Source of the DNA: a virus
Lineage: Duplodnaviria > Caudoviricetes
DNA length: 51,934 nucleotides
Direction: 5' to 3' (one strand)
Virus record (IMG/VR): IMGVR_UViG_3300035564_000113
Location: 1-51,934 of that record
Shown here: positions 1 through 51,934 of the stretch, piece by piece
Position numbering within the stretch: position 1 is the first letter of the stretch
Layout of the letters: every line of letters starts with the position of its first letter
The notes under the pieces: generated by a model
The model's input: only the letters and a program-made list of their open reading frames with translations
Told to the model about the DNA's origin: nothing
Database searches by the model: none
Made by a program: the position numbers and the translations under genes

Positions 1-123
1 TAGGTGTTAAGTTTTCGGGAAAGCCGATCCGCAATGGCGTCGATGCCAGCGAATAGCTTGGGAAGCTCGCGGTCTTTTGGGCCATTCTCGCGGCTCCCGG
101 TCATTTCGTCCGCTACTGCGTCA
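1..123. repeat. Terminal direct repeat, copy 1 (circular assembly overlap or terminal redundancy)
   Basis: Identical to 51812-51934. Confidence 0.97.
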
Positions 124-296
124 AGCGCATTTAGAACCGCCTCGCGGCACTTCTCGCGCATCTCGTCGCGTTGCTCATCTATCGTTTTGGCTCCGTCTTG
201 CGACATTCCAACCGAGCGAAGGAAAGCGGAATCTTGGTCAAGCGCCTGCCCAGCGGTGCGGCCATCGGCGCGAATAGTGTCTCGGGTTATTTTCAT
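1..296 (-). CDS. Hypothetical early protein; ORF crosses the circular junction and continues at 51811 downward
   Basis: ATG at 296 (MKITRDTIRADG...), no stop down to base 1, in frame with ORF 51526..51915. Confidence 0.7.
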   Translation of the reverse strand, partial: MKITRDTIRADGRTAGQALDQDSAFLRSVGMSQDGAKTIDEQRDEMREKCREAVLNALDAVADEMTGSRENGPKDRELPKLFAGIDAIADRLSRKLNT

Positions 297-315
297 TGTT
301 ACTCCGTGCTCGCCG

Positions 316-519
316 TCAGGCGGTGAGTGCCTTTTCGATTCGCTCTTTGCGCGTGGTGTAATCTTGGGTGTATTCACCGTCCGAGTAGTTGGACTGCGAA
401 ACACCGTGTTTTTGAAAGTCAGAAAGGACTTCGCCCAATGCCTCGCGCATTTTGGCCGTTTTCTCGCACTCGGCATCGTAAAGAGCCTGAATCGTGTCTA
501 GTTGATTCGCGTTTTTCAT
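316..519 (-). CDS. Hypothetical early protein
   Basis: 67-aa ORF in a run of small minus-strand genes. Confidence 0.65.
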   Translation of the reverse strand: MKNANQLDTIQALYDAECEKTAKMREALGEVLSDFQKHGVSQSNYSDGEYTQDYTTRKERIEKALTA

Positions 520-554
520 GTCTTTTCCGCTCTCGCGGGCTCGGGGTTAAGTGG

Positions 555-743
555 TTACAGTTCAATTTCGTTGTCGTTCCAAGGCCAAGGCAGCGTTTGC
601 GCGGGACGGGGAGATGCTTGGATTTCTCCTGTCTCCCTGACCGCGTAAGGGCTTTCAAAACCGTAGCGCGCACCGCTTCCAAGTAGATCGAATAAGCGGC
701 CGTCTTCGGTAATAACGCCGTGGGAAGTAATTTTAGCTTTCAT
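555..743 (-). CDS. Hypothetical early protein
   Basis: 62-aa ORF with ATCCCATG start context. Confidence 0.65.
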   Translation of the reverse strand: MKAKITSHGVITEDGRLFDLLGSGARYGFESPYAVRETGEIQASPRPAQTLPWPWNDNEIEL

Positions 744-767
744 GGGATCAAGTTTGAAGGTTTGCGG

Positions 768-995
768 TTAGGTTGCGGCGACGTTGAAACGCTCCGCCGC
801 ATGGGTGAAGCGCGGGTTTGACATTGACCAGTAGGACCAAGCGCCCGGAAGCGCATTGCCGTGCGAAACGGCTTCGTCGCGGGTTAAGAATGCGTCCTTG
901 CCGACATACCAGCAGCCTGTTTTCGCAAAGCCGAGTAGCTTCGCGTTGGTGCTTGTCGGGTAGGCGTAGGCTAGAATCTTTTCGGGAGGGTTCAT
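768..995 (-). CDS. Hypothetical early protein
   Basis: ORF trimmed to MNPPEKILAY start, downstream of AACTCCC leader. Confidence 0.6.
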   Translation of the reverse strand: MNPPEKILAYAYPTSTNAKLLGFAKTGCWYVGKDAFLTRDEAVSHGNALPGAWSYWSMSNPRFTHAAERFNVAAT

Positions 996-1082
996 TTGTT
1001 CGCAGGGAGTTGAGTTTTCTGTTGAGATGAGAGCGTGCCGGGTTTCCTCGCCCTGCGGCACTTGCTCCCATGCAAAGAGGGG

Positions 1083-1286
1083 TTAGCGGATGGCTGCGGC
1101 GTGTAGCCGTGATTCTTCTGCGAGGCTAGCCGTGCGCTCGGCAATGATAGCCGACTGCAAGGTCTGCCGATACTCGGCGGCCAATACTAGGCATTCGGCC
1201 GTACTGACTGCTGGATTGCGCAGCGCAGAAATCAGCGCATCACGCGCCGGGGCGGAAACGGACTGGATGAGGATGAGAGTTTTCAT
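1083..1286 (-). CDS. Hypothetical early protein
   Basis: MKTLILIQ start preceded by a repeated leader. Confidence 0.65.
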   Translation of the reverse strand: MKTLILIQSVSAPARDALISALRNPAVSTAECLVLAAEYRQTLQSAIIAERTASLAEESRLHAAAIR

Positions 1287-1347
1287 GGGAGGGAGTTGGT
1301 TGACGGGTTTCTCGCCCTTTCGGAGCGGTGCGAGAGACAAAGGGGGG

Positions 1348-1530
1348 TCATTCCGCGTCGGCCTCGGCGAGGTCTGACCTGAGTTCCGCAAGTTGCTCGG
1401 TGGCTTCTTCCTCGGTGATGCTGCCGTCGGCAAGGCCATCGGCGAGCGAGAGAGCGGACTCAAAAATCCCGTGGCTGATGTTTTGCGATTTTGCGGCGAA
1501 GGCGCGGATTTGTTTTTCGAGGGTTTTCAT
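1348..1530 (-). CDS. Small acidic hypothetical protein, probable first gene of the leftward early operon
   Basis: 60-aa ORF, D/E-rich C-terminus, repeated leader. Confidence 0.7.
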   Translation of the reverse strand: MKTLEKQIRAFAAKSQNISHGIFESALSLADGLADGSITEEEATEQLAELRSDLAEADAE

Positions 1531-1556
1531 TGGGGGGGGAGTTGGTTGACGCGCCT

Positions 1557-1585
1557 ACCATCGGCCATTGGTGCACCTTTGGCAA
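1557..1585 (-). promoter_or_regulatory. Putative sigma70-type leftward early promoter
   Basis: TTGCCA-N17-GATGGT on the minus strand, about 27 nt upstream of the ATG at 1530. Confidence 0.4.
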
Positions 1586-1645
1586 GACTAAAATACGTCA
1601 CTACGTAGAACTACTTACCAAAACCTGGATTCCGCGCCCAAATCT

Positions 1646-1660
1646 ACATTACGGTAATGT
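1646..1660. promoter_or_regulatory. Palindromic operator-like site
   Basis: ACATTAC-G-GTAATGT perfect palindrome; degenerate copy at 1687-1701. Confidence 0.45.
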
Positions 1661-1743
1661 GACCTCCGCTCCCTCGGAAGAAAGTTACTTGACAGTAATG
1701 TAATCCTGCCCTCTTTTGCCCGCAGGCGCACGGGTATTTGTTG

Positions 1744-1782
1744 ACGGCATCACTTCGCAAGGGGTGATGCCGTTTTGTTTTT
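1744..1782 (+). terminator. Rho-independent terminator
   Basis: ACGGCATCACTTC-GCAA-GGGGTGATGCCGT stem (with G-U pairs) followed by TTTGTTTTT. Confidence 0.8.
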
Positions 1783-2290
1783 GCTTGCCCAACACCCGCG
1801 CATTTCTTTGGCTCGGCGCGCAACAAACTCAGTGCGCAGCCCGCTCCTGCGATCATACGTGAGCGAACCTCCCCACTCTCACCCGCGCAGGGCAGACCAA
1901 GGGATTCTCTGGCAGCCGGCCTTGACCAATCGTCAGACCCAGCCGGCTTACACTTTCGGGCGCCATGGTAGCGCGCAGGGCAAAAAGCTGGATGTCTTCC
2001 GACCGCGTGAGAGTAGCTCCCCCGAAACTCAGTGGCAGGGCAAGCAAGCGCAGCTCAGCGGAGTCCGCAGCGCGCCTCCTTCGCCCGGTGAATGACCAGA
2101 TGCAGCGCGCAAGCGCAACGTGGGTACAGGGCCAAACCAGCACGGCATCCGGTGACAGTGGCAACGCACGCCCAGCTTCCTGCGGGCTTCGCTCTCTTGC
2201 CCACTTCGCCCTCGCCGGGGTGAAGTGTGGACTCACAACCCGCAACCCGAGAGCTTGACTCTCCCCCGATCTCGGCGCAATTCTGGCCTT

Positions 2291-2950
2291 ATGGTCGCAG
2301 AGCAAACCGCCATAGCCAAGCCGCGCAGCAAATCCCTCAGCGCCGGCAACGCGTGCACTACATGGACCCTCATGCGCGAGCTCGCGGCCGAAACGATGTA
2401 TCTGGTCGATGGCCTGCCTCCCCGCGCAATCGCGGCCGCTCTTTCCACTCCAGAGCGCATCATTTCCAGAAGCGCCGTCACATCACTGATTTCGCGCAAG
2501 GGCTGGACCCAGAAGCGAAGGCAGCAATCGCAGAAGAGTGCAAATATTGCACACAAGCGCGCCCAAGAGCATGTTGAAATGGTCGTACAAGCGCAGGGAT
2601 CACTTGCGGCAGCGGCTAGCGTGCAAGGACTTAAGCGAGCAATGGAAGCGGCTGAGTCAAGTGGTGAAGATTCGGCGCGAGATTTTCGGAGTTGGGCGGG
2701 AGGCGCGCGCGATCTGGTCAACATCATGCGGCAGGCGCGCGGCCTGGTTGATCCGGGCAAGGCGCAGAGCTCGGGAGATGACGCGCGCACGGTTAACTTG
2801 TCGTTTTTCGTGGGCGCGTTGACCTCTGCCGACCGCGCGCAGGGAATGAAGTGCGTGGGTCCAGTGCTCGAGTGCGAGGCAGTGAGCGCGCCGGCGCCGA
2901 GCCCGAAAGCGATTGCGCCCATCGCAGCGCAGCCTACGCTCGCCGGATGA
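2291..2950 (+). CDS. Putative terminase small subunit (N-terminal HTH)
   Basis: HTH-like 'MYLVDGLPPRAIAAAL...AVTSLISRKGW' followed by helices; upstream of terL. Confidence 0.6.
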   Translation: MVAEQTAIAKPRSKSLSAGNACTTWTLMRELAAETMYLVDGLPPRAIAAALSTPERIISRSAVTSLISRKGWTQKRRQQSQKSANIAHKRAQEHVEMVVQAQGSLAAAASVQGLKRAMEAAESSGEDSARDFRSWAGGARDLVNIMRQARGLVDPGKAQSSGDDARTVNLSFFVGALTSADRAQGMKCVGPVLECEAVSAPAPSPKAIAPIAAQPTLAG

Positions 2951-3036
2951 TTCTCAGAAGCGCGACAAGACACGCGCCTTTAACTCTCGCATGTCTGCCA
3001 ATCTGAACATGCGCGGCGAGCGCCTTGACTGATGGC

Positions 3037-3066
3037 TTGACACGCGCGCTTTAGCGCCAATAGATT
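3037..3066 (+). promoter_or_regulatory. Putative sigma70 promoter
   Basis: TTGACA-N18-TAGATT in intergenic DNA. Confidence 0.5.
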
Positions 3067-3192
3067 AACATCACGTTCGGCAGACAAGGGCAGGCAGTTC
3101 ACCCCCCGCCGTGCCCCCCACCCGCCCACCGCGCACCCGTCGCCTGAATGACATCATCCTTTCCACAGACGTGCCCTACGCGTGAGGGAAAA

Positions 3193-3831
3193 TCACCACT
3201 TCATTTCGCGAATGGTGTTTGCGAGAATCGACGCGAGTTGCGGTGAGAGGGCGAAGCGTGCGGTGTTGATCTCCAGTGAGCATCGGATGTCGCCACCGTT
3301 CTTCATACGCTCGGTCGCGGCCTTCCAGTCCATGAGCATTTCGAGCACGTCGAAAAGGCTCATGCCGTTGACGCTGGATTCCAAGTGGTCGGCCGTGCTG
3401 CGTAGGAACTTGGCCGTATCGAGAAGCGCATTGACAGCGAGCGCATTGACAGCGGCTGAGCCCTCAGTGCCGCTCGCTGCGTCCGCCTGTTGTCCTTGGG
3501 CATCTGCGGTCGCGCGAATCATGGCGCCGAGAATTCCGCTATCCTTCCTTGGGTAGAACTCTGGGTGATGCGAATTGGCCGCATAGTGGTGGTCAATGGC
3601 TGGTTTCTCCGCGCGCAAGCAGGCACGGTACTCTTCGGAGCCGTAGTCCATGCCGGAGAGCGAAAGCGCCTTCAGGCGGTCAAAGGCCGACTTCTCGGGC
3701 TCAACCAGTTTGCTTTCGTCGTGATCGCGCCCACGGTCATAAAGTTTCTGAGCGCAATCGTCGATGAGTTGACGGACGCGATGGATGTGGGCCATCGTAT
3801 CGGAGGTGGAATCGGATGGGATGTTGGACAT
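3193..3831 (-). CDS. HD-like phosphohydrolase (DUF5662-like)
   Basis: Motifs HIHRV, HDESK, HHYAANSHHPE, EMLMDWKAA. Confidence 0.75.
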   Translation of the reverse strand: MSNIPSDSTSDTMAHIHRVRQLIDDCAQKLYDRGRDHDESKLVEPEKSAFDRLKALSLSGMDYGSEEYRACLRAEKPAIDHHYAANSHHPEFYPRKDSGILGAMIRATADAQGQQADAASGTEGSAAVNALAVNALLDTAKFLRSTADHLESSVNGMSLFDVLEMLMDWKAATERMKNGGDIRCSLEINTARFALSPQLASILANTIREMKW

Positions 3832-3917
3832 AGAAATTGGCGGGTGCCTCAGCTTACGTTCTGTTTACCAGCGGGCCAGGTTTCTTCATCCGCGCTGGCG
3901 GTGCCCTAAAGTGTGAG

Positions 3918-4343
3918 TCACTTTTTGCGTTTGCGCCGATGCTTGGGGCGATGGGGAGGGCGCGCGTTGGCAATTTTGCGCCAGCGATTGAATTCGTGGG
4001 CGAGATCGGGGAGAGAGTCGGCCATGAACATGCCGGCGCGGGCGGAAATTTCCGAGAAATGGACGTGCTGGATGACAAAGGTGTAGCCGGACTGCTCGCC
4101 GCCGTAGTCGGGCGAAGGGAGGAAGCGGCAGCCGCAGTGGAAGGCGGCAAACTCGAAGGCTTCGTGAAGGAGGCATTCGACGACGCGGCCCCATCGGCCC
4201 TCGCCGTAGCCGACGCGGATGAAGGGGAGAGGGGAGCCGGGAGTTTCAACGTTGGTCGAGAAGGAGCCGCCGTAGCCGTCGATCAGTTCGAGGCGGACCT
4301 TCATGGGGCCGAGGTTGTAGATGCCGATGCGGGAGGGTTTCAT
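3918..4343 (-). CDS. Hypothetical protein with a degenerate zincin-like motif
   Basis: 'ECLLHEAFE' (HExxE); fits the minus-strand operon. Confidence 0.6.
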   Translation of the reverse strand: MKPSRIGIYNLGPMKVRLELIDGYGGSFSTNVETPGSPLPFIRVGYGEGRWGRVVECLLHEAFEFAAFHCGCRFLPSPDYGGEQSGYTFVIQHVHFSEISARAGMFMADSLPDLAHEFNRWRKIANARPPHRPKHRRKRKK

Positions 4344-4379
4344 CGGTTAAAATTCCATCGAAGACACGCCCATGGATTT

Positions 4380-4631
4380 TCAGGTACTTTTTCCATGAGC
4401 GGCTTCCATCTCCTCAAGATCATTCGCCTCAGCCATGAGATTTTTATAGCGTTTATCCAAATCTGGGTTGGCCAAGCGGACTGCGCACATGGCCATCGGC
4501 GCGCTCCCGCAATCCCCCATCGTGTCCATCTTCGCGGTGATCTCGTTTAGAAGGACCTTGAAATCGGCGCCGATTTCTTCCTTTGATCGTGGCACGACTT
4601 TAATGTTTGGTGTATTCATTTCGTTTTCCAT
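4380..4631 (-). CDS. Hypothetical protein
   Basis: 83-aa ORF. Confidence 0.6.
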   Translation of the reverse strand: MENEMNTPNIKVVPRSKEEIGADFKVLLNEITAKMDTMGDCGSAPMAMCAVRLANPDLDKRYKNLMAEANDLEEMEAAHGKST

Positions 4632-4660
4632 GTTAATGATGGCCCTATGGCGGACTTAGT

Positions 4661-4801
4661 TCAGTAGCGAATATGACGAAGGGCGGATCTGCGACCGGAA
4701 GCGATGCCATTAACGTAGCCCAAAACAAAGCCGATTATTCCGCCAGTGAGGACACAGGCGAAAATGAGATGATGCGAAACGTGAACGATGGTGGCAATCA
4801 C
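4661..4801 (-). CDS. Small membrane protein (not in ORF track)
   Basis: GTG start overlapping the upstream stop; 46 aa with hydrophobic LIFACVLTGGIIGFVLGYV. Confidence 0.5.
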   Translation of the reverse strand: MIATIVHVSHHLIFACVLTGGIIGFVLGYVNGIASGRRSALRHIRY

Positions 4802-5025
4802 GTGAGTTCGGTGTAGGGGTTCGACGCCACAATTTTCTCAACGACTTTTCGTTGTGATTGCCCTTCGGGGCTCGAGGCGAATTCCTTTCGGCGGCGGCGG
4901 GTTTCCCAACCGAGTTTCGCTGCATCTGAATGACGAATGCGAATTTCGCCGAGTTCACGTGGGCTCATCAGCCATCTGCGAGGAATTCCGATTCCCCGGA
5001 GGATGGTTCGGAAATTCAGTTTCAT
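4798..5025 (-). CDS. Basic hypothetical protein
   Basis: ATGA overlap with the KTSC gene. Confidence 0.6.
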   Translation of the reverse strand: MKLNFRTILRGIGIPRRWLMSPRELGEIRIRHSDAAKLGWETRRRRKEFASSPEGQSQRKVVEKIVASNPYTELT

Positions 5026-5258
5026 GTGAGTTCGGAGTGGCGGAATCTGCCGCGGATGGCGGAGAAGAAGAAATTGCCGTGGGATTTGGCGGACATCAGA
5101 TCGTGGTGGAGGTGTGGAGGAACGCCGTGGTAGCGGTAGGTCTTGCCGCCGTTGGCGAATTTCACATCAAGGGTGTTGGTGGCAGGGTCGTAGCCGACCG
5201 CGGCGAGGTGGGAAGACTTGATGGGGGAGAGGGGGAGGCGGGGTGCCTGAGTATTCAC
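5022..5258 (-). CDS. KTSC domain protein
   Basis: SSHLAAVGYDPATNTLDVKF..G..YRYHGVP......LMSAKSHGNFF...IRGRF. Confidence 0.9.
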   Translation of the reverse strand: MNTQAPRLPLSPIKSSHLAAVGYDPATNTLDVKFANGGKTYRYHGVPPHLHHDLMSAKSHGNFFFSAIRGRFRHSELT

Positions 5259-5455
5259 GGGATGGCCTCCAGTTCGGCGGCGATCCTGCCGATGGCAATG
5301 TCAGCGAGTCCAGAAGAGGCGTAGTCCACCTCAATGAACTGGGTGGAATCGGAGAATGAAACGCGGAGGGAGGTCCGGTTGGCGTAAACGTATCGCGTGA
5401 CCATTAGGATTTTGGAGGCGACAACGATCTGGCCGTCGATCCAGATGATTTTCAC
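5255..5455 (-). CDS. Hypothetical protein
   Basis: 4-nt overlaps on both sides. Confidence 0.6.
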   Translation of the reverse strand: MKIIWIDGQIVVASKILMVTRYVYANRTSLRVSFSDSTQFIEVDYASSGLADIAIGRIAAELEAIP

Positions 5456-5730
5456 AGGGATGAGGGCGGGAGTTTGAAGCCGTGGGGCGGGACGATGATG
5501 TTTGACGAAGGCGAAGCGGCTGGAGCCGGAACCATGTCGTGCTGGGAGAGTGAGGCGAGAGCGAGACTGTGGTAAGTGAGCACGCCGATAACGGTATCTG
5601 GGTGGAGTGCGTGGGCCGTGAGTACTTCGCGGATGGCGCCGGCGATCTTTTCGGAGAAGATAAAAACGTTGGTCGCGGTGGGATCAGGCTGGCCGGGTTG
5701 CTGGGCAGGACCGCAAAGATTGGAGATCAT
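5452..5730 (-). CDS. Hypothetical protein
   Basis: 4-nt overlaps on both sides. Confidence 0.6.
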   Translation of the reverse strand: MISNLCGPAQQPGQPDPTATNVFIFSEKIAGAIREVLTAHALHPDTVIGVLTYHSLALASLSQHDMVPAPAASPSSNIIVPPHGFKLPPSSL

Positions 5731-6035
5731 GAGGCGGGAATGTAGGCGGTGAGGATTTTTTCGGAGGCGACTTCGAGGGATTCGCCGTTGACGTTGACCT
5801 TGGAGAACGCCATCTGGCAGGGGGCCAGTGCGATGTCGCCTACATGAACGTTTTCACATTTCGGGCCGATGGCGATAACGTCGAACTTGGCTTGGTCAAC
5901 GTGCATGGCGGTCTTGGGGATGAAGATTCCTCCGACTTCGGCCGGTCGAGCGTGGCGGCGTAAGAGCACTTTGTCGCCGACTGGGCGAAAGGTGGTGATG
6001 ACGGGATCCAGGGATGAGTTATGACGTTGGAGCAT
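5727..6035 (-). CDS. groES: GroES/Cpn10-like co-chaperonin
   Basis: FRPVGDKVLL...GGIFIP...VIAIGP...VHVGD...EKILTA matches the Cpn10 pattern. Confidence 0.85.
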   Translation of the reverse strand: MLQRHNSSLDPVITTFRPVGDKVLLRRHARPAEVGGIFIPKTAMHVDQAKFDVIAIGPKCENVHVGDIALAPCQMAFSKVNVNGESLEVASEKILTAYIPAS

Positions 6036-6213
6036 ATTTCTTCTTGCGTGGAGGATTGACAGTGATGTAACGGGAAATTTCGCATGCCTCCCTCCCGTAG
6101 ATTTTGTAGAATGAGGCCAGGGCGTGAGTGGCCTCGGATGAGGCAGAGCGGAAATTCTTTTGGGCATCCGTCTTCACTCGTTCGGAAATCTGAGGATCGA
6201 GGCGCACTTGCAT
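6019..6213 (-). CDS. Arc/Mnt-like ribbon-helix-helix DNA-binding protein
   Basis: MQVRLDPQISERVKTDAQKNFRSASSEATHAL resembles the Arc pattern (beta strand, A..N.RS..SE); start position uncertain. Confidence 0.65.
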   Translation of the reverse strand: MQVRLDPQISERVKTDAQKNFRSASSEATHALASFYKIYGREACEISRYITVNPPRKKKYAPTS

Positions 6214-6340
6214 GGAATCCTCGTGGGGCAAAGTGGGGCAACCGTCAAGGACAATTTGAAGATTGACGGGGAAAGGATTCGGAGCGATGGGTGGGAGGTC
6301 GTCAGGCAATGCAGTAACGAAAATTCAACCCACTTCCACG

Positions 6341-6592
6341 ATGGCCGTCATCAGTTCCGTTTCGACCAAATCCAGCGGCTTTAGCACGCCGGCTGTCAAG
6401 TATACCAAAGTCACCGTGGATCGCGGCGACGGGAATCCTCATCCGACCGCGGCCGGCGTGCCGGCGGAAGATGTGGGCAAAGATTCGGGCGGCGAGTACC
6501 ACGAAACCCCCTCGGCCGGCATCACACAGACCGGCGTGGGCAGCCTTCAGGGCAACGATGCCGCCCATGAGCATATCGTCAAACACCCGTAG
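6341..6592 (+). CDS. Hypothetical protein
   Basis: ORF trimmed to MAVISS; first gene of the plus-strand late block. Confidence 0.6.
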   Translation: MAVISSVSTKSSGFSTPAVKYTKVTVDRGDGNPHPTAAGVPAEDVGKDSGGEYHETPSAGITQTGVGSLQGNDAAHEHIVKHP

Positions 6593-6595
6593 GCC

Positions 6596-6820
6596 ATGAG
6601 CGAGCCGCAAATCATTATCGAGTCCAAGGGCATAGCCAATGGCGTGCAGGGTTCGTATGCCGAGGCGTTGAAAGGGATGCCCCAGCGACCAGATCGGCCG
6701 GCGCCCAGCATCGGCTATCAGTGTCCGGCGTATGCGGACGTTCCCGGTATGCAACCGGCTCCGGCCAGTGCGGGCGATGCCACGATTGATGTCGGTGGTC
6801 CCTCGCGGCTCCACGTCTGA
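6596..6820 (+). CDS. Hypothetical protein
   Basis: Tightly packed before terL. Confidence 0.65.
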   Translation: MSEPQIIIESKGIANGVQGSYAEALKGMPQRPDRPAPSIGYQCPAYADVPGMQPAPASAGDATIDVGGPSRLHV

Positions 6821-6822
6821 CC

Positions 6823-8604
6823 ATGGGCGCATCGCCCGGTATCGTCGAAAGATACGGGCTCAAGTGGGAACGCGACAAACACACCGAGTTCTCGATTGAG
6901 AGCTGGTGTTATCGCCACAACCACCCGAAAGAGAAGGGGGGTCTGGGCGCGGAAGGACATTTCCGCAAGATGTGGAAAATCATGTGGCCAAAGTTCGAGA
7001 TCAACGAGTGGGTCGAACTGATGATTTGGGCGTGGTGTAATTACAAATACATCATTGTCATCGGACATCAGCGGGCATCAAAGACTTACACATTTGCCTA
7101 CATCGCATACCTGGATTACTGTTGTTCCCCGCTGGATACGATGACCTCGATTGCGACCGTGACCTTCGAGGGGTTGCGGTTGCGCATGTGGTCTGACCTT
7201 CTGCACGCCATCGAAAGCAGCGAGGCCGTGCGCAATGGGATTCAGGATTTTGCCGTCAGGTCCACGACGAACGAGTGCCGTGTGTATCCGATAGATTCAG
7301 GACACGAGGCCGCGGAGAAGTTTCAAATCCATGGGATGAGCGTGTCGCGCACGGCGGATGCGCCTGGTCGTATCCGTGGTGGCCATGCCGACCGACGCCG
7401 GGTGATACTCGACGAATCGCAGGACATGCCGGCGGCGATCTTTGATGCGATGGTTAATCCGATGTCGGCCCCGGACGCCAAGTGTGTGCTGCTCACGAAT
7501 CCGATTGAGAAGGTCAGTCGCTTTGGCGAGTGGTGCGAACCGGCGGAAGGCTGGTCAAGCGTGGACGAGAACGACCTGTTCTGGAAATTACGGATCGGGA
7601 ATGGACAGGGTATTTGCATTCATCTGGATGGCCTCCAGTCGCCAAATTTGAAGGCGGGTAAGACGATCTACCCATACATGCTCACGCAGGAGTCGATCAA
7701 CGAAATCATCTCAAACCATGGGGCGGATTCGGTGCAGTATTGGGCGCTCGTGCGCGGGTTCTTTCCGCCGGATGGCATGGTCTCGAAGATTTGGCCCAAC
7801 TCTACGACTGAGCGAGCGAAGGCACCGATCAAGTTCGACTTCCAGCCGCAGCAATGCGCGACGCTTGACCCGGCATTCGAGTTCGACAATTGCGTAATGC
7901 ACATTGGCCAGCTCGGAATGCCGGTCTTCGGCCAACGCGACTACAAGATTAGCGGGACAGAAACACTCGTGGCCAAGCTGGACGCTGGACTGACCGCTGA
8001 GCCCAAGGACTATCAGGTAGCGCACTGGGTCATGCACGAGTGCCAGAAGCGGGGAATTTTGCCCGAGCATTTCATCATGGACACGACTGGTAATGCGCGA
8101 GGCGTGTATGCGATTCTGCAAAAGGAGTGGTCGCGAAACGTTCAGGGCGTGGAGTACGGCGGGGCGGCGACGAATCGGCCGTTGCGCGCCGATGATAACC
8201 GCAAGTGCGAAGACCTCTATCGGTGGTTCATTACGGAACTGTATTTCCGAGCTTCGGAGTGTGCCAAGGCCGGATTGCTCGGAGGGTTGTCAAATTTGGA
8301 CCGGCGAACGATTGATGATCTCTCGGCCCGGAGGTACGAATTGAAACAGGGAACCAATGGCGTCCTGATGGTCGCCGAGTCGAAAAAGGAAGTTAAGAAG
8401 CGGCTGGGTCGTTCCCCGGACTTTGGCGATGCGTTTGTGCAATGGGGAGAATTGCTGGCACGACTGGGCACCATGCCCGGCGGTGGTGCGGCGCAACGCC
8501 TGGCTCAGACCAAGGCGGCTGGGTCGCGGTGGTCACGTCAGAAAGCACGGGCATTATCCGTATCTGGTCGGTACAACGAAGAAAAAGAATTTACCTACTA
8601 CTGA
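6823..8604 (+). CDS. terL: Terminase large subunit
   Basis: Walker A-like GHQRASKT, Walker B RVILDE, coupling LTNP, nuclease LDPAF / IMDTTG / SPDFGDA. Confidence 0.92.
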   Translation: MGASPGIVERYGLKWERDKHTEFSIESWCYRHNHPKEKGGLGAEGHFRKMWKIMWPKFEINEWVELMIWAWCNYKYIIVIGHQRASKTYTFAYIAYLDYCCSPLDTMTSIATVTFEGLRLRMWSDLLHAIESSEAVRNGIQDFAVRSTTNECRVYPIDSGHEAAEKFQIHGMSVSRTADAPGRIRGGHADRRRVILDESQDMPAAIFDAMVNPMSAPDAKCVLLTNPIEKVSRFGEWCEPAEGWSSVDENDLFWKLRIGNGQGICIHLDGLQSPNLKAGKTIYPYMLTQESINEIISNHGADSVQYWALVRGFFPPDGMVSKIWPNSTTERAKAPIKFDFQPQQCATLDPAFEFDNCVMHIGQLGMPVFGQRDYKISGTETLVAKLDAGLTAEPKDYQVAHWVMHECQKRGILPEHFIMDTTGNARGVYAILQKEWSRNVQGVEYGGAATNRPLRADDNRKCEDLYRWFITELYFRASECAKAGLLGGLSNLDRRTIDDLSARRYELKQGTNGVLMVAESKKEVKKRLGRSPDFGDAFVQWGELLARLGTMPGGGAAQRLAQTKAAGSRWSRQKARALSVSGRYNEEKEFTYY

Positions 8605-8605
8605 C

Positions 8606-9223
8606 ATGGCCCTGCTACGCAATCCACGAGAGACTCCGCCAGACGGATTCCGCTACGTCCAGATGGAGACGCAGGCGCGGTTCACGGGCGAAACATTGGG
8701 TGAATGCGCCGACGTAGTGATTGCCCATCGACAGCATTACAACCTACAACCACAGGACCATCCGACCGTCGAGTTGGAAATCCAGCGGCAGATTTGTGAG
8801 GGGATGTTCCCGCACGTCTGCACCGCCGAGCCGGGCGAAAACTACCAGCCGTTGCAGGACCGTTCGCGTGGATTGGATGCGGACAAGATCATGGCGTTCA
8901 CGGGGGCGGCGTTCCGCTTCATTGAGAGCGGCGGCGAACTTGTGACCAAGGAAGAGTCGGCGCGCCGGGCCGCAATCTGCCGCGGATGCCAGTATAACCG
9001 TCGAACTACTTGTATTTGCACCCCGATTTTCAAGATGCTGGATGCGCTCGTGCCATCCTCACGGCGCGAGTCTGGTCTTGCAATTTGTGGAATTTGCGGG
9101 TGTTCATTGGAAATTAAGACCCTTCTGCCCATGTCAACAATTCAGTCCGACAATGCCGGTAAGTCTTTGAGATTCCCCGCGTATTGCTGGATGAACGAAC
9201 CCGATGGCCAAAAAACCACGTAG
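8606..9223 (+). CDS. Cys-rich putative Zn-binding protein
   Basis: RAAICRGC...CIC...CGICGC...CW; start trimmed to MALLRN. Confidence 0.7.
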   Translation: MALLRNPRETPPDGFRYVQMETQARFTGETLGECADVVIAHRQHYNLQPQDHPTVELEIQRQICEGMFPHVCTAEPGENYQPLQDRSRGLDADKIMAFTGAAFRFIESGGELVTKEESARRAAICRGCQYNRRTTCICTPIFKMLDALVPSSRRESGLAICGICGCSLEIKTLLPMSTIQSDNAGKSLRFPAYCWMNEPDGQKTT

Positions 9224-11420
9224 CAGAAACGAGGTGGTTTTGCAGAAGTTTCTGCCCGAGTCCGTGCAGAAGACGCAGGCGGAGTCTGGTAGCGGGATTC
9301 AGGATCAGCCGTTCACCGGACCGACCTACGCCAACGACCGGCGCATCCGAGACTGCTCTCAGGCGCGTGAGTTATATGTTCGGCTTTACCTTGAAGGACA
9401 GTTACGAGCTCAGGCGTTCGCTCAGGTGCGCAACCAGATCGAGGGCGGCCGACCGTTCGATCCTGATGAGTTAAAGCGCAACGGCGAACTCTGGCGGACT
9501 AACGTGAATTTCAACGATGCGCGGGCCTCATTCCGTCGCGTCTCGATGCCCTATTGGAAGATGGTCCATGAGGTACCGAACCTGATTTCGCTCAAGATCC
9601 ATTCGCGGGCGCCCGAGGTTCCACAGTGGGAAAAGGGATTCGCCGAGTGCTTCGACATGTTTCGCGATGACTGGGGACCGGACTATTTCATGCAGTTCTC
9701 AGGGTTTGCCGATGACTACGTGATGTACGGTACCGGCCACACGATGAACCCGGATGAGGCATCAGCTCGTTTTCAGTGGATGCCCTCGGTGCAAATCCTC
9801 CTGCCAAAGCGTACCAAGTCGAACATCGACAAATGGGAACTCGTTTGCTTCAAGACCGAGTTGACGGCGGACGAACTCTGGCAGCATCTGAAGGGCGGTG
9901 GGAAAGCGGCGAAGACCGCCGGCTGGAATCCTGAGATGATAAAGCAGGCCATCCGCATGGCCGCTCCGGCTCCAGGAAACACGCGGTATTTCGATCCGAA
10001 CTACTGGCAGGACATGATCGCGTCAAATGACCTCGTGATTGGAGGAGTCTGGCCACCGGTAAGCGTCGTGCATGAATGGGCGTACCTTCCCAAGCAGAAG
10101 AAGATCATGCACTACATCTTCACGGAAAAGGCCGACGTGGCGGACTACTTGTACTGCGCCGAAGAATCCGTGGCGTCCTTCCGGCAGCTCTTTGGTACGG
10201 CATTTTACAGCGTCGGGTCGAACGGGCTGTACCATTCGATCAAGGGCTTTGGCGTAATGAACTACTACTACGCCACGGTCATCAATCGCTCGAAGTGCCG
10301 GCTGGTGGATTCCGCGACGTTCGCCATGGGCATGAACTTCGTCAAGGGTGACAACACGCCCGACGAAGCGCCCCCCGTCGAAAACTATTCGATGGTGAAC
10401 ATTTTCCCGACCGGACTCCAGCAATTGCAGTGGTATCCCCAGCTTGGACCGGCATCGGAACTGATTGGAACCCTCGCCCAAAACCAGACAGAAAACAACT
10501 TCACGTACAATGAGCCGCAGAAGGAGATTGCGAATACGCGGACGGCGCATCAGGCCGAGATGCTGGGTCAGATTGCGAATGAGATGAGTTCGGCGGGCAG
10601 TTCGATCTTCCTTTCGCAGATGGGCGTGATCTACGGTGAGTGCTTCCGACGACTGCTGCGCAAGAATTCGTCCGACGATGACGCCAAGAAATTCCGCCGC
10701 CGCTGCAAGGCAAAGGGCATCCCAGAAAAAGTGATGGATGCGATGGCCGATCCCGAAGGGAAGGACGGCATCGAATATACCGTGAAGACGAGTGCCAGCC
10801 CGACCACGGCGAGTCCAGTGATCCGTCAACAGCTCGTGAACTGGCTTTTCAATGCGATCATGCCGCTACCCGACGCCAACCGCCGAGAGATTCTGGAATT
10901 TGGCGTGGCGACAAATCTCGGTGCGGATGGCCCGCAGCGGTTCCTGCTGCCGATTGGCGTTGGCTCCGATCCGCGCGCCCGGCGCGAGGCGCGCATGGAG
11001 AACGTCGATTTGGGTCAGGGTCAGCCGCTCGGCGATCCGCCGAACTTCGGCGTCGATCCTTCGGACTCCCACGTCGAGCATATCGACGAGCATTTGAAGC
11101 CGCTGGAGATGATCTGTCAGGCGGTGCAGCAAAGTGGACAACCGGGCCAGCCGGGACAACCTGCGCCGCAACTCACGCCCGATCATCTCGTGGCCCTGCA
11201 ACTGGTTATACCTCACACGCAGGCGCACCTGGAATTGCTCGCCAACAACGAAACCCAGAAACAGGCATACCAGCAACTCAAGGCGCGGTTCACGGCAGTT
11301 GCCTCCATCGCGCAGGGATTGATGGCGCGGCTCGCCCGCGCTCACATGCAGGCGCAACAGAACGGCCAACCGCTTCAACCCGGTGACGTGCAGCAGGCAA
11401 TCTCAGGAGCCCAGCAATGA
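9204..11420 (+). CDS. Portal protein
   Basis: 738 aa after terL, 'RTAHQA' portal-like motif, Q-rich C-terminus. Confidence 0.8.
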   Translation: MAKKPRSRNEVVLQKFLPESVQKTQAESGSGIQDQPFTGPTYANDRRIRDCSQARELYVRLYLEGQLRAQAFAQVRNQIEGGRPFDPDELKRNGELWRTNVNFNDARASFRRVSMPYWKMVHEVPNLISLKIHSRAPEVPQWEKGFAECFDMFRDDWGPDYFMQFSGFADDYVMYGTGHTMNPDEASARFQWMPSVQILLPKRTKSNIDKWELVCFKTELTADELWQHLKGGGKAAKTAGWNPEMIKQAIRMAAPAPGNTRYFDPNYWQDMIASNDLVIGGVWPPVSVVHEWAYLPKQKKIMHYIFTEKADVADYLYCAEESVASFRQLFGTAFYSVGSNGLYHSIKGFGVMNYYYATVINRSKCRLVDSATFAMGMNFVKGDNTPDEAPPVENYSMVNIFPTGLQQLQWYPQLGPASELIGTLAQNQTENNFTYNEPQKEIANTRTAHQAEMLGQIANEMSSAGSSIFLSQMGVIYGECFRRLLRKNSSDDDAKKFRRRCKAKGIPEKVMDAMADPEGKDGIEYTVKTSASPTTASPVIRQQLVNWLFNAIMPLPDANRREILEFGVATNLGADGPQRFLLPIGVGSDPRARREARMENVDLGQGQPLGDPPNFGVDPSDSHVEHIDEHLKPLEMICQAVQQSGQPGQPGQPAPQLTPDHLVALQLVIPHTQAHLELLANNETQKQAYQQLKARFTAVASIAQGLMARLARAHMQAQQNGQPLQPGDVQQAISGAQQ

Positions 11421-11776
11421 AAAAAGGAGAACGCAAACGACCCGATATTTACTTCGATCCGCTGGCAAAGTTCTTGCCGGAGGAAAAGTCGAAGTTGCGA
11501 GCCATCCTCGTCGATCCGACCTACGTGAAATGGTTGCGCATCGTGGAGGGGAAGAAGCCATCATCGAATTGCGCGCTGGCCGGCACTGGAAACCGTGATG
11601 CTTTCAGCAACGACCGGGCAAATGCGCGCCTTGGTGAAATCCGCGGATGGGAACTGCACACTGTTGCGATGTACTGGGCGCTCACCGATGCCCCGCCGCC
11701 CCGCATTGAAACCGAGTCCAGTTACTCGAACAACGCGGCAATGAATCTCGAACCCAGAATCCCTGAACAGAAATAG
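11417..11776 (+). CDS. Hypothetical head-module protein
   Basis: Overlaps the portal stop; typical small post-portal gene. Confidence 0.7.
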   Translation: MKKGERKRPDIYFDPLAKFLPEEKSKLRAILVDPTYVKWLRIVEGKKPSSNCALAGTGNRDAFSNDRANARLGEIRGWELHTVAMYWALTDAPPPRIETESSYSNNAAMNLEPRIPEQK

Positions 11777-11778
11777 CC

Positions 11779-13188
11779 ATGTCCAATATCACTCCGAACA
11801 CACCGGCGGCAGCCCCCGCCACTCCCGCGGCAATTCCTCCGGTTGCTGGCACGGTTTCCGGTCCAGCGTCCATGCCTTCTCACAAGAGCGTCCTTCCCGA
11901 AGGATTGAAGGTCGATCACGGTCATTCCGCCGATGAGTTCTTCGCGCGTCATCAAGAGGCGAATGGCCTTTCGGCCCCTGCGCCAGTTGCGCCGGCTGCG
12001 GCCGCCGCTCCGGTAGCGCCCGTCGTACCGCCTGTCGCGGCTGCGACCGTGGCGCCAGAACCTTCGTCCGTTCCGGTCAAGGGTTCGATGATGGATAAAC
12101 TGGCGGCCAAGGCAAAGCCGGCGGCTCCCGCTGTTCCCGCTCCAGTGGTCCCCGCTGCGCCATCCGCGGCCAATCCCGAGGATCAAATCAGTCTCGACCC
12201 GAAGTATTCTCCGGCGGCACACGCGAGTTTCGCCCAAATCAAGGGCATCGCGGCTGGACTGCGTGACCAGTTGAACGCGGCGCGCGAGACGGAACGTCAG
12301 TTGAAGGCTCAACTTGACGCGGCGAAATCTGCCACGCCTGTACCCGATGTCGCCGAAATAGAAAAACTACGCGCCGAGAACAAGGCATTTTCTGATCGGC
12401 TGATGCTGGTCGATCTGCGCGAGCACCCGAAATTCCAATCGGAGTTTGTTGCTCCGCAGCAGCAGGCATTGCAGACCGCCAAGGAATTGCTCGTGGCAAA
12501 TGGAAAATCAGACGATATTAGTCGATTGGTTGATTTGCCGCGCGGTGAACTGGGCAAGACTTTATCGGAAATTACCAAGGATTTGCCAGACCTTGATCGT
12601 CGTGATGTAACGGATTCCGTTTACAAGGCATGGACAATCGCCCAACAGGCGTCATCTGCGCTTTCCAAGTCGCGCGAAACCTACGGGGCGCTGCGCAACC
12701 AAACCGACGCCACCCAAAAGCAGGCGTTTGAGCGCACGTGGGAGCGTTCGGCTGGTCACGTCGCCGAACACATCGTTGAACTCGAGGTTCCCGACGACGC
12801 CACGCCAGAAGTTCGCGCCAGCATTGAAGCCGACAACGCGGCTTTCAAGGGACTGCGGACGGTGGCCGAGCAACGCGCATTCGGCCCGGCAACGTCTGAA
12901 GTCGTGGCCGAAAACGCCATCAAGAGCGCGGCCTACGATCTGCACATCCAACGAGTGATGCCGAGAATCATCAAGGAGTACGATTCGCTTTTGACACTAA
13001 ACCGTCAACTCGCTGGGGAACTTCAGGCAATCCGCGACCGAAATCCGAATCGTCAAATTGCTGGCGTGGCCGCGGGCGGTGGAGGTGGTGGGCTTGGCCC
13101 GGATGGCACACTCTCAGAGGCGCAACTTTCCAAGATGACCCACGAAGAGGCGGCTGCGGCGCTGGCTCCTCGCGTGGGCGGAAGATAA
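11779..13188 (+). CDS. Putative capsid scaffolding protein
   Basis: A/P-rich disordered N-terminus plus coiled coil; position after portal. Confidence 0.65.
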   Translation: MSNITPNTPAAAPATPAAIPPVAGTVSGPASMPSHKSVLPEGLKVDHGHSADEFFARHQEANGLSAPAPVAPAAAAAPVAPVVPPVAAATVAPEPSSVPVKGSMMDKLAAKAKPAAPAVPAPVVPAAPSAANPEDQISLDPKYSPAAHASFAQIKGIAAGLRDQLNAARETERQLKAQLDAAKSATPVPDVAEIEKLRAENKAFSDRLMLVDLREHPKFQSEFVAPQQQALQTAKELLVANGKSDDISRLVDLPRGELGKTLSEITKDLPDLDRRDVTDSVYKAWTIAQQASSALSKSRETYGALRNQTDATQKQAFERTWERSAGHVAEHIVELEVPDDATPEVRASIEADNAAFKGLRTVAEQRAFGPATSEVVAENAIKSAAYDLHIQRVMPRIIKEYDSLLTLNRQLAGELQAIRDRNPNRQIAGVAAGGGGGGLGPDGTLSEAQLSKMTHEEAAAALAPRVGGR

Positions 13189-13191
13189 CCC

Positions 13192-13575
13192 ATGAGTGGA
13201 CTTTCCATTGGATCGACCAACCGCCGGCCACAAACCTACACTGGTGGTCAGTCTCATGATGCGCCCCGATGGACGGATGACCCTTTACACTCAATCCTAA
13301 GTCAATTTATGAACACCGTAATTTCAGCGGGTTTTGGCCCCATCAACATTCCGTTCCTGTCTTCTGTCACTCAACTCGCCGGAACAGGATATTCCTCATT
13401 GGCCGCAGTCCCAACCATTCCACTTCCAACCGTGTTCGCCGTTGATATTCTGGTCGGGGGTTCTCCCCAGCGATGGTATCTGGTCGCGGGCACGAGTGCC
13501 GGGGGGACCGGCATTGTTTTGCCAAACGATTATGATCCAGTGACTAACGCAAAATACTGGGTACAATTGGCTTAA
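13192..13575 (+). CDS. Hypothetical virion protein
   Basis: Tightly packed; C-terminus 'GIVLPNDYDPVTNAKYWVQ'. Confidence 0.6.
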   Translation: MSGLSIGSTNRRPQTYTGGQSHDAPRWTDDPLHSILSQFMNTVISAGFGPINIPFLSSVTQLAGTGYSSLAAVPTIPLPTVFAVDILVGGSPQRWYLVAGTSAGGTGIVLPNDYDPVTNAKYWVQLA

Positions 13576-13576
13576 C

Positions 13577-14635
13577 ATGATTCGCGCACGATACAGTGAC
13601 TTTCAGGTTCAACTCGCTCGGGTGAGTGGGACTACGGGGATGTCGCCGACTGACCCTCGGGTGATGGACTACACGAACATGGCCATCTTCGAGTTGATGA
13701 ACGAAGGTGACTGGCCTTCGCTCATCGCCCGGTTGCAGTTCAGGCTCACCCAGCCGCGTCTTGTGCTGCCGGCCGAGTTCGACCGGATTTTGTACCTTAC
13801 GGTGAATCACGCGCCAGTCCCGATGCAATCGCCTTGGTTTGAGTTCATCGGCGAAGGACCGGACTTGGCGAGTGCAGGTTACGTTGCCCCACAGAACACG
13901 CAAAACGACATTCTGTGGAAGCGATTCATTGGCGTGCTTGACCGTGAACAGATTTACACCTTCGAGGATGTGCCCGACGATGGGAACGTCTACTACCCGG
14001 TGATCTATGGCACGGTCGATGAGCGCACGCCGGGAAATCCTGTTCGCCCGAATCTCATTTTGCCTGGTTACGATAACAACAAGCAGTGGATTCGGACACA
14101 GGACTCGACTGGCGCATGGATCGACGGGATGGAACTTCCAATCAACGGAGATTTGGCCCCGTTCGCTTCGGCCGGCGTGATTCCAATTTCTCAGGTGACT
14201 GGCATATCAAAGCCAATCACAAAAGGTTACGTGAATCTCTATGCCTATTGCCCGGTGACGGGTGCCAATATCTTTCTCGCGAGTTATGCGCCAAACGACA
14301 CGACGCCGTTCTACCGGAGTTACAACATTCCGGGTCTGGAGTGCGTGAATGGCCAACACGTGCATGTCAACGTGAGAGCGCGCAGGCGGTACACCCCGAT
14401 CCAGAAGGCGTCCGATTTTTTGCTCATCAACAGTCTGCCGGCGCTGATTTCGATGGTGCAAGCCATCTACTACCGGGAGTCGAAAGATCCGCAGAGCTAC
14501 ATCGTTTACAAGCAAATCGCCGTCGATATTCTCAAAAAGGAGATGACGGCCTACATTGGTCAGCAGCGTAATAAACCTGCCATCACGTTCGGCGAGGGCA
14601 CAGGAGTCCGACGCGATGGCATGTACATCCACTGA
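13577..14635 (+). CDS. Putative head-tail adaptor (tail tubular A-like)
   Basis: Size, position, N-terminal 'YTNMAIFELMNEGDW' helix pattern. Confidence 0.55.
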   Translation: MIRARYSDFQVQLARVSGTTGMSPTDPRVMDYTNMAIFELMNEGDWPSLIARLQFRLTQPRLVLPAEFDRILYLTVNHAPVPMQSPWFEFIGEGPDLASAGYVAPQNTQNDILWKRFIGVLDREQIYTFEDVPDDGNVYYPVIYGTVDERTPGNPVRPNLILPGYDNNKQWIRTQDSTGAWIDGMELPINGDLAPFASAGVIPISQVTGISKPITKGYVNLYAYCPVTGANIFLASYAPNDTTPFYRSYNIPGLECVNGQHVHVNVRARRRYTPIQKASDFLLINSLPALISMVQAIYYRESKDPQSYIVYKQIAVDILKKEMTAYIGQQRNKPAITFGEGTGVRRDGMYIH

Positions 14636-14838
14636 TGCCGCGCCGTGAAGCAGACTGGGCCGCGTTGGTTCCGTATGACGGAATCCAGAAAAAGCCCGTT
14701 CAACTGACGGGCCTCGTAGCCGCTGCACCGCCGCAGATAACGGTTGTTGTCGCCATTCCGAAACTAACCCCTGGCGGCACCAACGGTAGTCTCACCATCG
14801 TCAACGGTCTTGTCACGAATACCGTAGCCCCCACCTGA
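14635..14838 (+). CDS. Small virion-associated protein
   Basis: TGATG overlap. Confidence 0.6.
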   Translation: MPRREADWAALVPYDGIQKKPVQLTGLVAAAPPQITVVVAIPKLTPGGTNGSLTIVNGLVTNTVAPT

Positions 14839-14840
14839 AC

Positions 14841-16688
14841 ATGGACGACTCATGGAGACCACAGGATCAGGTGGTTTTGAATGACGGAATTAATTCGGGG
14901 TTCCGGCCAGACCAGATTGGACAAAATCAGGCTGCTTGGGCGCAGAACGTCACGATCCGCGATGGGAAGCCACGCACGCGCGATTACAAATTTGTTCAGC
15001 GGGCAACACTTCCCAAGGGACTTTTGCAGGGCTGGGGGTTTTACAGCGTGCAGGGCGGCAGTTTTGTAGTTTCGATATGGGGTCAACTCTGGCGGTTGAT
15101 CGTCAATGGAAACAACGTTTCGGTAGTTTCGATTCCACTCGACTGGCGTAATTCAGAAACGATTCGTCAGGCCTGGATGTGTGAGACGGCCGGTTCGCTG
15201 GTCATCCAAGATGGGCAGTCCGCGGCGATCATCTTTGATGGGTCAACGGCGAGACGAGCCGGGAACAACGAAGTTCCACGTGGAACATCCATGGCGTACG
15301 GCAATGGCCGGCTGGCGGTGGTCGTCTTTGGCAATCAGGTCATGGTAGGTAACATCACGACCAATCTTTTCCAGTCAGAATTGCAGTTCACAGAAACCAC
15401 GTACCTTTCTGGAGGCGGTTCGTTCCTTTTCCCAAAGGCAGTCAGTGGATTGGCCTTCCTTCCAATCAACAACACGAACACCGGACTTGGGAGCTTAATA
15501 GTTTTTGGGCAACGGTTTGCGAATAGTCTCCGTCTCGATGTTACCGCACGCGAACTTTGGGATCAGATTCCCGGATTTGAACAGGTTGTTTTGCCGGTCG
15601 GGGCCGCCGGCCAAAACTGCATCGTGCCTGTCAACCAAGACCTCTATTGGCGGGATTCCAACGGCAATATCTGGTCGCTTCGTTCTGCGCAGTGGGATGC
15701 GATGAGTCCGGGCAATGCTCCGATTTCGCGCGAGGTATCGCGCATCGTCGATTTTGAAACGTCCGCGCTGCTTCCTTTCTCATCGGGGATTTTCGACAAC
15801 AACCGTTTGCTGATGCTGGGCAGTCCGTTGCTGAACGTGTACGGGAACCCTTCGTTCCTCGACATCATCAGCCTCGATGCCGCGGCGCTTGCTACAATGC
15901 GGGGAAAGGCACCGCCGGCCTACGATGGCGTTGCGTGTGGACTGGCGTTCACCGCGCTCATGCACGGCGACATCGAAAACCAGAGCCGCTCCTTTGCCAT
16001 TTCGACGGACGCGGACGGTGAGAATCGGCTGTGGGAAATTCTTCCGGCTGAGAAGACCGACTTCGCCTACATCTCAGTCGGAACAGCGAACGCCTACACT
16101 GCGATTGCCAAACTGACCCCCATCCCAGTTACGTCCTTCGTGGAGACTCGCCGATTCGACTTCGGAATGCCGGGGATGAAGAAGCAGATCGTGCGCGTCG
16201 ATCTCTGGCCCACAGACATTGAGGGGAGTGTGACGATGACGGTTTACTGGCGCGCGGATAATCGCACGCAGTGGCAGTTATGGGGTTCAGTCTCCGTCTG
16301 TGCTGACATGGATAACGCCGATGGAGAATGGCTCGATTTGGCGTCACAAGAGCGGGGGCGCATCAAGACCCTCACGGCCCCCGACAACATCGACGTGATC
16401 GACAACCAACGGGCCGACATGGGTTATGGATTTCAGATCAGGATCGTGTGGACTGGAAGCATGTTGCTCGACCGAATCAAACTCTGGGCGAAGTCGGACA
16501 TTCCAGAGTCAAGTTACTCGGAAGTCAGCAACCTGTCATCGGCCTGCGTTCAAAATGTCGTGACAAACAATGGGATTTCGTATGCCATCCCGTTCGGAGG
16601 GCTTGGCGGCTCCTACACCGACCAGAACGGGAACGTGTACGCGGATCAAAATGGAACCCCTTACACGGGCTCGGTGATCTTGCAGTAA
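14841..16688 (+). CDS. Putative tail nozzle (tail tubular B / P22 gp10-like)
   Basis: 615 aa, beta-rich, 'GINSGFRPDQI..NQAAWAQNV', 'ETRRFDFG'. Confidence 0.65.
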   Translation: MDDSWRPQDQVVLNDGINSGFRPDQIGQNQAAWAQNVTIRDGKPRTRDYKFVQRATLPKGLLQGWGFYSVQGGSFVVSIWGQLWRLIVNGNNVSVVSIPLDWRNSETIRQAWMCETAGSLVIQDGQSAAIIFDGSTARRAGNNEVPRGTSMAYGNGRLAVVVFGNQVMVGNITTNLFQSELQFTETTYLSGGGSFLFPKAVSGLAFLPINNTNTGLGSLIVFGQRFANSLRLDVTARELWDQIPGFEQVVLPVGAAGQNCIVPVNQDLYWRDSNGNIWSLRSAQWDAMSPGNAPISREVSRIVDFETSALLPFSSGIFDNNRLLMLGSPLLNVYGNPSFLDIISLDAAALATMRGKAPPAYDGVACGLAFTALMHGDIENQSRSFAISTDADGENRLWEILPAEKTDFAYISVGTANAYTAIAKLTPIPVTSFVETRRFDFGMPGMKKQIVRVDLWPTDIEGSVTMTVYWRADNRTQWQLWGSVSVCADMDNADGEWLDLASQERGRIKTLTAPDNIDVIDNQRADMGYGFQIRIVWTGSMLLDRIKLWAKSDIPESSYSEVSNLSSACVQNVVTNNGISYAIPFGGLGGSYTDQNGNVYADQNGTPYTGSVILQ

Positions 16689-16689
16689 C

Positions 16690-17265
16690 ATGGCACGCCT
16701 CAATCAAAATCCTATCAAAGCGGTGCTGTCCGGCAATGAAGGCTGGACCGCAGTCGATCCCTCCACCGGGGATGATGTTGGGCTGACGCCGCTGACGATC
16801 ACACAGTTTGTAGGTCAGAATATCCCGCTGGCTTCCGGGTCTACTAACGGTTCGATGTCGGGCGCGCAGTCAGCAAAGCTCAATGCGCTCCCAGATGCGG
16901 CGTCACTCTCCAGCCAGATCAGCCAACTGGCGGAAGTCGCATTCCCCATCTTCGTTTCTGACCCGGCGGACGGGACCATCGAAATTTACACGCATGTTCT
17001 CGATACACCATGGGTCTTGGCCAAGGCAGTCGCCGCGCTCTCAGTTGGCAGCGCCAATCTCACGTTGATGAAGAATGGGGTGAACATTGCTGGGTTGACC
17101 AATTGTGCTGTGAACGGATCTTCGCAGACATTCACCGGCACTGACACGCCACCCAACATGACATTGAGTGCCGGAGACGTTTTTGGAATCACTCTTAGCG
17201 GGGTCACACTTGGGGCCAAGAACTTGATGCTTTCGGTGAGAGCCGACAGCACCATCACGCCATGA
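16690..17265 (+). CDS. Hypothetical tail protein
   Basis: 'ASGSTNGSMSGAQSAKLN' fibre-type motif. Confidence 0.6.
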   Translation: MARLNQNPIKAVLSGNEGWTAVDPSTGDDVGLTPLTITQFVGQNIPLASGSTNGSMSGAQSAKLNALPDAASLSSQISQLAEVAFPIFVSDPADGTIEIYTHVLDTPWVLAKAVAALSVGSANLTLMKNGVNIAGLTNCAVNGSSQTFTGTDTPPNMTLSAGDVFGITLSGVTLGAKNLMLSVRADSTITP

Positions 17266-17561
17266 TTGCAGCCTGCATCGCCATCCAAAGTTCGGCCGGC
17301 ACAAATCCCGGCCTCGCTCCGATAGCGATATTTCATCCGACCGATTTCAATCCATATGTCGGGGATACCATCCAATTTATCGACAACTCAACCAACAACC
17401 CAATCTCATGGACGTGGGATATTGATGGGTCGGTTTTCTCGCAAATCCAAAATCCCACATTTTATTGCAGCCAGTTTGGAACACACGATTTTCGTCTGAC
17501 TGTATCCAACCAATACGGATCGTCTCAATACACCCTGCCGATCACCATTCAAATCAACTGA
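17262..17561 (+). CDS. PKD (Ig-like) domain protein
   Basis: VGDTIQFIDNSTNNPISWTWDI......QNPTF.....G..DFRLTVSNQYGS. Confidence 0.85.
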   Translation: MIAACIAIQSSAGTNPGLAPIAIFHPTDFNPYVGDTIQFIDNSTNNPISWTWDIDGSVFSQIQNPTFYCSQFGTHDFRLTVSNQYGSSQYTLPITIQIN

Positions 17562-17564
17562 CCG

Positions 17565-18320
17565 ATGTCCGGGTTAAATCTCACGCTTCAGGCCGGAACA
17601 GCGCCCTACCAGCAGCCACTGCCAGGCAATGCGCAGGCGTTGCTAAACTTCATCGCGGCGTATATTATGATTGCGGGTGGGCAGAATTTCAACGGCATCA
17701 ATTTCGGTGCATCGACGCCGGCACCGGCAAATCGTGGATTGCCGTGGTTCAAGACCGATCAGTTTAGGAATCCACTCGGATTTTTTTCATGGAACGGAAC
17801 GATTTGGAGTGGAATCCCAATCGTGTTGGCAAATGGCCCAACTACTTCCCGTCCTCCCAATCCCGGTGTCGGCACGGAATACTACGATACCACGATTGGG
17901 GCACTGCTGGTATTCAGTGCGAGCGGATGGACGACGGCGAGCGGTAGTGTCGGAGATGTCAAGGAAGTGCAGGCGGCAGACATCGCAACCGCTTTGGCGA
18001 ACAATCCGGGCTGGGTACAGGACACGCAATCGACCGGGCTTGTCGTGGGAGCGGCCGGAGACGCAACCGGAATCACGGTGGCGCATCCCTATGGTCAGAT
18101 CATAGGCGAGGAAGCCCATACGCTACTCCTCAATGAAATGCCTGCGCACACGCACCCGTTTACGGGGTACCTTAATGGCGCGTCGGCGAATGGAAACACG
18201 GGACCGGGAGGAATACTTTCGGATCACAACACGACGGCGACGCAAAGTGCGGGTGGTAACGCACCGCACAACAATCTACCTCCAATGATTTTTTATTGGA
18301 GGCTTTTGAAGAAATTCTAA
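17565..18320 (+). CDS. Short tail fibre / collar-type protein
   Basis: C-terminal GEEAHTLLLNEMPAHTH...GGNAPHNNLPP motif. Confidence 0.75.
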   Translation: MSGLNLTLQAGTAPYQQPLPGNAQALLNFIAAYIMIAGGQNFNGINFGASTPAPANRGLPWFKTDQFRNPLGFFSWNGTIWSGIPIVLANGPTTSRPPNPGVGTEYYDTTIGALLVFSASGWTTASGSVGDVKEVQAADIATALANNPGWVQDTQSTGLVVGAAGDATGITVAHPYGQIIGEEAHTLLLNEMPAHTHPFTGYLNGASANGNTGPGGILSDHNTTATQSAGGNAPHNNLPPMIFYWRLLKKF

Positions 18321-18321
18321 C

Positions 18322-19134
18322 ATGGCCGGCATCGCAACAGGCGCAGTCGCGGGAGCAAAGGCGGGTTCTGTATTTGGCCCGTGGGGTACCGTTATTGGCG
18401 GAGTTGTAGGTGGGGCTGCCGGATATTTTAGCGGCGGTGGAGACAAGAAAGCGCCGGCCACGATCCCGTATCAGCCCGTTGACCTTCAACAGGAGCAAAG
18501 CAAGGCGATTGCTGGAAACGCCGCGGCTGCTACGTCCATCGACGATCTACTTGCCCAGTCAAACGCTTTTCAGCAAAAGCAGGCCAGTCAGTTGATGGAT
18601 CAAGCATTGCCAGGGTATTCCAAGTTCGCATCTAACCTCATGGGCAGTGCCTCGAAACTGGCAGCGGACCCGTATGCGGTTCCGCAGTCGGTGGTCGATC
18701 AACTCACGCAGTACGCGGCTGAGCACAACATCAGTCAGGGAACGGGGGCGTCATCTGGTTTCTCGCAATCGAATTTGCTTCGTTCGCTCGGAGTCAACGC
18801 GCTTCAGTACGGACAGTCAAACATGACGACGGCCATGAACGCGCTTTCCGTCCTGACTGGCACTGCACCGCGCACGTCTCCAATGTCGCCACTTTCCTTT
18901 ATGGTTACGCCAGGCCAGCAGATTCAGAATCAGCAGCTCACCAATCAGACGCAGGCCGGGATTTCGCAGGCGGGTGCGAATGCTAACACCGCGGCGGGCA
19001 ACTACAATTCGCAGAACCTTTGGGATAATCTCACGTCGTCAATGGCGATGCTGAACAACAGCGGTTTGCTCAAGTCATCTGCCAAGTCGAGTAGTGGAGT
19101 TGGGGTTCTAAGTTCTCCCGAACAGAGCGAATAA
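18322..19134 (+). CDS. Putative ejection (DNA pilot) protein
   Basis: Gly/Ala hydrophobic N-terminus GPWGTVIGGVVGG; Q/N/S-rich. Confidence 0.6.
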   Translation: MAGIATGAVAGAKAGSVFGPWGTVIGGVVGGAAGYFSGGGDKKAPATIPYQPVDLQQEQSKAIAGNAAAATSIDDLLAQSNAFQQKQASQLMDQALPGYSKFASNLMGSASKLAADPYAVPQSVVDQLTQYAAEHNISQGTGASSGFSQSNLLRSLGVNALQYGQSNMTTAMNALSVLTGTAPRTSPMSPLSFMVTPGQQIQNQQLTNQTQAGISQAGANANTAAGNYNSQNLWDNLTSSMAMLNNSGLLKSSAKSSSGVGVLSSPEQSE

Positions 19135-19149
19135 CGTATCCGATTACTG

Positions 19150-20196
19150 ATGTCCAATCTCCCCCAGTTCATGCCCGAGGGTAAGCCAATGGAGGCGATC
19201 AATGCCGGCATTGCGTCCGGGAACGCCGCTCAGTCGTGGATGAATCAGGCGCAGGAGCGGGAGATTCGAGCGCAGCGGGCACTACAGCAGGAGGCCGCAG
19301 CAGAACGCGCCCAGCAGGAATTCCAGATCATGCTTCCGGCTATCGTCGCCAAGTCACAGGTCGATCAGGCCGTGGCTCCAAATCTGGTTGCGAATGCAGT
19401 CGCCGAACAGAAGTTCCGTAAGGATGCGTTGGATGAAATGCCAATTGTCACTACCCAATATACGGAGGCGCTCAAGATCGCCGATTACAGCGCACGGGCC
19501 GATGCGTTGGCTGCACTTCAAGCCAAGTCATCGTGGCTCGGACAGGTTCCAGAGTCCAAGGGTTTGGCTGATGCGATCAACAACGCACGAGCGAGAGCGG
19601 AACATGAAGCGCAACTTGATGCGAAGTTGAAAAACGACCGCTACGTTGCCGATCAAACAAGTGACAGAGTTAAGTATGGTGCCGACCTAAGATGGGCCGC
19701 TTCTGTCTCTGCATCAGCAGCGCGCGTTAAAGCCTTAGAATCGGCCAGAGATAATGCCGGCGGTCATGACCAGACGGCAATCAATACCGCGTTGATCCGT
19801 GAGTATGGCGAAGCCGCAACGAGAAACGAGGTCGTTGCCGAACAACAGCGATTGTTCAACCCAGAACAGGCCGATGCGATGATAACGAACGCAAAGGATC
19901 TTCGGGCGAAGATGGAAAAACTTGCCGCTCAGTCTCTCGCTCCGCAAACCTCGCCACCCGGAACAGGCGGCCCTTCCGCAGCGCCAAGTCCGGCAGCGAA
20001 AGCCGTGCCGATTGAGAAGAAGCCGTACGTGATCGACACCAAGGCCGGTACTTTCGCCTTCACCGATCCGAAGTTGAAACCGGAAGGCCAGAGGACGGTC
20101 ATCAAGGCTGCAATTGATGCTGGAGACATCACGAAAGAACAGGGGTTGGCCATTTTACTAGCGCACGATTGGGGTCATCCTAAAGCGAAACCGTAA
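19150..20196 (+). CDS. Putative internal virion / ejection protein
   Basis: Helical, A/Q-rich; position. Confidence 0.55.
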   Translation: MSNLPQFMPEGKPMEAINAGIASGNAAQSWMNQAQEREIRAQRALQQEAAAERAQQEFQIMLPAIVAKSQVDQAVAPNLVANAVAEQKFRKDALDEMPIVTTQYTEALKIADYSARADALAALQAKSSWLGQVPESKGLADAINNARARAEHEAQLDAKLKNDRYVADQTSDRVKYGADLRWAASVSASAARVKALESARDNAGGHDQTAINTALIREYGEAATRNEVVAEQQRLFNPEQADAMITNAKDLRAKMEKLAAQSLAPQTSPPGTGGPSAAPSPAAKAVPIEKKPYVIDTKAGTFAFTDPKLKPEGQRTVIKAAIDAGDITKEQGLAILLAHDWGHPKAKP

Positions 20197-20197
20197 A

Positions 20198-23100
20198 ATG
20201 TCGGAAATAGATGACCTCGTTCCTCCGGCAGACCAATCCGCCACAACTGAATCAGCATACGGCGCGATTGACTCATTAACTCCGCCGACGAAATACGGGG
20301 ACATAGACTCTCTGGCACCGCCTGCCTCGCCAGAAGAGACCGCGAAGAAAAGAACCGCACTTTTCGGACAGGCCATCGACGGAATGCCGATAACGTGGCT
20401 GGAAAAAGCGGCCATGAAAGCCGCTCTGACCAAGGGCGGTAAAATCGGCGATTTGGCAATAAACGTCGTTGTACCAATCAGCGGTATGATCGGAGGGGGT
20501 GCGATTGGCGCAGGGGTCGGAGCCCCGGAAGGTGGGGTTGGTGCCATACCAGGGGCGGTTATCGGTTCTAGATTGGGCGGAGCTGCTGGCGGAGCCGCAG
20601 CCGACACCATGGTACAGGCGCGGCAATTCATTCGCGGTGAACGCACGTCATTTTCACCCGGAAGCGTAGTGGCATCTGCCGCCATCGGCGCGTTTATCCC
20701 CAAGCCAATATCGTCGGCAACTACCGTCGCGGGGACTTTGGCCAAGACGGTCCTGACGCGCGCCGGCCAAGGGGCGTTGCTCAATGCGACGCACACGGCG
20801 ATGAGTGAGTTGATCGACGGTGGGAAGCTGAATCTCAGCAACATCATCGAAAGCGGAGCGTGGGGCACGCTTTTCGGCGGTGCGGTGGGAACGGTTGAAG
20901 GCGTTGCTCCGATGGCTCTAAATCTGTTGAAGTCGATCAATGGAAAGACGCCGGCTGAAGCCACGAAGATCATCGCGGAGTCGAACGTCGATGGCTCGCT
21001 GAAGACCGAACTCCAGAAGCGGATCGAGGAAATGGTGGGGTACAAGCGGTCGCAGGAGATTCGCGAAAATCCGCCGGCAACGCCAACGGGTGCGCTTGCG
21101 CAGGAGAACCCGCCTGTCATCAAGAGCGCGGCGGAATCGGCTCGCGTGTTTCAGGACGCTGAAGCGATGGATTCCTTGACCGCCAACGCTTCCAAGGTTG
21201 CCCCCAAAATAACCGAGAGAGAGAAGAACTTTCAGTATCAGTTGGAAGATGAACTCAACCGTCCGTCGGAGGTTGTTTATCCAGAGGGTGCCGAAGGTTC
21301 CGCGATGGCTCTAGCGGCGGAATTCCCACCAATCAAGAGTGCGGCGGAATCGGCGAAGGTATTCGAGAGTGCTATGCAAAACGCTAAAGACGTTGCAGAC
21401 CTTGAGACAAGGTTTGCAACTCGTTTAACTGATGAATCTCACATCCAGCCGAACGAGTACCATAACTTTGCGAATGAATCGTTTGAGAGATTGCGCGCAT
21501 TGAAAAACCAGATAGATACCCTCGAATCTCATCAGCGAACGGTCTGGGAGCCTGAGAACCTGCCAAATATGTCTTCGCAGGCGCAGAAGATTTACGACCA
21601 GCACGGGTTTGTTTTGCCGAAGGTGGCCATGACGCTGGCCGGCGGCGGCGGAGGGTTCGCCTATGGGATGGCGCAACCGGGCACGCCCGAAGAGAGGATC
21701 AAGCTGGCGATGACCTACGGGGCCATCGGAGCGACCATCGGATACGGAACCGGAATCGGAATATCGAAGATGGCCGAGGCCGGGGAATTCGGCGGCCTGA
21801 AGGCGCTGACCGACCTTGGCGTTTTGAAAGGTCTCTGGAAGCGCGGCATGATTAACGAGGCGCTAACTTACACGCATGATGCAGTGCCGAACAAGGCCAA
21901 CCTGCTGGGGCGGGAGTCGGGCAACGCCATCACTGATGCATTGTCTCAGGTTGTTCCCGCGGCGGAAATGAAGATCGCGCAGCAGGCGCTCCCGTTCGTG
22001 GTCGAGGCCAAGGGATTTCCTGGCGCGGTGGACGCCATGATGGAAAAGGTCTCGCTATCGACCAAGGCCAACCCGAAGGCGCGGCTCGAGGCGATGGCGG
22101 CGCTCCAATACGCGAAAGACAATTTCGAAAATCTGTCCGGGCCGGCGAAGTTGCATGGCGAGATGACGCTGGCGCAGGCGGCGCGAGAAAACGCCAACGG
22201 CGGCGACGTGCTGATCCGTGACGGCTACGTGAAGCATTCGTGGCACTCTGACGACCTTGAAGGGAATCCGCTGGGTTCTGGTCGCTCTGCCGGCTCGAGT
22301 TCGCCGCAAGAGAAGATGCGGACCTATGACACCTTCGCTGATGGCATCGCCAACGGCGAGGTTCCGAAGACCCTGAACGCATCGGACCTGATGCAGAGCC
22401 GTGTGACCGCGGGCGAGACGAAGATCGGGCGCCTACAATGGCTGGAGTCCATGAAGGATTACCCGCCCGACCCGCTGACGGGCAATCCGCTGGTTGAAAA
22501 GGTGACGACCGAAACGCGGCCGGACGGCAAGACCTACGAAACGGCCCCGAAGGGGTACACAGTTCAGCGGGTAGGCGGGCAGAGCTTCGCGCTTCTCAGT
22601 GGGTACGGCGACGTTTTCAACGACCTGAATAATCCAAGTTGGTGGTCTGGTGGGCCATTGCGGCGGGCAACGATGGCATCCACGGCCGGCGCGAAGTCGA
22701 TTCGCCTGGTTGGCGACGTTTACCACCTTGTGCGGATCGGTGCCATGGAGGCGGGTGCGCGAGCCTTCAACGCGCTGGACAGGATTCGCCAGGGGGCGTC
22801 GCCGATGGATGCGATCACGAGTTCTGGGATGCGGGACTTAGACAACAGCGTGGAGACCCTGCAACGCATGGCGGAGCGTGGCGACATCACGAAGGCGGAA
22901 CTCGATGCGTCGATCCTGCGTAAACAGGAGGTCGGAAAACTTGTGGACAACGGGTTGATGCTTGGAAGCGTCGAGGATGCCTCGCACCAAGAATTCATGC
23001 GCGGCATCCCGCTGGCCGGAGATTTCCAAAAGTTCCTTTTTACGTCGTTTCAGCGCCGGGCCATGAAGGATGTTGCGCTGATGGAACTCGGTCGGCGCGC

Positions 23101-24259
23101 ACTGAGCTACGGCGACAACATCCCCGAGTCGATCTATCGCGACACGGCCAAAGACGTGAATACGTGGTTCCGAAATTTCGGTTCGCAGGGCGCGGTTCGT
23201 TCGCAGACTGGAAAGGACACGACCCGATTTTTGGTACTGGCCCCACAGTGGACAGAGGGCGCGATTCGATCCGAGATTGGCGCAGTGAGGCAGGGGGCAG
23301 AGGCGCTGGCCGGCGGCAAAAAACCCATCGGCCTGTTGGCCGGTGCCACCGGCGCGGTGATCGGCGGATCGTTCGTCGCCAACCAGATCATCAACCAGTA
23401 CACGCGCGGACATCCGACGTGGGAAAACAATGAGGAAGGCGTCGGGGCGAAGATTTCCGCATGGGTTCCCGATTACGCCGGGCGGGCTATGGGGAAAGAA
23501 GGGCCGGGATTCTTCATCAACCCGTTGGGCATAGCCGGGGAAACGGCGCATTTGCTGGTGGCGGGATATGAAAAGACTGATGACTTTGCCCGAACGCTGG
23601 CTGATTACATCAGGAACCGGGCAGCGGCGGTGACGAGCCCTGCCGCGGTCTTCTTCACGCATACGGACAACATGGGGCGCCCGGTCAAGAAGGGCGAAAC
23701 GGTTACTGAGATGATGAAGGCAGCCATCCCTTCCCCGATTCCAACGCAAGCAATCACCGGGTCGATCAATTCGGTCGTGACCCAGCATCCGCAGCAGAAG
23801 TTCGTCGGGCAATTCCAGCGGCAACTAATGACTACCGTTGGAATCCGAGCTGACCAAGCGCCCTCGCCAGAACAACGGATTTACGGCCTCGTCCGCGACT
23901 TCAAGAAAGAAAACAAGATCGAAGAAAACCCGGCCTACAACGGGTCCGATTATCAGGATTTGCGGACGGCTCTCAAAACCGGGAACGAGCTGGATGCGTC
24001 TGACGCAATGGATGAAATCCTTACGAAAAAGACTCCCCAGCAGGTTAAGCAGTATTTCGAGACCCTTCCAAATCATCCGTTCACGGGCAGCGAACGGACT
24101 GAGGGTAAATTCATCAGCTCGTTGAACCCCGAGCAGAGCGGCCAGTATTACAAGGCAGTGAATGATCGCGTAGCCGTGGCACGCGATGGGCTCAAGTTGC
24201 TTGCGTCTCGGCTGGCGGCAAAGGCGCAGGCATCGGGTTCTGGCGCGCAATCTGATTGA
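20198..24259 (+). CDS. Large internal virion / ejection protein
   Basis: 1353 aa with glycine-zipper segments; last gene of the podovirus-type block. Confidence 0.65.
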   Translation: MSEIDDLVPPADQSATTESAYGAIDSLTPPTKYGDIDSLAPPASPEETAKKRTALFGQAIDGMPITWLEKAAMKAALTKGGKIGDLAINVVVPISGMIGGGAIGAGVGAPEGGVGAIPGAVIGSRLGGAAGGAAADTMVQARQFIRGERTSFSPGSVVASAAIGAFIPKPISSATTVAGTLAKTVLTRAGQGALLNATHTAMSELIDGGKLNLSNIIESGAWGTLFGGAVGTVEGVAPMALNLLKSINGKTPAEATKIIAESNVDGSLKTELQKRIEEMVGYKRSQEIRENPPATPTGALAQENPPVIKSAAESARVFQDAEAMDSLTANASKVAPKITEREKNFQYQLEDELNRPSEVVYPEGAEGSAMALAAEFPPIKSAAESAKVFESAMQNAKDVADLETRFATRLTDESHIQPNEYHNFANESFERLRALKNQIDTLESHQRTVWEPENLPNMSSQAQKIYDQHGFVLPKVAMTLAGGGGGFAYGMAQPGTPEERIKLAMTYGAIGATIGYGTGIGISKMAEAGEFGGLKALTDLGVLKGLWKRGMINEALTYTHDAVPNKANLLGRESGNAITDALSQVVPAAEMKIAQQALPFVVEAKGFPGAVDAMMEKVSLSTKANPKARLEAMAALQYAKDNFENLSGPAKLHGEMTLAQAARENANGGDVLIRDGYVKHSWHSDDLEGNPLGSGRSAGSSSPQEKMRTYDTFADGIANGEVPKTLNASDLMQSRVTAGETKIGRLQWLESMKDYPPDPLTGNPLVEKVTTETRPDGKTYETAPKGYTVQRVGGQSFALLSGYGDVFNDLNNPSWWSGGPLRRATMASTAGAKSIRLVGDVYHLVRIGAMEAGARAFNALDRIRQGASPMDAITSSGMRDLDNSVETLQRMAERGDITKAELDASILRKQEVGKLVDNGLMLGSVEDASHQEFMRGIPLAGDFQKFLFTSFQRRAMKDVALMELGRRALSYGDNIPESIYRDTAKDVNTWFRNFGSQGAVRSQTGKDTTRFLVLAPQWTEGAIRSEIGAVRQGAEALAGGKKPIGLLAGATGAVIGGSFVANQIINQYTRGHPTWENNEEGVGAKISAWVPDYAGRAMGKEGPGFFINPLGIAGETAHLLVAGYEKTDDFARTLADYIRNRAAAVTSPAAVFFTHTDNMGRPVKKGETVTEMMKAAIPSPIPTQAITGSINSVVTQHPQQKFVGQFQRQLMTTVGIRADQAPSPEQRIYGLVRDFKKENKIEENPAYNGSDYQDLRTALKTGNELDASDAMDEILTKKTPQQVKQYFETLPNHPFTGSERTEGKFISSLNPEQSGQYYKAVNDRVAVARDGLKLLASRLAAKAQASGSGAQSD

Positions 24260-25334
24260 TCTTCGCCATGATCCGGCTGGGCAGGATGGATTCGATGGCG
24301 GTACAGCGTCCGGTCATCGCGCAGGGGCCGGCAGGCGGCAGTTCTGGCAGGCCAATGTGGTGCGAATGGAAGCAGGGAGCAATGGGACAGCCTTCGATGC
24401 CTTGCAGGGCGTGGACGAACTCGTAGTAGGCGGTGCGCAGCTTCCACGGAAAGGCTCCGAAAAGACCCACGGCAGGCACACCTAGCGCGCCAGCCGCGTG
24501 CAAAAGAGACGAGTCTGGGGCCAGTACCACGTCACACGTCAACAGGAAGGCCACGGATTGCCGCCACGTCAGCCCGAGACGCGAAAGATCGAATACGCCC
24601 TTGCTGTTCGTTCCATCAACGCGGAACTCGCCCATGCGTCCCAGCAGGTAAACTTCCCAGTTCTCGCGGCGCAATGCTTCAACAATGAGACCGATTCTCG
24701 GATAGGTCCGGCAGCGAGCTCCCGCCTGCACCTGAATCCCGATACGGCGCTTCTCAGTGCGTGGGAAACTTGCCCAAACCCACTCGCGTTCGGCACCGGA
24801 CACGACGTAATCGGCGCGCTTATCCTTCAGTTCGCCCAACCCCAGGTGTTCCGCGAACCGATCCGTCATGTGTTGTTCCTTCGCCCGCGGGTTGAACTCC
24901 ACTGAACCCTCCAGGCACAAGACGCAATCGTAGCGGGACAATTGGGCAAGCGGCAGCGGATAGTCGGCGAAGGCGTCCACGTAGGGAAGCCCCAATAATG
25001 GCTGACGATATTCGTGGAGTGTAGCCACGGTGAGAGTCGCCTGTGGGTGGAGTTGTTTGATTTGGCGTAGGCATGGCGTTAAAAGAATGGCGTCTCCGAA
25101 ACCGATTGGGGCGACGATGAGGATATTGCTACCGAATCCTGAATTGGGAAGTCTCCAGAACACCGCCAGATCATCGGCATGGTCTTCGATGTAGCGTTGA
25201 AGCGGAATCATGGTTGACCCCGGAGCGCGCAGCATGATCTCCGCTCCGTTGCGGTCCTCCACGATATATTCGCCGGCAGGTAGGCTGCCTTGCGGGCCGA
25301 GGTCAAGCGGGCTTGGGAGAGTCAGGACGTGCAT
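24192..25334 (-). CDS. Glycosyltransferase, GT9 (ADP-heptose transferase-like)
   Basis: GFGDAILLTP, DVVLAPDSSLLHAAGALGVPAVGLFG. Confidence 0.88.
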   Translation of the reverse strand: MHVLTLPSPLDLGPQGSLPAGEYIVEDRNGAEIMLRAPGSTMIPLQRYIEDHADDLAVFWRLPNSGFGSNILIVAPIGFGDAILLTPCLRQIKQLHPQATLTVATLHEYRQPLLGLPYVDAFADYPLPLAQLSRYDCVLCLEGSVEFNPRAKEQHMTDRFAEHLGLGELKDKRADYVVSGAEREWVWASFPRTEKRRIGIQVQAGARCRTYPRIGLIVEALRRENWEVYLLGRMGEFRVDGTNSKGVFDLSRLGLTWRQSVAFLLTCDVVLAPDSSLLHAAGALGVPAVGLFGAFPWKLRTAYYEFVHALQGIEGCPIAPCFHSHHIGLPELPPAGPCAMTGRCTAIESILPSRIMAKINQIARQNPMPAPLPPAETQAT

Positions 25335-25606
25335 TTGAGAATAGAAAGACGAAAATACCCATAGTGTCCAAGTTGGCCGGAATTATTGTCGGGATTGCTG
25401 ATCCACCTAAGTGTCGGAATTCCCCATTCCGGTTTCCACTCGCGATAGAGTGCGTTCACTTGATCGCATATCTTCCCAGTAAGCGCCTCATTAAGATGAT
25501 ATTTCATGTCCGTCATGCAGAGCACCGGACCGGATAACGCAAAGTATTCATTCGGGGCCAGTGGGGGAGTTAGGACGTTAACTACAATGTCTTTGTTGGT
25601 ATTCAT
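25322..25606 (-). CDS. Hypothetical protein
   Basis: AATCCCATG start; operon packing. Confidence 0.6.
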   Translation of the reverse strand: MNTNKDIVVNVLTPPLAPNEYFALSGPVLCMTDMKYHLNEALTGKICDQVNALYREWKPEWGIPTLRWISNPDNNSGQLGHYGYFRLSILKCTS

Positions 25607-25610
25607 GGGA

Positions 25611-26072
25611 TTATTTCTGGCCGGGGCGTTTCATTGCAAGCATGGGAGTGAAGCCAAATCTCGCGTAGAGTTTCTGTGCATCGTTGGTAACTAACATACA
25701 TGGGCGTGGACTGACTTCGGGATGGGTCATCACGGCGTTGATGAGAAATTGCCCGAGTCCTTTCCCTTGGAATTGCTGTTGCACGAACACGTCGCAGAGC
25801 CATGAGAAAGTAGCGTAGTCAGTCACAACGCGTGCGAATCCAATCTGGTGGTCGGAATACCCAACGGGGCCATCTTCGGCTTCCGCAGTCCGGCGCTCGT
25901 ACAGGCCAAAGCAGAGGGAGTTTTCTATGGACTTCATCACCACGGGGAGCGTCAGCCATCCGCCCCAGTACGTATGTTGAAGTTGGTTCGTGATGAGGGG
26001 AACGTTCAACAGCGATTTGTCCGAACTGACGAAGAAATTACCGAGGCGTGGGCCGTCGCCGATGGGGTTCAT
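25611..26072 (-). CDS. GNAT acetyltransferase
   Basis: QIGFARVVTDYATFSWLCDVFV....QGKGLG, AQKLYARFGF. Confidence 0.92.
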   Translation of the reverse strand: MNPIGDGPRLGNFFVSSDKSLLNVPLITNQLQHTYWGGWLTLPVVMKSIENSLCFGLYERRTAEAEDGPVGYSDHQIGFARVVTDYATFSWLCDVFVQQQFQGKGLGQFLINAVMTHPEVSPRPCMLVTNDAQKLYARFGFTPMLAMKRPGQK

Positions 26073-26275
26073 AGAAAGTCCCGGTTTGGAAACGCACGGT
26101 TGAAGAAATGGATGATGGCCCCTTCTTGTTTACTGACATCTTTCCATTTCGACTCGGCTATACGATGTGCTGCGCATCTCTCTTTCCCCTGAGCACGTCT
26201 ATTTTCTTCAAAAGCATTTTTATAAACAGACCATGCTTTTGATAGGGCATCTATAAGGTTGGCGAATTCGTTCAT
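26069..26275 (-). CDS. Hypothetical protein
   Basis: 4-nt overlaps. Confidence 0.55.
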   Translation of the reverse strand: MNEFANLIDALSKAWSVYKNAFEENRRAQGKERCAAHRIAESKWKDVSKQEGAIIHFFNRAFPNRDFL

Positions 26276-26877
26276 TTTCTAAGATGGGTTGGCAGTGCGG
26301 ATAGAATCGGCTCCATGCTGTGACTGGCAATCCAGCAGCTCCCGCGGACTGCGCCGGTTTCGGTGTTAGATGGCGCAACGGGGAAATACGGAGTGAGCGT
26401 GTGTTTGGCCAGCACTGGAGAGATAAGCGGAAGAGCGATGACGCTCTCGCAGCCGTAGTCGTCAAACCTGTATCCATCGTCTTCAGGCACCTTGAAATCG
26501 TCGATCAGAATCACGAAGTCGGCCCATCGTGACGCGATGATGTCGATTTCTTCTGCCAGCGGAAGTTCTGGCCCCCAGTGCGCGTCGAGATAGAAGAATG
26601 TCCGTGGATGTCCATCCAGTAAGGCGGACAGGAAAGTTCTGGAATCACCGAGAAGGCATCGAACGTCCAATCCAACGGTATTCTTTTGGGACTCACGCCA
26701 TGGCACTTCCTGCACTTCCATGGTCACTACCGGAAGCCCCGTCAATTCAGCCAACCATGCCGAGGTGTGCCCGCATGAACTTCCCGTCTCGCAAATGATT
26801 TCAAACGCAGACCTCTCCCGAACGGCGTTGAATGCCTCGATGCGCCGCTCCTGTCCGTTGAATCCGAGGAATCTCAT
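26272..26877 (-). CDS. SAM-dependent methyltransferase-like protein
   Basis: ICETGSSCG, GDS, FYLDAHW, ILIDD. Confidence 0.8.
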   Translation of the reverse strand: MRFLGFNGQERRIEAFNAVRERSAFEIICETGSSCGHTSAWLAELTGLPVVTMEVQEVPWRESQKNTVGLDVRCLLGDSRTFLSALLDGHPRTFFYLDAHWGPELPLAEEIDIIASRWADFVILIDDFKVPEDDGYRFDDYGCESVIALPLISPVLAKHTLTPYFPVAPSNTETGAVRGSCWIASHSMEPILSALPTHLRK

Positions 26878-27071
26878 TGGGTAATACGCTGCCAGATTGT
26901 CGGCTTAGTTTCGCGGAATATTTTTCTGTTTGGAACGAGACATGGCCCCCACGGTGTCGTTAAAATAGAGAATTCTTCATCTCGTACCGCCATACACCTT
27001 CCAACAACAGCGTGTCCGTTGCTGTGGATTGTGTCGGATGCCCAATACCACTTTCCTATTTCTGTTTTCAT
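26874..27071 (-). CDS. Hypothetical protein
   Basis: Trimmed to MKTEIGKW. Confidence 0.5.
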   Translation of the reverse strand: MKTEIGKWYWASDTIHSNGHAVVGRCMAVRDEEFSILTTPWGPCLVPNRKIFRETKPTIWQRITQ

Positions 27072-27091
27072 GATCGTAAAAAACGAGTGGG

Positions 27092-27313
27092 TTATATAGC
27101 CTTTGCGCATTCTTCGCTGCAATAGGTGCCGTTCCACCAATAACCGGGTGCTATACGATTATGCGTGATCCGATTACAGCAAGCGCAATTCACGTATATA
27201 GACGGCGCCGATTTAGCAGATGGGAAAAGGCGTTCAAATTCATCTTTAGAAACGGTTGCCACTAGATCGCCACTAAAAACCTGAAACGTTAGTTGTTCAG
27301 TTTGTTGGTTCAT
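27092..27313 (-). CDS. Small Cys-motif (TRASH/Zn-finger-like) protein
   Basis: CACC...YCSEEC. Confidence 0.55.
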   Translation of the reverse strand: MNQQTEQLTFQVFSGDLVATVSKDEFERLFPSAKSAPSIYVNCACCNRITHNRIAPGYWWNGTYCSEECAKAI

Positions 27314-28101
27314 GATTCCTTCCAGTGGAGTTCAGAGTGACCCCAGTAGTTTGTAATCGGCATGTGATTTCCTTCGACGAAAGGCACGTCCTGATAGAGC
27401 GGACGATCGCCACGCGACGGGATGCCGACGATGTTCGGGCAGAACACCCGCTTATTGTTTCCGATGAGCGCGGCCATCAGTGAAAAGGTGGAGTTCGCGC
27501 GCAACAAGATGTCCGCGTTCATCAGCGCGTAGAAATCGGGCAGGAATCCCAGCCCCTTGTCGAGCGCGGGATCTCCACCGCGAGAGTGTTCGTTCCCCTT
27601 GACCGGAAACCCTGGCAGAACGATGGGATCTTCTTCGGAGATAAAGCGGAGCTTTGTCGCGTCGATTCCAAATTTCTCGCACGCCTTGAAGTAGGACTTG
27701 CTGGAAATCGTCACGAAGTCATCAAGTCCAACGAAGTCAGCCCAGCGCAGATGCGCGGCAACCTCGAAATGCGGAACGGCTTTGAGCATCTCCAATATCT
27801 CGGGCCGAAACGTGAACCATTTCCGAGCCTGCGCCCGCGTGTAGTACAGGCTGTGCTGATGCAGTCCACCGCCTGAAATTCGGATGTCCGTCTCGCCTGC
27901 CCAGTCTTCGATGGTATCCTCACTGCGTTCGTGCATGTTCATGCTGGCAATCGGAGGATCGTCGATCATGAAAACCTTCTGCCCCATCCACGGGTTTGTC
28001 TGGAGCGTGCAGCCGTAGCGTTCGGCGTAGCCGCGCACGAAGGCATATTGTGCCATACGATTGCAGAATCCCTCTTGAAGAATGGTGGTGATGACGCTCA
28101 T
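27310..28101 (-). CDS. Glycosyltransferase, GT11 (alpha-1,2-fucosyltransferase-like)
   Basis: GFCNRMAQYA, AHLRWADF, DFYALMNADILLRANSTFSLMAA. Confidence 0.8.
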   Translation of the reverse strand: MSVITTILQEGFCNRMAQYAFVRGYAERYGCTLQTNPWMGQKVFMIDDPPIASMNMHERSEDTIEDWAGETDIRISGGGLHQHSLYYTRAQARKWFTFRPEILEMLKAVPHFEVAAHLRWADFVGLDDFVTISSKSYFKACEKFGIDATKLRFISEEDPIVLPGFPVKGNEHSRGGDPALDKGLGFLPDFYALMNADILLRANSTFSLMAALIGNNKRVFCPNIVGIPSRGDRPLYQDVPFVEGNHMPITNYWGHSELHWKES

Positions 28102-28847
28102 GGAATCACCCGTTGCAGTGTCGCCAAAATCTTCGCCCGTTTCTCGCAGGCGTGGGTACTTCCGGCCATCGTCGGACCCCAGCCGTATTGCTTGTTGAGG
28201 TCAGAGTAACGCTGCCGCGTCTCGTCATATTCTCGCGCGATTTCTTCGATGGGTCGGATGTGGTGAAAGTGAAGCAGGTAAGTGCTGGGGATGTTTGGCG
28301 TCACCGGATTTGCAAACGGCGTTCCGTCTTGCAGGTGCCCGGTGCAGACGTGAGCGCCGCACCCGAAATCAATATCATGAATTCGCTTCGGCGAGAACAG
28401 TATTGGCTTCGCGTAATCAACGTCATCTTTTCCGCCCATCTTGATTTCATCGTAGACCTGCCCGGTGCAGGTCGGAAACACGTCTGATAGCATCTCCCAG
28501 CCGTAGGGCTTGACGACCGCCACGCCTTGTTGCGCGTAAGAGTCAAGCGTTGGGCCAACCCCAGCCGGGAAATAGATCAGTTCATCGGCATCAGCACAGA
28601 TCACCCAGTCGGCGTCAGTCCCACGCCATGCGGCGTTTTTAAGTTGTTTATTGAGGAGGTCATTTATCTTCCCTCCGGTATCGAAACCAATCACATCGAC
28701 TCCAAACTTCTTGGCAATCTCGCGCGTGCCATCAGTCGAGAAAGCGTCATGCACCACGATGCGATCACAAAAGGTTTGGTAGTGGCGCAGCGCGTAGGCG
28801 ATGAACGCCTCTTCGTTGAAAGTGATGAGGTGGGCTTCGATTTTCAT
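28098..28847 (-). CDS. Glycosyltransferase, GT2-like
   Basis: FNEE..I...LRHY, HDAFSTDGT, WVICADADE. Confidence 0.85.
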   Translation of the reverse strand: MKIEAHLITFNEEAFIAYALRHYQTFCDRIVVHDAFSTDGTREIAKKFGVDVIGFDTGGKINDLLNKQLKNAAWRGTDADWVICADADELIYFPAGVGPTLDSYAQQGVAVVKPYGWEMLSDVFPTCTGQVYDEIKMGGKDDVDYAKPILFSPKRIHDIDFGCGAHVCTGHLQDGTPFANPVTPNIPSTYLLHFHHIRPIEEIAREYDETRQRYSDLNKQYGWGPTMAGSTHACEKRAKILATLQRVIP

Positions 28848-29611
28848 TTTCTGACCCAAAGGGCGTGTGGGCAGTCCGACAACCCAAGCGGCTCTTCGGC
28901 GATGAGGTTAAAGTGCTGTTCGATCATCGGACGGAAACTAACCGGGAATTTCTCGTTCCACAGTGCGTAGGCACTCCCCATTGTCCCGTGTGATACGGTG
29001 AAGAGGAATGGCGTACCCATCGACACGATCACATCAATCCAGTTCTGAACCTGTGCCGGCGAACACTCGTTCCACGAGTGGATATTAATGGCGACGTGCG
29101 GCCGCATCGTAGCCGAATCGGTTATGAACTCATCCAGTGTCAGCACTTTCACGGGCGGATAGAAACGCTGGCAGTAGTAGCGGCAAAGTTTCGTGCTGAT
29201 GGGAATCGCGTCCACGCAAGTCATCGTGTGCGTCAGTGGGGCGAGCATCACCGCCAACCGGCCGTAGCCTGCGCCAATCTCTAGGATGTCTGCATAACTA
29301 AGTTCCATTGGCAAGTGGCGGCGCAGGAAATCAATTTCGATGTTCGCCTCCAGCCACATTCGATTGACGCGCCCAAGCGCCGGTGTATCGACCATGCGCG
29401 CCCCGAATTCCTCATCACGACTTTTCCCGCAAGGATCAGCCATGAAGCAGGTTAATTTGTCTACTTGCTCGGCAGCACGGCAGAACCGTTCTTCGGCCGG
29501 GTTGCCCTGTTCGACGTAAATGGCATTGGCGGCGAAGTACGGCAGCGCATCGCGCACCACTTCGCACCACGTTTTCCACATGCCACCGTCAGATAGGTCT
29601 TCTGGTTTCAT
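28844..29611 (-). CDS. Putative sugar O-methyltransferase
   Basis: ILEIGAGYGRLA SAM motif, INIHSWNEC. Confidence 0.8.
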   Translation of the reverse strand: MKPEDLSDGGMWKTWCEVVRDALPYFAANAIYVEQGNPAEERFCRAAEQVDKLTCFMADPCGKSRDEEFGARMVDTPALGRVNRMWLEANIEIDFLRRHLPMELSYADILEIGAGYGRLAVMLAPLTHTMTCVDAIPISTKLCRYYCQRFYPPVKVLTLDEFITDSATMRPHVAINIHSWNECSPAQVQNWIDVIVSMGTPFLFTVSHGTMGSAYALWNEKFPVSFRPMIEQHFNLIAEEPLGLSDCPHALWVRK

Positions 29612-30948
29612 TCGGAGATTTTGATGAATGCCACCTGCCACGCTTTCCCGATCACCTGAATCTCTCGCGCGTAGATCGCCAGAAATGAGTCGATCGCCAT
29701 CTTCGGCCGGTCAATCGGAAGCGGCATGGAGTCCCATGCGTAGTCGTCACAGATCATCACGCCTCCGATCTTGAGAAGACGGAAGGCGAAAACCATATCG
29801 GAGAGTGCGCCTTTCGCGGTGTGCAGTCCATCCACGTAGATGAAGGACAGACTTGCCGGGAAGGTCGGAAGCACGTTCCCAGAGTAATCCTTGATGATCG
29901 TGCATTGCGGGAAGCGGGCGAGCCGAGCCCTGGCGGCTTCTTCAATGTGAGACACGTCAATTCTGTGCAAGACGTGCTCAGGACTTCCGGTGAACGGATC
30001 ACAGCAGAAAAATTGCGCCCCGTCGCCAGTCACGATGTTGTCGCAAAACCATTCGGCAGATTCGCCCTGGAAGGTGCCAATTTCCATCCCTACCACACCT
30101 TTCTTGCCCTGAAATGGAGCGAGCCATTTGAGCCAATTAGGGCCGTGTGCTCGGCCGGTTTCTGACTTGGCGATGTTCACCACTTGAGCCGAAGGGATCG
30201 GGGGTGTTGGGATTGCGATGGGCGTTCGCGGCGTTTGAAAGAATCCGGCATAGTTGCCGGCGTCGTCTCCGATTAACTCGCACAGCTTTTCCAGCTTCGG
30301 GTCATCCTTCGCCGCTGAGTCGCGCCGGACGTGTGCCGGCCCGTACCCAACTTTTCCCGGCATCGCCTTGATGCCAATAACCATTCGCCGGCCGTAGATT
30401 CCGTTTGGGCTCAAGACCATCTTCCGGTTCGGTGCCAGTTTCCAAAGCGGCTCGTCAATAAAAGCGTCGTTGTCCGGAGAGCGCATGATTCCGTTGCAGA
30501 CCTCAAGTATGAGCGGAAAGAACCTGCGACCAATGGCGGTTGAACACAAGCTGGCGTGGGTGGCGTTCGTGTGCGAAAACCACGTTCGGTCCCGCACGTT
30601 GTAGTATACGGCCCAGCCCTCGCCGACTAAATCGAGATTGGCCAATTTCTCAGCGCACCACGCAATCCAGTTCTCGCGGTAGAAATCGTCATCCTCAATG
30701 AAAACGAGCGCATCGCCCTTCACTAACCCGCCGACCAGCGCCATGCGAACCTTACTGACCATGCTTTTCTTGCCGCGAAACTCCGGGCAGTAGATGTATT
30801 GCTGACCCATCGTCGGAACAATGGGTTTGTCTCCATCGTCGAGAACGAGCCATTGGTCGGGCTTGCGAGTCTGCCGCGAAACATATTTTTCGCAGAGAGC
30901 GAAAGCCTCGGGGCGGTCGGCAGTGCAGGTGATAGCGGTAATGAGCAT
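29608..30948 (-). CDS. GT2-like glycosyltransferase fused to a class I SAM methyltransferase
   Basis: N-terminal ITCT..RP, VLDDG, FIEDDD; C-terminal EIGTFQGES, IYVDGLH, GGVMICDDY. Confidence 0.85.
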   Translation of the reverse strand: MLITAITCTADRPEAFALCEKYVSRQTRKPDQWLVLDDGDKPIVPTMGQQYIYCPEFRGKKSMVSKVRMALVGGLVKGDALVFIEDDDFYRENWIAWCAEKLANLDLVGEGWAVYYNVRDRTWFSHTNATHASLCSTAIGRRFFPLILEVCNGIMRSPDNDAFIDEPLWKLAPNRKMVLSPNGIYGRRMVIGIKAMPGKVGYGPAHVRRDSAAKDDPKLEKLCELIGDDAGNYAGFFQTPRTPIAIPTPPIPSAQVVNIAKSETGRAHGPNWLKWLAPFQGKKGVVGMEIGTFQGESAEWFCDNIVTGDGAQFFCCDPFTGSPEHVLHRIDVSHIEEAARARLARFPQCTIIKDYSGNVLPTFPASLSFIYVDGLHTAKGALSDMVFAFRLLKIGGVMICDDYAWDSMPLPIDRPKMAIDSFLAIYAREIQVIGKAWQVAFIKISE

Positions 30949-30957
30949 GGGGAAAAT

Positions 30958-31668
30958 CTATCGTGTGAGGTAATCGAACGAATGGCTTGGCATGTAGCGG
31001 GCGAACCGCTGTTGAAGGAAGGCCAGATTCTTGGCGTGCCACTCGCGGCACTGCGGGACCATGGCGGACGTAGCGCCGCGGTAATGCGTGAACGGAAGGT
31101 CAACACGGTGCAGATTGTAGCCGGCCTCGCGCATCCGCAGCGATATGTAGGCGTCCTCTCCGTAGGCTCCCTCAAGCTCTGGCGGAAACAGGCCGGGCTC
31201 CACGGCGCGCACCTTCTCGGTATCCATGCAAAGCATCGCGCCCTCCAGATACTCGAAACGCGGGCCAACCTCGCCGCAGAAGTCATCGCGCAACTGGCAG
31301 CACCCGCCCGCCGGCCCAGTCATGGCGCACTTCGGATCGACTGCGAACGGAGCCTTGAGCACGTCAAGCCATCCGCGCGTAACCACCGTGTCATCGTTCA
31401 GCATGACAAAGTATTTGCCCTTGGCCCACGTGAACGCCCGGCGATTCGGCATAATAAATCCCATGTTTTCCGAATTGTGAATGGCACCGACTTTGCCGGG
31501 ATATGCGAATTTCATTTCCTCGAAAAACCTCTCGACCTCGGTCGATCCTCCATTGTCCGTCAGGATCAGCTCGAAGTCACCGCCAGCCGATAGCACGGAG
31601 TCTATGCAACGCTTCGCCATCGGCAGCGCCGTGTACGTCAGGATCGATATGGAGAATTCAGGCGTCAT
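30958..31668 (-). CDS. Glycosyltransferase, GT2
   Basis: ILTDNGGS, NMGF...N, MLNDDT, YGEDAYISLR. Confidence 0.88.
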   Translation of the reverse strand: MTPEFSISILTYTALPMAKRCIDSVLSAGGDFELILTDNGGSTEVERFFEEMKFAYPGKVGAIHNSENMGFIMPNRRAFTWAKGKYFVMLNDDTVVTRGWLDVLKAPFAVDPKCAMTGPAGGCCQLRDDFCGEVGPRFEYLEGAMLCMDTEKVRAVEPGLFPPELEGAYGEDAYISLRMREAGYNLHRVDLPFTHYRGATSAMVPQCREWHAKNLAFLQQRFARYMPSHSFDYLTR

Positions 31669-31985
31669 TTTGAGTCGTCCCATTTGCCGATGGTGCGCAG
31701 GAAGGCTTCGGCGCGTTGGGAGGAAGTAGCAAAAATGCAATCAGCTAGAGCCAAGCATCCGGGCGAATTTCTCAATTCGGCCAATGTGAGCACGAACTTA
31801 ACCTTCTGCATAGCAGTCCGCGTCTTCTCTGCCTCGTGCATGGCGTTGAGGTCGGAGGGGTATTGTGGAACTTCCGATTCGGCATGAACCATATCATCTC
31901 CGGGCAACCACCAATCACCCGCATGTATGCCTTTCTTCCATCCGCACGCCTCCGCAATCGCGATCCGTTGTGCTTCAGGGGTCAT
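31665..31985 (-). CDS. Phage ABA-sandwich-like protein
   Basis: IAEACGW...PQYPSDLNAMHEAE...QRAEAFL. Confidence 0.55.
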   Translation of the reverse strand: MTPEAQRIAIAEACGWKKGIHAGDWWLPGDDMVHAESEVPQYPSDLNAMHEAEKTRTAMQKVKFVLTLAELRNSPGCLALADCIFATSSQRAEAFLRTIGKWDDSK

Positions 31986-32194
31986 GGGATTTTGCTGTAC
32001 TTGGCCGCGCAATCCTCGATTCCAACCCAGAGTTCACGTAGGCGGCATAGTTGGTTTTCGAGCGGCTCGTTCAATTTGAAAGGCATCTGGTAACTGAACG
32101 TCTTCCCTTCAGGGGTCTCAAAGAGCATTTGAAGTTGGATGATGCCGAGAACCTCGTGAACCAAAACAATGTCGATGAGTCGCCAAGTTTTCAT
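31982..32194 (-). CDS. Hypothetical protein
   Basis: Trimmed to MKTWRL; ATGA overlaps. Confidence 0.55.
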   Translation of the reverse strand: MKTWRLIDIVLVHEVLGIIQLQMLFETPEGKTFSYQMPFKLNEPLENQLCRLRELWVGIEDCAAKYSKIP

Positions 32195-32328
32195 TTCTTG
32201 CTCCTTCGTTTCGCGAGCGCCGAGTAGTACGCCGAGTCGCCGCGGCTGCGTGACGGCACTTTCTTGCCCTTCGTCTTCCCGCCCAGAGCGGCGAGATACT
32301 TGATGACTTCGGGATGCAACGGCTTCAT
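32191..32328 (-). CDS. Small basic protein (45 aa; not in ORF track)
   Basis: MKPLHPEVIKYLAALGGKTKG...YYSALAKRRSKK fills the gap with 4-nt overlaps on both sides. Confidence 0.6.
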   Translation of the reverse strand: MKPLHPEVIKYLAALGGKTKGKKVPSRSRGDSAYYSALAKRRSKK

Positions 32329-32588
32329 TGCTCAAGTCGAAGCTCGATGATTTTGTGTTGGTGAAGCGCCTCAAGTAAAACTCGGGCGTCATTCGATATT
32401 GGCGATGAACCTGAGGCAGCTAACCCCTTCAAAAATGATTCCGCGTGCCCACCTTCATGGATCGTAATTGTGCCCTCAAGACTCCCGTCATGGCCAAAGA
32501 ATTCCCTACAGAAAGCCCACTTGAACTCTGTATCCAGATGGCGATTCATTACGGGTGAAACTGGTTTCCAGACAAGCGTCGTGCTCAT
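32325..32588 (-). CDS. Hypothetical protein
   Basis: MSTTLVWKP start (or 32624). Confidence 0.55.
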   Translation of the reverse strand: MSTTLVWKPVSPVMNRHLDTEFKWAFCREFFGHDGSLEGTITIHEGGHAESFLKGLAASGSSPISNDARVLLEALHQHKIIELRLEQ

Positions 32589-32620
32589 GCCGCGCACCGT
32601 GCGCGTACCGTTTGAGCTTG

Positions 32621-33250
32621 TCAAGGAGAAATCGTGCGCGTGATGGTATGTTGGGAAACCTTCTGCGATGGCTTGATGATTTCCTCATAGGGAAGCCCGT
32701 GTTCCATCCTACGTTTTAGCCCGGGAACTGAGATGCCTATTTCCTTTGCCCACTCGGCGGCAGTTTTGGTAATCCCGTTCAAAACGATTCGTTCTGACCT
32801 GATACGCTCGCTGGGTTTCGCGAGAAGATCACGCCCTGTCCATCCGAGCTTTATCCGAACTGACATGGTGGGGCGACTAATGCCGGATTCATCTGCCCAC
32901 TGGCTTGCCAGTTTTGATACCCCGTCGATTGTAATTGGTTTGTTACTACGTACGTTTCTCATGTTGGTTGTCCGAGTAACCCAGCGAACATTGCCCGGCT
33001 CATAATTACCGTTGTTGTTGGTACGGTCTAATTCGAGTTCGGGAGATTCGGGCAATCCAACATCGGCGACAAACTGCATGAAGTTGTTCACCCACTGGTC
33101 GCAGATCTTAATGCCGCGGCCACCGTAATCGGCATAGGTCGCATTGCTCGGGTTTAGGCATCGGTCCTTGATGCTCTTCCACCGAAAGAAAATCGACCGT
33201 TCGATTTGGTTCATCGCTTTGACGCAGTAACGCAGTTCATATCGTATCAT
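32621..33250 (-). CDS. HNH-type homing endonuclease-like protein
   Basis: WKSIKDRC.NP....YGGRGIKIC.QW, LDRTNNNGNYEPGNVRW, two C-terminal HTH-like repeats. Confidence 0.85.
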   Translation of the reverse strand: MIRYELRYCVKAMNQIERSIFFRWKSIKDRCLNPSNATYADYGGRGIKICDQWVNNFMQFVADVGLPESPELELDRTNNNGNYEPGNVRWVTRTTNMRNVRSNKPITIDGVSKLASQWADESGISRPTMSVRIKLGWTGRDLLAKPSERIRSERIVLNGITKTAAEWAKEIGISVPGLKRRMEHGLPYEEIIKPSQKVSQHTITRTISP

Positions 33251-33459
33251 TTTATTTTGGGTTGACGGTTGTGAGTTTATCTGAGAGTAGAACACCAATC
33301 TTAAATGTCGGGCCTGATTGCCCCGACTAAAACGCGCCAAGCGCGATTCAGATTCGGCCTGTGAAGGATTGGCCGCCCTTGCAGAAAAACGGGAGACACT
33401 GTGTTCATCACGGATAAACATACCTTCCAAACATCAATCGTCAACTCTAATTTAAAATC

Positions 33460-34656
33460 ATGGCCAACTTGACAAACATCAATAGTTACTTTCTTACCCG
33501 TCGGTCGCAATTTGAGCAGAACATATTTGCAAGGTTTTGGACAACCGATCCCAATGCTGGGCTTATTGAGCAAAAGCCCTTCGAGCTGGAAATGGGCCTG
33601 ACGCCGACCGTAGTGACGGCGACGCACGATCTGCCGACGAGCTACCTGCCGCTGACGCAGACGGCGCTGGCGCTGTCCAACGGCACGGGCAACACGGCGT
33701 GCAACCCTGGCGTCGTCACGATTGGCGGCGGCTACATCACGCGCAACTTCAACCTGACGGTGAATGCGTTCCAGACGGAAGTGTTCTGCCTGACGGATCT
33801 GCAATTCAAGTTCCAGTGGGAGCAACAGGCGCGGTTCCGCGAGAAGGGGCTCGGCGACTACGTGACGCAGTTCCAAGGTGACTGGGGCCGCGTCAACAAC
33901 ATCGGCCAGCTCAACACAAAGATCAGCACCACGGGGGCCGGCGTCTTCACGCAGGCGACCAGTGCGTTGTTCGATTTCAGCGCGCTCGCCGGCTCACTGC
34001 CCACGGTGGCACTCGACTGGGCGATGCTCGGCCAACTCTACGACCGGCTCAATCAAATCGGCGCGCAGCAAAACGCGGTTGGCATGAGCGACGGTACGCC
34101 GGTGTACGCGCTGAACGTCGGTCCCGGACTCAAGCGGTTGCTCTACCAAGGCAGTTCGACGGCGGCCAGCCTTGTCCGCACGTCGGTTGACTTCATGGAC
34201 ATGGGCAAGGAGTACAGCCGGAACTTCCTGGCGCGGGGCATCGACACGGCGATCAACGGCTTCCTTCCGAACGTCGATCTGTGCCAAGTGCGCTACGATT
34301 CGCAGTTGAATCCGCTGTACCCGTATGTGAACAACCCGGTGACGGTCGGCACAGGCGCGGCGCCCAACCCCAACTACCGCACGGTGGCGAACGGCGGGTT
34401 GGCGGTTTACGAGGCGTTCACGGTCATGGCGCGCGGGGTGTACTCGAAGCGCCCGCGGCCGGTCGGACCGTTGCAGGCTGGGCTGGAGGCGTTCAATCCG
34501 GTGACGTACAGCGGCGAGGTGCGCTGGATCAACAACCCGGACATGAGCACCAATGCGCTGGGCAACTTCGGTTTCTACCGGCTGGACATCCAGCAGGCGG
34601 CCATGCCGGAGTTTCCGGAGCTGGGTTTCGCCGGGATCACCATCGCGGTCGATTGA
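33460..34656 (+). CDS. Major capsid protein
   Basis: 398 aa, strongly GC3-biased codons, followed by a hairpin; no other candidate; no diagnostic motif. Confidence 0.75.
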   Translation: MANLTNINSYFLTRRSQFEQNIFARFWTTDPNAGLIEQKPFELEMGLTPTVVTATHDLPTSYLPLTQTALALSNGTGNTACNPGVVTIGGGYITRNFNLTVNAFQTEVFCLTDLQFKFQWEQQARFREKGLGDYVTQFQGDWGRVNNIGQLNTKISTTGAGVFTQATSALFDFSALAGSLPTVALDWAMLGQLYDRLNQIGAQQNAVGMSDGTPVYALNVGPGLKRLLYQGSSTAASLVRTSVDFMDMGKEYSRNFLARGIDTAINGFLPNVDLCQVRYDSQLNPLYPYVNNPVTVGTGAAPNPNYRTVANGGLAVYEAFTVMARGVYSKRPRPVGPLQAGLEAFNPVTYSGEVRWINNPDMSTNALGNFGFYRLDIQQAAMPEFPELGFAGITIAVD

Positions 34657-34691
34657 TTCGACCGGGTTTCGGAGATATGAGTAACGGGCTG

Positions 34692-34732
34692 GGGGCCGGC
34701 GCAGGGATACGCCGGCCCCTCCCCCATTCTTT
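34692..34732 (+). terminator. Putative terminator after the capsid gene
   Basis: GGGGCCGGCG-N8-CGCCGGCCCC stem, weak U-tract. Confidence 0.55.
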
Positions 34733-34771
34733 GCCATCACATTGTAGCTTCCAATTTTCAGATACATTGCC

Positions 34772-37270
34772 ATGAAACGCCTCTACTCGCTTTTCTTCAC
34801 ATTCGCCATGTTGGCGAATATCAACACCGCCCAGGTTGTGCCAAAGGAGAATGTGCAGCACGTTTTGGGAACAGGTAATTATGTTGGATCGAATGCCGGT
34901 GCGCTGCTCTTTACAACACCGAATGGCGGCGGGGCTGCTTTTAATTCTGTTAATACGATTGTCGCTCTTCGCTCATTGTCGATCACCGGAATGGCCAATG
35001 GCGCGCAAGGTGGCGTAGCTGGATACTATGCCGTTGGCGATGGAGGCGGAGGGCCGACGCGGGTGCTTGTCACCGGGCAGCCTGCGGGCACGTACACTGA
35101 TAATGGAGGTAGCGTCATCGTGCCGACTGGCGGTAATGGTTCTGCGGCGTGGTTGTGGCAGTATACTGGGGCAATAAATGCGCGTTGGTTCGGAGCCTAT
35201 GGCGACGGAACGCACGATGACACCGCTGCAATTCAGGCAGCGATCAACGCAACTGGCACAGCGGATTATTCGGTTGGAACAGGGGCGATGACTACCGTTC
35301 GCGGTCTTGAGGTATACGTTCCGCGCGGCACATATCTAATCACGACGCTCAACCTAAAGCGTGGAATCGTGATCCGTGGCGAATCCATGAACAGTACGGT
35401 TTTCATTCATGCGTCGGCAACGGGAAATGCGTTCAGTTTTACCAACGTAGCCGAATACGTTTCCAGCGTGCAGGACGAGGTTCACTTGCGGGACTTTTCT
35501 ATGTATCAGTCAACGCACCCCGCGTCGGGGAGCGCGATTGACTGTACCCCAACAACGTCGGCAAGCCGCACGCTGATTGATAACGTGACGATCAGCAATT
35601 TCTTCAATGGAGTGACGTTGAAAGCGCAGATCAACTCAAAGTTGAACAACGTATACATCAACGCTTATTACGGATACGGTTTTCACTTGGAGGGCACGCT
35701 TTCGTCTTTTAGGAATTGTTATGCCACGCAAGGGGTAAACAATGGCAATGCGTTCGAGTTTGAGGGTTGCGTCTACTGTAGCGCATACACGTGTTCTGCG
35801 GACGCATCTGGCGGCGCTTCGTTTCTGTTGTCGAATTGCCTTTCGACGAATCTTTATGGGTGCGCTGGAGAGGCGAACGTCTATGGCGTGAAGGTGTTTC
35901 AGTCTTACGGGTGCATCGTTGATGGATTCTTCCTTAATGTCGGTTCCACCACGATCAACTACTTGAATCTAGTGTCGGCGTACCAATGCGAATTTCGCAA
36001 TCTTTCGTATCAGGGGTTGGCTCCCGGTTACGGGAGTGGATGGGCGGTGGCTGGCGCGGATTCTCCGGTCAACGTGCAGAACTCCGTTTCGTTTGGGCAT
36101 GTGTCGGGTTCCACGGCGTTTGCGACTGGCTGGGTTCAGTCTCCGAGCGCATTTGCGAACATCTTGCTACCCGATAGCATGACCGAAAGCAAATCCAGCA
36201 CTCGCTCCATGGGTCCGGGATTGGTCGCTTTCCCGTATAACTGCAACGCGGCAGGAATCCCGCCGGCCACTACGGGCGTTTCGCTGGGGTACAATTATTC
36301 TGGCGGAGACGCAGAGGCGAACATCATTTGGGGAACGGGCTATTCGGGCTCCCCCTTGCAGTTTGCCGAATGGAGTGGAACGGCATTGACCGAGCGAGCG
36401 CGAATCGTAAACGGGAACCTTCTTTTTGGAACCACTTCGGCTACGGGACTGACAGGTGTTGGAGGCGTTAAAATCGCGTCAACCACGGCAGCGTCTTCCA
36501 GCACGGTAGGATCTCTCTTGGTTGGGAATGGAACGGCGGCGACTAACGTAGGAATTGGCGGCGGAAGTATCAACGCCGGAGCCGGTATCACGTCTTCTAC
36601 GGTCGGGTTTTCAGCCACGGCTACCGGGACCGGACTTGGGCTACACGGCGGCGGGGCGATCACCGGGGCATCTGGAGCAATCACGCTGACGGGATCGGGG
36701 ACAAACCAGAACGTCACTCTAACTCCGAGCGGGGTTGGGTACACGTTGCTGAACGGAAACGTCGGAATCGGGTCTGCGGTTCCACCGAACGCATTGTCAG
36801 TAGGAACGCCGAATGGCGCATACGGGAAGGTTGGAATCAAGCAAAGTGGAACCGCTACCTATACCGGCCTTTGGGTCGAATCATCTGATGTAAATTCCAA
36901 TACGATTACGGTTGGGCACAGCGGAACTTATGGTTCGGTCAGCACAACCTATGGTACCGGAGTCGGCGGAGGGCCGACGTACTTGGTGCTGGAAGAGTTT
37001 GGCGGTGATGTTGAAATCGGAGGCGCAGGCAACACGCTAAAGATAAAGGCCGGAAGCAATTGCCTTGCTGGCACCGTTGTTCTTACGACCGGATCAGGCA
37101 CGATCACAAGCACGGCCATTGACGCCAACACCGTGATTTTTCTTACACTCAGGACGGCAAACGGCGCGGCATCCGCTCCGCTGGTAACGCTTGGAACCGG
37201 CAGTGCGACAGTGACCGGGCTTGCAACGGATTCAGGCACATATAACTGGATTGGTTTCAAGGCATACTAA
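34772..37270 (+). CDS. Tailspike / tail fibre with pectate-lyase-3-type beta-helix
   Basis: GYYAVGDGGGG head motif, NARWFGAYGDGTHDDTAAIQAAI, VYVPRGTY, GNVGIG repeats. Confidence 0.85.
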   Translation: MKRLYSLFFTFAMLANINTAQVVPKENVQHVLGTGNYVGSNAGALLFTTPNGGGAAFNSVNTIVALRSLSITGMANGAQGGVAGYYAVGDGGGGPTRVLVTGQPAGTYTDNGGSVIVPTGGNGSAAWLWQYTGAINARWFGAYGDGTHDDTAAIQAAINATGTADYSVGTGAMTTVRGLEVYVPRGTYLITTLNLKRGIVIRGESMNSTVFIHASATGNAFSFTNVAEYVSSVQDEVHLRDFSMYQSTHPASGSAIDCTPTTSASRTLIDNVTISNFFNGVTLKAQINSKLNNVYINAYYGYGFHLEGTLSSFRNCYATQGVNNGNAFEFEGCVYCSAYTCSADASGGASFLLSNCLSTNLYGCAGEANVYGVKVFQSYGCIVDGFFLNVGSTTINYLNLVSAYQCEFRNLSYQGLAPGYGSGWAVAGADSPVNVQNSVSFGHVSGSTAFATGWVQSPSAFANILLPDSMTESKSSTRSMGPGLVAFPYNCNAAGIPPATTGVSLGYNYSGGDAEANIIWGTGYSGSPLQFAEWSGTALTERARIVNGNLLFGTTSATGLTGVGGVKIASTTAASSSTVGSLLVGNGTAATNVGIGGGSINAGAGITSSTVGFSATATGTGLGLHGGGAITGASGAITLTGSGTNQNVTLTPSGVGYTLLNGNVGIGSAVPPNALSVGTPNGAYGKVGIKQSGTATYTGLWVESSDVNSNTITVGHSGTYGSVSTTYGTGVGGGPTYLVLEEFGGDVEIGGAGNTLKIKAGSNCLAGTVVLTTGSGTITSTAIDANTVIFLTLRTANGAASAPLVTLGTGSATVTGLATDSGTYNWIGFKAY

Positions 37271-37321
37271 TCCAATGATCCTCCCCACCTTATTAGCTTC
37301 CGCCGCCCGTCACTACTTGCC

Positions 37322-37693
37322 ATGACCTACTTTTACTGGTTTCTCGGTCTGTTCGCGGTTGGTCTTGCAGCGGTGATCTATGTCTTCCGTGGAACGTGGA
37401 ACAGCATCGCCAACGAGATGGCTGACCACGCGAAGACCTATGCCATCGCTTACACGGTTGGAGGCGCGCTCATCTTCATCGCCGCTGGCACTCAGTTTGA
37501 GCAAAGCTACTACGCCTTAGACGGGAAAATGCAGGACTCAATGCCATGGGCTCCCTACGTCGTTTTCTTCTGGAAGCCAGTCGCAGCCGGACTTACTACT
37601 CTCGTGGCCTTCCTTAACCGCTCGATTGAGCGTGCTCAAGAGGTTCGCCGCAACGCTCCTACTCCCGATAATCAACCCGCTAAAGTACCATGA
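37322..37693 (+). CDS. Putative holin (multi-TM)
   Basis: About 3 hydrophobic segments, charged tail, position. Confidence 0.5.
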   Translation: MTYFYWFLGLFAVGLAAVIYVFRGTWNSIANEMADHAKTYAIAYTVGGALIFIAAGTQFEQSYYALDGKMQDSMPWAPYVVFFWKPVAAGLTTLVAFLNRSIERAQEVRRNAPTPDNQPAKVP

Positions 37694-38037
37694 AAATCCG
37701 CCTCATCATCGCAGTAATCGCGCTGGCCCTGCTTTCGGGCTGCGCTACGTCAACGCAGAAGAATGCCGGTGCCTTCCTCGCCAAAGTCGCCAGCATGAAC
37801 ATCACGGCGGCTGACGTTAGCCAGTCCACGACCGGGCCGTTCTACAACCATAGCGAGTCTATCAGCGGGCTTCACCACCAACCGGGCTCGTTCTCGATTG
37901 AGAATCTGAAAGCCGAGTTTGGCATCCCGCTGTGGGGCGTCAAGTGGTCGTTCTCGGCCTCAGCTATCTCGGGCGAGACACCGCAGGCCGTCGCCGCCGT
38001 CGCTACCGCCGCCGTCAAAGAGCCAACCACCAAATGA
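37690..38037 (+). CDS. Lipoprotein
   Basis: Signal peptide with lipobox LSGC. Confidence 0.8.
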   Translation: MKIRLIIAVIALALLSGCATSTQKNAGAFLAKVASMNITAADVSQSTTGPFYNHSESISGLHHQPGSFSIENLKAEFGIPLWGVKWSFSASAISGETPQAVAAVATAAVKEPTTK

Positions 38038-38741
38038 TCGACCCGCTAGTAGGCATCAGGCTCGTGCAGGAAGCCTACGCCACGGCCTTTTTGGCTACTG
38101 GCGTGATACCTGACCTGTCTCGCTACGGTTTGGCCGCACAGGGCACCATTTACGGGCCGGAAGGCGACTTCTCGGTTCCGTATGGCTTCCTGCTGGAAGT
38201 GATGGCCAACGGCGATCAGGTGATAGTGCTTCGCGGCACGAACTCGATTTGGGAATGGCTGGAAGATGGCCAGATTCACATGCACACGAACCCTTGGGGG
38301 CCGGGGCTGGTGCATGGCGGGTTCTCAGACATCTGTGGGGCGCTTGGGATAGGTCAGCAGCGCACGCCAATCATCGACGCCATCACGAACCTCTCGCGGC
38401 TGACCATCGTGGGGCATAGTTTGGGCGCTGCGGTTGGCCGGCAGCTCTGCGCCAAGCTGGGCCACGTCGGCGCGATCTACACTTGGGGGGAGCCGCGTTC
38501 CTGCAATGGCGATGCCGCTGGCTACGCGCTCAACTGCGCCACCGTCTCGCGCCGTGCCCGCAACCCACGCGATCTTGTTCCGAAAGTGCCGGTGTTCGAC
38601 CCTTGCCGCCTCTTCGATGGCTACCGCCACGCTGGCGACCCCATCCTGCTTGCCGCAGTAGGTTCAGACCCCATTGACGCCCACTCTGTAACGACGTACA
38701 TTAGCCTCGAATGCCCTTCACCATGCCCGACGAAGACCTAA
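38034..38741 (+). CDS. Lipase class 3 (alpha/beta hydrolase)
   Basis: IVLRGT, VHGGF, GHSLG, YTWGEPR, DLVPKVP, DAHS. Confidence 0.92.
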   Translation: MIDPLVGIRLVQEAYATAFLATGVIPDLSRYGLAAQGTIYGPEGDFSVPYGFLLEVMANGDQVIVLRGTNSIWEWLEDGQIHMHTNPWGPGLVHGGFSDICGALGIGQQRTPIIDAITNLSRLTIVGHSLGAAVGRQLCAKLGHVGAIYTWGEPRSCNGDAAGYALNCATVSRRARNPRDLVPKVPVFDPCRLFDGYRHAGDPILLAAVGSDPIDAHSVTTYISLECPSPCPTKT

Positions 38742-39079
38742 ACCGCCTGCGTACCGTTCTCGAAGAAGCCGGCAAGTTCTCCGACACGATCAGCAAAATC
38801 CTCAACGCGGCCCGCGTGCTTGGCGCTATCGTGGTGGTCTGCGTTGGCGGCTGCATTACCTCGATTCTGTGGGTGAACGCGAAAGCCGCTTCCATCGACA
38901 AGCTCGAAGCGTGGACCGCCCAAGCCGACCTTGACCGCAAGGAGATGATCAAAGAGTGGACCATGTGGCGCAGCGACATCGAAAAAGTCTTGGCCAAACT
39001 CTCCACGAATCAGGAGATGGTTATCCGACTACAGGGGCAACAGGCCGATCTCATCGCGCGCCATCTGGATAAACCGTAG
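38711..39079 (+). CDS. Single-TM coiled-coil membrane protein
   Basis: One TM segment followed by a coiled coil. Confidence 0.65.
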   Translation: MPFTMPDEDLNRLRTVLEEAGKFSDTISKILNAARVLGAIVVVCVGGCITSILWVNAKAASIDKLEAWTAQADLDRKEMIKEWTMWRSDIEKVLAKLSTNQEMVIRLQGQQADLIARHLDKP

Positions 39080-39118
39080 TTGCTGCGGTTGCTGCTAAAT
39101 CGCGGCGGCGTGTTTGCG

Positions 39119-39147
39119 GTCGCTGATAACTATTTCTTATCATCGAC
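39119..39147. other. 11-7-11 inverted repeat, dif / tyrosine-recombinase-site-like
   Basis: GTCGCTGATAA-ctatttc-TTATCATCGAC. Confidence 0.45.
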
Positions 39148-39213
39148 AGGATTGCTCAATGAGTGGTTAGGTTGGTCAGGGGATTGCGGCGCAGAGGCAG
39201 TGAGAGGCGCGTC

Positions 39214-39233
39214 GGTCATCTTAGGTGTTCGGC
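39214..39233 (+). mobile_element. attC-like right half-site
   Basis: GGTC-atcttaggt-GTTCGGC, same 9-nt spacer sequence as site A. Confidence 0.55.
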
Positions 39234-39234
39234 A

Positions 39235-39405
39235 CTAGCGTTTTCTCCAATCATAAACGATGTTGTTTATCGCTCGGTCTATAGCTCTCCACTGTTTATT
39301 CGCGCGAGTAGCACATTTCGATTTTGCCGAACCAGACGCCCGAGCCAACGGCGCGGAAACGTCCGTCCGGCTGGCCTTAGTGGTGAGTGTCGCGCCGTGG
39401 CTCAT
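39235..39405 (-). CDS. Cassette 1 ORF, 56 aa (not in ORF track)
   Basis: MSHGATLTTK...VYDWRKR; ATG lies in the right arm of site A. Confidence 0.45.
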   Translation of the reverse strand: MSHGATLTTKASRTDVSAPLARASGSAKSKCATRANKQWRAIDRAINNIVYDWRKR

Positions 39406-39418
39406 CTTAGGTTTAGGC
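39326..39418 (+). mobile_element. attC-like site A
   Basis: GCCGAAC-N9-GAGCCAACGGCGCG...CGCGCCGTGGCTC-N9-TTAGGC (G of GTT missing); one unpaired base. Confidence 0.75.
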
Positions 39419-39727
39419 TTGCCTGAGTGTTTCGTTTATGTTCACGCGAATTGGCGATTTCTTCCCCACTCCGCAGGTGGCTAGTGCGGCATCGGCTCGC
39501 ACGAGCATTTCTATGAGGCGCTGGATTTTCAGCGCGTCGGATGCTTGCCACGCAATGAGGTTGGAATACCCATCTCGGAGCCGGGCTATTTCCGCCATGC
39601 GTTTTTGCGCGAGGTCATGCCAGTACTTTCCGTGCTCGGAAGGAGACAAAAATCGCCTAACCAAGCGTCCAGAGCCAACGGCACTGACGTGCCGTTGGGC
39701 GGTAGTCTTCTTTCTTTTCGTTGACAT
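39413..39727 (-). CDS. Cassette 2 ORF, hypothetical coiled-coil protein
   Basis: MSTKRKK start inside site B; TAA stop is the TTA of the site A core. Confidence 0.65.
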   Translation of the reverse strand: MSTKRKKTTAQRHVSAVGSGRLVRRFLSPSEHGKYWHDLAQKRMAEIARLRDGYSNLIAWQASDALKIQRLIEMLVRADAALATCGVGKKSPIRVNINETLRQA

Positions 39728-39768
39728 AGAATTGTCCTCAGTGCCGCGGCTCATACGCGGCGTTCGAT
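39655..39768 (+). mobile_element. attC-like site B
   Basis: GCCTAAC-N10-GAGCCAACGGCACTGA...TCAGTGCCGCGGCTC-N9-GTTCGAT. Confidence 0.8.
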
Positions 39769-39965
39769 TTGTCCACGAGCCGTAGGAGTTCGTCGCGGCA
39801 GTACAGAAGATTGGCGGTATCTCCGAGGGTCTGGTGATACCGATTAAGCCAAGTCTCTGCGAGGTATTCGAGTTCCCGGTGCAGCGCCGAAATCGAACCA
39901 GTCGCCACAGCGCAATTCGCACGCTGGGCCTCGGGGGCGGATACAGAGTCAGGGAGAGTGCTCAT
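39738..39965 (-). CDS. Cassette 3 ORF, hypothetical
   Basis: MSTLPDS start in the site C arm; TGA stop in the site B arm. Confidence 0.65.
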   Translation of the reverse strand: MSTLPDSVSAPEAQRANCAVATGSISALHRELEYLAETWLNRYHQTLGDTANLLYCRDELLRLVDKSNAAYEPRH

Positions 39966-39986
39966 GGCTGGTCTTTCAAGTTCGAC
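39892..39986 (+). mobile_element. attC-like site C
   Basis: ATCGAAC-N9-CAGCGCAATTCGCAC...GTGCTCATGGCTG-N9-GTTCGAC; imperfect stem. Confidence 0.65.
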
Positions 39987-40201
39987 GTGAAGGCGGACGC
40001 TGGCACCCACACGACGATGCCCACGTAATCAGCGGCTTTCCCGGCCATCACGCTGCGGGCGAGTTGCGAGGCTACTTCGGGTTCGGTCGAAAATGTGACT
40101 TCCGCGTGGGTTTTCTTTTGTTCCATTGCCACGAAAGAGCCGTCGAGTCGTTGATGTTTTAGGCCGTTTCCGGCGCGTTGCAGTAGTTCAATGAGTCTCA
40201 T
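39962..40201 (-). CDS. Hypothetical protein
   Basis: ATGA overlaps; ends within site C. Confidence 0.65.
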   Translation of the reverse strand: MRLIELLQRAGNGLKHQRLDGSFVAMEQKKTHAEVTFSTEPEVASQLARSVMAGKAADYVGIVVWVPASAFTSNLKDQP

Positions 40202-40449
40202 GGTTTTCTTTCGATGAATTTGCCTTTCTTGGCTCGGAGCTGGTGGATGACCCAGCGTTCGTCAACACTCAGGATCACCTTCTCGTACCCCATCCTTCTG
40301 AGGATGGTGTAGACGTAGGTTTCGGCGACGCGCAACTCAGCGGCGATGTCCTTGACTTCGCGTGACTCTGCGATGCCGCGCACGCAGGCGTTTTTTAGCG
40401 CGTCGGTTTCTGCGGGTGTGCGCTTGTGCTGGCCGGGGCGGATTTTCAT
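40198..40449 (-). CDS. HTH DNA-binding protein
   Basis: EVKDIAAELRVAETYVYTILRRMG. Confidence 0.7.
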   Translation of the reverse strand: MKIRPGQHKRTPAETDALKNACVRGIAESREVKDIAAELRVAETYVYTILRRMGYEKVILSVDERWVIHQLRAKKGKFIERKP

Positions 40450-40453
40450 GGGA

Positions 40454-40894
40454 TTAATAGTCGCCATCTTGCCAGTTGAGTTTGGCATCTTTCCATTGCG
40501 CGGCTCCTCCAAGTGAGTTGAAAAGCGCACGAGCTTTTGCCGCAAGTTTGATTGCCTTGTTTCGTTTTAGCTTATCGGCCTTACAGTCTTTCTCATATCG
40601 AGCCGTGACTTCTTCCCGATAGCCCTTGCAATGGCCAAACTGACGGTTCCAATCGTCCGTTGTCAGTTTCTTCATGGCCTCAACTCGGAAAGCGTCGTTG
40701 CCAATTTCCGCTTCGCTTTTCACGCCACGAATTGGAGCCATTCCAGCAATGATCTTTTCGAGGCCAACGATAGCGGTTACTGCGCTCTGCCCCTCGGGAA
40801 TTTCTACGGTCAAGTCATAGCGCACATTCTCGTAGTTGCCGAGGTTGTAGAGACGCCCGACGGTGATTCTGCTGATGCGTGCTTGTTTTTTCAT
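40454..40894 (-). CDS. Hypothetical protein
   Basis: GRLYNLGNYENVRYDL, a motif common in phage proteins. Confidence 0.65.
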   Translation of the reverse strand: MKKQARISRITVGRLYNLGNYENVRYDLTVEIPEGQSAVTAIVGLEKIIAGMAPIRGVKSEAEIGNDAFRVEAMKKLTTDDWNRQFGHCKGYREEVTARYEKDCKADKLKRNKAIKLAAKARALFNSLGGAAQWKDAKLNWQDGDY

Positions 40895-41406
40895 GTGATT
40901 GCAGTGGTTGTTGGTTGAAATCTTCGGGAGCGTAGTTCGTCCCACGCTTCGCGGTCGAATACCGGGTCCGATGACATATCAATCGGCGATGCTTCGTGGT
41001 AGTCTTCGATCCACGCTTGGCGCTCTTTCTTCCAACTGAATCCATCGTCGTTCACGCAGATTGCGTCTGCCTCGGGCTCGGTTGCCTGCCGCAAAGCGGA
41101 TAAGATACAGGCAGGACAGTTATGCGCCACAATACGAAGGGTGTCTATTTTACGCTCGATCTCTTTTGGAATGCCTTCGCCAGAATCTCCAAGGGTGAAC
41201 GCTTCATATCCGGGTCTGTCGCCGTACTTGATCGCGGCGATTAGGTCAGCCATCGGAGCCTGCTTGTCGCCGACCGCTGCGCACATGCGGCAAACACGAT
41301 TCGGGTTCTTCGTGCAATGAATCTCGTGCTTCGCAATCGCACCGCCCGAGCAGTTCGCCTTCCCGCAGAAGTCGCATTTGTAGCGCCAAGTCTGGTATCG
41401 TTTCAT
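40891..41406 (-). CDS. Zn-finger protein
   Basis: YKCDFCGK...HEIHC..NP..CRMC, CPAC. Confidence 0.7.
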   Translation of the reverse strand: MKRYQTWRYKCDFCGKANCSGGAIAKHEIHCTKNPNRVCRMCAAVGDKQAPMADLIAAIKYGDRPGYEAFTLGDSGEGIPKEIERKIDTLRIVAHNCPACILSALRQATEPEADAICVNDDGFSWKKERQAWIEDYHEASPIDMSSDPVFDREAWDELRSRRFQPTTTAIT

Positions 41407-42005
41407 GGGATTAGTTTCAGGATTTCAGGTCTGAGAAGTGGCGAAACGTCGAACCACGCGACCGTAGCGAAGTCGCACGGGTTTCCCCAGTCTGCGGCGT
41501 CAGGATAACGCTTGCGGGCGACCTCGCGCCAGCCGGTGGGAGGCTCTTGGTAAATATCCATCTTGGCTGTGCGCGTGCGCTCCGTGCGCTGGGTGGCAAT
41601 TTCGTGCCAATGAGCCGCGACCGCCATCGGGCCGCAGTTGTCGAATTTCTTGCGCACGTAGCGGCAACCGCGCTCCAAATCTTCGGCGGTCACGGTCGGG
41701 TCAACCTCGCGGATTTCAGCCAGCGCCTTGCCAATCGTTCCGGCGGCGGCTCGGGTGATCTTGCCGTTGTGCCCGAATCCGGCTGCTATGGCGTCGAAAA
41801 GCACATTGCGACCGTTCACTGCTCTGGCCTTCTTCGGCATTTCCTTGGCCAAGGCGGGGCGCAAAGCGGCGAGCAGGGCATCTTCCGTCAGCTTGTACGC
41901 CGGGTTACCCTGGCGGGCCGCCATCACGGCAGCCCAGCACGCCCGGGCGACGCGCGTAGCGGCGTCTTCGGGCGGCATTCCGGGGAGCTGGGGTGTCGCG
42001 ATCAT
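41403..42005 (-). CDS. Hypothetical protein (possibly replication-related)
   Basis: Trimmed to MIATPQL; ATGA overlaps. Confidence 0.55.
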   Translation of the reverse strand: MIATPQLPGMPPEDAATRVARACWAAVMAARQGNPAYKLTEDALLAALRPALAKEMPKKARAVNGRNVLFDAIAAGFGHNGKITRAAAGTIGKALAEIREVDPTVTAEDLERGCRYVRKKFDNCGPMAVAAHWHEIATQRTERTRTAKMDIYQEPPTGWREVARKRYPDAADWGNPCDFATVAWFDVSPLLRPEILKLIP

Positions 42006-42883
42006 ACTCCGCACATCCCCTCGCATTCGTTGCCAAACATCACCTGCTGTCCGTTGTCCTCGTCGGTAGATAGGTCTACCTCGTTTAATGGCTTGCAAGA
42101 TCGGTGCAAAAACAGTTGCGAGGTTCGCGAAAGATTCAGCGCCTTCTCGAATTGCAGCGCCTTCTCGAATTGCAGCGCCTTCTCGAATTGCAGCGCCTTC
42201 TCGAATTGCAGCGCCTTCTCGAATTGCAGCGCCTTCTCGAATTCAGTCGGCTCGAAATCCCGCAACCGACGCCATTCCTTATCCGAATGGAATGGGCAAT
42301 AACGGCACGCCGAGCGCGGGGGCGTTGGGAACTTGTGCGCAGCCATCCATCGAAGGCAATCATGCCGTGTCATGTTCGCGTCGATCAACGGCCAATGGGT
42401 TTTCAGATAGGCGTGCCGAGATGGCTTCATCCTCGAAATTTCATCGAGCGTTATCCCGATCCATTGAATTGCTATCACGGTTTTACCGCCTCGTTTCACT
42501 CCGGCGAGCTCTTTTATTTTTCGTTGAATCGGGACCAACTTAAAGTCTCTCGTGCAGGCGCGATTTTGAACCATCGCCTTCGTGCCATCGGAGGATAGGG
42601 TGAACGCAGGGAACGAAGTCTTGTTGAACATTGAGCCCTTTTTGCTCTTTCTGAGCGTCAGGATGGACTTCCCAAGGCTTCCCGCCGTCACCCGATAGAC
42701 CGGGTATGGGAGTTGTTTTTCAAGCCAGTCAAGCCAAGTGTAGACGCTCGCCGGCTCGTCTTGCGTGTCGGCAAAGATCGCGGCGGTCGGCATTGGCGTT
42801 ATCTCGCCGCACGCCGCCATAAGCGCCATCGTGGATGACTGTACGCCTGCCCCAAGGGAAATTACGTGAATAGGATCGCTCAT
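42002..42883 (-). CDS. PAPS-reductase-like (PP-loop) protein
   Basis: SLGAGVQSS, FADT, SACRYCPFH, C-terminal ECEGMCGV. Confidence 0.8.
   Translation of the reverse strand: MSDPIHVISLGAGVQSSTMALMAACGEITPMPTAAIFADTQDEPASVYTWLDWLEKQLPYPVYRVTAGSLGKSILTLRKSKKGSMFNKTSFPAFTLSSDGTKAMVQNRACTRDFKLVPIQRKIKELAGVKRGGKTVIAIQWIGITLDEISRMKPSRHAYLKTHWPLIDANMTRHDCLRWMAAHKFPTPPRSACRYCPFHSDKEWRRLRDFEPTEFEKALQFEKALQFEKALQFEKALQFEKALQFEKALNLSRTSQLFLHRSCKPLNEVDLSTDEDNGQQVMFGNECEGMCGV
42137..42243. repeat. 18-bp perfect tandem repeat, ~6 copies
   Basis: CAGCGCCTTCTCGAATTG x6 (last copy lacks 1 nt), encoding FEKALQ. Confidence 0.97.
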
Positions 42884-43368
42884 GACGGGTTAGCGGTCGC
42901 AGCCGCCTTTGCGTGTTCGGCGAGAGAGATTATTTCCACGACCGCGCCGGGATTCGGACCATAGGTCTTCCCAGCGAACAGCGAGCAGACCTGCGAATCG
43001 TCGCGCCAGAAGGTGCCGAGCTGGGTGAGCGCGTCGAGTACCGCCTTGGCCAGATTATCGGAATCCGGTTTCGATGTGTGGTAGGTCGGCGCGTCGCCGC
43101 GCAATTCCTTCGCGGGATTGCTGGATCGGAAATGGGAGTTGGGCCGGCGGAAGACGAAGGCGATGCGCACCTGCACCGGCCCGGCGAGGGGCCTAGCGGG
43201 CGCGTGCGGCTTTGCGGCGAGCACGACTTGCGCCTTCCATCCCTCGGCGGTGCCAGAGTCGAACACGCGAGCCGAGTATTTGCCGTCCGGCATCCGCATC
43301 GCGAAGGCGCGCGGGCGCGGCTGGCCCTTCGGATCGCCGGAAACAGTGAAGCTATAAAGTTCGTTCAT
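42880..43368 (-). CDS. rusA: RusA-family Holliday junction resolvase
   Basis: GDPKGQPRPR, KPDSDNLAKAVLDAL...WRDDSQV. Confidence 0.92.
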   Translation of the reverse strand: MNELYSFTVSGDPKGQPRPRAFAMRMPDGKYSARVFDSGTAEGWKAQVVLAAKPHAPARPLAGPVQVRIAFVFRRPNSHFRSSNPAKELRGDAPTYHTSKPDSDNLAKAVLDALTQLGTFWRDDSQVCSLFAGKTYGPNPGAVVEIISLAEHAKAAATANPS

Positions 43369-43835
43369 GTTATCCTTTCGTGGGCCAAGAGTTCGTCGAG
43401 ACGTTGCATCACTTCTTCGCGTGTGAGCTGTTTTCCTTCGTATTTCGCCGCGTAGAAGCCGGCAACGTAGGGTTTGATCCAATCCGAATGCTCTAGCATG
43501 TATGGTTGCTGCGGATTGACGTGTCCCTGTATCCGAAGATGACACCGCTGGCAGAGCGCGAGCAGGTTCCACCATGCGCAATTCGACTTGTTACCGTCGA
43601 AATGATGCACGGTGAGAATGCGCCATTGCGCCTCTGGAAACCCGAGCCAAAAGCGAACTGGCCCGTCATTGTGGGTGCAATGCTCATCGCAGCGTGTCCA
43701 CTCGCCCTTGCCGTGCGTGCCCTTCGTGTAGGGATGCCCGCACCGAATGCACCGATGGCCAACGCTCGCGCAGACGGCGGCGTTAATCTCCGGCCAGTCG
43801 GGCGGGTATTCTCCGGGTGTGTGCAGGCGTGGCAT
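43365..43835 (-). CDS. HNH endonuclease
   Basis: YPPDW, CIRCG, LTVHHFDGNKSN...NLLALCQRCH. Confidence 0.88.
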   Translation of the reverse strand: MPRLHTPGEYPPDWPEINAAVCASVGHRCIRCGHPYTKGTHGKGEWTRCDEHCTHNDGPVRFWLGFPEAQWRILTVHHFDGNKSNCAWWNLLALCQRCHLRIQGHVNPQQPYMLEHSDWIKPYVAGFYAAKYEGKQLTREEVMQRLDELLAHERIT

Positions 43836-43888
43836 GGTGAAAATTAATTGGCCGGATTACGCGCCGGCCCGCGTCGTTGTGTTGTCGG

Positions 43889-44443
43889 TCACTCTTCGCT
43901 GTCAACCGTGCCCTCGTCGGCCGGAACGCCGACCGTTCCGGGAGAAGCCTTGATCTTGCTCGCCTCGTCTTCTGTGATGACCGGATTGGGCAGCGCGGCG
44001 CCGAGTTGGATGATCTCGCCGACGCGGGCGACCTGCGGAGACTCCAGTGCAAGTTCGTCCTGCATCTCGGCTTGGCTCATTTCCTCTTCGCCGATGACTT
44101 CGTGCGTGTCGAGCCGGGTGAGACGTTTCACGCCGGTCTTGGGCGTGTGGTACTGAACCAATACCTGCGTGTTGCGATACTCGAAACCCGAATTGACCTT
44201 GCCGGCGTGCTCGGTCAGGCGCGATTGGATGCCGTCGCATTTGGCCTTGAGCTGACTCGTGACAGCCTTCTTGTCTTCTTCCGCTTGGTTGAGTTCGCGG
44301 CTGGCCTCGGCGAGTTTCTTCGCGATTTCGACGATTTCGGGGATCGTGAAGGTGTGCCGTAGTTGCATTTCGATCTTGCGATCCGGCTTCGTGGGCTTGG
44401 CCGGCACGGTAGTTTTCTTGGGCGATGCTTTCTTGCTACTCAT
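43889..44443 (-). CDS. Hypothetical coiled-coil protein
   Basis: MSSKKASP start. Confidence 0.7.
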   Translation of the reverse strand: MSSKKASPKKTTVPAKPTKPDRKIEMQLRHTFTIPEIVEIAKKLAEASRELNQAEEDKKAVTSQLKAKCDGIQSRLTEHAGKVNSGFEYRNTQVLVQYHTPKTGVKRLTRLDTHEVIGEEEMSQAEMQDELALESPQVARVGEIIQLGAALPNPVITEDEASKIKASPGTVGVPADEGTVDSEE

Positions 44444-44492
44444 GGATGTATGTTTTCGGTGGATTGACGGTTTGGATGCAGACAAAATGAGC

Positions 44493-44711
44493 CTAGTCTC
44501 GGCGGTGCGGCAGGGCGTTCAGCGCATCCTTGCGCTTGCCGATGGTCAGCCAGTGGTAAACGGCGCCGTCTTCCTGCGCGTGTGTTGCGCTGGGGAGGCG
44601 TTGCTTCACGCCGTTGGCGCCGAGCCGCACGAGCAACGCGGCTTCTTTTATGGTGCCGGCTTCAAGCATAACCGAGAAGTCGTGCGCCCGTTCCATTACG
44701 TGAACTTTCAT
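44493..44711 (-). CDS. Hypothetical protein
   Basis: ATCCCATG start. Confidence 0.6.
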   Translation of the reverse strand: MKVHVMERAHDFSVMLEAGTIKEAALLVRLGANGVKQRLPSATHAQEDGAVYHWLTIGKRKDALNALPHRRD

Positions 44712-44723
44712 GGGATATTTGGG

Positions 44724-45416
44724 TTAGTCTGGAATCTTGCCCGTCGCCTCGTACTCCGCCTTCTGCGCCTCGTAGGCCGCTCGCTTCGGAGCGTCGGCGG
44801 CTTCTTTCAGCGCCATCACCTTTGCGTAGGCCGCATCGAACGTCGCCAGAAAGCCGTTTAGCGCCGCTTGCAGCGCGGCCATTATTTTCTCGTCGCGCTC
44901 GATCCGCAGCAGCAGCGGGGGGAACTGGCGCGAGTAACTAAGGAAATACCACCACTTGCGGTCGGTCACGAGCATGGAGCCATAGACCTGCGCACGGTAC
45001 TGCGGCGGCAGCTCGCCGTTCACGAGATAGCGCAGGTGCGTGTCTGGCTGCGGACACTTTGCCTCGATGCCGCCGTCAGTCCCGATGAGCCCGTCCGGCG
45101 AGCAACCAATGCGCCCGTCGTCCGTCGTTACGAATCCCACGCGGTCAATCTGAATGTCTCGCGTGAACATTACGAATGGAAGCGCCTCGCCCTCCAGAAT
45201 CGAGCCCTGCCCCATTTCCCAAGAGCCGCCGCCCGTTTGCAGCGGGACGCCCATGCACCGCTCTGCCAGCTTGCGGTAAAGGTACGTCTCTGGCGTCTGG
45301 CCGGTGCGCAGCTTCCACTCTGGCGTCACAAGGTTATCAAATTCGCTGGCGGTCGGAATACCGGCGCGAGCCTTGAGCCATTCCGGCGTTCCCTGTGTGC
45401 AAGAAATCGTTTTCAT
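44724..45416 (-). CDS. YqaJ / lambda-exonuclease family protein
   Basis: QGTPEWLKARAG.PTAS, GCSPDGL, EAKCP, YRAQV. Confidence 0.93.
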   Translation of the reverse strand: MKTISCTQGTPEWLKARAGIPTASEFDNLVTPEWKLRTGQTPETYLYRKLAERCMGVPLQTGGGSWEMGQGSILEGEALPFVMFTRDIQIDRVGFVTTDDGRIGCSPDGLIGTDGGIEAKCPQPDTHLRYLVNGELPPQYRAQVYGSMLVTDRKWWYFLSYSRQFPPLLLRIERDEKIMAALQAALNGFLATFDAAYAKVMALKEAADAPKRAAYEAQKAEYEATGKIPD

Positions 45417-46186
45417 TTCTTGGCGCGTTTGCGGGCTTCGATGGCGCGAACCAGCACCGGGTAAACTGCGCTCGGTACGTCCTCAAGTTTGGCGACGCCA
45501 GCAAGCTGGCAAAGGCCGGCTTCGGTGCCGCCTGCCTCCTTCAACTCTTCGCGGAGGTACTGTACCTTGTCGCTGGCGATTGGTCCGCCTTGGTCGCGGG
45601 CATCCTGACTTGCGCCGTCGCTGTCGTGTTCGACGGTAATGTTGAGCGCATTGCAGAGCGCGTACCGCTTGGCGTAGGTCATCGCTGCGCCGTCCGCCTG
45701 CGTCTCGGTTGCACCGTAGGGACCGGCCCCAGCGCGCACGAATGCCTGATAATCGCGGTGGTGACCGCCGTTGTGCTGGAGCGTGCAAGTCTGAACGATG
45801 CGCGCATCCTTGCAATCCGTAGAGAAGCTAATCGAGAAACCGTGCCGCTGTGCGAGCGGGTTCACCTCTCGCATAATTTCCTCGTAGGGCAGATACGTGT
45901 AGCGTGTTTTGCCCTGTTTGTCGGGAACGATCTTCGTTGCCTGGAATGTTTTCAGCTCGTTTTGCAGAGCGGCGAATGCCTCGGCAAACTGCTTCTCAGC
46001 CTTCTTGTCCTCCATGTGTTCGTGCAGGGCGACAAGGCGCTCCACGACGGAAACGGATTCCGCCGTGAGTTTGCCTGAGTCGATCATGCGCTCAATGAGC
46101 GATAGCGGGGAAGCGCCTACGGGCGTGATGGCGACGGTTTCTTGCGGCGCGATGTCGAGAGCTGCGGTCTGGTCTTTGGGATTCAT
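45413..46186 (-). CDS. ERF-family single-strand annealing protein
   Basis: Y.Y..YEEI, LQHNGGH, QADGAAMTYAKRYAL. Confidence 0.9.
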   Translation of the reverse strand: MNPKDQTAALDIAPQETVAITPVGASPLSLIERMIDSGKLTAESVSVVERLVALHEHMEDKKAEKQFAEAFAALQNELKTFQATKIVPDKQGKTRYTYLPYEEIMREVNPLAQRHGFSISFSTDCKDARIVQTCTLQHNGGHHRDYQAFVRAGAGPYGATETQADGAAMTYAKRYALCNALNITVEHDSDGASQDARDQGGPIASDKVQYLREELKEAGGTEAGLCQLAGVAKLEDVPSAVYPVLVRAIEARKRAKK

Positions 46187-46189
46187 GGG

Positions 46190-47350
46190 TTAAAGTCCTT
46201 TCGCGGTGGTTTCGATCCAGACGGCGAACTTCTCGCGCTGGCTGGCGAGCGTGACGCCGATTGACTTTGCCTCTTCGGTTTTGAAGTCGGGCAGTTCCAA
46301 GGCGCGAAGGGATTGAGCGAACGCCAGCAGCTTGTCTTTGTCGGGCGCGGCAGCAGCTTTCTTGGCGGCTGCGGCTTCGTCTGCCGCTTTCTTGGCTGCG
46401 GCATCACGCAACTCCTTAGCCTCGGCTTCTGCCTTTTCACGGGCCGCTTTTTCCAATGCTGCTAAGGCGTCGGCCTTGCGCTTCTGCTCTGCGGCAGTAG
46501 CCTGAATTTTTTCCCGCTCAGCCTTGGCCTTCGCCTCTATCTCTGCCTTCTCTTGCGCAGCCTTGGCGGCTGCCAGTTTGGCCGCAGCGTCGGCTTTGGC
46601 CTTCTCTTCGGCGGCAATGCGTGCGGCTTCGGCCCGTTCTTCGGCCAGCTTCTTTTCCGCAGCCTCCCGCTCCGCCTTGGCCGCAGCCTCGCGGGCGATG
46701 GCCTCTTGTTGCAGCCGGGCGTTCTCAGCGCGGATTCGCTCGCGCTCTGCCGCGTCGGCCTGCTCTTTGGCAATGCGATCTTCCTCGGCCTTCTTGGCGG
46801 CAGCGATGGCCTGCTCTTTGGCCAACCGAACGCCGGTCAAAAGCTGGGTAAAGGTAGGCTCCGGCATGTCACGGACGGCGTACAGATTCACGTCCTCAAC
46901 GTAGGGCGCAAGCGCAGCCTTGCGGCCCGCTTCGAGTGCGTCTTTTCGCGCAATCTCGGCACGCTCGGCGGTGTCCTCGGCGTCCTGTAACGCCTTTTCA
47001 ACCGGCGCAAGGTCGGCTTCTAGGATATTGTAAAACCCATCAACGGCTCGCCCGTAGGTCAGCGCATTCGCTTTCTGCGCCTTCTTCACCTTCTCGCCTT
47101 CGATTCGGACGCGGCGAATAGCCAGCCGGCAGGCGCGAGCCCTTTTGATTTCCGTGACGCAGGTTGCGTCCTTCACGGATTCAGCGACGCCAACAGCATC
47201 GGCAAGCACGGTACGCGCCTGAATGAAAAGCGGGCGGAATGCTGCGACTAACGGCGTTGTCGAGGCTTGTTCAAGGCCGGTTTGGCCTGCGTATGCTACC
47301 AGCTTCTCCTCTACTGGAGAGACGATTTCGAGTTCGGTTGTAGGATTCAT
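46190..47350 (-). CDS. Long coiled-coil protein (recombination module)
   Basis: A/E/K/R-rich, 'APDKDKL' C-terminal motif, upstream of ERF. Confidence 0.75.
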   Translation of the reverse strand: MNPTTELEIVSPVEEKLVAYAGQTGLEQASTTPLVAAFRPLFIQARTVLADAVGVAESVKDATCVTEIKRARACRLAIRRVRIEGEKVKKAQKANALTYGRAVDGFYNILEADLAPVEKALQDAEDTAERAEIARKDALEAGRKAALAPYVEDVNLYAVRDMPEPTFTQLLTGVRLAKEQAIAAAKKAEEDRIAKEQADAAERERIRAENARLQQEAIAREAAAKAEREAAEKKLAEERAEAARIAAEEKAKADAAAKLAAAKAAQEKAEIEAKAKAEREKIQATAAEQKRKADALAALEKAAREKAEAEAKELRDAAAKKAADEAAAAKKAAAAPDKDKLLAFAQSLRALELPDFKTEEAKSIGVTLASQREKFAVWIETTAKGL

Positions 47351-47404
47351 GGGATTGATTAGAGAGTGGTCCTGCCGGCGCGGTCCTCGGCTGTTGCGCT
47401 ACCC

Positions 47405-47659
47405 CTAGACGCAATTCCGCGCCGCACCGGCAGGAAGATGTTTGGTCGGCTTGAAGCCGTTCTTTTTGGCGAAGGCGATAAGCTGGTCCTCCAGCAGCCC
47501 GGCGCTGCCTGCGATCGCCGCCCACTTGTCGCGCTGTGCCTTGGTGGCCACGTCCACCTTTGCGCCGGGGAGCAGCACGCGGGGCAGTTTGCCGTATCGC
47601 CTGCGATGGCCGCGCTCAGCCGCGACCTGAACGAAGAGCGTTGCGTGTAGGTTAGCCAT
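47405..47659 (-). CDS. Hypothetical protein
   Basis: MANLHATLF start, TCCCATG context. Confidence 0.55.
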   Translation of the reverse strand: MANLHATLFVQVAAERGHRRRYGKLPRVLLPGAKVDVATKAQRDKWAAIAGSAGLLEDQLIAFAKKNGFKPTKHLPAGAARNCV

Positions 47660-47861
47660 GGGAATTGGTGGTGAATCGCGCGCCGAACATATCGCGGAGC
47701 GCGAAAACGATGTGAGGCTTGAGCTGGCCGTCGTGGTTGTTGTAGCGCAGCCACGCTTGGTAGTCCTTGCGGGTCTTGAAGGTTGTTGGACCGCGATCAT
47801 CGAAAATAATGACGACGCGATGCCCGGCGTTCCACGCTGCGTAGAGGTCTTTGACTTTCAT
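47652..47861 (-). CDS. Hypothetical protein
   Basis: Operon packing. Confidence 0.55.
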   Translation of the reverse strand: MKVKDLYAAWNAGHRVVIIFDDRGPTTFKTRKDYQAWLRYNNHDGQLKPHIVFALRDMFGARFTTNSHG

Positions 47862-48484
47862 GGCTTAAAATCGGTTTCCGGCCCTTCGTATGATTCGTGC
47901 GGCTGCTCTGCGTCGCACTTCTCGCAGCGCTCAAAAACGACTCTCTCCGTTCCAAATTCATGGTCAAAAGAATCGTCGATTACCTTCCAATCGTGGTCAC
48001 AGGTGGATTGCTGCTGGCGCTTCTCAGCGCGTCTGATTATCTCTTCGTCAACTTGTTCTTGAATTGATGGATCGTCTGCCTCTCCGCCTTCTTTGTTCGT
48101 GGCATCCGAGCAAACCACTTCCCATCCGCTATTCGTGAACTTGGCGACGGCTCGAACGTAAACTTCATGGTCTCGGTCGTGGTGCGTCACGGTCATTTCA
48201 AACTCCTCCACGTAGTCGGGAGTAGCCAACACCTGCCAGTCGATGCGGTCGATGTTCACGTCTGAGAGCGTGGGGTAAGCGGTGATGCAGGAATCTTGGG
48301 TATCGCTGTTGAGCTTACCGACGCACTCCTGCGCGCAGACGACGGCAATCGCCCGCAGCGCGTATAGGCGTTTCTCGGAATCGGTCAGCGCCATTGCTGC
48401 GGCGAAATCCTTGTGCTCGCGTATGTCTTCTGCGCGCACCCAGATTTCCACGCGGGCGTCTAAATCAAAGCGAAGATCATTCAT
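47858..48484 (-). CDS. Acidic hypothetical protein with C-terminal Zn-ribbon-like motif
   Basis: CDHDW...CEKC. Confidence 0.7.
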   Translation of the reverse strand: MNDLRFDLDARVEIWVRAEDIREHKDFAAAMALTDSEKRLYALRAIAVVCAQECVGKLNSDTQDSCITAYPTLSDVNIDRIDWQVLATPDYVEEFEMTVTHHDRDHEVYVRAVAKFTNSGWEVVCSDATNKEGGEADDPSIQEQVDEEIIRRAEKRQQQSTCDHDWKVIDDSFDHEFGTERVVFERCEKCDAEQPHESYEGPETDFKP

Positions 48485-49002
48485 GTCTGGTTTCCTCGGT
48501 TGAGCTTGGCGAGCGCGGCTTGCGCATCTTGCACCGCTCGCAATATGGAGTCCGATGCTTCTATCTTGACCGACATAAAGGCGTTCTCGATTTTGGATTT
48601 CTCTAGCGCGTCCGCCAGCTCCTTGACCTGCGCCTTCACCAGTTCCAGCGATTGCAGCGCGTCCTGCCGCTCGTAGAAAGCCTTGCGTTCTATCTTCTCA
48701 AGTTCCCCATATTGGCCGTTTACCTCTTTGCGCCTATCGGATTCTGCGGCAAACTGGCTCTCCAGCTCGGCGCACTTCGCGGCGCTGGCGTCGTCTTTTA
48801 CCTCGGCTTCTGTGAACATTTCGGCGAGCTGATCGTCTGTTGGCTCAACCCAGCCACGGACACGCTTTGCGCAATCCGTCAGGGCGTATGCCTCTGAAAG
48901 TTCATCATCGGCATTGCGGCGGTTGCTCTCATCGACGCAAATATTGTTTGATAGCGTTATCGCTGCGCGCCAAATGCCCTTGTCTCGTTCGGTGATGTTC
49001 AT
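48481..49002 (-). CDS. Hypothetical coiled-coil protein
   Basis: Trimmed to MNITERDK. Confidence 0.65.
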   Translation of the reverse strand: MNITERDKGIWRAAITLSNNICVDESNRRNADDELSEAYALTDCAKRVRGWVEPTDDQLAEMFTEAEVKDDASAAKCAELESQFAAESDRRKEVNGQYGELEKIERKAFYERQDALQSLELVKAQVKELADALEKSKIENAFMSVKIEASDSILRAVQDAQAALAKLNRGNQT

Positions 49003-49004
49003 TG

Positions 49005-49253
49005 CTAATCTCCAATTGAAATACTGAGCCTGTCCGCCCTGTCGTAGTGCCGCGTCAGCTCGGCCCGGTGGAAGGCGCGGGCGCGGAAAAAGTCTCTGGC
49101 CTCCTCGGCGGTCGCTGGGCGGATCTCGCGCGGCTCCGGCGCGACGTGGACCGCGTGCGACTTCCGCAGCGTCCGAGTACGCTCGTCCCAAAAGCCAACG
49201 CCAAAGTCCGTGGACACGAGCGGCGAGAATGAGGACTGCAAGGCGAGTCTCAT
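49005..49253 (-). CDS. Hypothetical protein
   Basis: MRLALQSS start overlapping the upstream stop. Confidence 0.5.
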   Translation of the reverse strand: MRLALQSSFSPLVSTDFGVGFWDERTRTLRKSHAVHVAPEPREIRPATAEEARDFFRARAFHRAELTRHYDRADRLSISIGD

Positions 49254-49924
49254 TTGCGGTTGTCCGCCTGAATTTTCGCGCCAGGCCCGATCGCGCCGAC
49301 GGTCCCGCCCCGAATCGCGCCGACGGTCCCGCCCCAAATCGCGCTGACGGTCCCGCCCCGAATCGCGCCGACGGTCCCGCCCCGAATCGCGCTGACGGTC
49401 CCGCCCCAAATCGCGCTGACGGTCCCGCCCCGAATCGCGCCGACGGTCCCGCCCCAAATCGCGCCGACGGTCCCGCCCCAAATCTCGCCGACGGTCCCGC
49501 CACAAATCTCGCTGACGGCCCCGCCACAAATCGCGGTTATGAGCATCTCCCTTGCGCAGGAAATTTTCGCGCCGGGCGCGACGATGAACTGGCCGCCGAT
49601 GAGCAAATCAACGTCGCCCGAGATGATGCACGACTTGATGTAGTTGCGGAGCATATCGCGGACGCGCTCTTGTTTCTCGGCATCGAACCAATCAGGCGTG
49701 CGGTCCTCGTCGATCTTGAGCTTGTAGCCGTCCAGCAGATGAGCGGTTTCAAGCGACGGCGGAGAAAACTCCACTTTGGCCATATCGAGGCGCTTGTCGG
49801 TTCCGGCGAGCTGGTAGATTTTGCACAGGTCGGAATGGCTTTCGGACCACGGGGAGAAAAGCAGGCGGAAGCCGTGCTTGACGGATTCATCTTTGACACA
49901 AATGGCGGACTTGAATTCGCACAT
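49250..49924 (-). CDS. Octapeptide-repeat (beta-solenoid-like) protein
   Basis: MCEFKS start; 10 x (A/E)I(R/W/C)GG(T/A)V(G/S). Confidence 0.75.
   Translation of the reverse strand: MCEFKSAICVKDESVKHGFRLLFSPWSESHSDLCKIYQLAGTDKRLDMAKVEFSPPSLETAHLLDGYKLKIDEDRTPDWFDAEKQERVRDMLRNYIKSCIISGDVDLLIGGQFIVAPGAKISCAREMLITAICGGAVSEICGGTVGEIWGGTVGAIWGGTVGAIRGGTVSAIWGGTVSAIRGGTVGAIRGGTVSAIWGGTVGAIRGGTVGAIGPGAKIQADNRK
49289..49536. repeat. 24-bp tandem repeat, ~10 copies
   Basis: Unit ~CRAATCGCGCYGACGGTCCCGCCC. Confidence 0.95.
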
Positions 49925-50012
49925 GGGATTTAAGGGTAGTAGCGGGCGTTGTGGTTGGAACAATCTTGAAGTGTCGCACTAAAGCGAGCGTAATTTGTGG
50001 CACTACGCGTTT

Positions 50013-50162
50013 CTACTTAGCGCCCCAGGTCAGCCAGAGCCAGAAGGCGGAGGCCAGAACCATGCCGACCGAGAGCCCGGCCATGAAGCCGGTTGCGAGC
50101 GAGATTCGTCCGAATCGCTCAACGTCCTGCGTGAGTCTGTCGGATGCTGATTTGGTGTTCAT
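50013..50162 (-). CDS. Small single-TM protein (49 aa; not in ORF track)
   Basis: MNTKSASD...LATGFMAGLSVGMVLASAFWLWLTWGAK. Confidence 0.6.
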   Translation of the reverse strand: MNTKSASDRLTQDVERFGRISLATGFMAGLSVGMVLASAFWLWLTWGAK

Positions 50163-50395
50163 GTTGCGCAGTCCATTTCGACCGCGGCTCTGGCCCGCAG
50201 AATATCGCCGAGCGTAATTTTGGTAGCGTTCAGGCCGAAAACCGGATGATCCGGCGCTTTCTCCATCTCGGTCATGTGGCGAACGTCAAGGGCTGCGAAC
50301 GGCGTAAGCGCCTCTCGAAGCTGCCCGTTTTCGGCTTCGAGTTTATCGCGCAACTCCTGCCATGTCTCTTGGCCTGTTATTTTAGCGCTCATCAT
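50159..50395 (-). CDS. Hypothetical protein
   Basis: LREALTPFA...ITLGDILRARAA, a common phage early-protein motif. Confidence 0.65.
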   Translation of the reverse strand: MMSAKITGQETWQELRDKLEAENGQLREALTPFAALDVRHMTEMEKAPDHPVFGLNATKITLGDILRARAAVEMDCAT

Positions 50396-50745
50396 TTGCA
50401 GTCCTCCTCAAGCGCGGCGAGCGCGGCGCGGGCTTGCTCAGCTACATCACGTAGAACCGTAGCGGCGTCGGCTATTGCCGATAGGTCGCCCCGATTGTTT
50501 GCAAGAATCACGGCCCGCGTTGCCGAGTCATAAGACGCAAGCGCCTTCACGAGCGCGGGCAGGTGGTTGTGGCTGGCCCTCAGAACGCGGGCGTTATGCG
50601 CTCCGTCTTTGTAGTAGTTTTCAACTGTGCATATATCGCGGGCTTGGAACGTCAGCACAGGAGCGCCTTCGCCATTGTATCCGATTTCAAGCGGTCCCGG
50701 CGTCGCCGAGGCCAGCAGCTTTTGGAGGTTGGGAAGCGTGTTCAT
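50392..50745 (-). CDS. Ead/Ea22-like early protein
   Basis: LLASATPGP...NARVLRASHNHLPALV. Confidence 0.6.
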   Translation of the reverse strand: MNTLPNLQKLLASATPGPLEIGYNGEGAPVLTFQARDICTVENYYKDGAHNARVLRASHNHLPALVKALASYDSATRAVILANNRGDLSAIADAATVLRDVAEQARAALAALEEDCK

Positions 50746-50749
50746 GGCG

Positions 50750-50956
50750 TCAGGTGTTGAGGATTGCGCGGACGGCGTGATATGCCCGCTCTTGCGAGTA
50801 GCCGAAATGCACGCGGAATCCGTCCTTGTCGTAGGCGTCAAGCGTGTCGTTGACTGTGCAGCGAACATCGCAGCGTGTCGGCTCTCGTTCGCCTTCGCTG
50901 CGGAATATGCCGGCCACGGCTTCGTAAATCGTCGCCATCGGAATTGTCTGTTTCAT
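50750..50956 (-). CDS. Hypothetical protein
   Basis: AATCCCATG start. Confidence 0.6.
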   Translation of the reverse strand: MKQTIPMATIYEAVAGIFRSEGEREPTRCDVRCTVNDTLDAYDKDGFRVHFGYSQERAYHAVRAILNT

Positions 50957-50978
50957 GGGATTGGTTTTGAGGGTTAGC

Positions 50979-51449
50979 CTAGCAGCACACCGCGATGCCG
51001 CGATTGTAGAAAGACTCGATGGGCTGGAGCACACCGTTAATCGTGAGATCGGCCCGCGTGACTAGGTACAGCATACAGCCGCGACAGTCGCCCTGATGAT
51101 AGGCGAAAATATGATCTTGCGCGTTCGCAGCCATAAACGGCGTCCCTTCTTCGCGGGCATTTCGGGCGTCAACAATAGCATTGAGCCTACGCAACGCGCC
51201 CGCTTCGCGGTCGGCAATCGGGTGCCGGCGCATCTTGCCCATGTGCGGGTAAACGCAGCGGAACGGCTTGCCGGTGATTTCATCGCGCTCGATTGAAAAG
51301 CTGGCGTATTCGTTTGAATCGCCGCACTCGGCTTCCGCCCAGCGTTGCAGCGTCATCTCGATCCGGCGCAAGGCTGCGCTCTCTTCATAGGTAAAGCCCA
51401 GCTCGGCGAGCTTGGCGAATAGTGCGAATTTCTGTTTTTGGGTAGCCAT
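50979..51449 (-). CDS. Hypothetical early protein
   Basis: MATQKQK; LQRWAEAECG, YHQGDCRGC. Confidence 0.7.
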   Translation of the reverse strand: MATQKQKFALFAKLAELGFTYEESAALRRIEMTLQRWAEAECGDSNEYASFSIERDEITGKPFRCVYPHMGKMRRHPIADREAGALRRLNAIVDARNAREEGTPFMAANAQDHIFAYHQGDCRGCMLYLVTRADLTINGVLQPIESFYNRGIAVCC

Positions 51450-51525
51450 GTTGTTATCGTTTTGTCGAGCTGATCCGCTCGTTTGTTTTTGGTTTCTGTG
51501 CGCCCCTTCGGGCAAAGTGGTAAAG

Positions 51526-51798
51526 TCAGGCGGTCGCCCGCGCTATCGCGGAGCGGGCTTGGTCTAGAGAGTCAGATAGGGCTTCGTCTTGCTCTAGGGT
51601 CTGGCAGTTGCAGCCGATGGTAAATTTTGTCGCTGCGGCTTCCAAGTGTTGCAGCGCGGCCAGAAGCTCGGCTTGCTCGGCTTTGTGTGCGCGTACTACT
51701 GCTTTGGCCCGGCTCTTGGAAAGGCCAAGGCATTGCAGCCATGCTTCGCCGATTCGTGGCAAATCTTCTTCGGGCGTGTGCGTGATTTTCGGGCTCAT
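51526..51798 (-). CDS. Hypothetical early protein (fused in frame to the upstream ORF as assembled)
   Basis: CCCATG start MSPKITH; ELLAAL...ARSAIARATA motif. Confidence 0.6.
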   Translation of the reverse strand: MSPKITHTPEEDLPRIGEAWLQCLGLSKSRAKAVVRAHKAEQAELLAALQHLEAAATKFTIGCNCQTLEQDEALSDSLDQARSAIARATA

Positions 51799-51811
51799 GG
51801 GCGGGGGGGGG

Positions 51812-51934
51812 TAGGTGTTAAGTTTTCGGGAAAGCCGATCCGCAATGGCGTCGATGCCAGCGAATAGCTTGGGAAGCTCGCGGTCTTTTGGGCCATTCTC
51901 GCGGCTCCCGGTCATTTCGTCCGCTACTGCGTCA
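51812..51934. repeat. Terminal direct repeat, copy 2
   Basis: Identical to 1-123. Confidence 0.97.

Follow-up and report, generated by a model that had tools for sequence, protein, structure and literature searches.

A probable decayed integron cassette array with Verrucomicrobiota-type attC sites in an integrase-less phage genome

The phage genome analysed here, a 51,934-nucleotide IMG/VR record (IMGVR_UViG_3300035564_000113; the entire stretch is referred to as the window), contains between positions 39210 and 39988 what is very probably the decayed remnant of an integron cassette array, with attC sites of a family that belongs to chromosomal integrons of the Verrucomicrobiota. We class this array as a CALIN on three grounds: its sites belong to this attC family, its cassette junctions carry the family's recombination signature, and the phage has no recombinase. 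Two of the sites (A and B) share an orientation and are separated by 233 nt, and the 51.9-kb record has no match to the tyrosine recombinase family PF00589, for which the positive control matched in 14 of 14 genomes, and none to the serine recombinase family PF00239. The original prediction of a CALIN-like array in a phage lacking a tyrosine recombinase is therefore upheld, and with no tyrosine recombinase in the record the array does not form a complete integron. If read correctly, it provides a clean and checkable case of integron cassettes in an integrase-less phage, with the donor attC family traced to the phylum of the presumed host. The sites and their parts are as follows.

39210-39233, plus strand: site 0, what is left of the 3' portion of an attC site, with the distal L' arm, the 9-nt spacer ATCTTAGGT and the R' box GTTCGGC.
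39324-39420, plus strand: attC site A, with an intact 13-bp L stem containing a bulged A, R'' GCCGAAC and R' TTTAGGC; its parts are GCCGAAC (39326-39332), 9 nt, GAGCCAACGGCGCG (39342-39355), a 35-nt loop, CGCGCCGTGGCTC (39391-39403), 9 nt and TTAGGC (39413-39418).
39653-39770, plus strand: attC site B, with R'' GCCTAAC, R' GTTCGAT, and a bulged A and one A.C mismatch in the L stem; its parts are GCCTAAC (39655-39661), 10 nt, GAGCCAACGGCAC (39672-39684), GTGCCGCGGCTC (39741-39752), 9 nt and GTTCGA (39762).
39675-39698: perfect 10-bp hairpin inside site B, CCAACGGCAC / GTGCCGTTGG with a 4-nt loop, which is the minimum-energy fold on both strands.
39890-39988, plus strand: degenerate attC site C, with ATCGAAC (39892-39898) and GTTCGAC (39980-39986), in which R'', both spacers and R' fit the family.

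The motifs, coordinates and complementary end pairs given earlier, as well as the extra A in the stems of A and B, are all present on direct inspection of the sequence. Site 0 and sites A, B and C each have the top strand on the plus strand. An exact 11-mer (GAGCCAACGGC) occurs twice in the window, once in A and once in B, and both of these sites have the additional A in the 5' arm and an L''/L' stem in which this A is extrahelical, a feature that C does not have. The AAC triplet is present in A, B and C, and GTT in B, C and site 0. The boxes GCCGAAC and ATCGAAC are each one position away from RYYYAAC, and 12 of the 70 aligned family sites have a G in that column. Three full sites had been proposed, and A and B are indeed recognisable attC sites, but C, which lies inside the open reading frame X2, has a 'stem' of just 4 bp (CAGC/GCTG) and a fold no better than that of shuffled sequences. 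Similarly, a right half-site had been placed at 39214-39233, and site 0 does share 15 of 17 positions with site A (39396-39412) and has a proper GTTCGGC box, but the family profiles miss it in whole-window searches and the stretch upstream of it has no attC-like fold.

Membership of the attC family was assessed with a covariance model (R1) trained on 33 bacterial sites that exactly match a search pattern derived from A and B, without window sequence. Site A scores 47.2 bits (E 2.9e-10) on the plus strand versus 15.5 bits on the minus strand, and site B 29.5 bits (E 1.2e-5) versus 11.0 bits; because the pattern came from A and B and the training sites were exact matches to it, the stem share of these scores is partly there by construction. 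Site C is the best plus-strand match after A and B (14.5 bits, E 0.099), the next unrelated match in the window has 10.9 bits, and beyond the three sites there is only noise. The parts of the case that are independent of the search pattern are the flanks, the linkage to intI and the junction signature. A profile of R'' and the 5' spacer, which lie outside the search pattern, has A, C and B as its top three in the window, each with an E-value of about 2 when taken alone, and a 5'-half profile likewise returns A, B and C as the top three, with C in third place (E 0.053). A 3'-half profile matches A only in the window, and a profile of the 3' spacer and R' built from intI-linked sites has no window site among the matches listed.

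Chromosomal integrons can be sedentary and have lineage-specific attC families, as in the VCR arrays of Vibrio. The pattern derived from A and B is found at 22 loci in viral contigs, 16 of them with the full layout (AAC, 8-11 nt, stem, loop, stem, 8-11 nt, GTT), and in bacteria there are at least 138 matches in at least 120 loci, the full layout accounting for at least 63 matches in at least 46 loci; the A-type pattern has no matches in metagenome contigs. Among the matches listed, 42 of 46 full-layout bacterial loci carry Verrucomicrobiota-lineage labels, in keeping with the earlier guess of a Verrucomicrobiota host. An integron integrase (TIGR02249, above the curated cut-off) is encoded by all four array-bearing genomes (G001-G004) and by none of 14 control genomes. 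Adjoining these intI genes are 53 R1 matches, all oriented with their top strands leading away from intI; the distance between intI and its nearest site is 0.4-1.8 kb, and the largest array has 23 sites. Across 70 aligned sites, 96.9% of cells are paired, compared with 85.7% in shuffles and 18-43% in slid controls, and compensatory changes are seen at 14 of 18 pairs. All 70 have AAC, a bulged A and the G of GTT, and the R''/R' boxes are GCC(T/G)AAC / GTT(A/C)GGC. Some bacterial attC sites are truncated; a search of these with Rfam finds no group II intron, and we note that a DDE transposase is present.

Comparison with the attC sites of Verrucomicrobiota chromosomal integrons, a check that had been suggested for these sites, thus places them in a common family that is linked to intI, and together with the R1 scores it identifies them as attC. 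The window array resembles those of G001-G004 in its attC family, R''/R' boxes, bulged base in the 5' arm, variable loop, complementarity of R'' to the preceding R' and pitch of a few hundred bp. It differs in being in a phage, with about 3.5 degraded sites, no intI, and genes on the bottom strand. Site A is 87% identical over 85 nt to the attC site of locus L025; the window sites are diverged from all bacterial copies seen, and their best matches are viral. The attC family also gives this uncultivated phage a host assignment, to the Verrucomicrobiota and possibly to an Opitutaceae-like host.

A further relationship is seen at the cassette junctions, where the window has the complementary end pairs GTTCGGCA/TGCCGAAC, TTAGGC/GCCTAA and GTTCGATTT/AAATCGAAC. 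In the intI-linked bacterial arrays, the preceding site's R' is a better partner for R'' than the R' of the same site at 38 of 48 junctions, an equal one at 10 and a worse one at none, and in the window it is the better partner at all three. Site 0 R' and A R'' are complementary at 8 of 9 positions, versus 4-5 for A's own R'; A R' and B R'' at 6 of 9 versus 4 of 9 for B's own R', which becomes 4 versus 4 when G39411 is taken as the first base of A's R'; and B R' (GTTCGATTT) and C R'' (AAATCGAAC) at 9 of 9 versus 7 of 9 for C's own R'. The complementary cassette ends, which had been noted before, are therefore the family's own signature of recombination by IntI at G|TT.

The array comprises three cassettes and lies between two phage genes.

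38711-39079, plus strand: left flanking gene, 122 aa, the last of a plus-strand block converging on the array and outside of it.
39228-39411, plus strand: cassette 1, consisting of attC A and about 98 nt of AT-richer DNA in which no gene is convincing; bounded by the R' boxes of site 0 and A.
39413-39762, plus strand: cassette 2, bottom-strand gene X3 plus attC B; bounded by the R' boxes of A and B.
39413-39754, minus strand: X3, with a conserved core of about 78 aa that starts near 39652, the frame being open back to an ATG at 39754.
39738-39965, minus strand: X2, 75 aa, with its ATG in the L' position of C and its end inside B.
39763-39980, plus strand: cassette 3, most of the bottom-strand open reading frame X2 plus the degenerate attC C.
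39962-40201, minus strand: X1, right flanking phage gene, 79 aa (phrog_6851, E 1.5e-6), whose last codons overlap the 3' end of C.

The cassettes are 184, 350 and 218 bp long and fall near or under the lower limit of the bacterial pitch, which is 289-638 bp in loci L156 and L159. Of 42 bacterial cassettes, 35 have their longest open reading frame on the top strand, whereas the credible genes of the window are on the bottom strand. Cassette 1 has two open reading frames, X4 (minus strand, 56 aa) and one of 74 aa on the plus strand, both with codon scores at or below zero, and their sole 'homologue' is the translated attC site of L025. A HigB-like toxin was considered for X4 and rejected, the match (E 0.048) failing the cut-off. 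X2 has a codon score of 0.078, the best of the six frames, and its sole database match is to itself.

X3 is, as judged from its sequence, a real bottom-strand gene. Three homologues are 62-68% identical to it, and gene calling in the window gives a product of 78 aa; the upstream ATG at 39754 lies inside the L' arm of attC B and the stop codon TAA in the R' box of A. The product is predicted to form a three-helix bundle (pLDDT 83); it belongs to no Pfam or PHROG family, and none of the 239 PDB folds matching the model with E <= 10 does so with E <= 0.001. Relatives were not found in the viral and metagenome contigs searched, and since no X3 homologue was found inside the bacterial arrays searched (0 of 401 genomes in the phylum of G001 and 0 of 301 in the order of G003), a bacterial origin of the X3 cassette remains a proposal. 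Paralogous protein N-termini were also considered as the source of the similarity between A and B and discarded, as X3 and X4 use different reading frames of the common DNA.

The record covers the complete phage genome (51.9 kb), has direct terminal repeats (an exact 123 bp) that are not attC sites, and encodes a large terminase (phrog_2, E 2e-13). The array is located at the meeting point of two converging gene blocks. The 122-aa gene to its left has no Pfam or PHROG match and, at 0.163 per codon, the highest codon score in the region, while on the right X2 and X3 continue the minus-strand gene row of X1. The searches yielded no close relative of the phage at this locus: none were found in viral contigs through its 832-aa protein or its lipase-like protein, the 163-aa protein has relatives at 28-50% identity only, and blastn against a phage collection gives no match. 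Relatives of the terminase share 56-70% identity and are fragments (24-37% complete), with attC sites in none of the five searched, and G662 has no match for window open reading frames from the region below 44.7 kb. We also considered a tRNA or tRNA-like array, GGTTCGA being reminiscent of a T-loop, and rejected it: ARAGORN finds no tRNA in the window, and Rfam finds nothing relevant in 38500-40700, with just two chance matches to snoRNA families (E 1.8 and 9.2). RNA hairpins that sequester start codons, or terminators, were likewise set aside, being unneeded once the family is tied to intI.

In 2023, Qi, Rajabal, Ghaly, Tetu and Gillings described CALINs in temperate and virulent phages (Front Microbiol, PMC9892861), so the window array adds a well-supported example to a kind of element already known. 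Their survey of 10,705 NCBI phage genomes yielded 17 CALINs, some of which adjoin terminator-like inverted GTTRRRY motifs; its main text has no mention of Verrucomicrobiota or of IMG/VR (PMC9892861). The window array is like those in having at least two attC sites, no integron integrase, and small cassettes often of unknown function, and phages without an integrase are included among them; it is unlike them in that its attC family can be linked directly to arrays beside intI in the phylum presumed to contain the host, and that its sites are visibly eroded (PMC9892861).

In the scenario that we favour, an integron integrase acting on folded bottom strands would have made and joined the cassettes, which may then have entered the phage in one of two ways, through IntI-catalysed insertion while a host was being infected or through illegitimate recombination with a host array. 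The sites would later have decayed in the phage, and at least one cassette gene, X3, may have been kept as an ordinary phage accessory gene that is read along the phage minus-strand operon. SALINs and small CALINs arise by IntI-catalysed insertion of cassettes at genomic attG sites, and domestication of such cassettes with loss of attC has been proposed (Loot et al., bioRxiv 10.1101/2022.09.11.507474). Like SALINs, the window array has cassettes outside an integron with no integrase nearby, which suggests a possible entry route to the phage (bioRxiv 10.1101/2022.09.11.507474). Unlike the attG insertions, however, its left end is an attC fragment (L' arm and spacer) and not a bare GTT junction, so a simple single attC x attG insertion fails to explain this end (bioRxiv 10.1101/2022.09.11.507474).

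Sites A, B and C are probably poor or dead recombination substrates today; their description as eroded rests on folding predictions and family invariants, and a cognate IntI might tolerate them. The core of site A (TTTAGGC) lacks the G of GTT that is present in 70 of 70 family sites, site B has, in addition to its A.C mismatch, an A immediately after L' where 70 of 70 family sites have a C, and site C has lost its L stems, with 4 bp left. The predicted bottom-strand pfold is 0.013 for A, 2.6e-5 for B and 0.002 for C, compared with medians of 0.28 over the 70 aligned sites and 0.29 over the 53 intI-linked bacterial sites, just one of which is below 0.01. The fold free energies of A (z -0.57 and -1.13) and C (z +0.58 and +0.32) are no better than those of shuffled sequences, and in site B the 10-bp hairpin captures the L'' arm and competes with the attC fold. 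On the attC-type folding of the bottom strands, a point raised in the original prediction, no site has more than a low predicted probability of the recombinogenic fold; the main stem of A does form in its minimum-energy fold. The pattern of erosion shows the fate of attC sites outside an integron, with the cleavage G lost, competing hairpins, and stems overwritten by coding sequence.

The alternative that survives best is that the array is an active exchange platform, in which host IntI excises, inserts and reorders cassettes during infection and the phage samples the host pool. In its favour, the attC family is that of the host, array-bearing hosts commonly encode intI, the junction signature reflects joining by IntI-type recombination, and IntI1 recombined five of six phage attC sites tested in vivo (PMC9892861). 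Recurrence of attC arrays in other viral records, described below, also fits. However, the cleavage triplet of A is without its invariant G, pfold is 2.6e-5 in B and 0.002 in C, site 0 is a fragment, and the signature could predate capture, having been made in a bacterial integron. We therefore regard an active platform as improbable, and ongoing shuffling of these particular copies by a host IntI seems unlikely.

A decayed array in this phage can be compared with other IMG/VR records, where the family model finds arrays of 5-17 sites, at least one of them in an undoubted phage; these arrays are larger and better preserved than that of the window, and some of them are complete integrons that have been catalogued as viruses. 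All 15 viral records tested have attC arrays, among them G014, a distant relative of the window phage. G008 is a lambda-like phage with eight sites between the portal and terminase genes, and its five aligned sites have pfold values of 0.24-0.81. A systematic placement of open reading frames on the bottom strand of phage arrays was considered and not adopted, the picture being mixed over G005, G007, G008, G013 and G014. The junction signature was likewise set aside as evidence for the viral arrays, where just some junctions could be scored, the weaker sites being missing from the alignment. A tentative extension, which we put forward as a speculation with some chance of being right, is that the cassette pool has a second, integrase-less arm in the phages of Verrucomicrobiota: unrelated lineages (the window phage and G014 on the one hand, G008 on the other) would repeatedly hold host-type attC arrays, host IntI would act in trans to move small cassettes between phage and chromosome, and the window array would be an old, decaying deposit. 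If this is true, the attC type would mark phage host range and cassettes would be a currency in phage-host conflict. The arrays found as a by-product in IMG/VR may outweigh the window itself, and integron arrays can mislead virus calling and estimates of completeness.

This last point bears on a second alternative, that a piece of a bacterial array was mis-joined into a phage contig during assembly, or that the record does not represent a phage. Repeated attC sites do lead to confusion in assembly: in G005 the 99-bp 'terminal repeat' is an attC site. In addition, three 'viral' records with these sites (G010, G012 and G017) hold a full IntI. The terminal repeat of the window is not an attC site, though, and an artefact would need two chimeric joins within 0.8 kb, at a position where X1 (phrog_6851) overlaps the end of C, where X2 and X3 extend the same minus-strand row, and where GC content (0.54-0.59) is unremarkable. 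The divergence of the sites from all bacterial copies seen, with best matches that are viral, also argues against it, and we consider an artefact very improbable.

A reading without integrons, in which the inverted repeats arose by chance or are ordinary terminators where genes converge, can be dismissed and is already refuted for A and B, since the free energies of A and C that resemble those of shuffles, the terminator-like hairpin and T-rich run of B and the convergence of two operons in the region are set against R1 E-values of 2.9e-10 and 1.2e-5, an identical architecture in intI-linked arrays, flank-only profiles that rank the window sites as the top three, and the junction signature. 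Within the decayed cassette array, the inner hairpin of B may nonetheless act as a weak terminator; it is followed by the T-rich run on the plus strand, and a terminator-like scan match is present at 39690-39704 (+).

In the window, the 38800-40400 segment contains all the motifs from which the original prediction read an integron-like attC cassette array, each where it was placed. The sites and the minus-strand genes and ORFs of the region are as follows.

39210-39233, plus strand: site 0, putative 3' attC remnant
39324-39420, plus strand: site A (GCCGAAC, 9 nt, GAGCCA(A)CGGCGCG, 35-nt loop, CGCGCCGTGGCTC, 9 nt, TTAGGC)
39653-39770, plus strand: site B, laid out as site A, its 5' spacer being 10 nt and its loop 56 nt long
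39890-39988, plus strand: site C, candidate attC (end boxes ATCGAAC and GTTCGAC, 9-nt spacers, stem of just 4 bp)
39962-40201, minus strand: X1, phrog_6851 match
39738-39965, minus strand: X2, ORFan
39413-39754, minus strand: X3, three homologues at 62-68% identity

An independent repeat finder pairs A with B (19 nt, 84%) and A with C (18 nt, 83%), and matches 39210-39226 to 39396-39412 at 15 of 17 positions; the exact 11-mer GAGCCAACGGC occurs twice in the whole window, in A and in B. Thermodynamics by itself is unimpressive for sites A to C: the claimed hairpin forms in A (z of -0.57 and -1.13 versus shuffles), the minimum fold of B is a local perfect 10-bp hairpin at 39675-39698, and the fold of C shows no gain over shuffles.

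A gapped pattern comprising both stem arms of A and B was searched in viral contigs and in one genome per prokaryotic species. It matches 22 loci in the viral contigs, 16 of which, read by eye, have the whole architecture (AAC and GTT at 8-11 nt on the upstream and downstream side, respectively, and end boxes that complement each other), and gives at least 138 matches in at least 120 loci in prokaryotes. Among the prokaryotic matches listed, 63 matches at 46 loci have the full architecture, and by our own count 42 of these 46 loci bear labels such as Limisphaerales, Verrucomicrobiae, Opitutaceae and Pedosphaera, which we take to be Verrucomicrobiota; the matches without the architecture, in assorted GC-rich genomes, look like chance. 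The TIGR02249 integron integrase scores above its curated cut-off in all four array-holding genomes, compared with none of 14 control genomes. A covariance model (R1), built from an alignment of 33 diverse bacterial sites (A2), locates 53 sites around those intI genes (23, 21, 5, 3 and 1 per locus), every one with its top strand directed away from intI and the nearest lying 0.4-1.8 kb from it. In a phylum sample R1 matches 11 of 151 genomes at E <= 1e-6, including the array-bearing genome G001. Paired cells make up 96.9% of a 70-site alignment, against 85.7% for shuffles and 18-43% for slid controls, with compensatory changes in 14 of 18 pairs; fitting of the alignment to the model biases these figures towards the structure. 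None of the 70 sites departs from AAC, the G of GTT or the bulged A. The two long bacterial arrays have a pitch of 289-638 bp, and 35 of their 42 cassettes have their longest ORF on the top strand. This family of sites is attC.

R1, which includes no window sequence, was run over the entire window with filters off, and scores site A at 47.2 bits (E 2.9e-10), site B at 29.5 bits (E 1.2e-5) and site C at 14.5 bits (E 0.099); the best unrelated match, at 12493-12541 on the minus strand, reaches 10.9 bits (E 0.85). Read on the minus strand, A reaches 15.5 bits and B 11.0 bits, so the top strand is the plus strand. Because the search pattern was derived from A and B their stem scores are partly circular, and the flanks were therefore scored on their own. 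With a profile of the R'' end box and 5' spacer drawn from the 53 intI-linked sites, the best three matches window-wide are A, C and B, in that order, each at E of about 2 on its own, and a 5'-half profile recovers A (E 5e-4), B (9e-3) and C (0.053), with noise starting at E 1.9. Over the window a 3'-half profile recovers A only, and a profile of the 3' spacer and R' end box recovers none of the sites. Site 0 is recovered by no family profile and has no attC-type fold upstream; its support is the 15/17 identity to A. [quoted passage not shown]

The most specific point of the original prediction, that the cassettes have complementary ends, is borne out at all three window junctions. Of 48 junctions in the intI-linked arrays, 38 have an R'' that is more complementary to the R' of the preceding site than to the R' of its own site, 10 show no difference and none shows the reverse. 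The same preference is seen at 3/3 junctions in the window (8/9 vs 4-5 at the first; 6 vs 4 at the second, or 4 vs 4 if A's R' is taken in its other register; 9 vs 7 at the third). Such an excess is the expected product of recombination at G|TT between independent cassettes, and the window cassettes were therefore joined by integron-type recombination. The signature fits joining within the phage as well as joining in a bacterial array before its capture. Site 0 keeps an L' stem arm and spacer, not a bare GTT, which speaks against one simple insertion outside an attC site.

The sites differ in how they are preserved. Site A has lost the G of GTT, such that its 9-nt spacer directly abuts TTAGGC, and in site 0 a spacer identical to A's is followed by GTTCGGC. 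Site B has an A just past L', where 70/70 family sites carry C; its stem contains an A.C mismatch, and its L'' arm is captured by a perfect inverted copy lying next to it. Site C keeps R'', both spacers and R', has lost its L boxes, and is overlapped by X2 and the end of X1. Computed with DNA parameters, the probability of the family fold in the bottom strand (pfold) has a median of 0.28 in the 70 aligned family sites and 0.29 in the 53 intI-linked bacterial sites, one of which falls below 0.01; it is 0.013 for A, 2.6e-5 for B and 0.002 for C. These predictions suggest that the window sites are eroded, and the proposed ongoing shuffling by a borrowed integrase would be unlikely for these copies.

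The record is a complete virus of 51,934 bp with direct terminal repeats, an exact 123 bp that is not one of the attC sites, and its large terminase matches phrog_2 (E 2e-13). The record contains no tyrosine recombinase, as had been predicted, and no serine recombinase; there are no tRNAs in the window and no relevant Rfam families at the array region, which is the meeting point of a plus-strand block ending at 39079 and a minus-strand block. The plus-strand block includes, shortly before the array, a gene at 37935-38738 (+) whose product resembles class 3 lipases/esterases (PF01764, E 5.5e-10; phrog_21992). A small hairpin at 39119-39147 (GTCG.TGATAA / TTATCA.CGAC), 40 nt past the stop of a 122-aa gene and with no T-run after it, may be the terminator of this block.

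Cassette 1 (39228-39411) has no credible gene. Cassette 2 (39413-39762) carries X3 on its bottom strand, with the TAA stop inside A's R' box; the conserved core of X3 spans about 78 aa, and the gene as called in the record itself begins near 39652. The structure predicted for X3, a three-helix bundle (pLDDT 83), matches no known fold, and the protein matches no family; searches of bacterial genomes and contig sets gave no relatives. The N-terminal extension of its homologue P0002 matches a translated B-like attC, and thus gene and site travelled together. We note that GG(C/T)CAT or GCTCAT is present at the L' arm of all four sites, such that four consecutive minus-strand ORFs (29, 56, 113 and 75 aa) start at an ATG inside attC (39219, 39405, 39754 and 39965, minus strand); the T that creates it is present in only 11 of 70 family sites. 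The X3 homologue P0004 starts with MSH directly ahead of the conserved core, as would follow from deletion of the attC segment that separates the L' ATG from the gene. At 41446-41454, 1.46 kb beyond site C and inside a 231-aa minus-strand ORF, ACGTCGAAC is an exact 9-nt complement of C's R' (GTTCGACGT), and the sequence after it resembles C's inner arm. By chance this 9-mer would turn up in the scanned 2.5 kb with a probability of about 0.01; neither R1 nor the family profiles match there and we do not claim a fourth cassette.

Elements of this kind have been described. Qi et al. 2023 (PMC9892861) screened 10,705 NCBI phage genomes and reported 17 CALINs, in temperate and virulent phages, their main text mentioning neither Verrucomicrobiota nor IMG, and Loot et al. 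(bioRxiv 10.1101/2022.09.11.507474) report IntI-catalysed cassette insertion at genomic attG sites and suggest domestication of such cassettes. As CALINs in phages are already described, the window is a further example of a known element type; judged by titles and abstracts, we found no literature on attC arrays in Verrucomicrobiota phages.

The wider lead is that host-type attC arrays recur in uncultivated phage records. R1 matches all 15 viral records tested, which hold the 16 architecture-bearing loci (two share one record), with 17 matches in G013, 15 in G005, eight each in G008 and G014, and five in G007. G014 is a distant relative of the window phage (terminase 47%, portal 38% identity), and pfold is below 0.01 in six of its seven aligned sites. 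G008 (L161 and L162) is a 39.3-kb viral record rated 100% complete, in which eight R1 matches in one orientation (31104-34011, plus strand) have a portal gene of the lambda family (28196-30001) on one side and a gene for a gpA large terminase (35559-37364) on the other, both on the minus strand. The five of these sites in alignment A4 have pfold 0.24-0.81 and so look intact, and the record has no tyrosine recombinase. Four records filed as viral have an integron integrase beside attC sites, with TIGR02249 scoring above cut-off in three of them (G017, G010, G012) and below it in the fourth (G016). In G017 (L025) IntI lies at 32472-33122 (-) and attC at 33227-33325 (+), and the attC beside this IntI is the closest relative of site A (87% identical over 85 nt).

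In G005 (L170-L172), which has its R1 matches around the record ends, the 99-bp 'direct terminal repeat' (1-100, 44553-44650) is itself an attC site, and the record's circular and complete status may have arisen in assembly from repeated attC sites. G013 (L168 and L169), a 32.4-kb 'viral' record, has two opposite-facing arrays near its ends, at 88-5101 (+) and 27153-30682 (-); it has no tyrosine recombinase, and its two largest ORFs are without Pfam match. In three Verrucomicrobiota genomes (L115:1364-2874; L089 near 3616-3657; L039, at a contig end) an attC R'' box and part of the 5' spacer are replaced by GTTTTCACACAG(C/G)CTCTC, with no group II intron there by Rfam. In L115 a 474-aa DDE transposase (DDE_Tnp_1_6, DUF772) lies just upstream, and this may be an insertion sequence with a fixed target position in attC sites.

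Follow-up and report, generated by a model that had tools for sequence, protein, structure and literature searches.

Putative attC sites overlapping the starts and ends of minus-strand genes in a complete phage genome

The window analysed here is a viral record of 51,934 bp (IMGVR_UViG_3300035564_000113, Caudoviricetes), which is complete and bears direct terminal repeats. Its structural and lysis genes lie on the plus strand, the last of them ending at 39079, and the genes of the minus strand run from the right end of the record down to about 39235 as a leftward early operon encoding an Erf-like annealing protein, a RecE-like exonuclease, a RusA-like resolvase and a PAPS-reductase-like protein. 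The cluster of sites and small open reading frames (ORFs) described below forms the distal end of this operon (Table 1). The gene calls of the collection comprise ORF5, ORF4, ORF3 and the short form of ORF2, and leave positions 39080-39412 empty. The window gave no match in an Rfam search nor by blastn against the phages collection, and scans of metagenomes returned two distant loci only.

A preliminary description of this DNA had placed all ORFs of the cluster on the minus strand, with overlapping ends and with peptides encoded by the sites themselves. Re-reading of the sequence gave the same coordinates, overlaps and peptides. Indeed, (i) the TGA of ORF4 overlaps the ATG of ORF3 at 39965, within site C, (ii) ORF3, which contains the peptide ...ANCAVATGS, stops at 39738 within site B, where its TGA (39738-39740) overlaps a GAGGA Shine-Dalgarno sequence located 7 nt ahead of the ATG at 39727, (iii) ORF2 contains AVGSGRLVR, reading L' as AVGSG and R' as LVRR, and stops on the TAA of the site A core (39413-39415), which belongs to R'' of that site and lies 7 nt ahead of the ORF1 ATG at 39405, and (iv) ORF1, which starts within L'' of site A, contains APLARASGSA. 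The start at 39727 that had been proposed for ORF2 holds as a candidate, but an in-frame ATG further upstream, at 39754, had been overlooked. The alternatives are therefore the L'' ATG at 39754 (MSRGTEDNSMSTKRKK..., resembling the N-terminus of the homologue P0003) and the ATG at 39727, which has the Shine-Dalgarno sequence; both are situated within site B.

Table 1. Positions of the ORFs and of the candidate sites at the distal end of the leftward operon.
Feature	Positions	Strand	Description
ORF4	39962..40201	minus	79 aa, phrog_6851; phage backbone gene; last residues and stop encoded by site C
Site C	39891..39987	minus	putative decayed attC; matched by the family model R3, which was not trained on it; R''-like GTCGAAC; ORF3 ATG in a shifted L''-like box; R'-like GGTTCGAT
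ORF3	39738..39965	minus	75 aa; start in site C; last 8 codons and stop in site B
Site B	39654..39769	minus	putative attC as bottom strand; matches the family pattern and the real-attC model R2; R'' = ATCGAAC, L'' = ATGAGCCGCGGCAC, L' = GTGCCGTTGGCTC, R' = GGTTAGGC; loop of 54 nt
Perfect 10-bp local hairpin	39675..39698		in the site B loop; alternative partner for the L' arm
ORF2	39413..39754	minus	113 aa with the 39754 start (L'' ATG), 104 aa with the 39727 start
Site A	39325..39419	minus	putative attC as bottom strand; family-pattern match; closely resembles the L020 and L016 sites; R'' = GCCTAAAC, L'' = ATGAGCCACGGCGCG, L' = CGCGCCGTTGGCTC, R' = GGTTCGGC
ORF1	39235..39405	minus	56 aa; start = L'' ATG of site A; doubtful gene
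Possible fourth-site remnant	39205..39234	minus	weak; GCCGAAC, 7 nt, then ATGACCGACGCGCC; directly after the ORF1 stop

ORF2 is a real protein: four close homologues were found, together with 23 profile hits, and its body is that of a family of small proteins made of two modules, which also occur apart. In its closest homologues the residues MSH, VGSG and VRR, into which L'', L' and R' are translated, are conserved, and the site-encoded N-terminal extension is missing from two other homologues. The conservation of VGSGxxVRRFLSP across the site B core in P0002 and P0003 was considered as evidence against a boundary at that core and was set aside, since these residues are the translation of L' and R'. 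Relatives of ORF2 or ORF3 were found neither in the viral contigs nor in five related viral records, and the five verrucomicrobial genomes that carry the attC family presented below gave no member of the ORF2 family. No homologue was found for ORF1 or ORF3. The coding status of ORF1 is doubtful: it scores -0.14 bits per codon, has no Shine-Dalgarno sequence and lies outside the gene calls of the collection. Over its first 26 residues, however, ORF1 shares the reading frame of an ORF that begins in a homologous site of the viral contig L020. The possibility that ORF1 is a frameshifted paralogue of the ORF2 N-terminus was rejected, as a small HMM gave it no support and the attC family explains the resemblance.

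On the minus strand, sites A and B have in common the blocks ATGAGCC[A/G]CGGC and GCCGTTGGCTC, which pair with each other, and two compensatory changes separate A from B in these paired blocks. The stem of site A comprises 13 pairs and one bulged T. In site B, the perfect local hairpin is specific to the window, the peptides of the homologues P0002 and P0003 permitting at most seven of its ten pairs in the same register; in the alignment to the model R2 (see below), the 5' arm of the site pairs with the distal segment, in addition to its local hairpin partner. Two other roles were considered for hairpin B and rejected, namely that of an operator (its half-site is not enriched, with 18 matches against 12.9 +/- 3.7) and that of a terminator (the T-run there codes for a conserved Phe-Leu).

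The attC core has been defined by the inverse R'' (RYYYAAC) and R' (GTTRRRY) at the ends of the site (PMC5027507). In a strict scan for these motifs, a consensus core pair was detected in site B, at 39655-39700, and in none of the other two sites; the outer pair of B (ATCGAAC/GTTAGGC), the pair of A (GCCTAAAC/GTTCGGC) and that of C (GTCGAAC/GTTCGAT) are each one position off consensus. The fold z-scores, of -0.4 to -1.4 for site A and about 0 for site C, are to be set beside a mean of -1.08 for 15 real Vibrio attC sites, about half of which show end-to-end pairing in their best fold. Furthermore, the strict core scan of the Vibrio array recovered three core pairs, against 16 real sites. Real attC sites thus score no better in the fold test and most of them miss the strict core consensus, and the negative results of these tests in the window therefore had little or no power.

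Taken at the scale of the window, these features could be read as ordinary, tightly packed small phage genes, with sites that are chance inverted repeats. Overlaps of the ATGA type are usual in this genome, with 43 candidate junctions; the similarity between A and B within the window (48 columns, 75% identity) reaches an E-value of only 0.16, and C aligns to neither; an einverted-like scan counted 29 inverted repeats of the strength of A and B, compared with 23 +/- 6 in shuffled sequences; and half-sites are not enriched. The repeat scan, like the self-BLAST of the window and an nhmmer profile of one arm, both of which missed site C, is however a test of low power. The evidence against this reading comes from outside the window and is given in the following two paragraphs.

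A family pattern, ATGAGCCNCGGC N{30,60} GCCGTTGGCTC, was derived from sites A and B. In viral contigs it was found in eight sites at seven loci outside the window, all eight of which are flanked by cores outside the pattern: YTAAC or GAAC at a distance of 5-14 nt on the upstream side, and GTT[C/A]G some 9 nt downstream. In bacterial genomes it was found in 32 distinct sites at 27 loci: both cores are present in 20 of the 32, the GTT core only in three (the upstream core being mutated) and neither core in nine, which sit within ordinary long ORFs and are unrelated. The 20 two-core sites come from Opitutaceae bacterium EW11, from other Verrucomicrobiota MAGs and from one short Paceibacterota-binned contig; they are mostly from Verrucomicrobiota and are arranged in same-orientation arrays. 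The family recurs, with cores that had not been searched for, at seven viral and about 18 bacterial loci. Opitutaceae bacterium EW11 has 14 exact copies, which share one orientation within each of the three contigs with 3-4 copies, and the pattern read backwards had no match in five genomes. An integron integrase (TIGR02249) scoring above the curated cut-off (265) was detected in five of five family-carrying genomes, with 374-437 bits, and in none of 14 control genomes. A site lies upstream of intI, at 0.7 kb in genome G009 and at 6.7 kb in genome G008; in the other three of the five genomes the exact-pattern copies are not adjacent to intI. According to a rough ORF survey, the larger ORFs of the bacterial arrays occupy the opposite strand and terminate 3-18 nt ahead of the site, as in the canonical layout. 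These comparisons of sequences support the assignment of the sites to an attC family found beside integron integrases in Verrucomicrobiota, and the host group of the phage is probably Verrucomicrobiota (Opitutaceae and relatives).

In an alignment of 30 sequences, 92.9% of the cells pair, against 17-44% when the partners are slid. Most of the L-box pairs were not counted as conservation because they are fixed by the search pattern. In the R box 83.5% of the cells pair, and a covarying pair just beyond the pattern occurs as GC (8), UA (7), CG (4), UG (4) and AU (2). Covariance models of attC sites were also applied. The first, R1, was built from 15 attC sites belonging to a genuine integron of Vibrio phage MK672802 (PMC9892861). 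Applied to MH445380, it gives 15.5-26.5 bits to seven class 1 attC-like sites that adjoin the cassette genes, against 13.2 bits for the best background match, and therefore generalises beyond Vibrio; its best match in the window is site B (11.7 bits). The second, R2, combines the R1 sites with these seven class 1 sites and was trained on no family sequences. Run on the 52 kb, on both strands and with filters off, it gave a single match, which is site B (39655-39768(+), 16.3 bits, E-value 0.096). Family members in the viral contigs L015, L016, L018, L019 and L028/L048 reach 25.5-38.9 bits with R2, which furthermore finds other attC sites beside family members in L015, L016, L017 and L019. Neither R1 nor R2 gave a match for sites A and C. 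A third model, R3, was made from the family itself, and site C was left out of its training set; it recovers sites A and B, and gives site C 17.9 bits (E-value 0.006), the best untrained match in the 52 kb, followed by one of 12.3 bits. For the possible remnant next to ORF1, R3 gives a weak 5.9 bits in a search of 251 nt, and the alignment of this remnant to the 5' part of site A extends over 37 columns with 78% identity and an E-value of 3.2. The recurrence of the family with unsearched-for cores, its adjacency to intI, the matches to models of real attC sites and the covariation all stand against chance inverted repeats, and by the same evidence chance hairpins are refuted as an explanation of the sites; we give the reading as ordinary packed genes next to no credence.

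The preliminary description had held that the genes run antisense to the classical cassette orientation, and this is borne out by three lines of evidence. The first is structural. The family stem comprises 11 pairs and one unpaired T, which lies on the 3' arm of the ATGAGCC strand, i.e. the arm opposite AAC; in the attC bottom strand, the unpaired base is likewise reported on the arm opposite AAC (PMC5027507), and the family shows both the paired stem and the unpaired base of an attC. The second comes from R2, which was trained on top strands running away from intI: the ATGAGCC strand is opposite to the R2 top-strand orientation at site B of the window and in L015, L016, L018, L019 and L028, and in two of three weak R2 matches in L017. 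The third is that in G008 and G009 the ATGAGCC strand runs in the direction of intI, a reading that assumes the canonical layout of the integron platform, as given in PMC8946536. The three lines, all drawn from sequence comparison, agree that the gene strand (minus in the window, ATGAGCC) is the attC bottom strand.

The earlier proposal that genes start, read through and stop inside the sites is supported by the coordinates and by a survey of ten sites from the window and the viral contigs. An ORF starts at a site-internal ATG and reads past R' in eight of these sites, and in six of them a site-internal ORF has at least 50 codons. In five (site A of the window and those of L016, L017, L019 and L020), the upstream ORF on the same strand stops on the TAA of the core. 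It had also been suggested that each site supplies the start codon and N-terminus of its own gene, together with the stop or C-terminus of the neighbouring one. The first part stands at the sites in general, but the second stands at GAAC cores only: at B and C the neighbour supplies the last 7-8 residues and the stop, whereas at a TAAC core, as for ORF2 at site A and in four viral relatives, the gene ends with a stop triplet of its own.

With a stop about 10 nt before an ATG that is buried in the L''/L' stem, translation of each gene would, in the reading of the sites as attC that is preferred below, depend on ribosomes coming from the preceding gene. The hairpin could also be seen as mainly an RNA-level stem for translation control, which hides the start codon and has no recombination role in the phage. 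This would account for the ATG in the L'' arm of the 13-pair stem, for the upstream stop about 10 nt ahead of it and for the two alternative partners of the L' arm in site B, but it leaves unexplained the AAC/GTT cores, the arrays beside intI and the junctions at the cores. We hold it to be improbable as a sole function; control of translation by such a stem is compatible with the reading of the sites as attC, and is not an alternative to it.

Two comparisons bear on these junctions. The preliminary description had recommended looking for ORFs that share the site-encoded N-terminus and are unrelated beyond the core, and one such pair was found. Indeed, the ORFs that begin in site A of the window and in the L020 site share the N-terminus MSHGATL...SAPLA.ASGS, with 20 of 26 residues identical, and pass into unrelated sequences immediately behind the GTT core. 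What follows in the L020 ORF matches the C-terminal two-thirds of an integron integrase (residues 63-279, by Pfam and NCBIfam), an assignment by which its identification as a C5 methyltransferase was rejected. The modular switch at the core that had been predicted is also seen in ORF4, which is 75-79% identical to genes of two other viruses (L002 and L003) with unrelated flanks. The homology extends from the ATG to ...AFT(S), which is the start of the site C core, and the three C-terminal tails then differ. That it ends at the site C core fits a scenario in which the array was inserted at an AAC close to the 3' end of ORF4. An alignment search with ORF4 gave no further viral relatives, and none in the genome contigs.

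Integrons are bacterial gene-capture platforms in which recombination sites lie between genes that are expressed from one promoter. In the present case, a tyrosine recombinase (PF00589) is absent from the proteins of the complete 51.9-kb phage genome, which thus does not encode a complete integron, with intI, attI and Pc in cis. Nor are the genes classical cassettes, i.e. a promoterless top-strand ORF followed by its attC, since they are encoded by the bottom strand and have the attC on their 5' side. A CALIN has been defined as at least two attC sites within 4 kb, without a nearby intI (PMC4889954); sites A, B and C together span 663 nt, in a phage genome without intI. The best explanation, to which we assign a probability of roughly 0.6, is that the segment 39205-39987 is a small CALIN, with two clear sites (A and B), a decayed one (C) and perhaps a remnant of a fourth, all of a Verrucomicrobiota attC family and with mirrored genes. 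Against it counts the fact that site B reaches only 16.3 bits and that A and C have no match with the models of real attC sites. The absence of a tyrosine recombinase from the phage, the off-consensus cores of A and C, the unremarkable fold energies, the lack of homologues for ORF1 and ORF3 and the failure to find the ORF2 family in the five verrucomicrobial genomes also weigh against it.

If the segment is such a CALIN, a cassette on the sense strand of the phage would read C, spacer, L'' (ATGAGCC...), loop, L', R' (GTTNGGC), gene body and ...YTAA. In this mirrored order, each cassette would bring a start codon of its own and, encoded by the attC, an N-terminus of about 25 residues; with a crossover at AA|C, the body of the site, with the start codon and the N-terminus, would travel with the gene behind it. 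Cassettes may have been inserted by an IntI at AAC in the 3' end of ORF4, and in an infected cell they could still be excised or exchanged by an IntI of the host. It is tentatively proposed, as a possibility that goes well beyond the identification of the sites, that Verrucomicrobiota phages keep a mirror-image pool of cassettes in which the attC doubles as a translation module, with the stop of the preceding gene, the start codon and an N-terminal tag of about 25 residues, and from which the host IntI could swap whole genes into and out of an operon with their frames and their translational coupling intact.

A different history would apply if the sites were real attC sites that are now dead, relics of one old capture from a host integron by illegitimate or homologous recombination, with the minus-strand ORFs exploiting or overprinting an inverted insert. 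This agrees with the decay of site C and of the possible fourth site, with the lack of an integrase in the phage and with ORF1, which has no coding signal; the Erf-like, RecE-like and RusA-like recombination proteins of the phage could drive such captures. However, unrelated viral contigs show the mirrored layout as well, with a stop on the core TAA and a start at the L'' ATG; the window and L020 have different genes behind nearly identical sites; and ORF2 is conserved, its close homologues retaining the site-encoded N-terminus. On this balance we consider a history of dead relics unlikely.

As regards known systems, several elements have been described before. Phage CALINs were reported by Qi et al. 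(2023, PMC9892861), who counted 17 of them in 10,705 phage genomes and found that IntI1 recombined five of six attC sites tested; in these, as is proposed for the window, attC sites and cassettes sit in a phage without an integron integrase. The phages TJE1 and PH101 of that report have a typical array of same-direction cassettes, whereas in the window bottom-strand genes begin in L'' or in the loop, run through L' and R' and end in the following core. Integrons have been reported in Verrucomicrobia (Cury et al. 2016, PMC4889954). Short ORFs in recombination sites (ORF-11, ORF-18 and ORFs within attC) couple translation by termination-reinitiation according to a review (PMC8876359); as in the window, start and stop codons lie inside the sites, but those ORFs are described as top-strand peptides, whereas in the window it is the protein of the cassette that starts inside the site, from the bottom strand. 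Phage CALINs, Verrucomicrobia integrons and coupling ORFs in attI/attC are thus already known from these three sources. A full-text literature search returned no account of bottom-strand cassette genes that start inside an attC; supplementary files, which the search did not cover, might hold such annotations.

Sedentary chromosomal integrons have lineage-specific attC families, such as the VCRs of Vibrio. In genomes with an IntI, the bacterial relatives of the window sites likewise make up homogeneous arrays of one orientation, and the real Vibrio array used for calibration has the same appearance; by the rough ORF survey the arrays of these relatives have the canonical ORF layout, whereas the phage genes are mirrored. 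The function of attC depends on structure and tolerates imposed sequence (Nivina et al. 2020, PMC7439510); the synthetic attC sites of that work were engineered into arbitrary sequences, whereas the sites of the window are natural. IntI-mediated insertion of cassettes outside att sites has been described in a preprint (bioRxiv 10.1101/2022.09.11.507474) and would be a possible route of entry at the 3' end of ORF4.

In the arrangement proposed here, the same sequence must serve as a recombination hairpin and as a coding sequence. If the sites are active, they would allow a site-specific, frame-safe exchange of small early phage genes, many of them perhaps active in host takeover or counter-defence; this would explain sharp mosaic junctions near gene ends, and a host integrase would link the gene pools of phage and host. 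The window moreover provides a lead to the host of an uncultured phage, namely Opitutaceae-type Verrucomicrobiota, and the phage attC sites form a testable pair with the cognate IntI of a cultured relative, Oleiharenicola sp. Vm1.

Several attC sites are present on each of the viral contigs L015, L016 and L019 (see table), which therefore carry larger phage CALINs (attC clusters without an integrase) of the same family as that of the window. In L016, the four sites correspond to three matches (at 7049, 7285 and 8681) to R2, the covariance model built from Vibrio and class 1 attC sites, and to one site (at 8385) found with the pattern, a two-block motif derived from sites A and B of the window. 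The genome of Opitutaceae bacterium EW11 contains at least 14 exact-pattern attC copies spread over eight contigs, three of which (C10, C17 and C33) hold 3-4 copies apiece in a single orientation within each contig; intI is encoded on a separate contig (C45). These copies probably belong to a large chromosomal integron fragmented by assembly.

Another viral contig, L020, encodes a chimeric protein, of which residues 63-279 align to the integron integrase model TIGR02249 over model positions 99-315 (271.5 bits; cut-off, 265). The ORF looks like a 5'-truncated intI joined to an attC site. A gene with a PAPS-reductase domain lies immediately upstream.

Features on the viral contigs and in the window
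Feature	Location	Strand	Remark
Multiple attC sites	L015:1075-1938		viral contig
Multiple attC sites	L016:7049-8807		viral contig
Multiple attC sites	L019:7253-8236		viral contig
ORF, 300 aa	L020:4513-5415	-	starts at the L'' ATG of the contig's attC
Perfect GC-rich hairpin, 10 bp, 8-nt loop	window 34692-34719		between ORFs 33460-34656 and 34772-37270

The small-protein family that includes ORF2 (window 39413-39754; proteins P0008-P0027) is built of two modules, FLSPxEHGKYWHDLAQER and LVRADxALxxCGVxKKSPVRVNIN, each of which is also found apart from the other, with different partners.

The tabulated hairpin and hairpin B, in the loop of site B, are the only tight perfect hairpins in the phage genome. 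The 13-nt sequence TAATCCCATGAAA (minus strand) is repeated exactly at window 40444-40456 and 41401-41413, in both cases at the start of a gene, and the two copies differ in their frame with respect to the upstream stop. A further copy (85%) is located at 40889-40901. Finally, SAFSNC is repeated six times in tandem (window ~42180-42300) in the plus-frame translation of ORF 41547-42302. At the DNA level, this implies tandem copies of an 18-nt unit close to the start of a 231-aa minus-strand gene.
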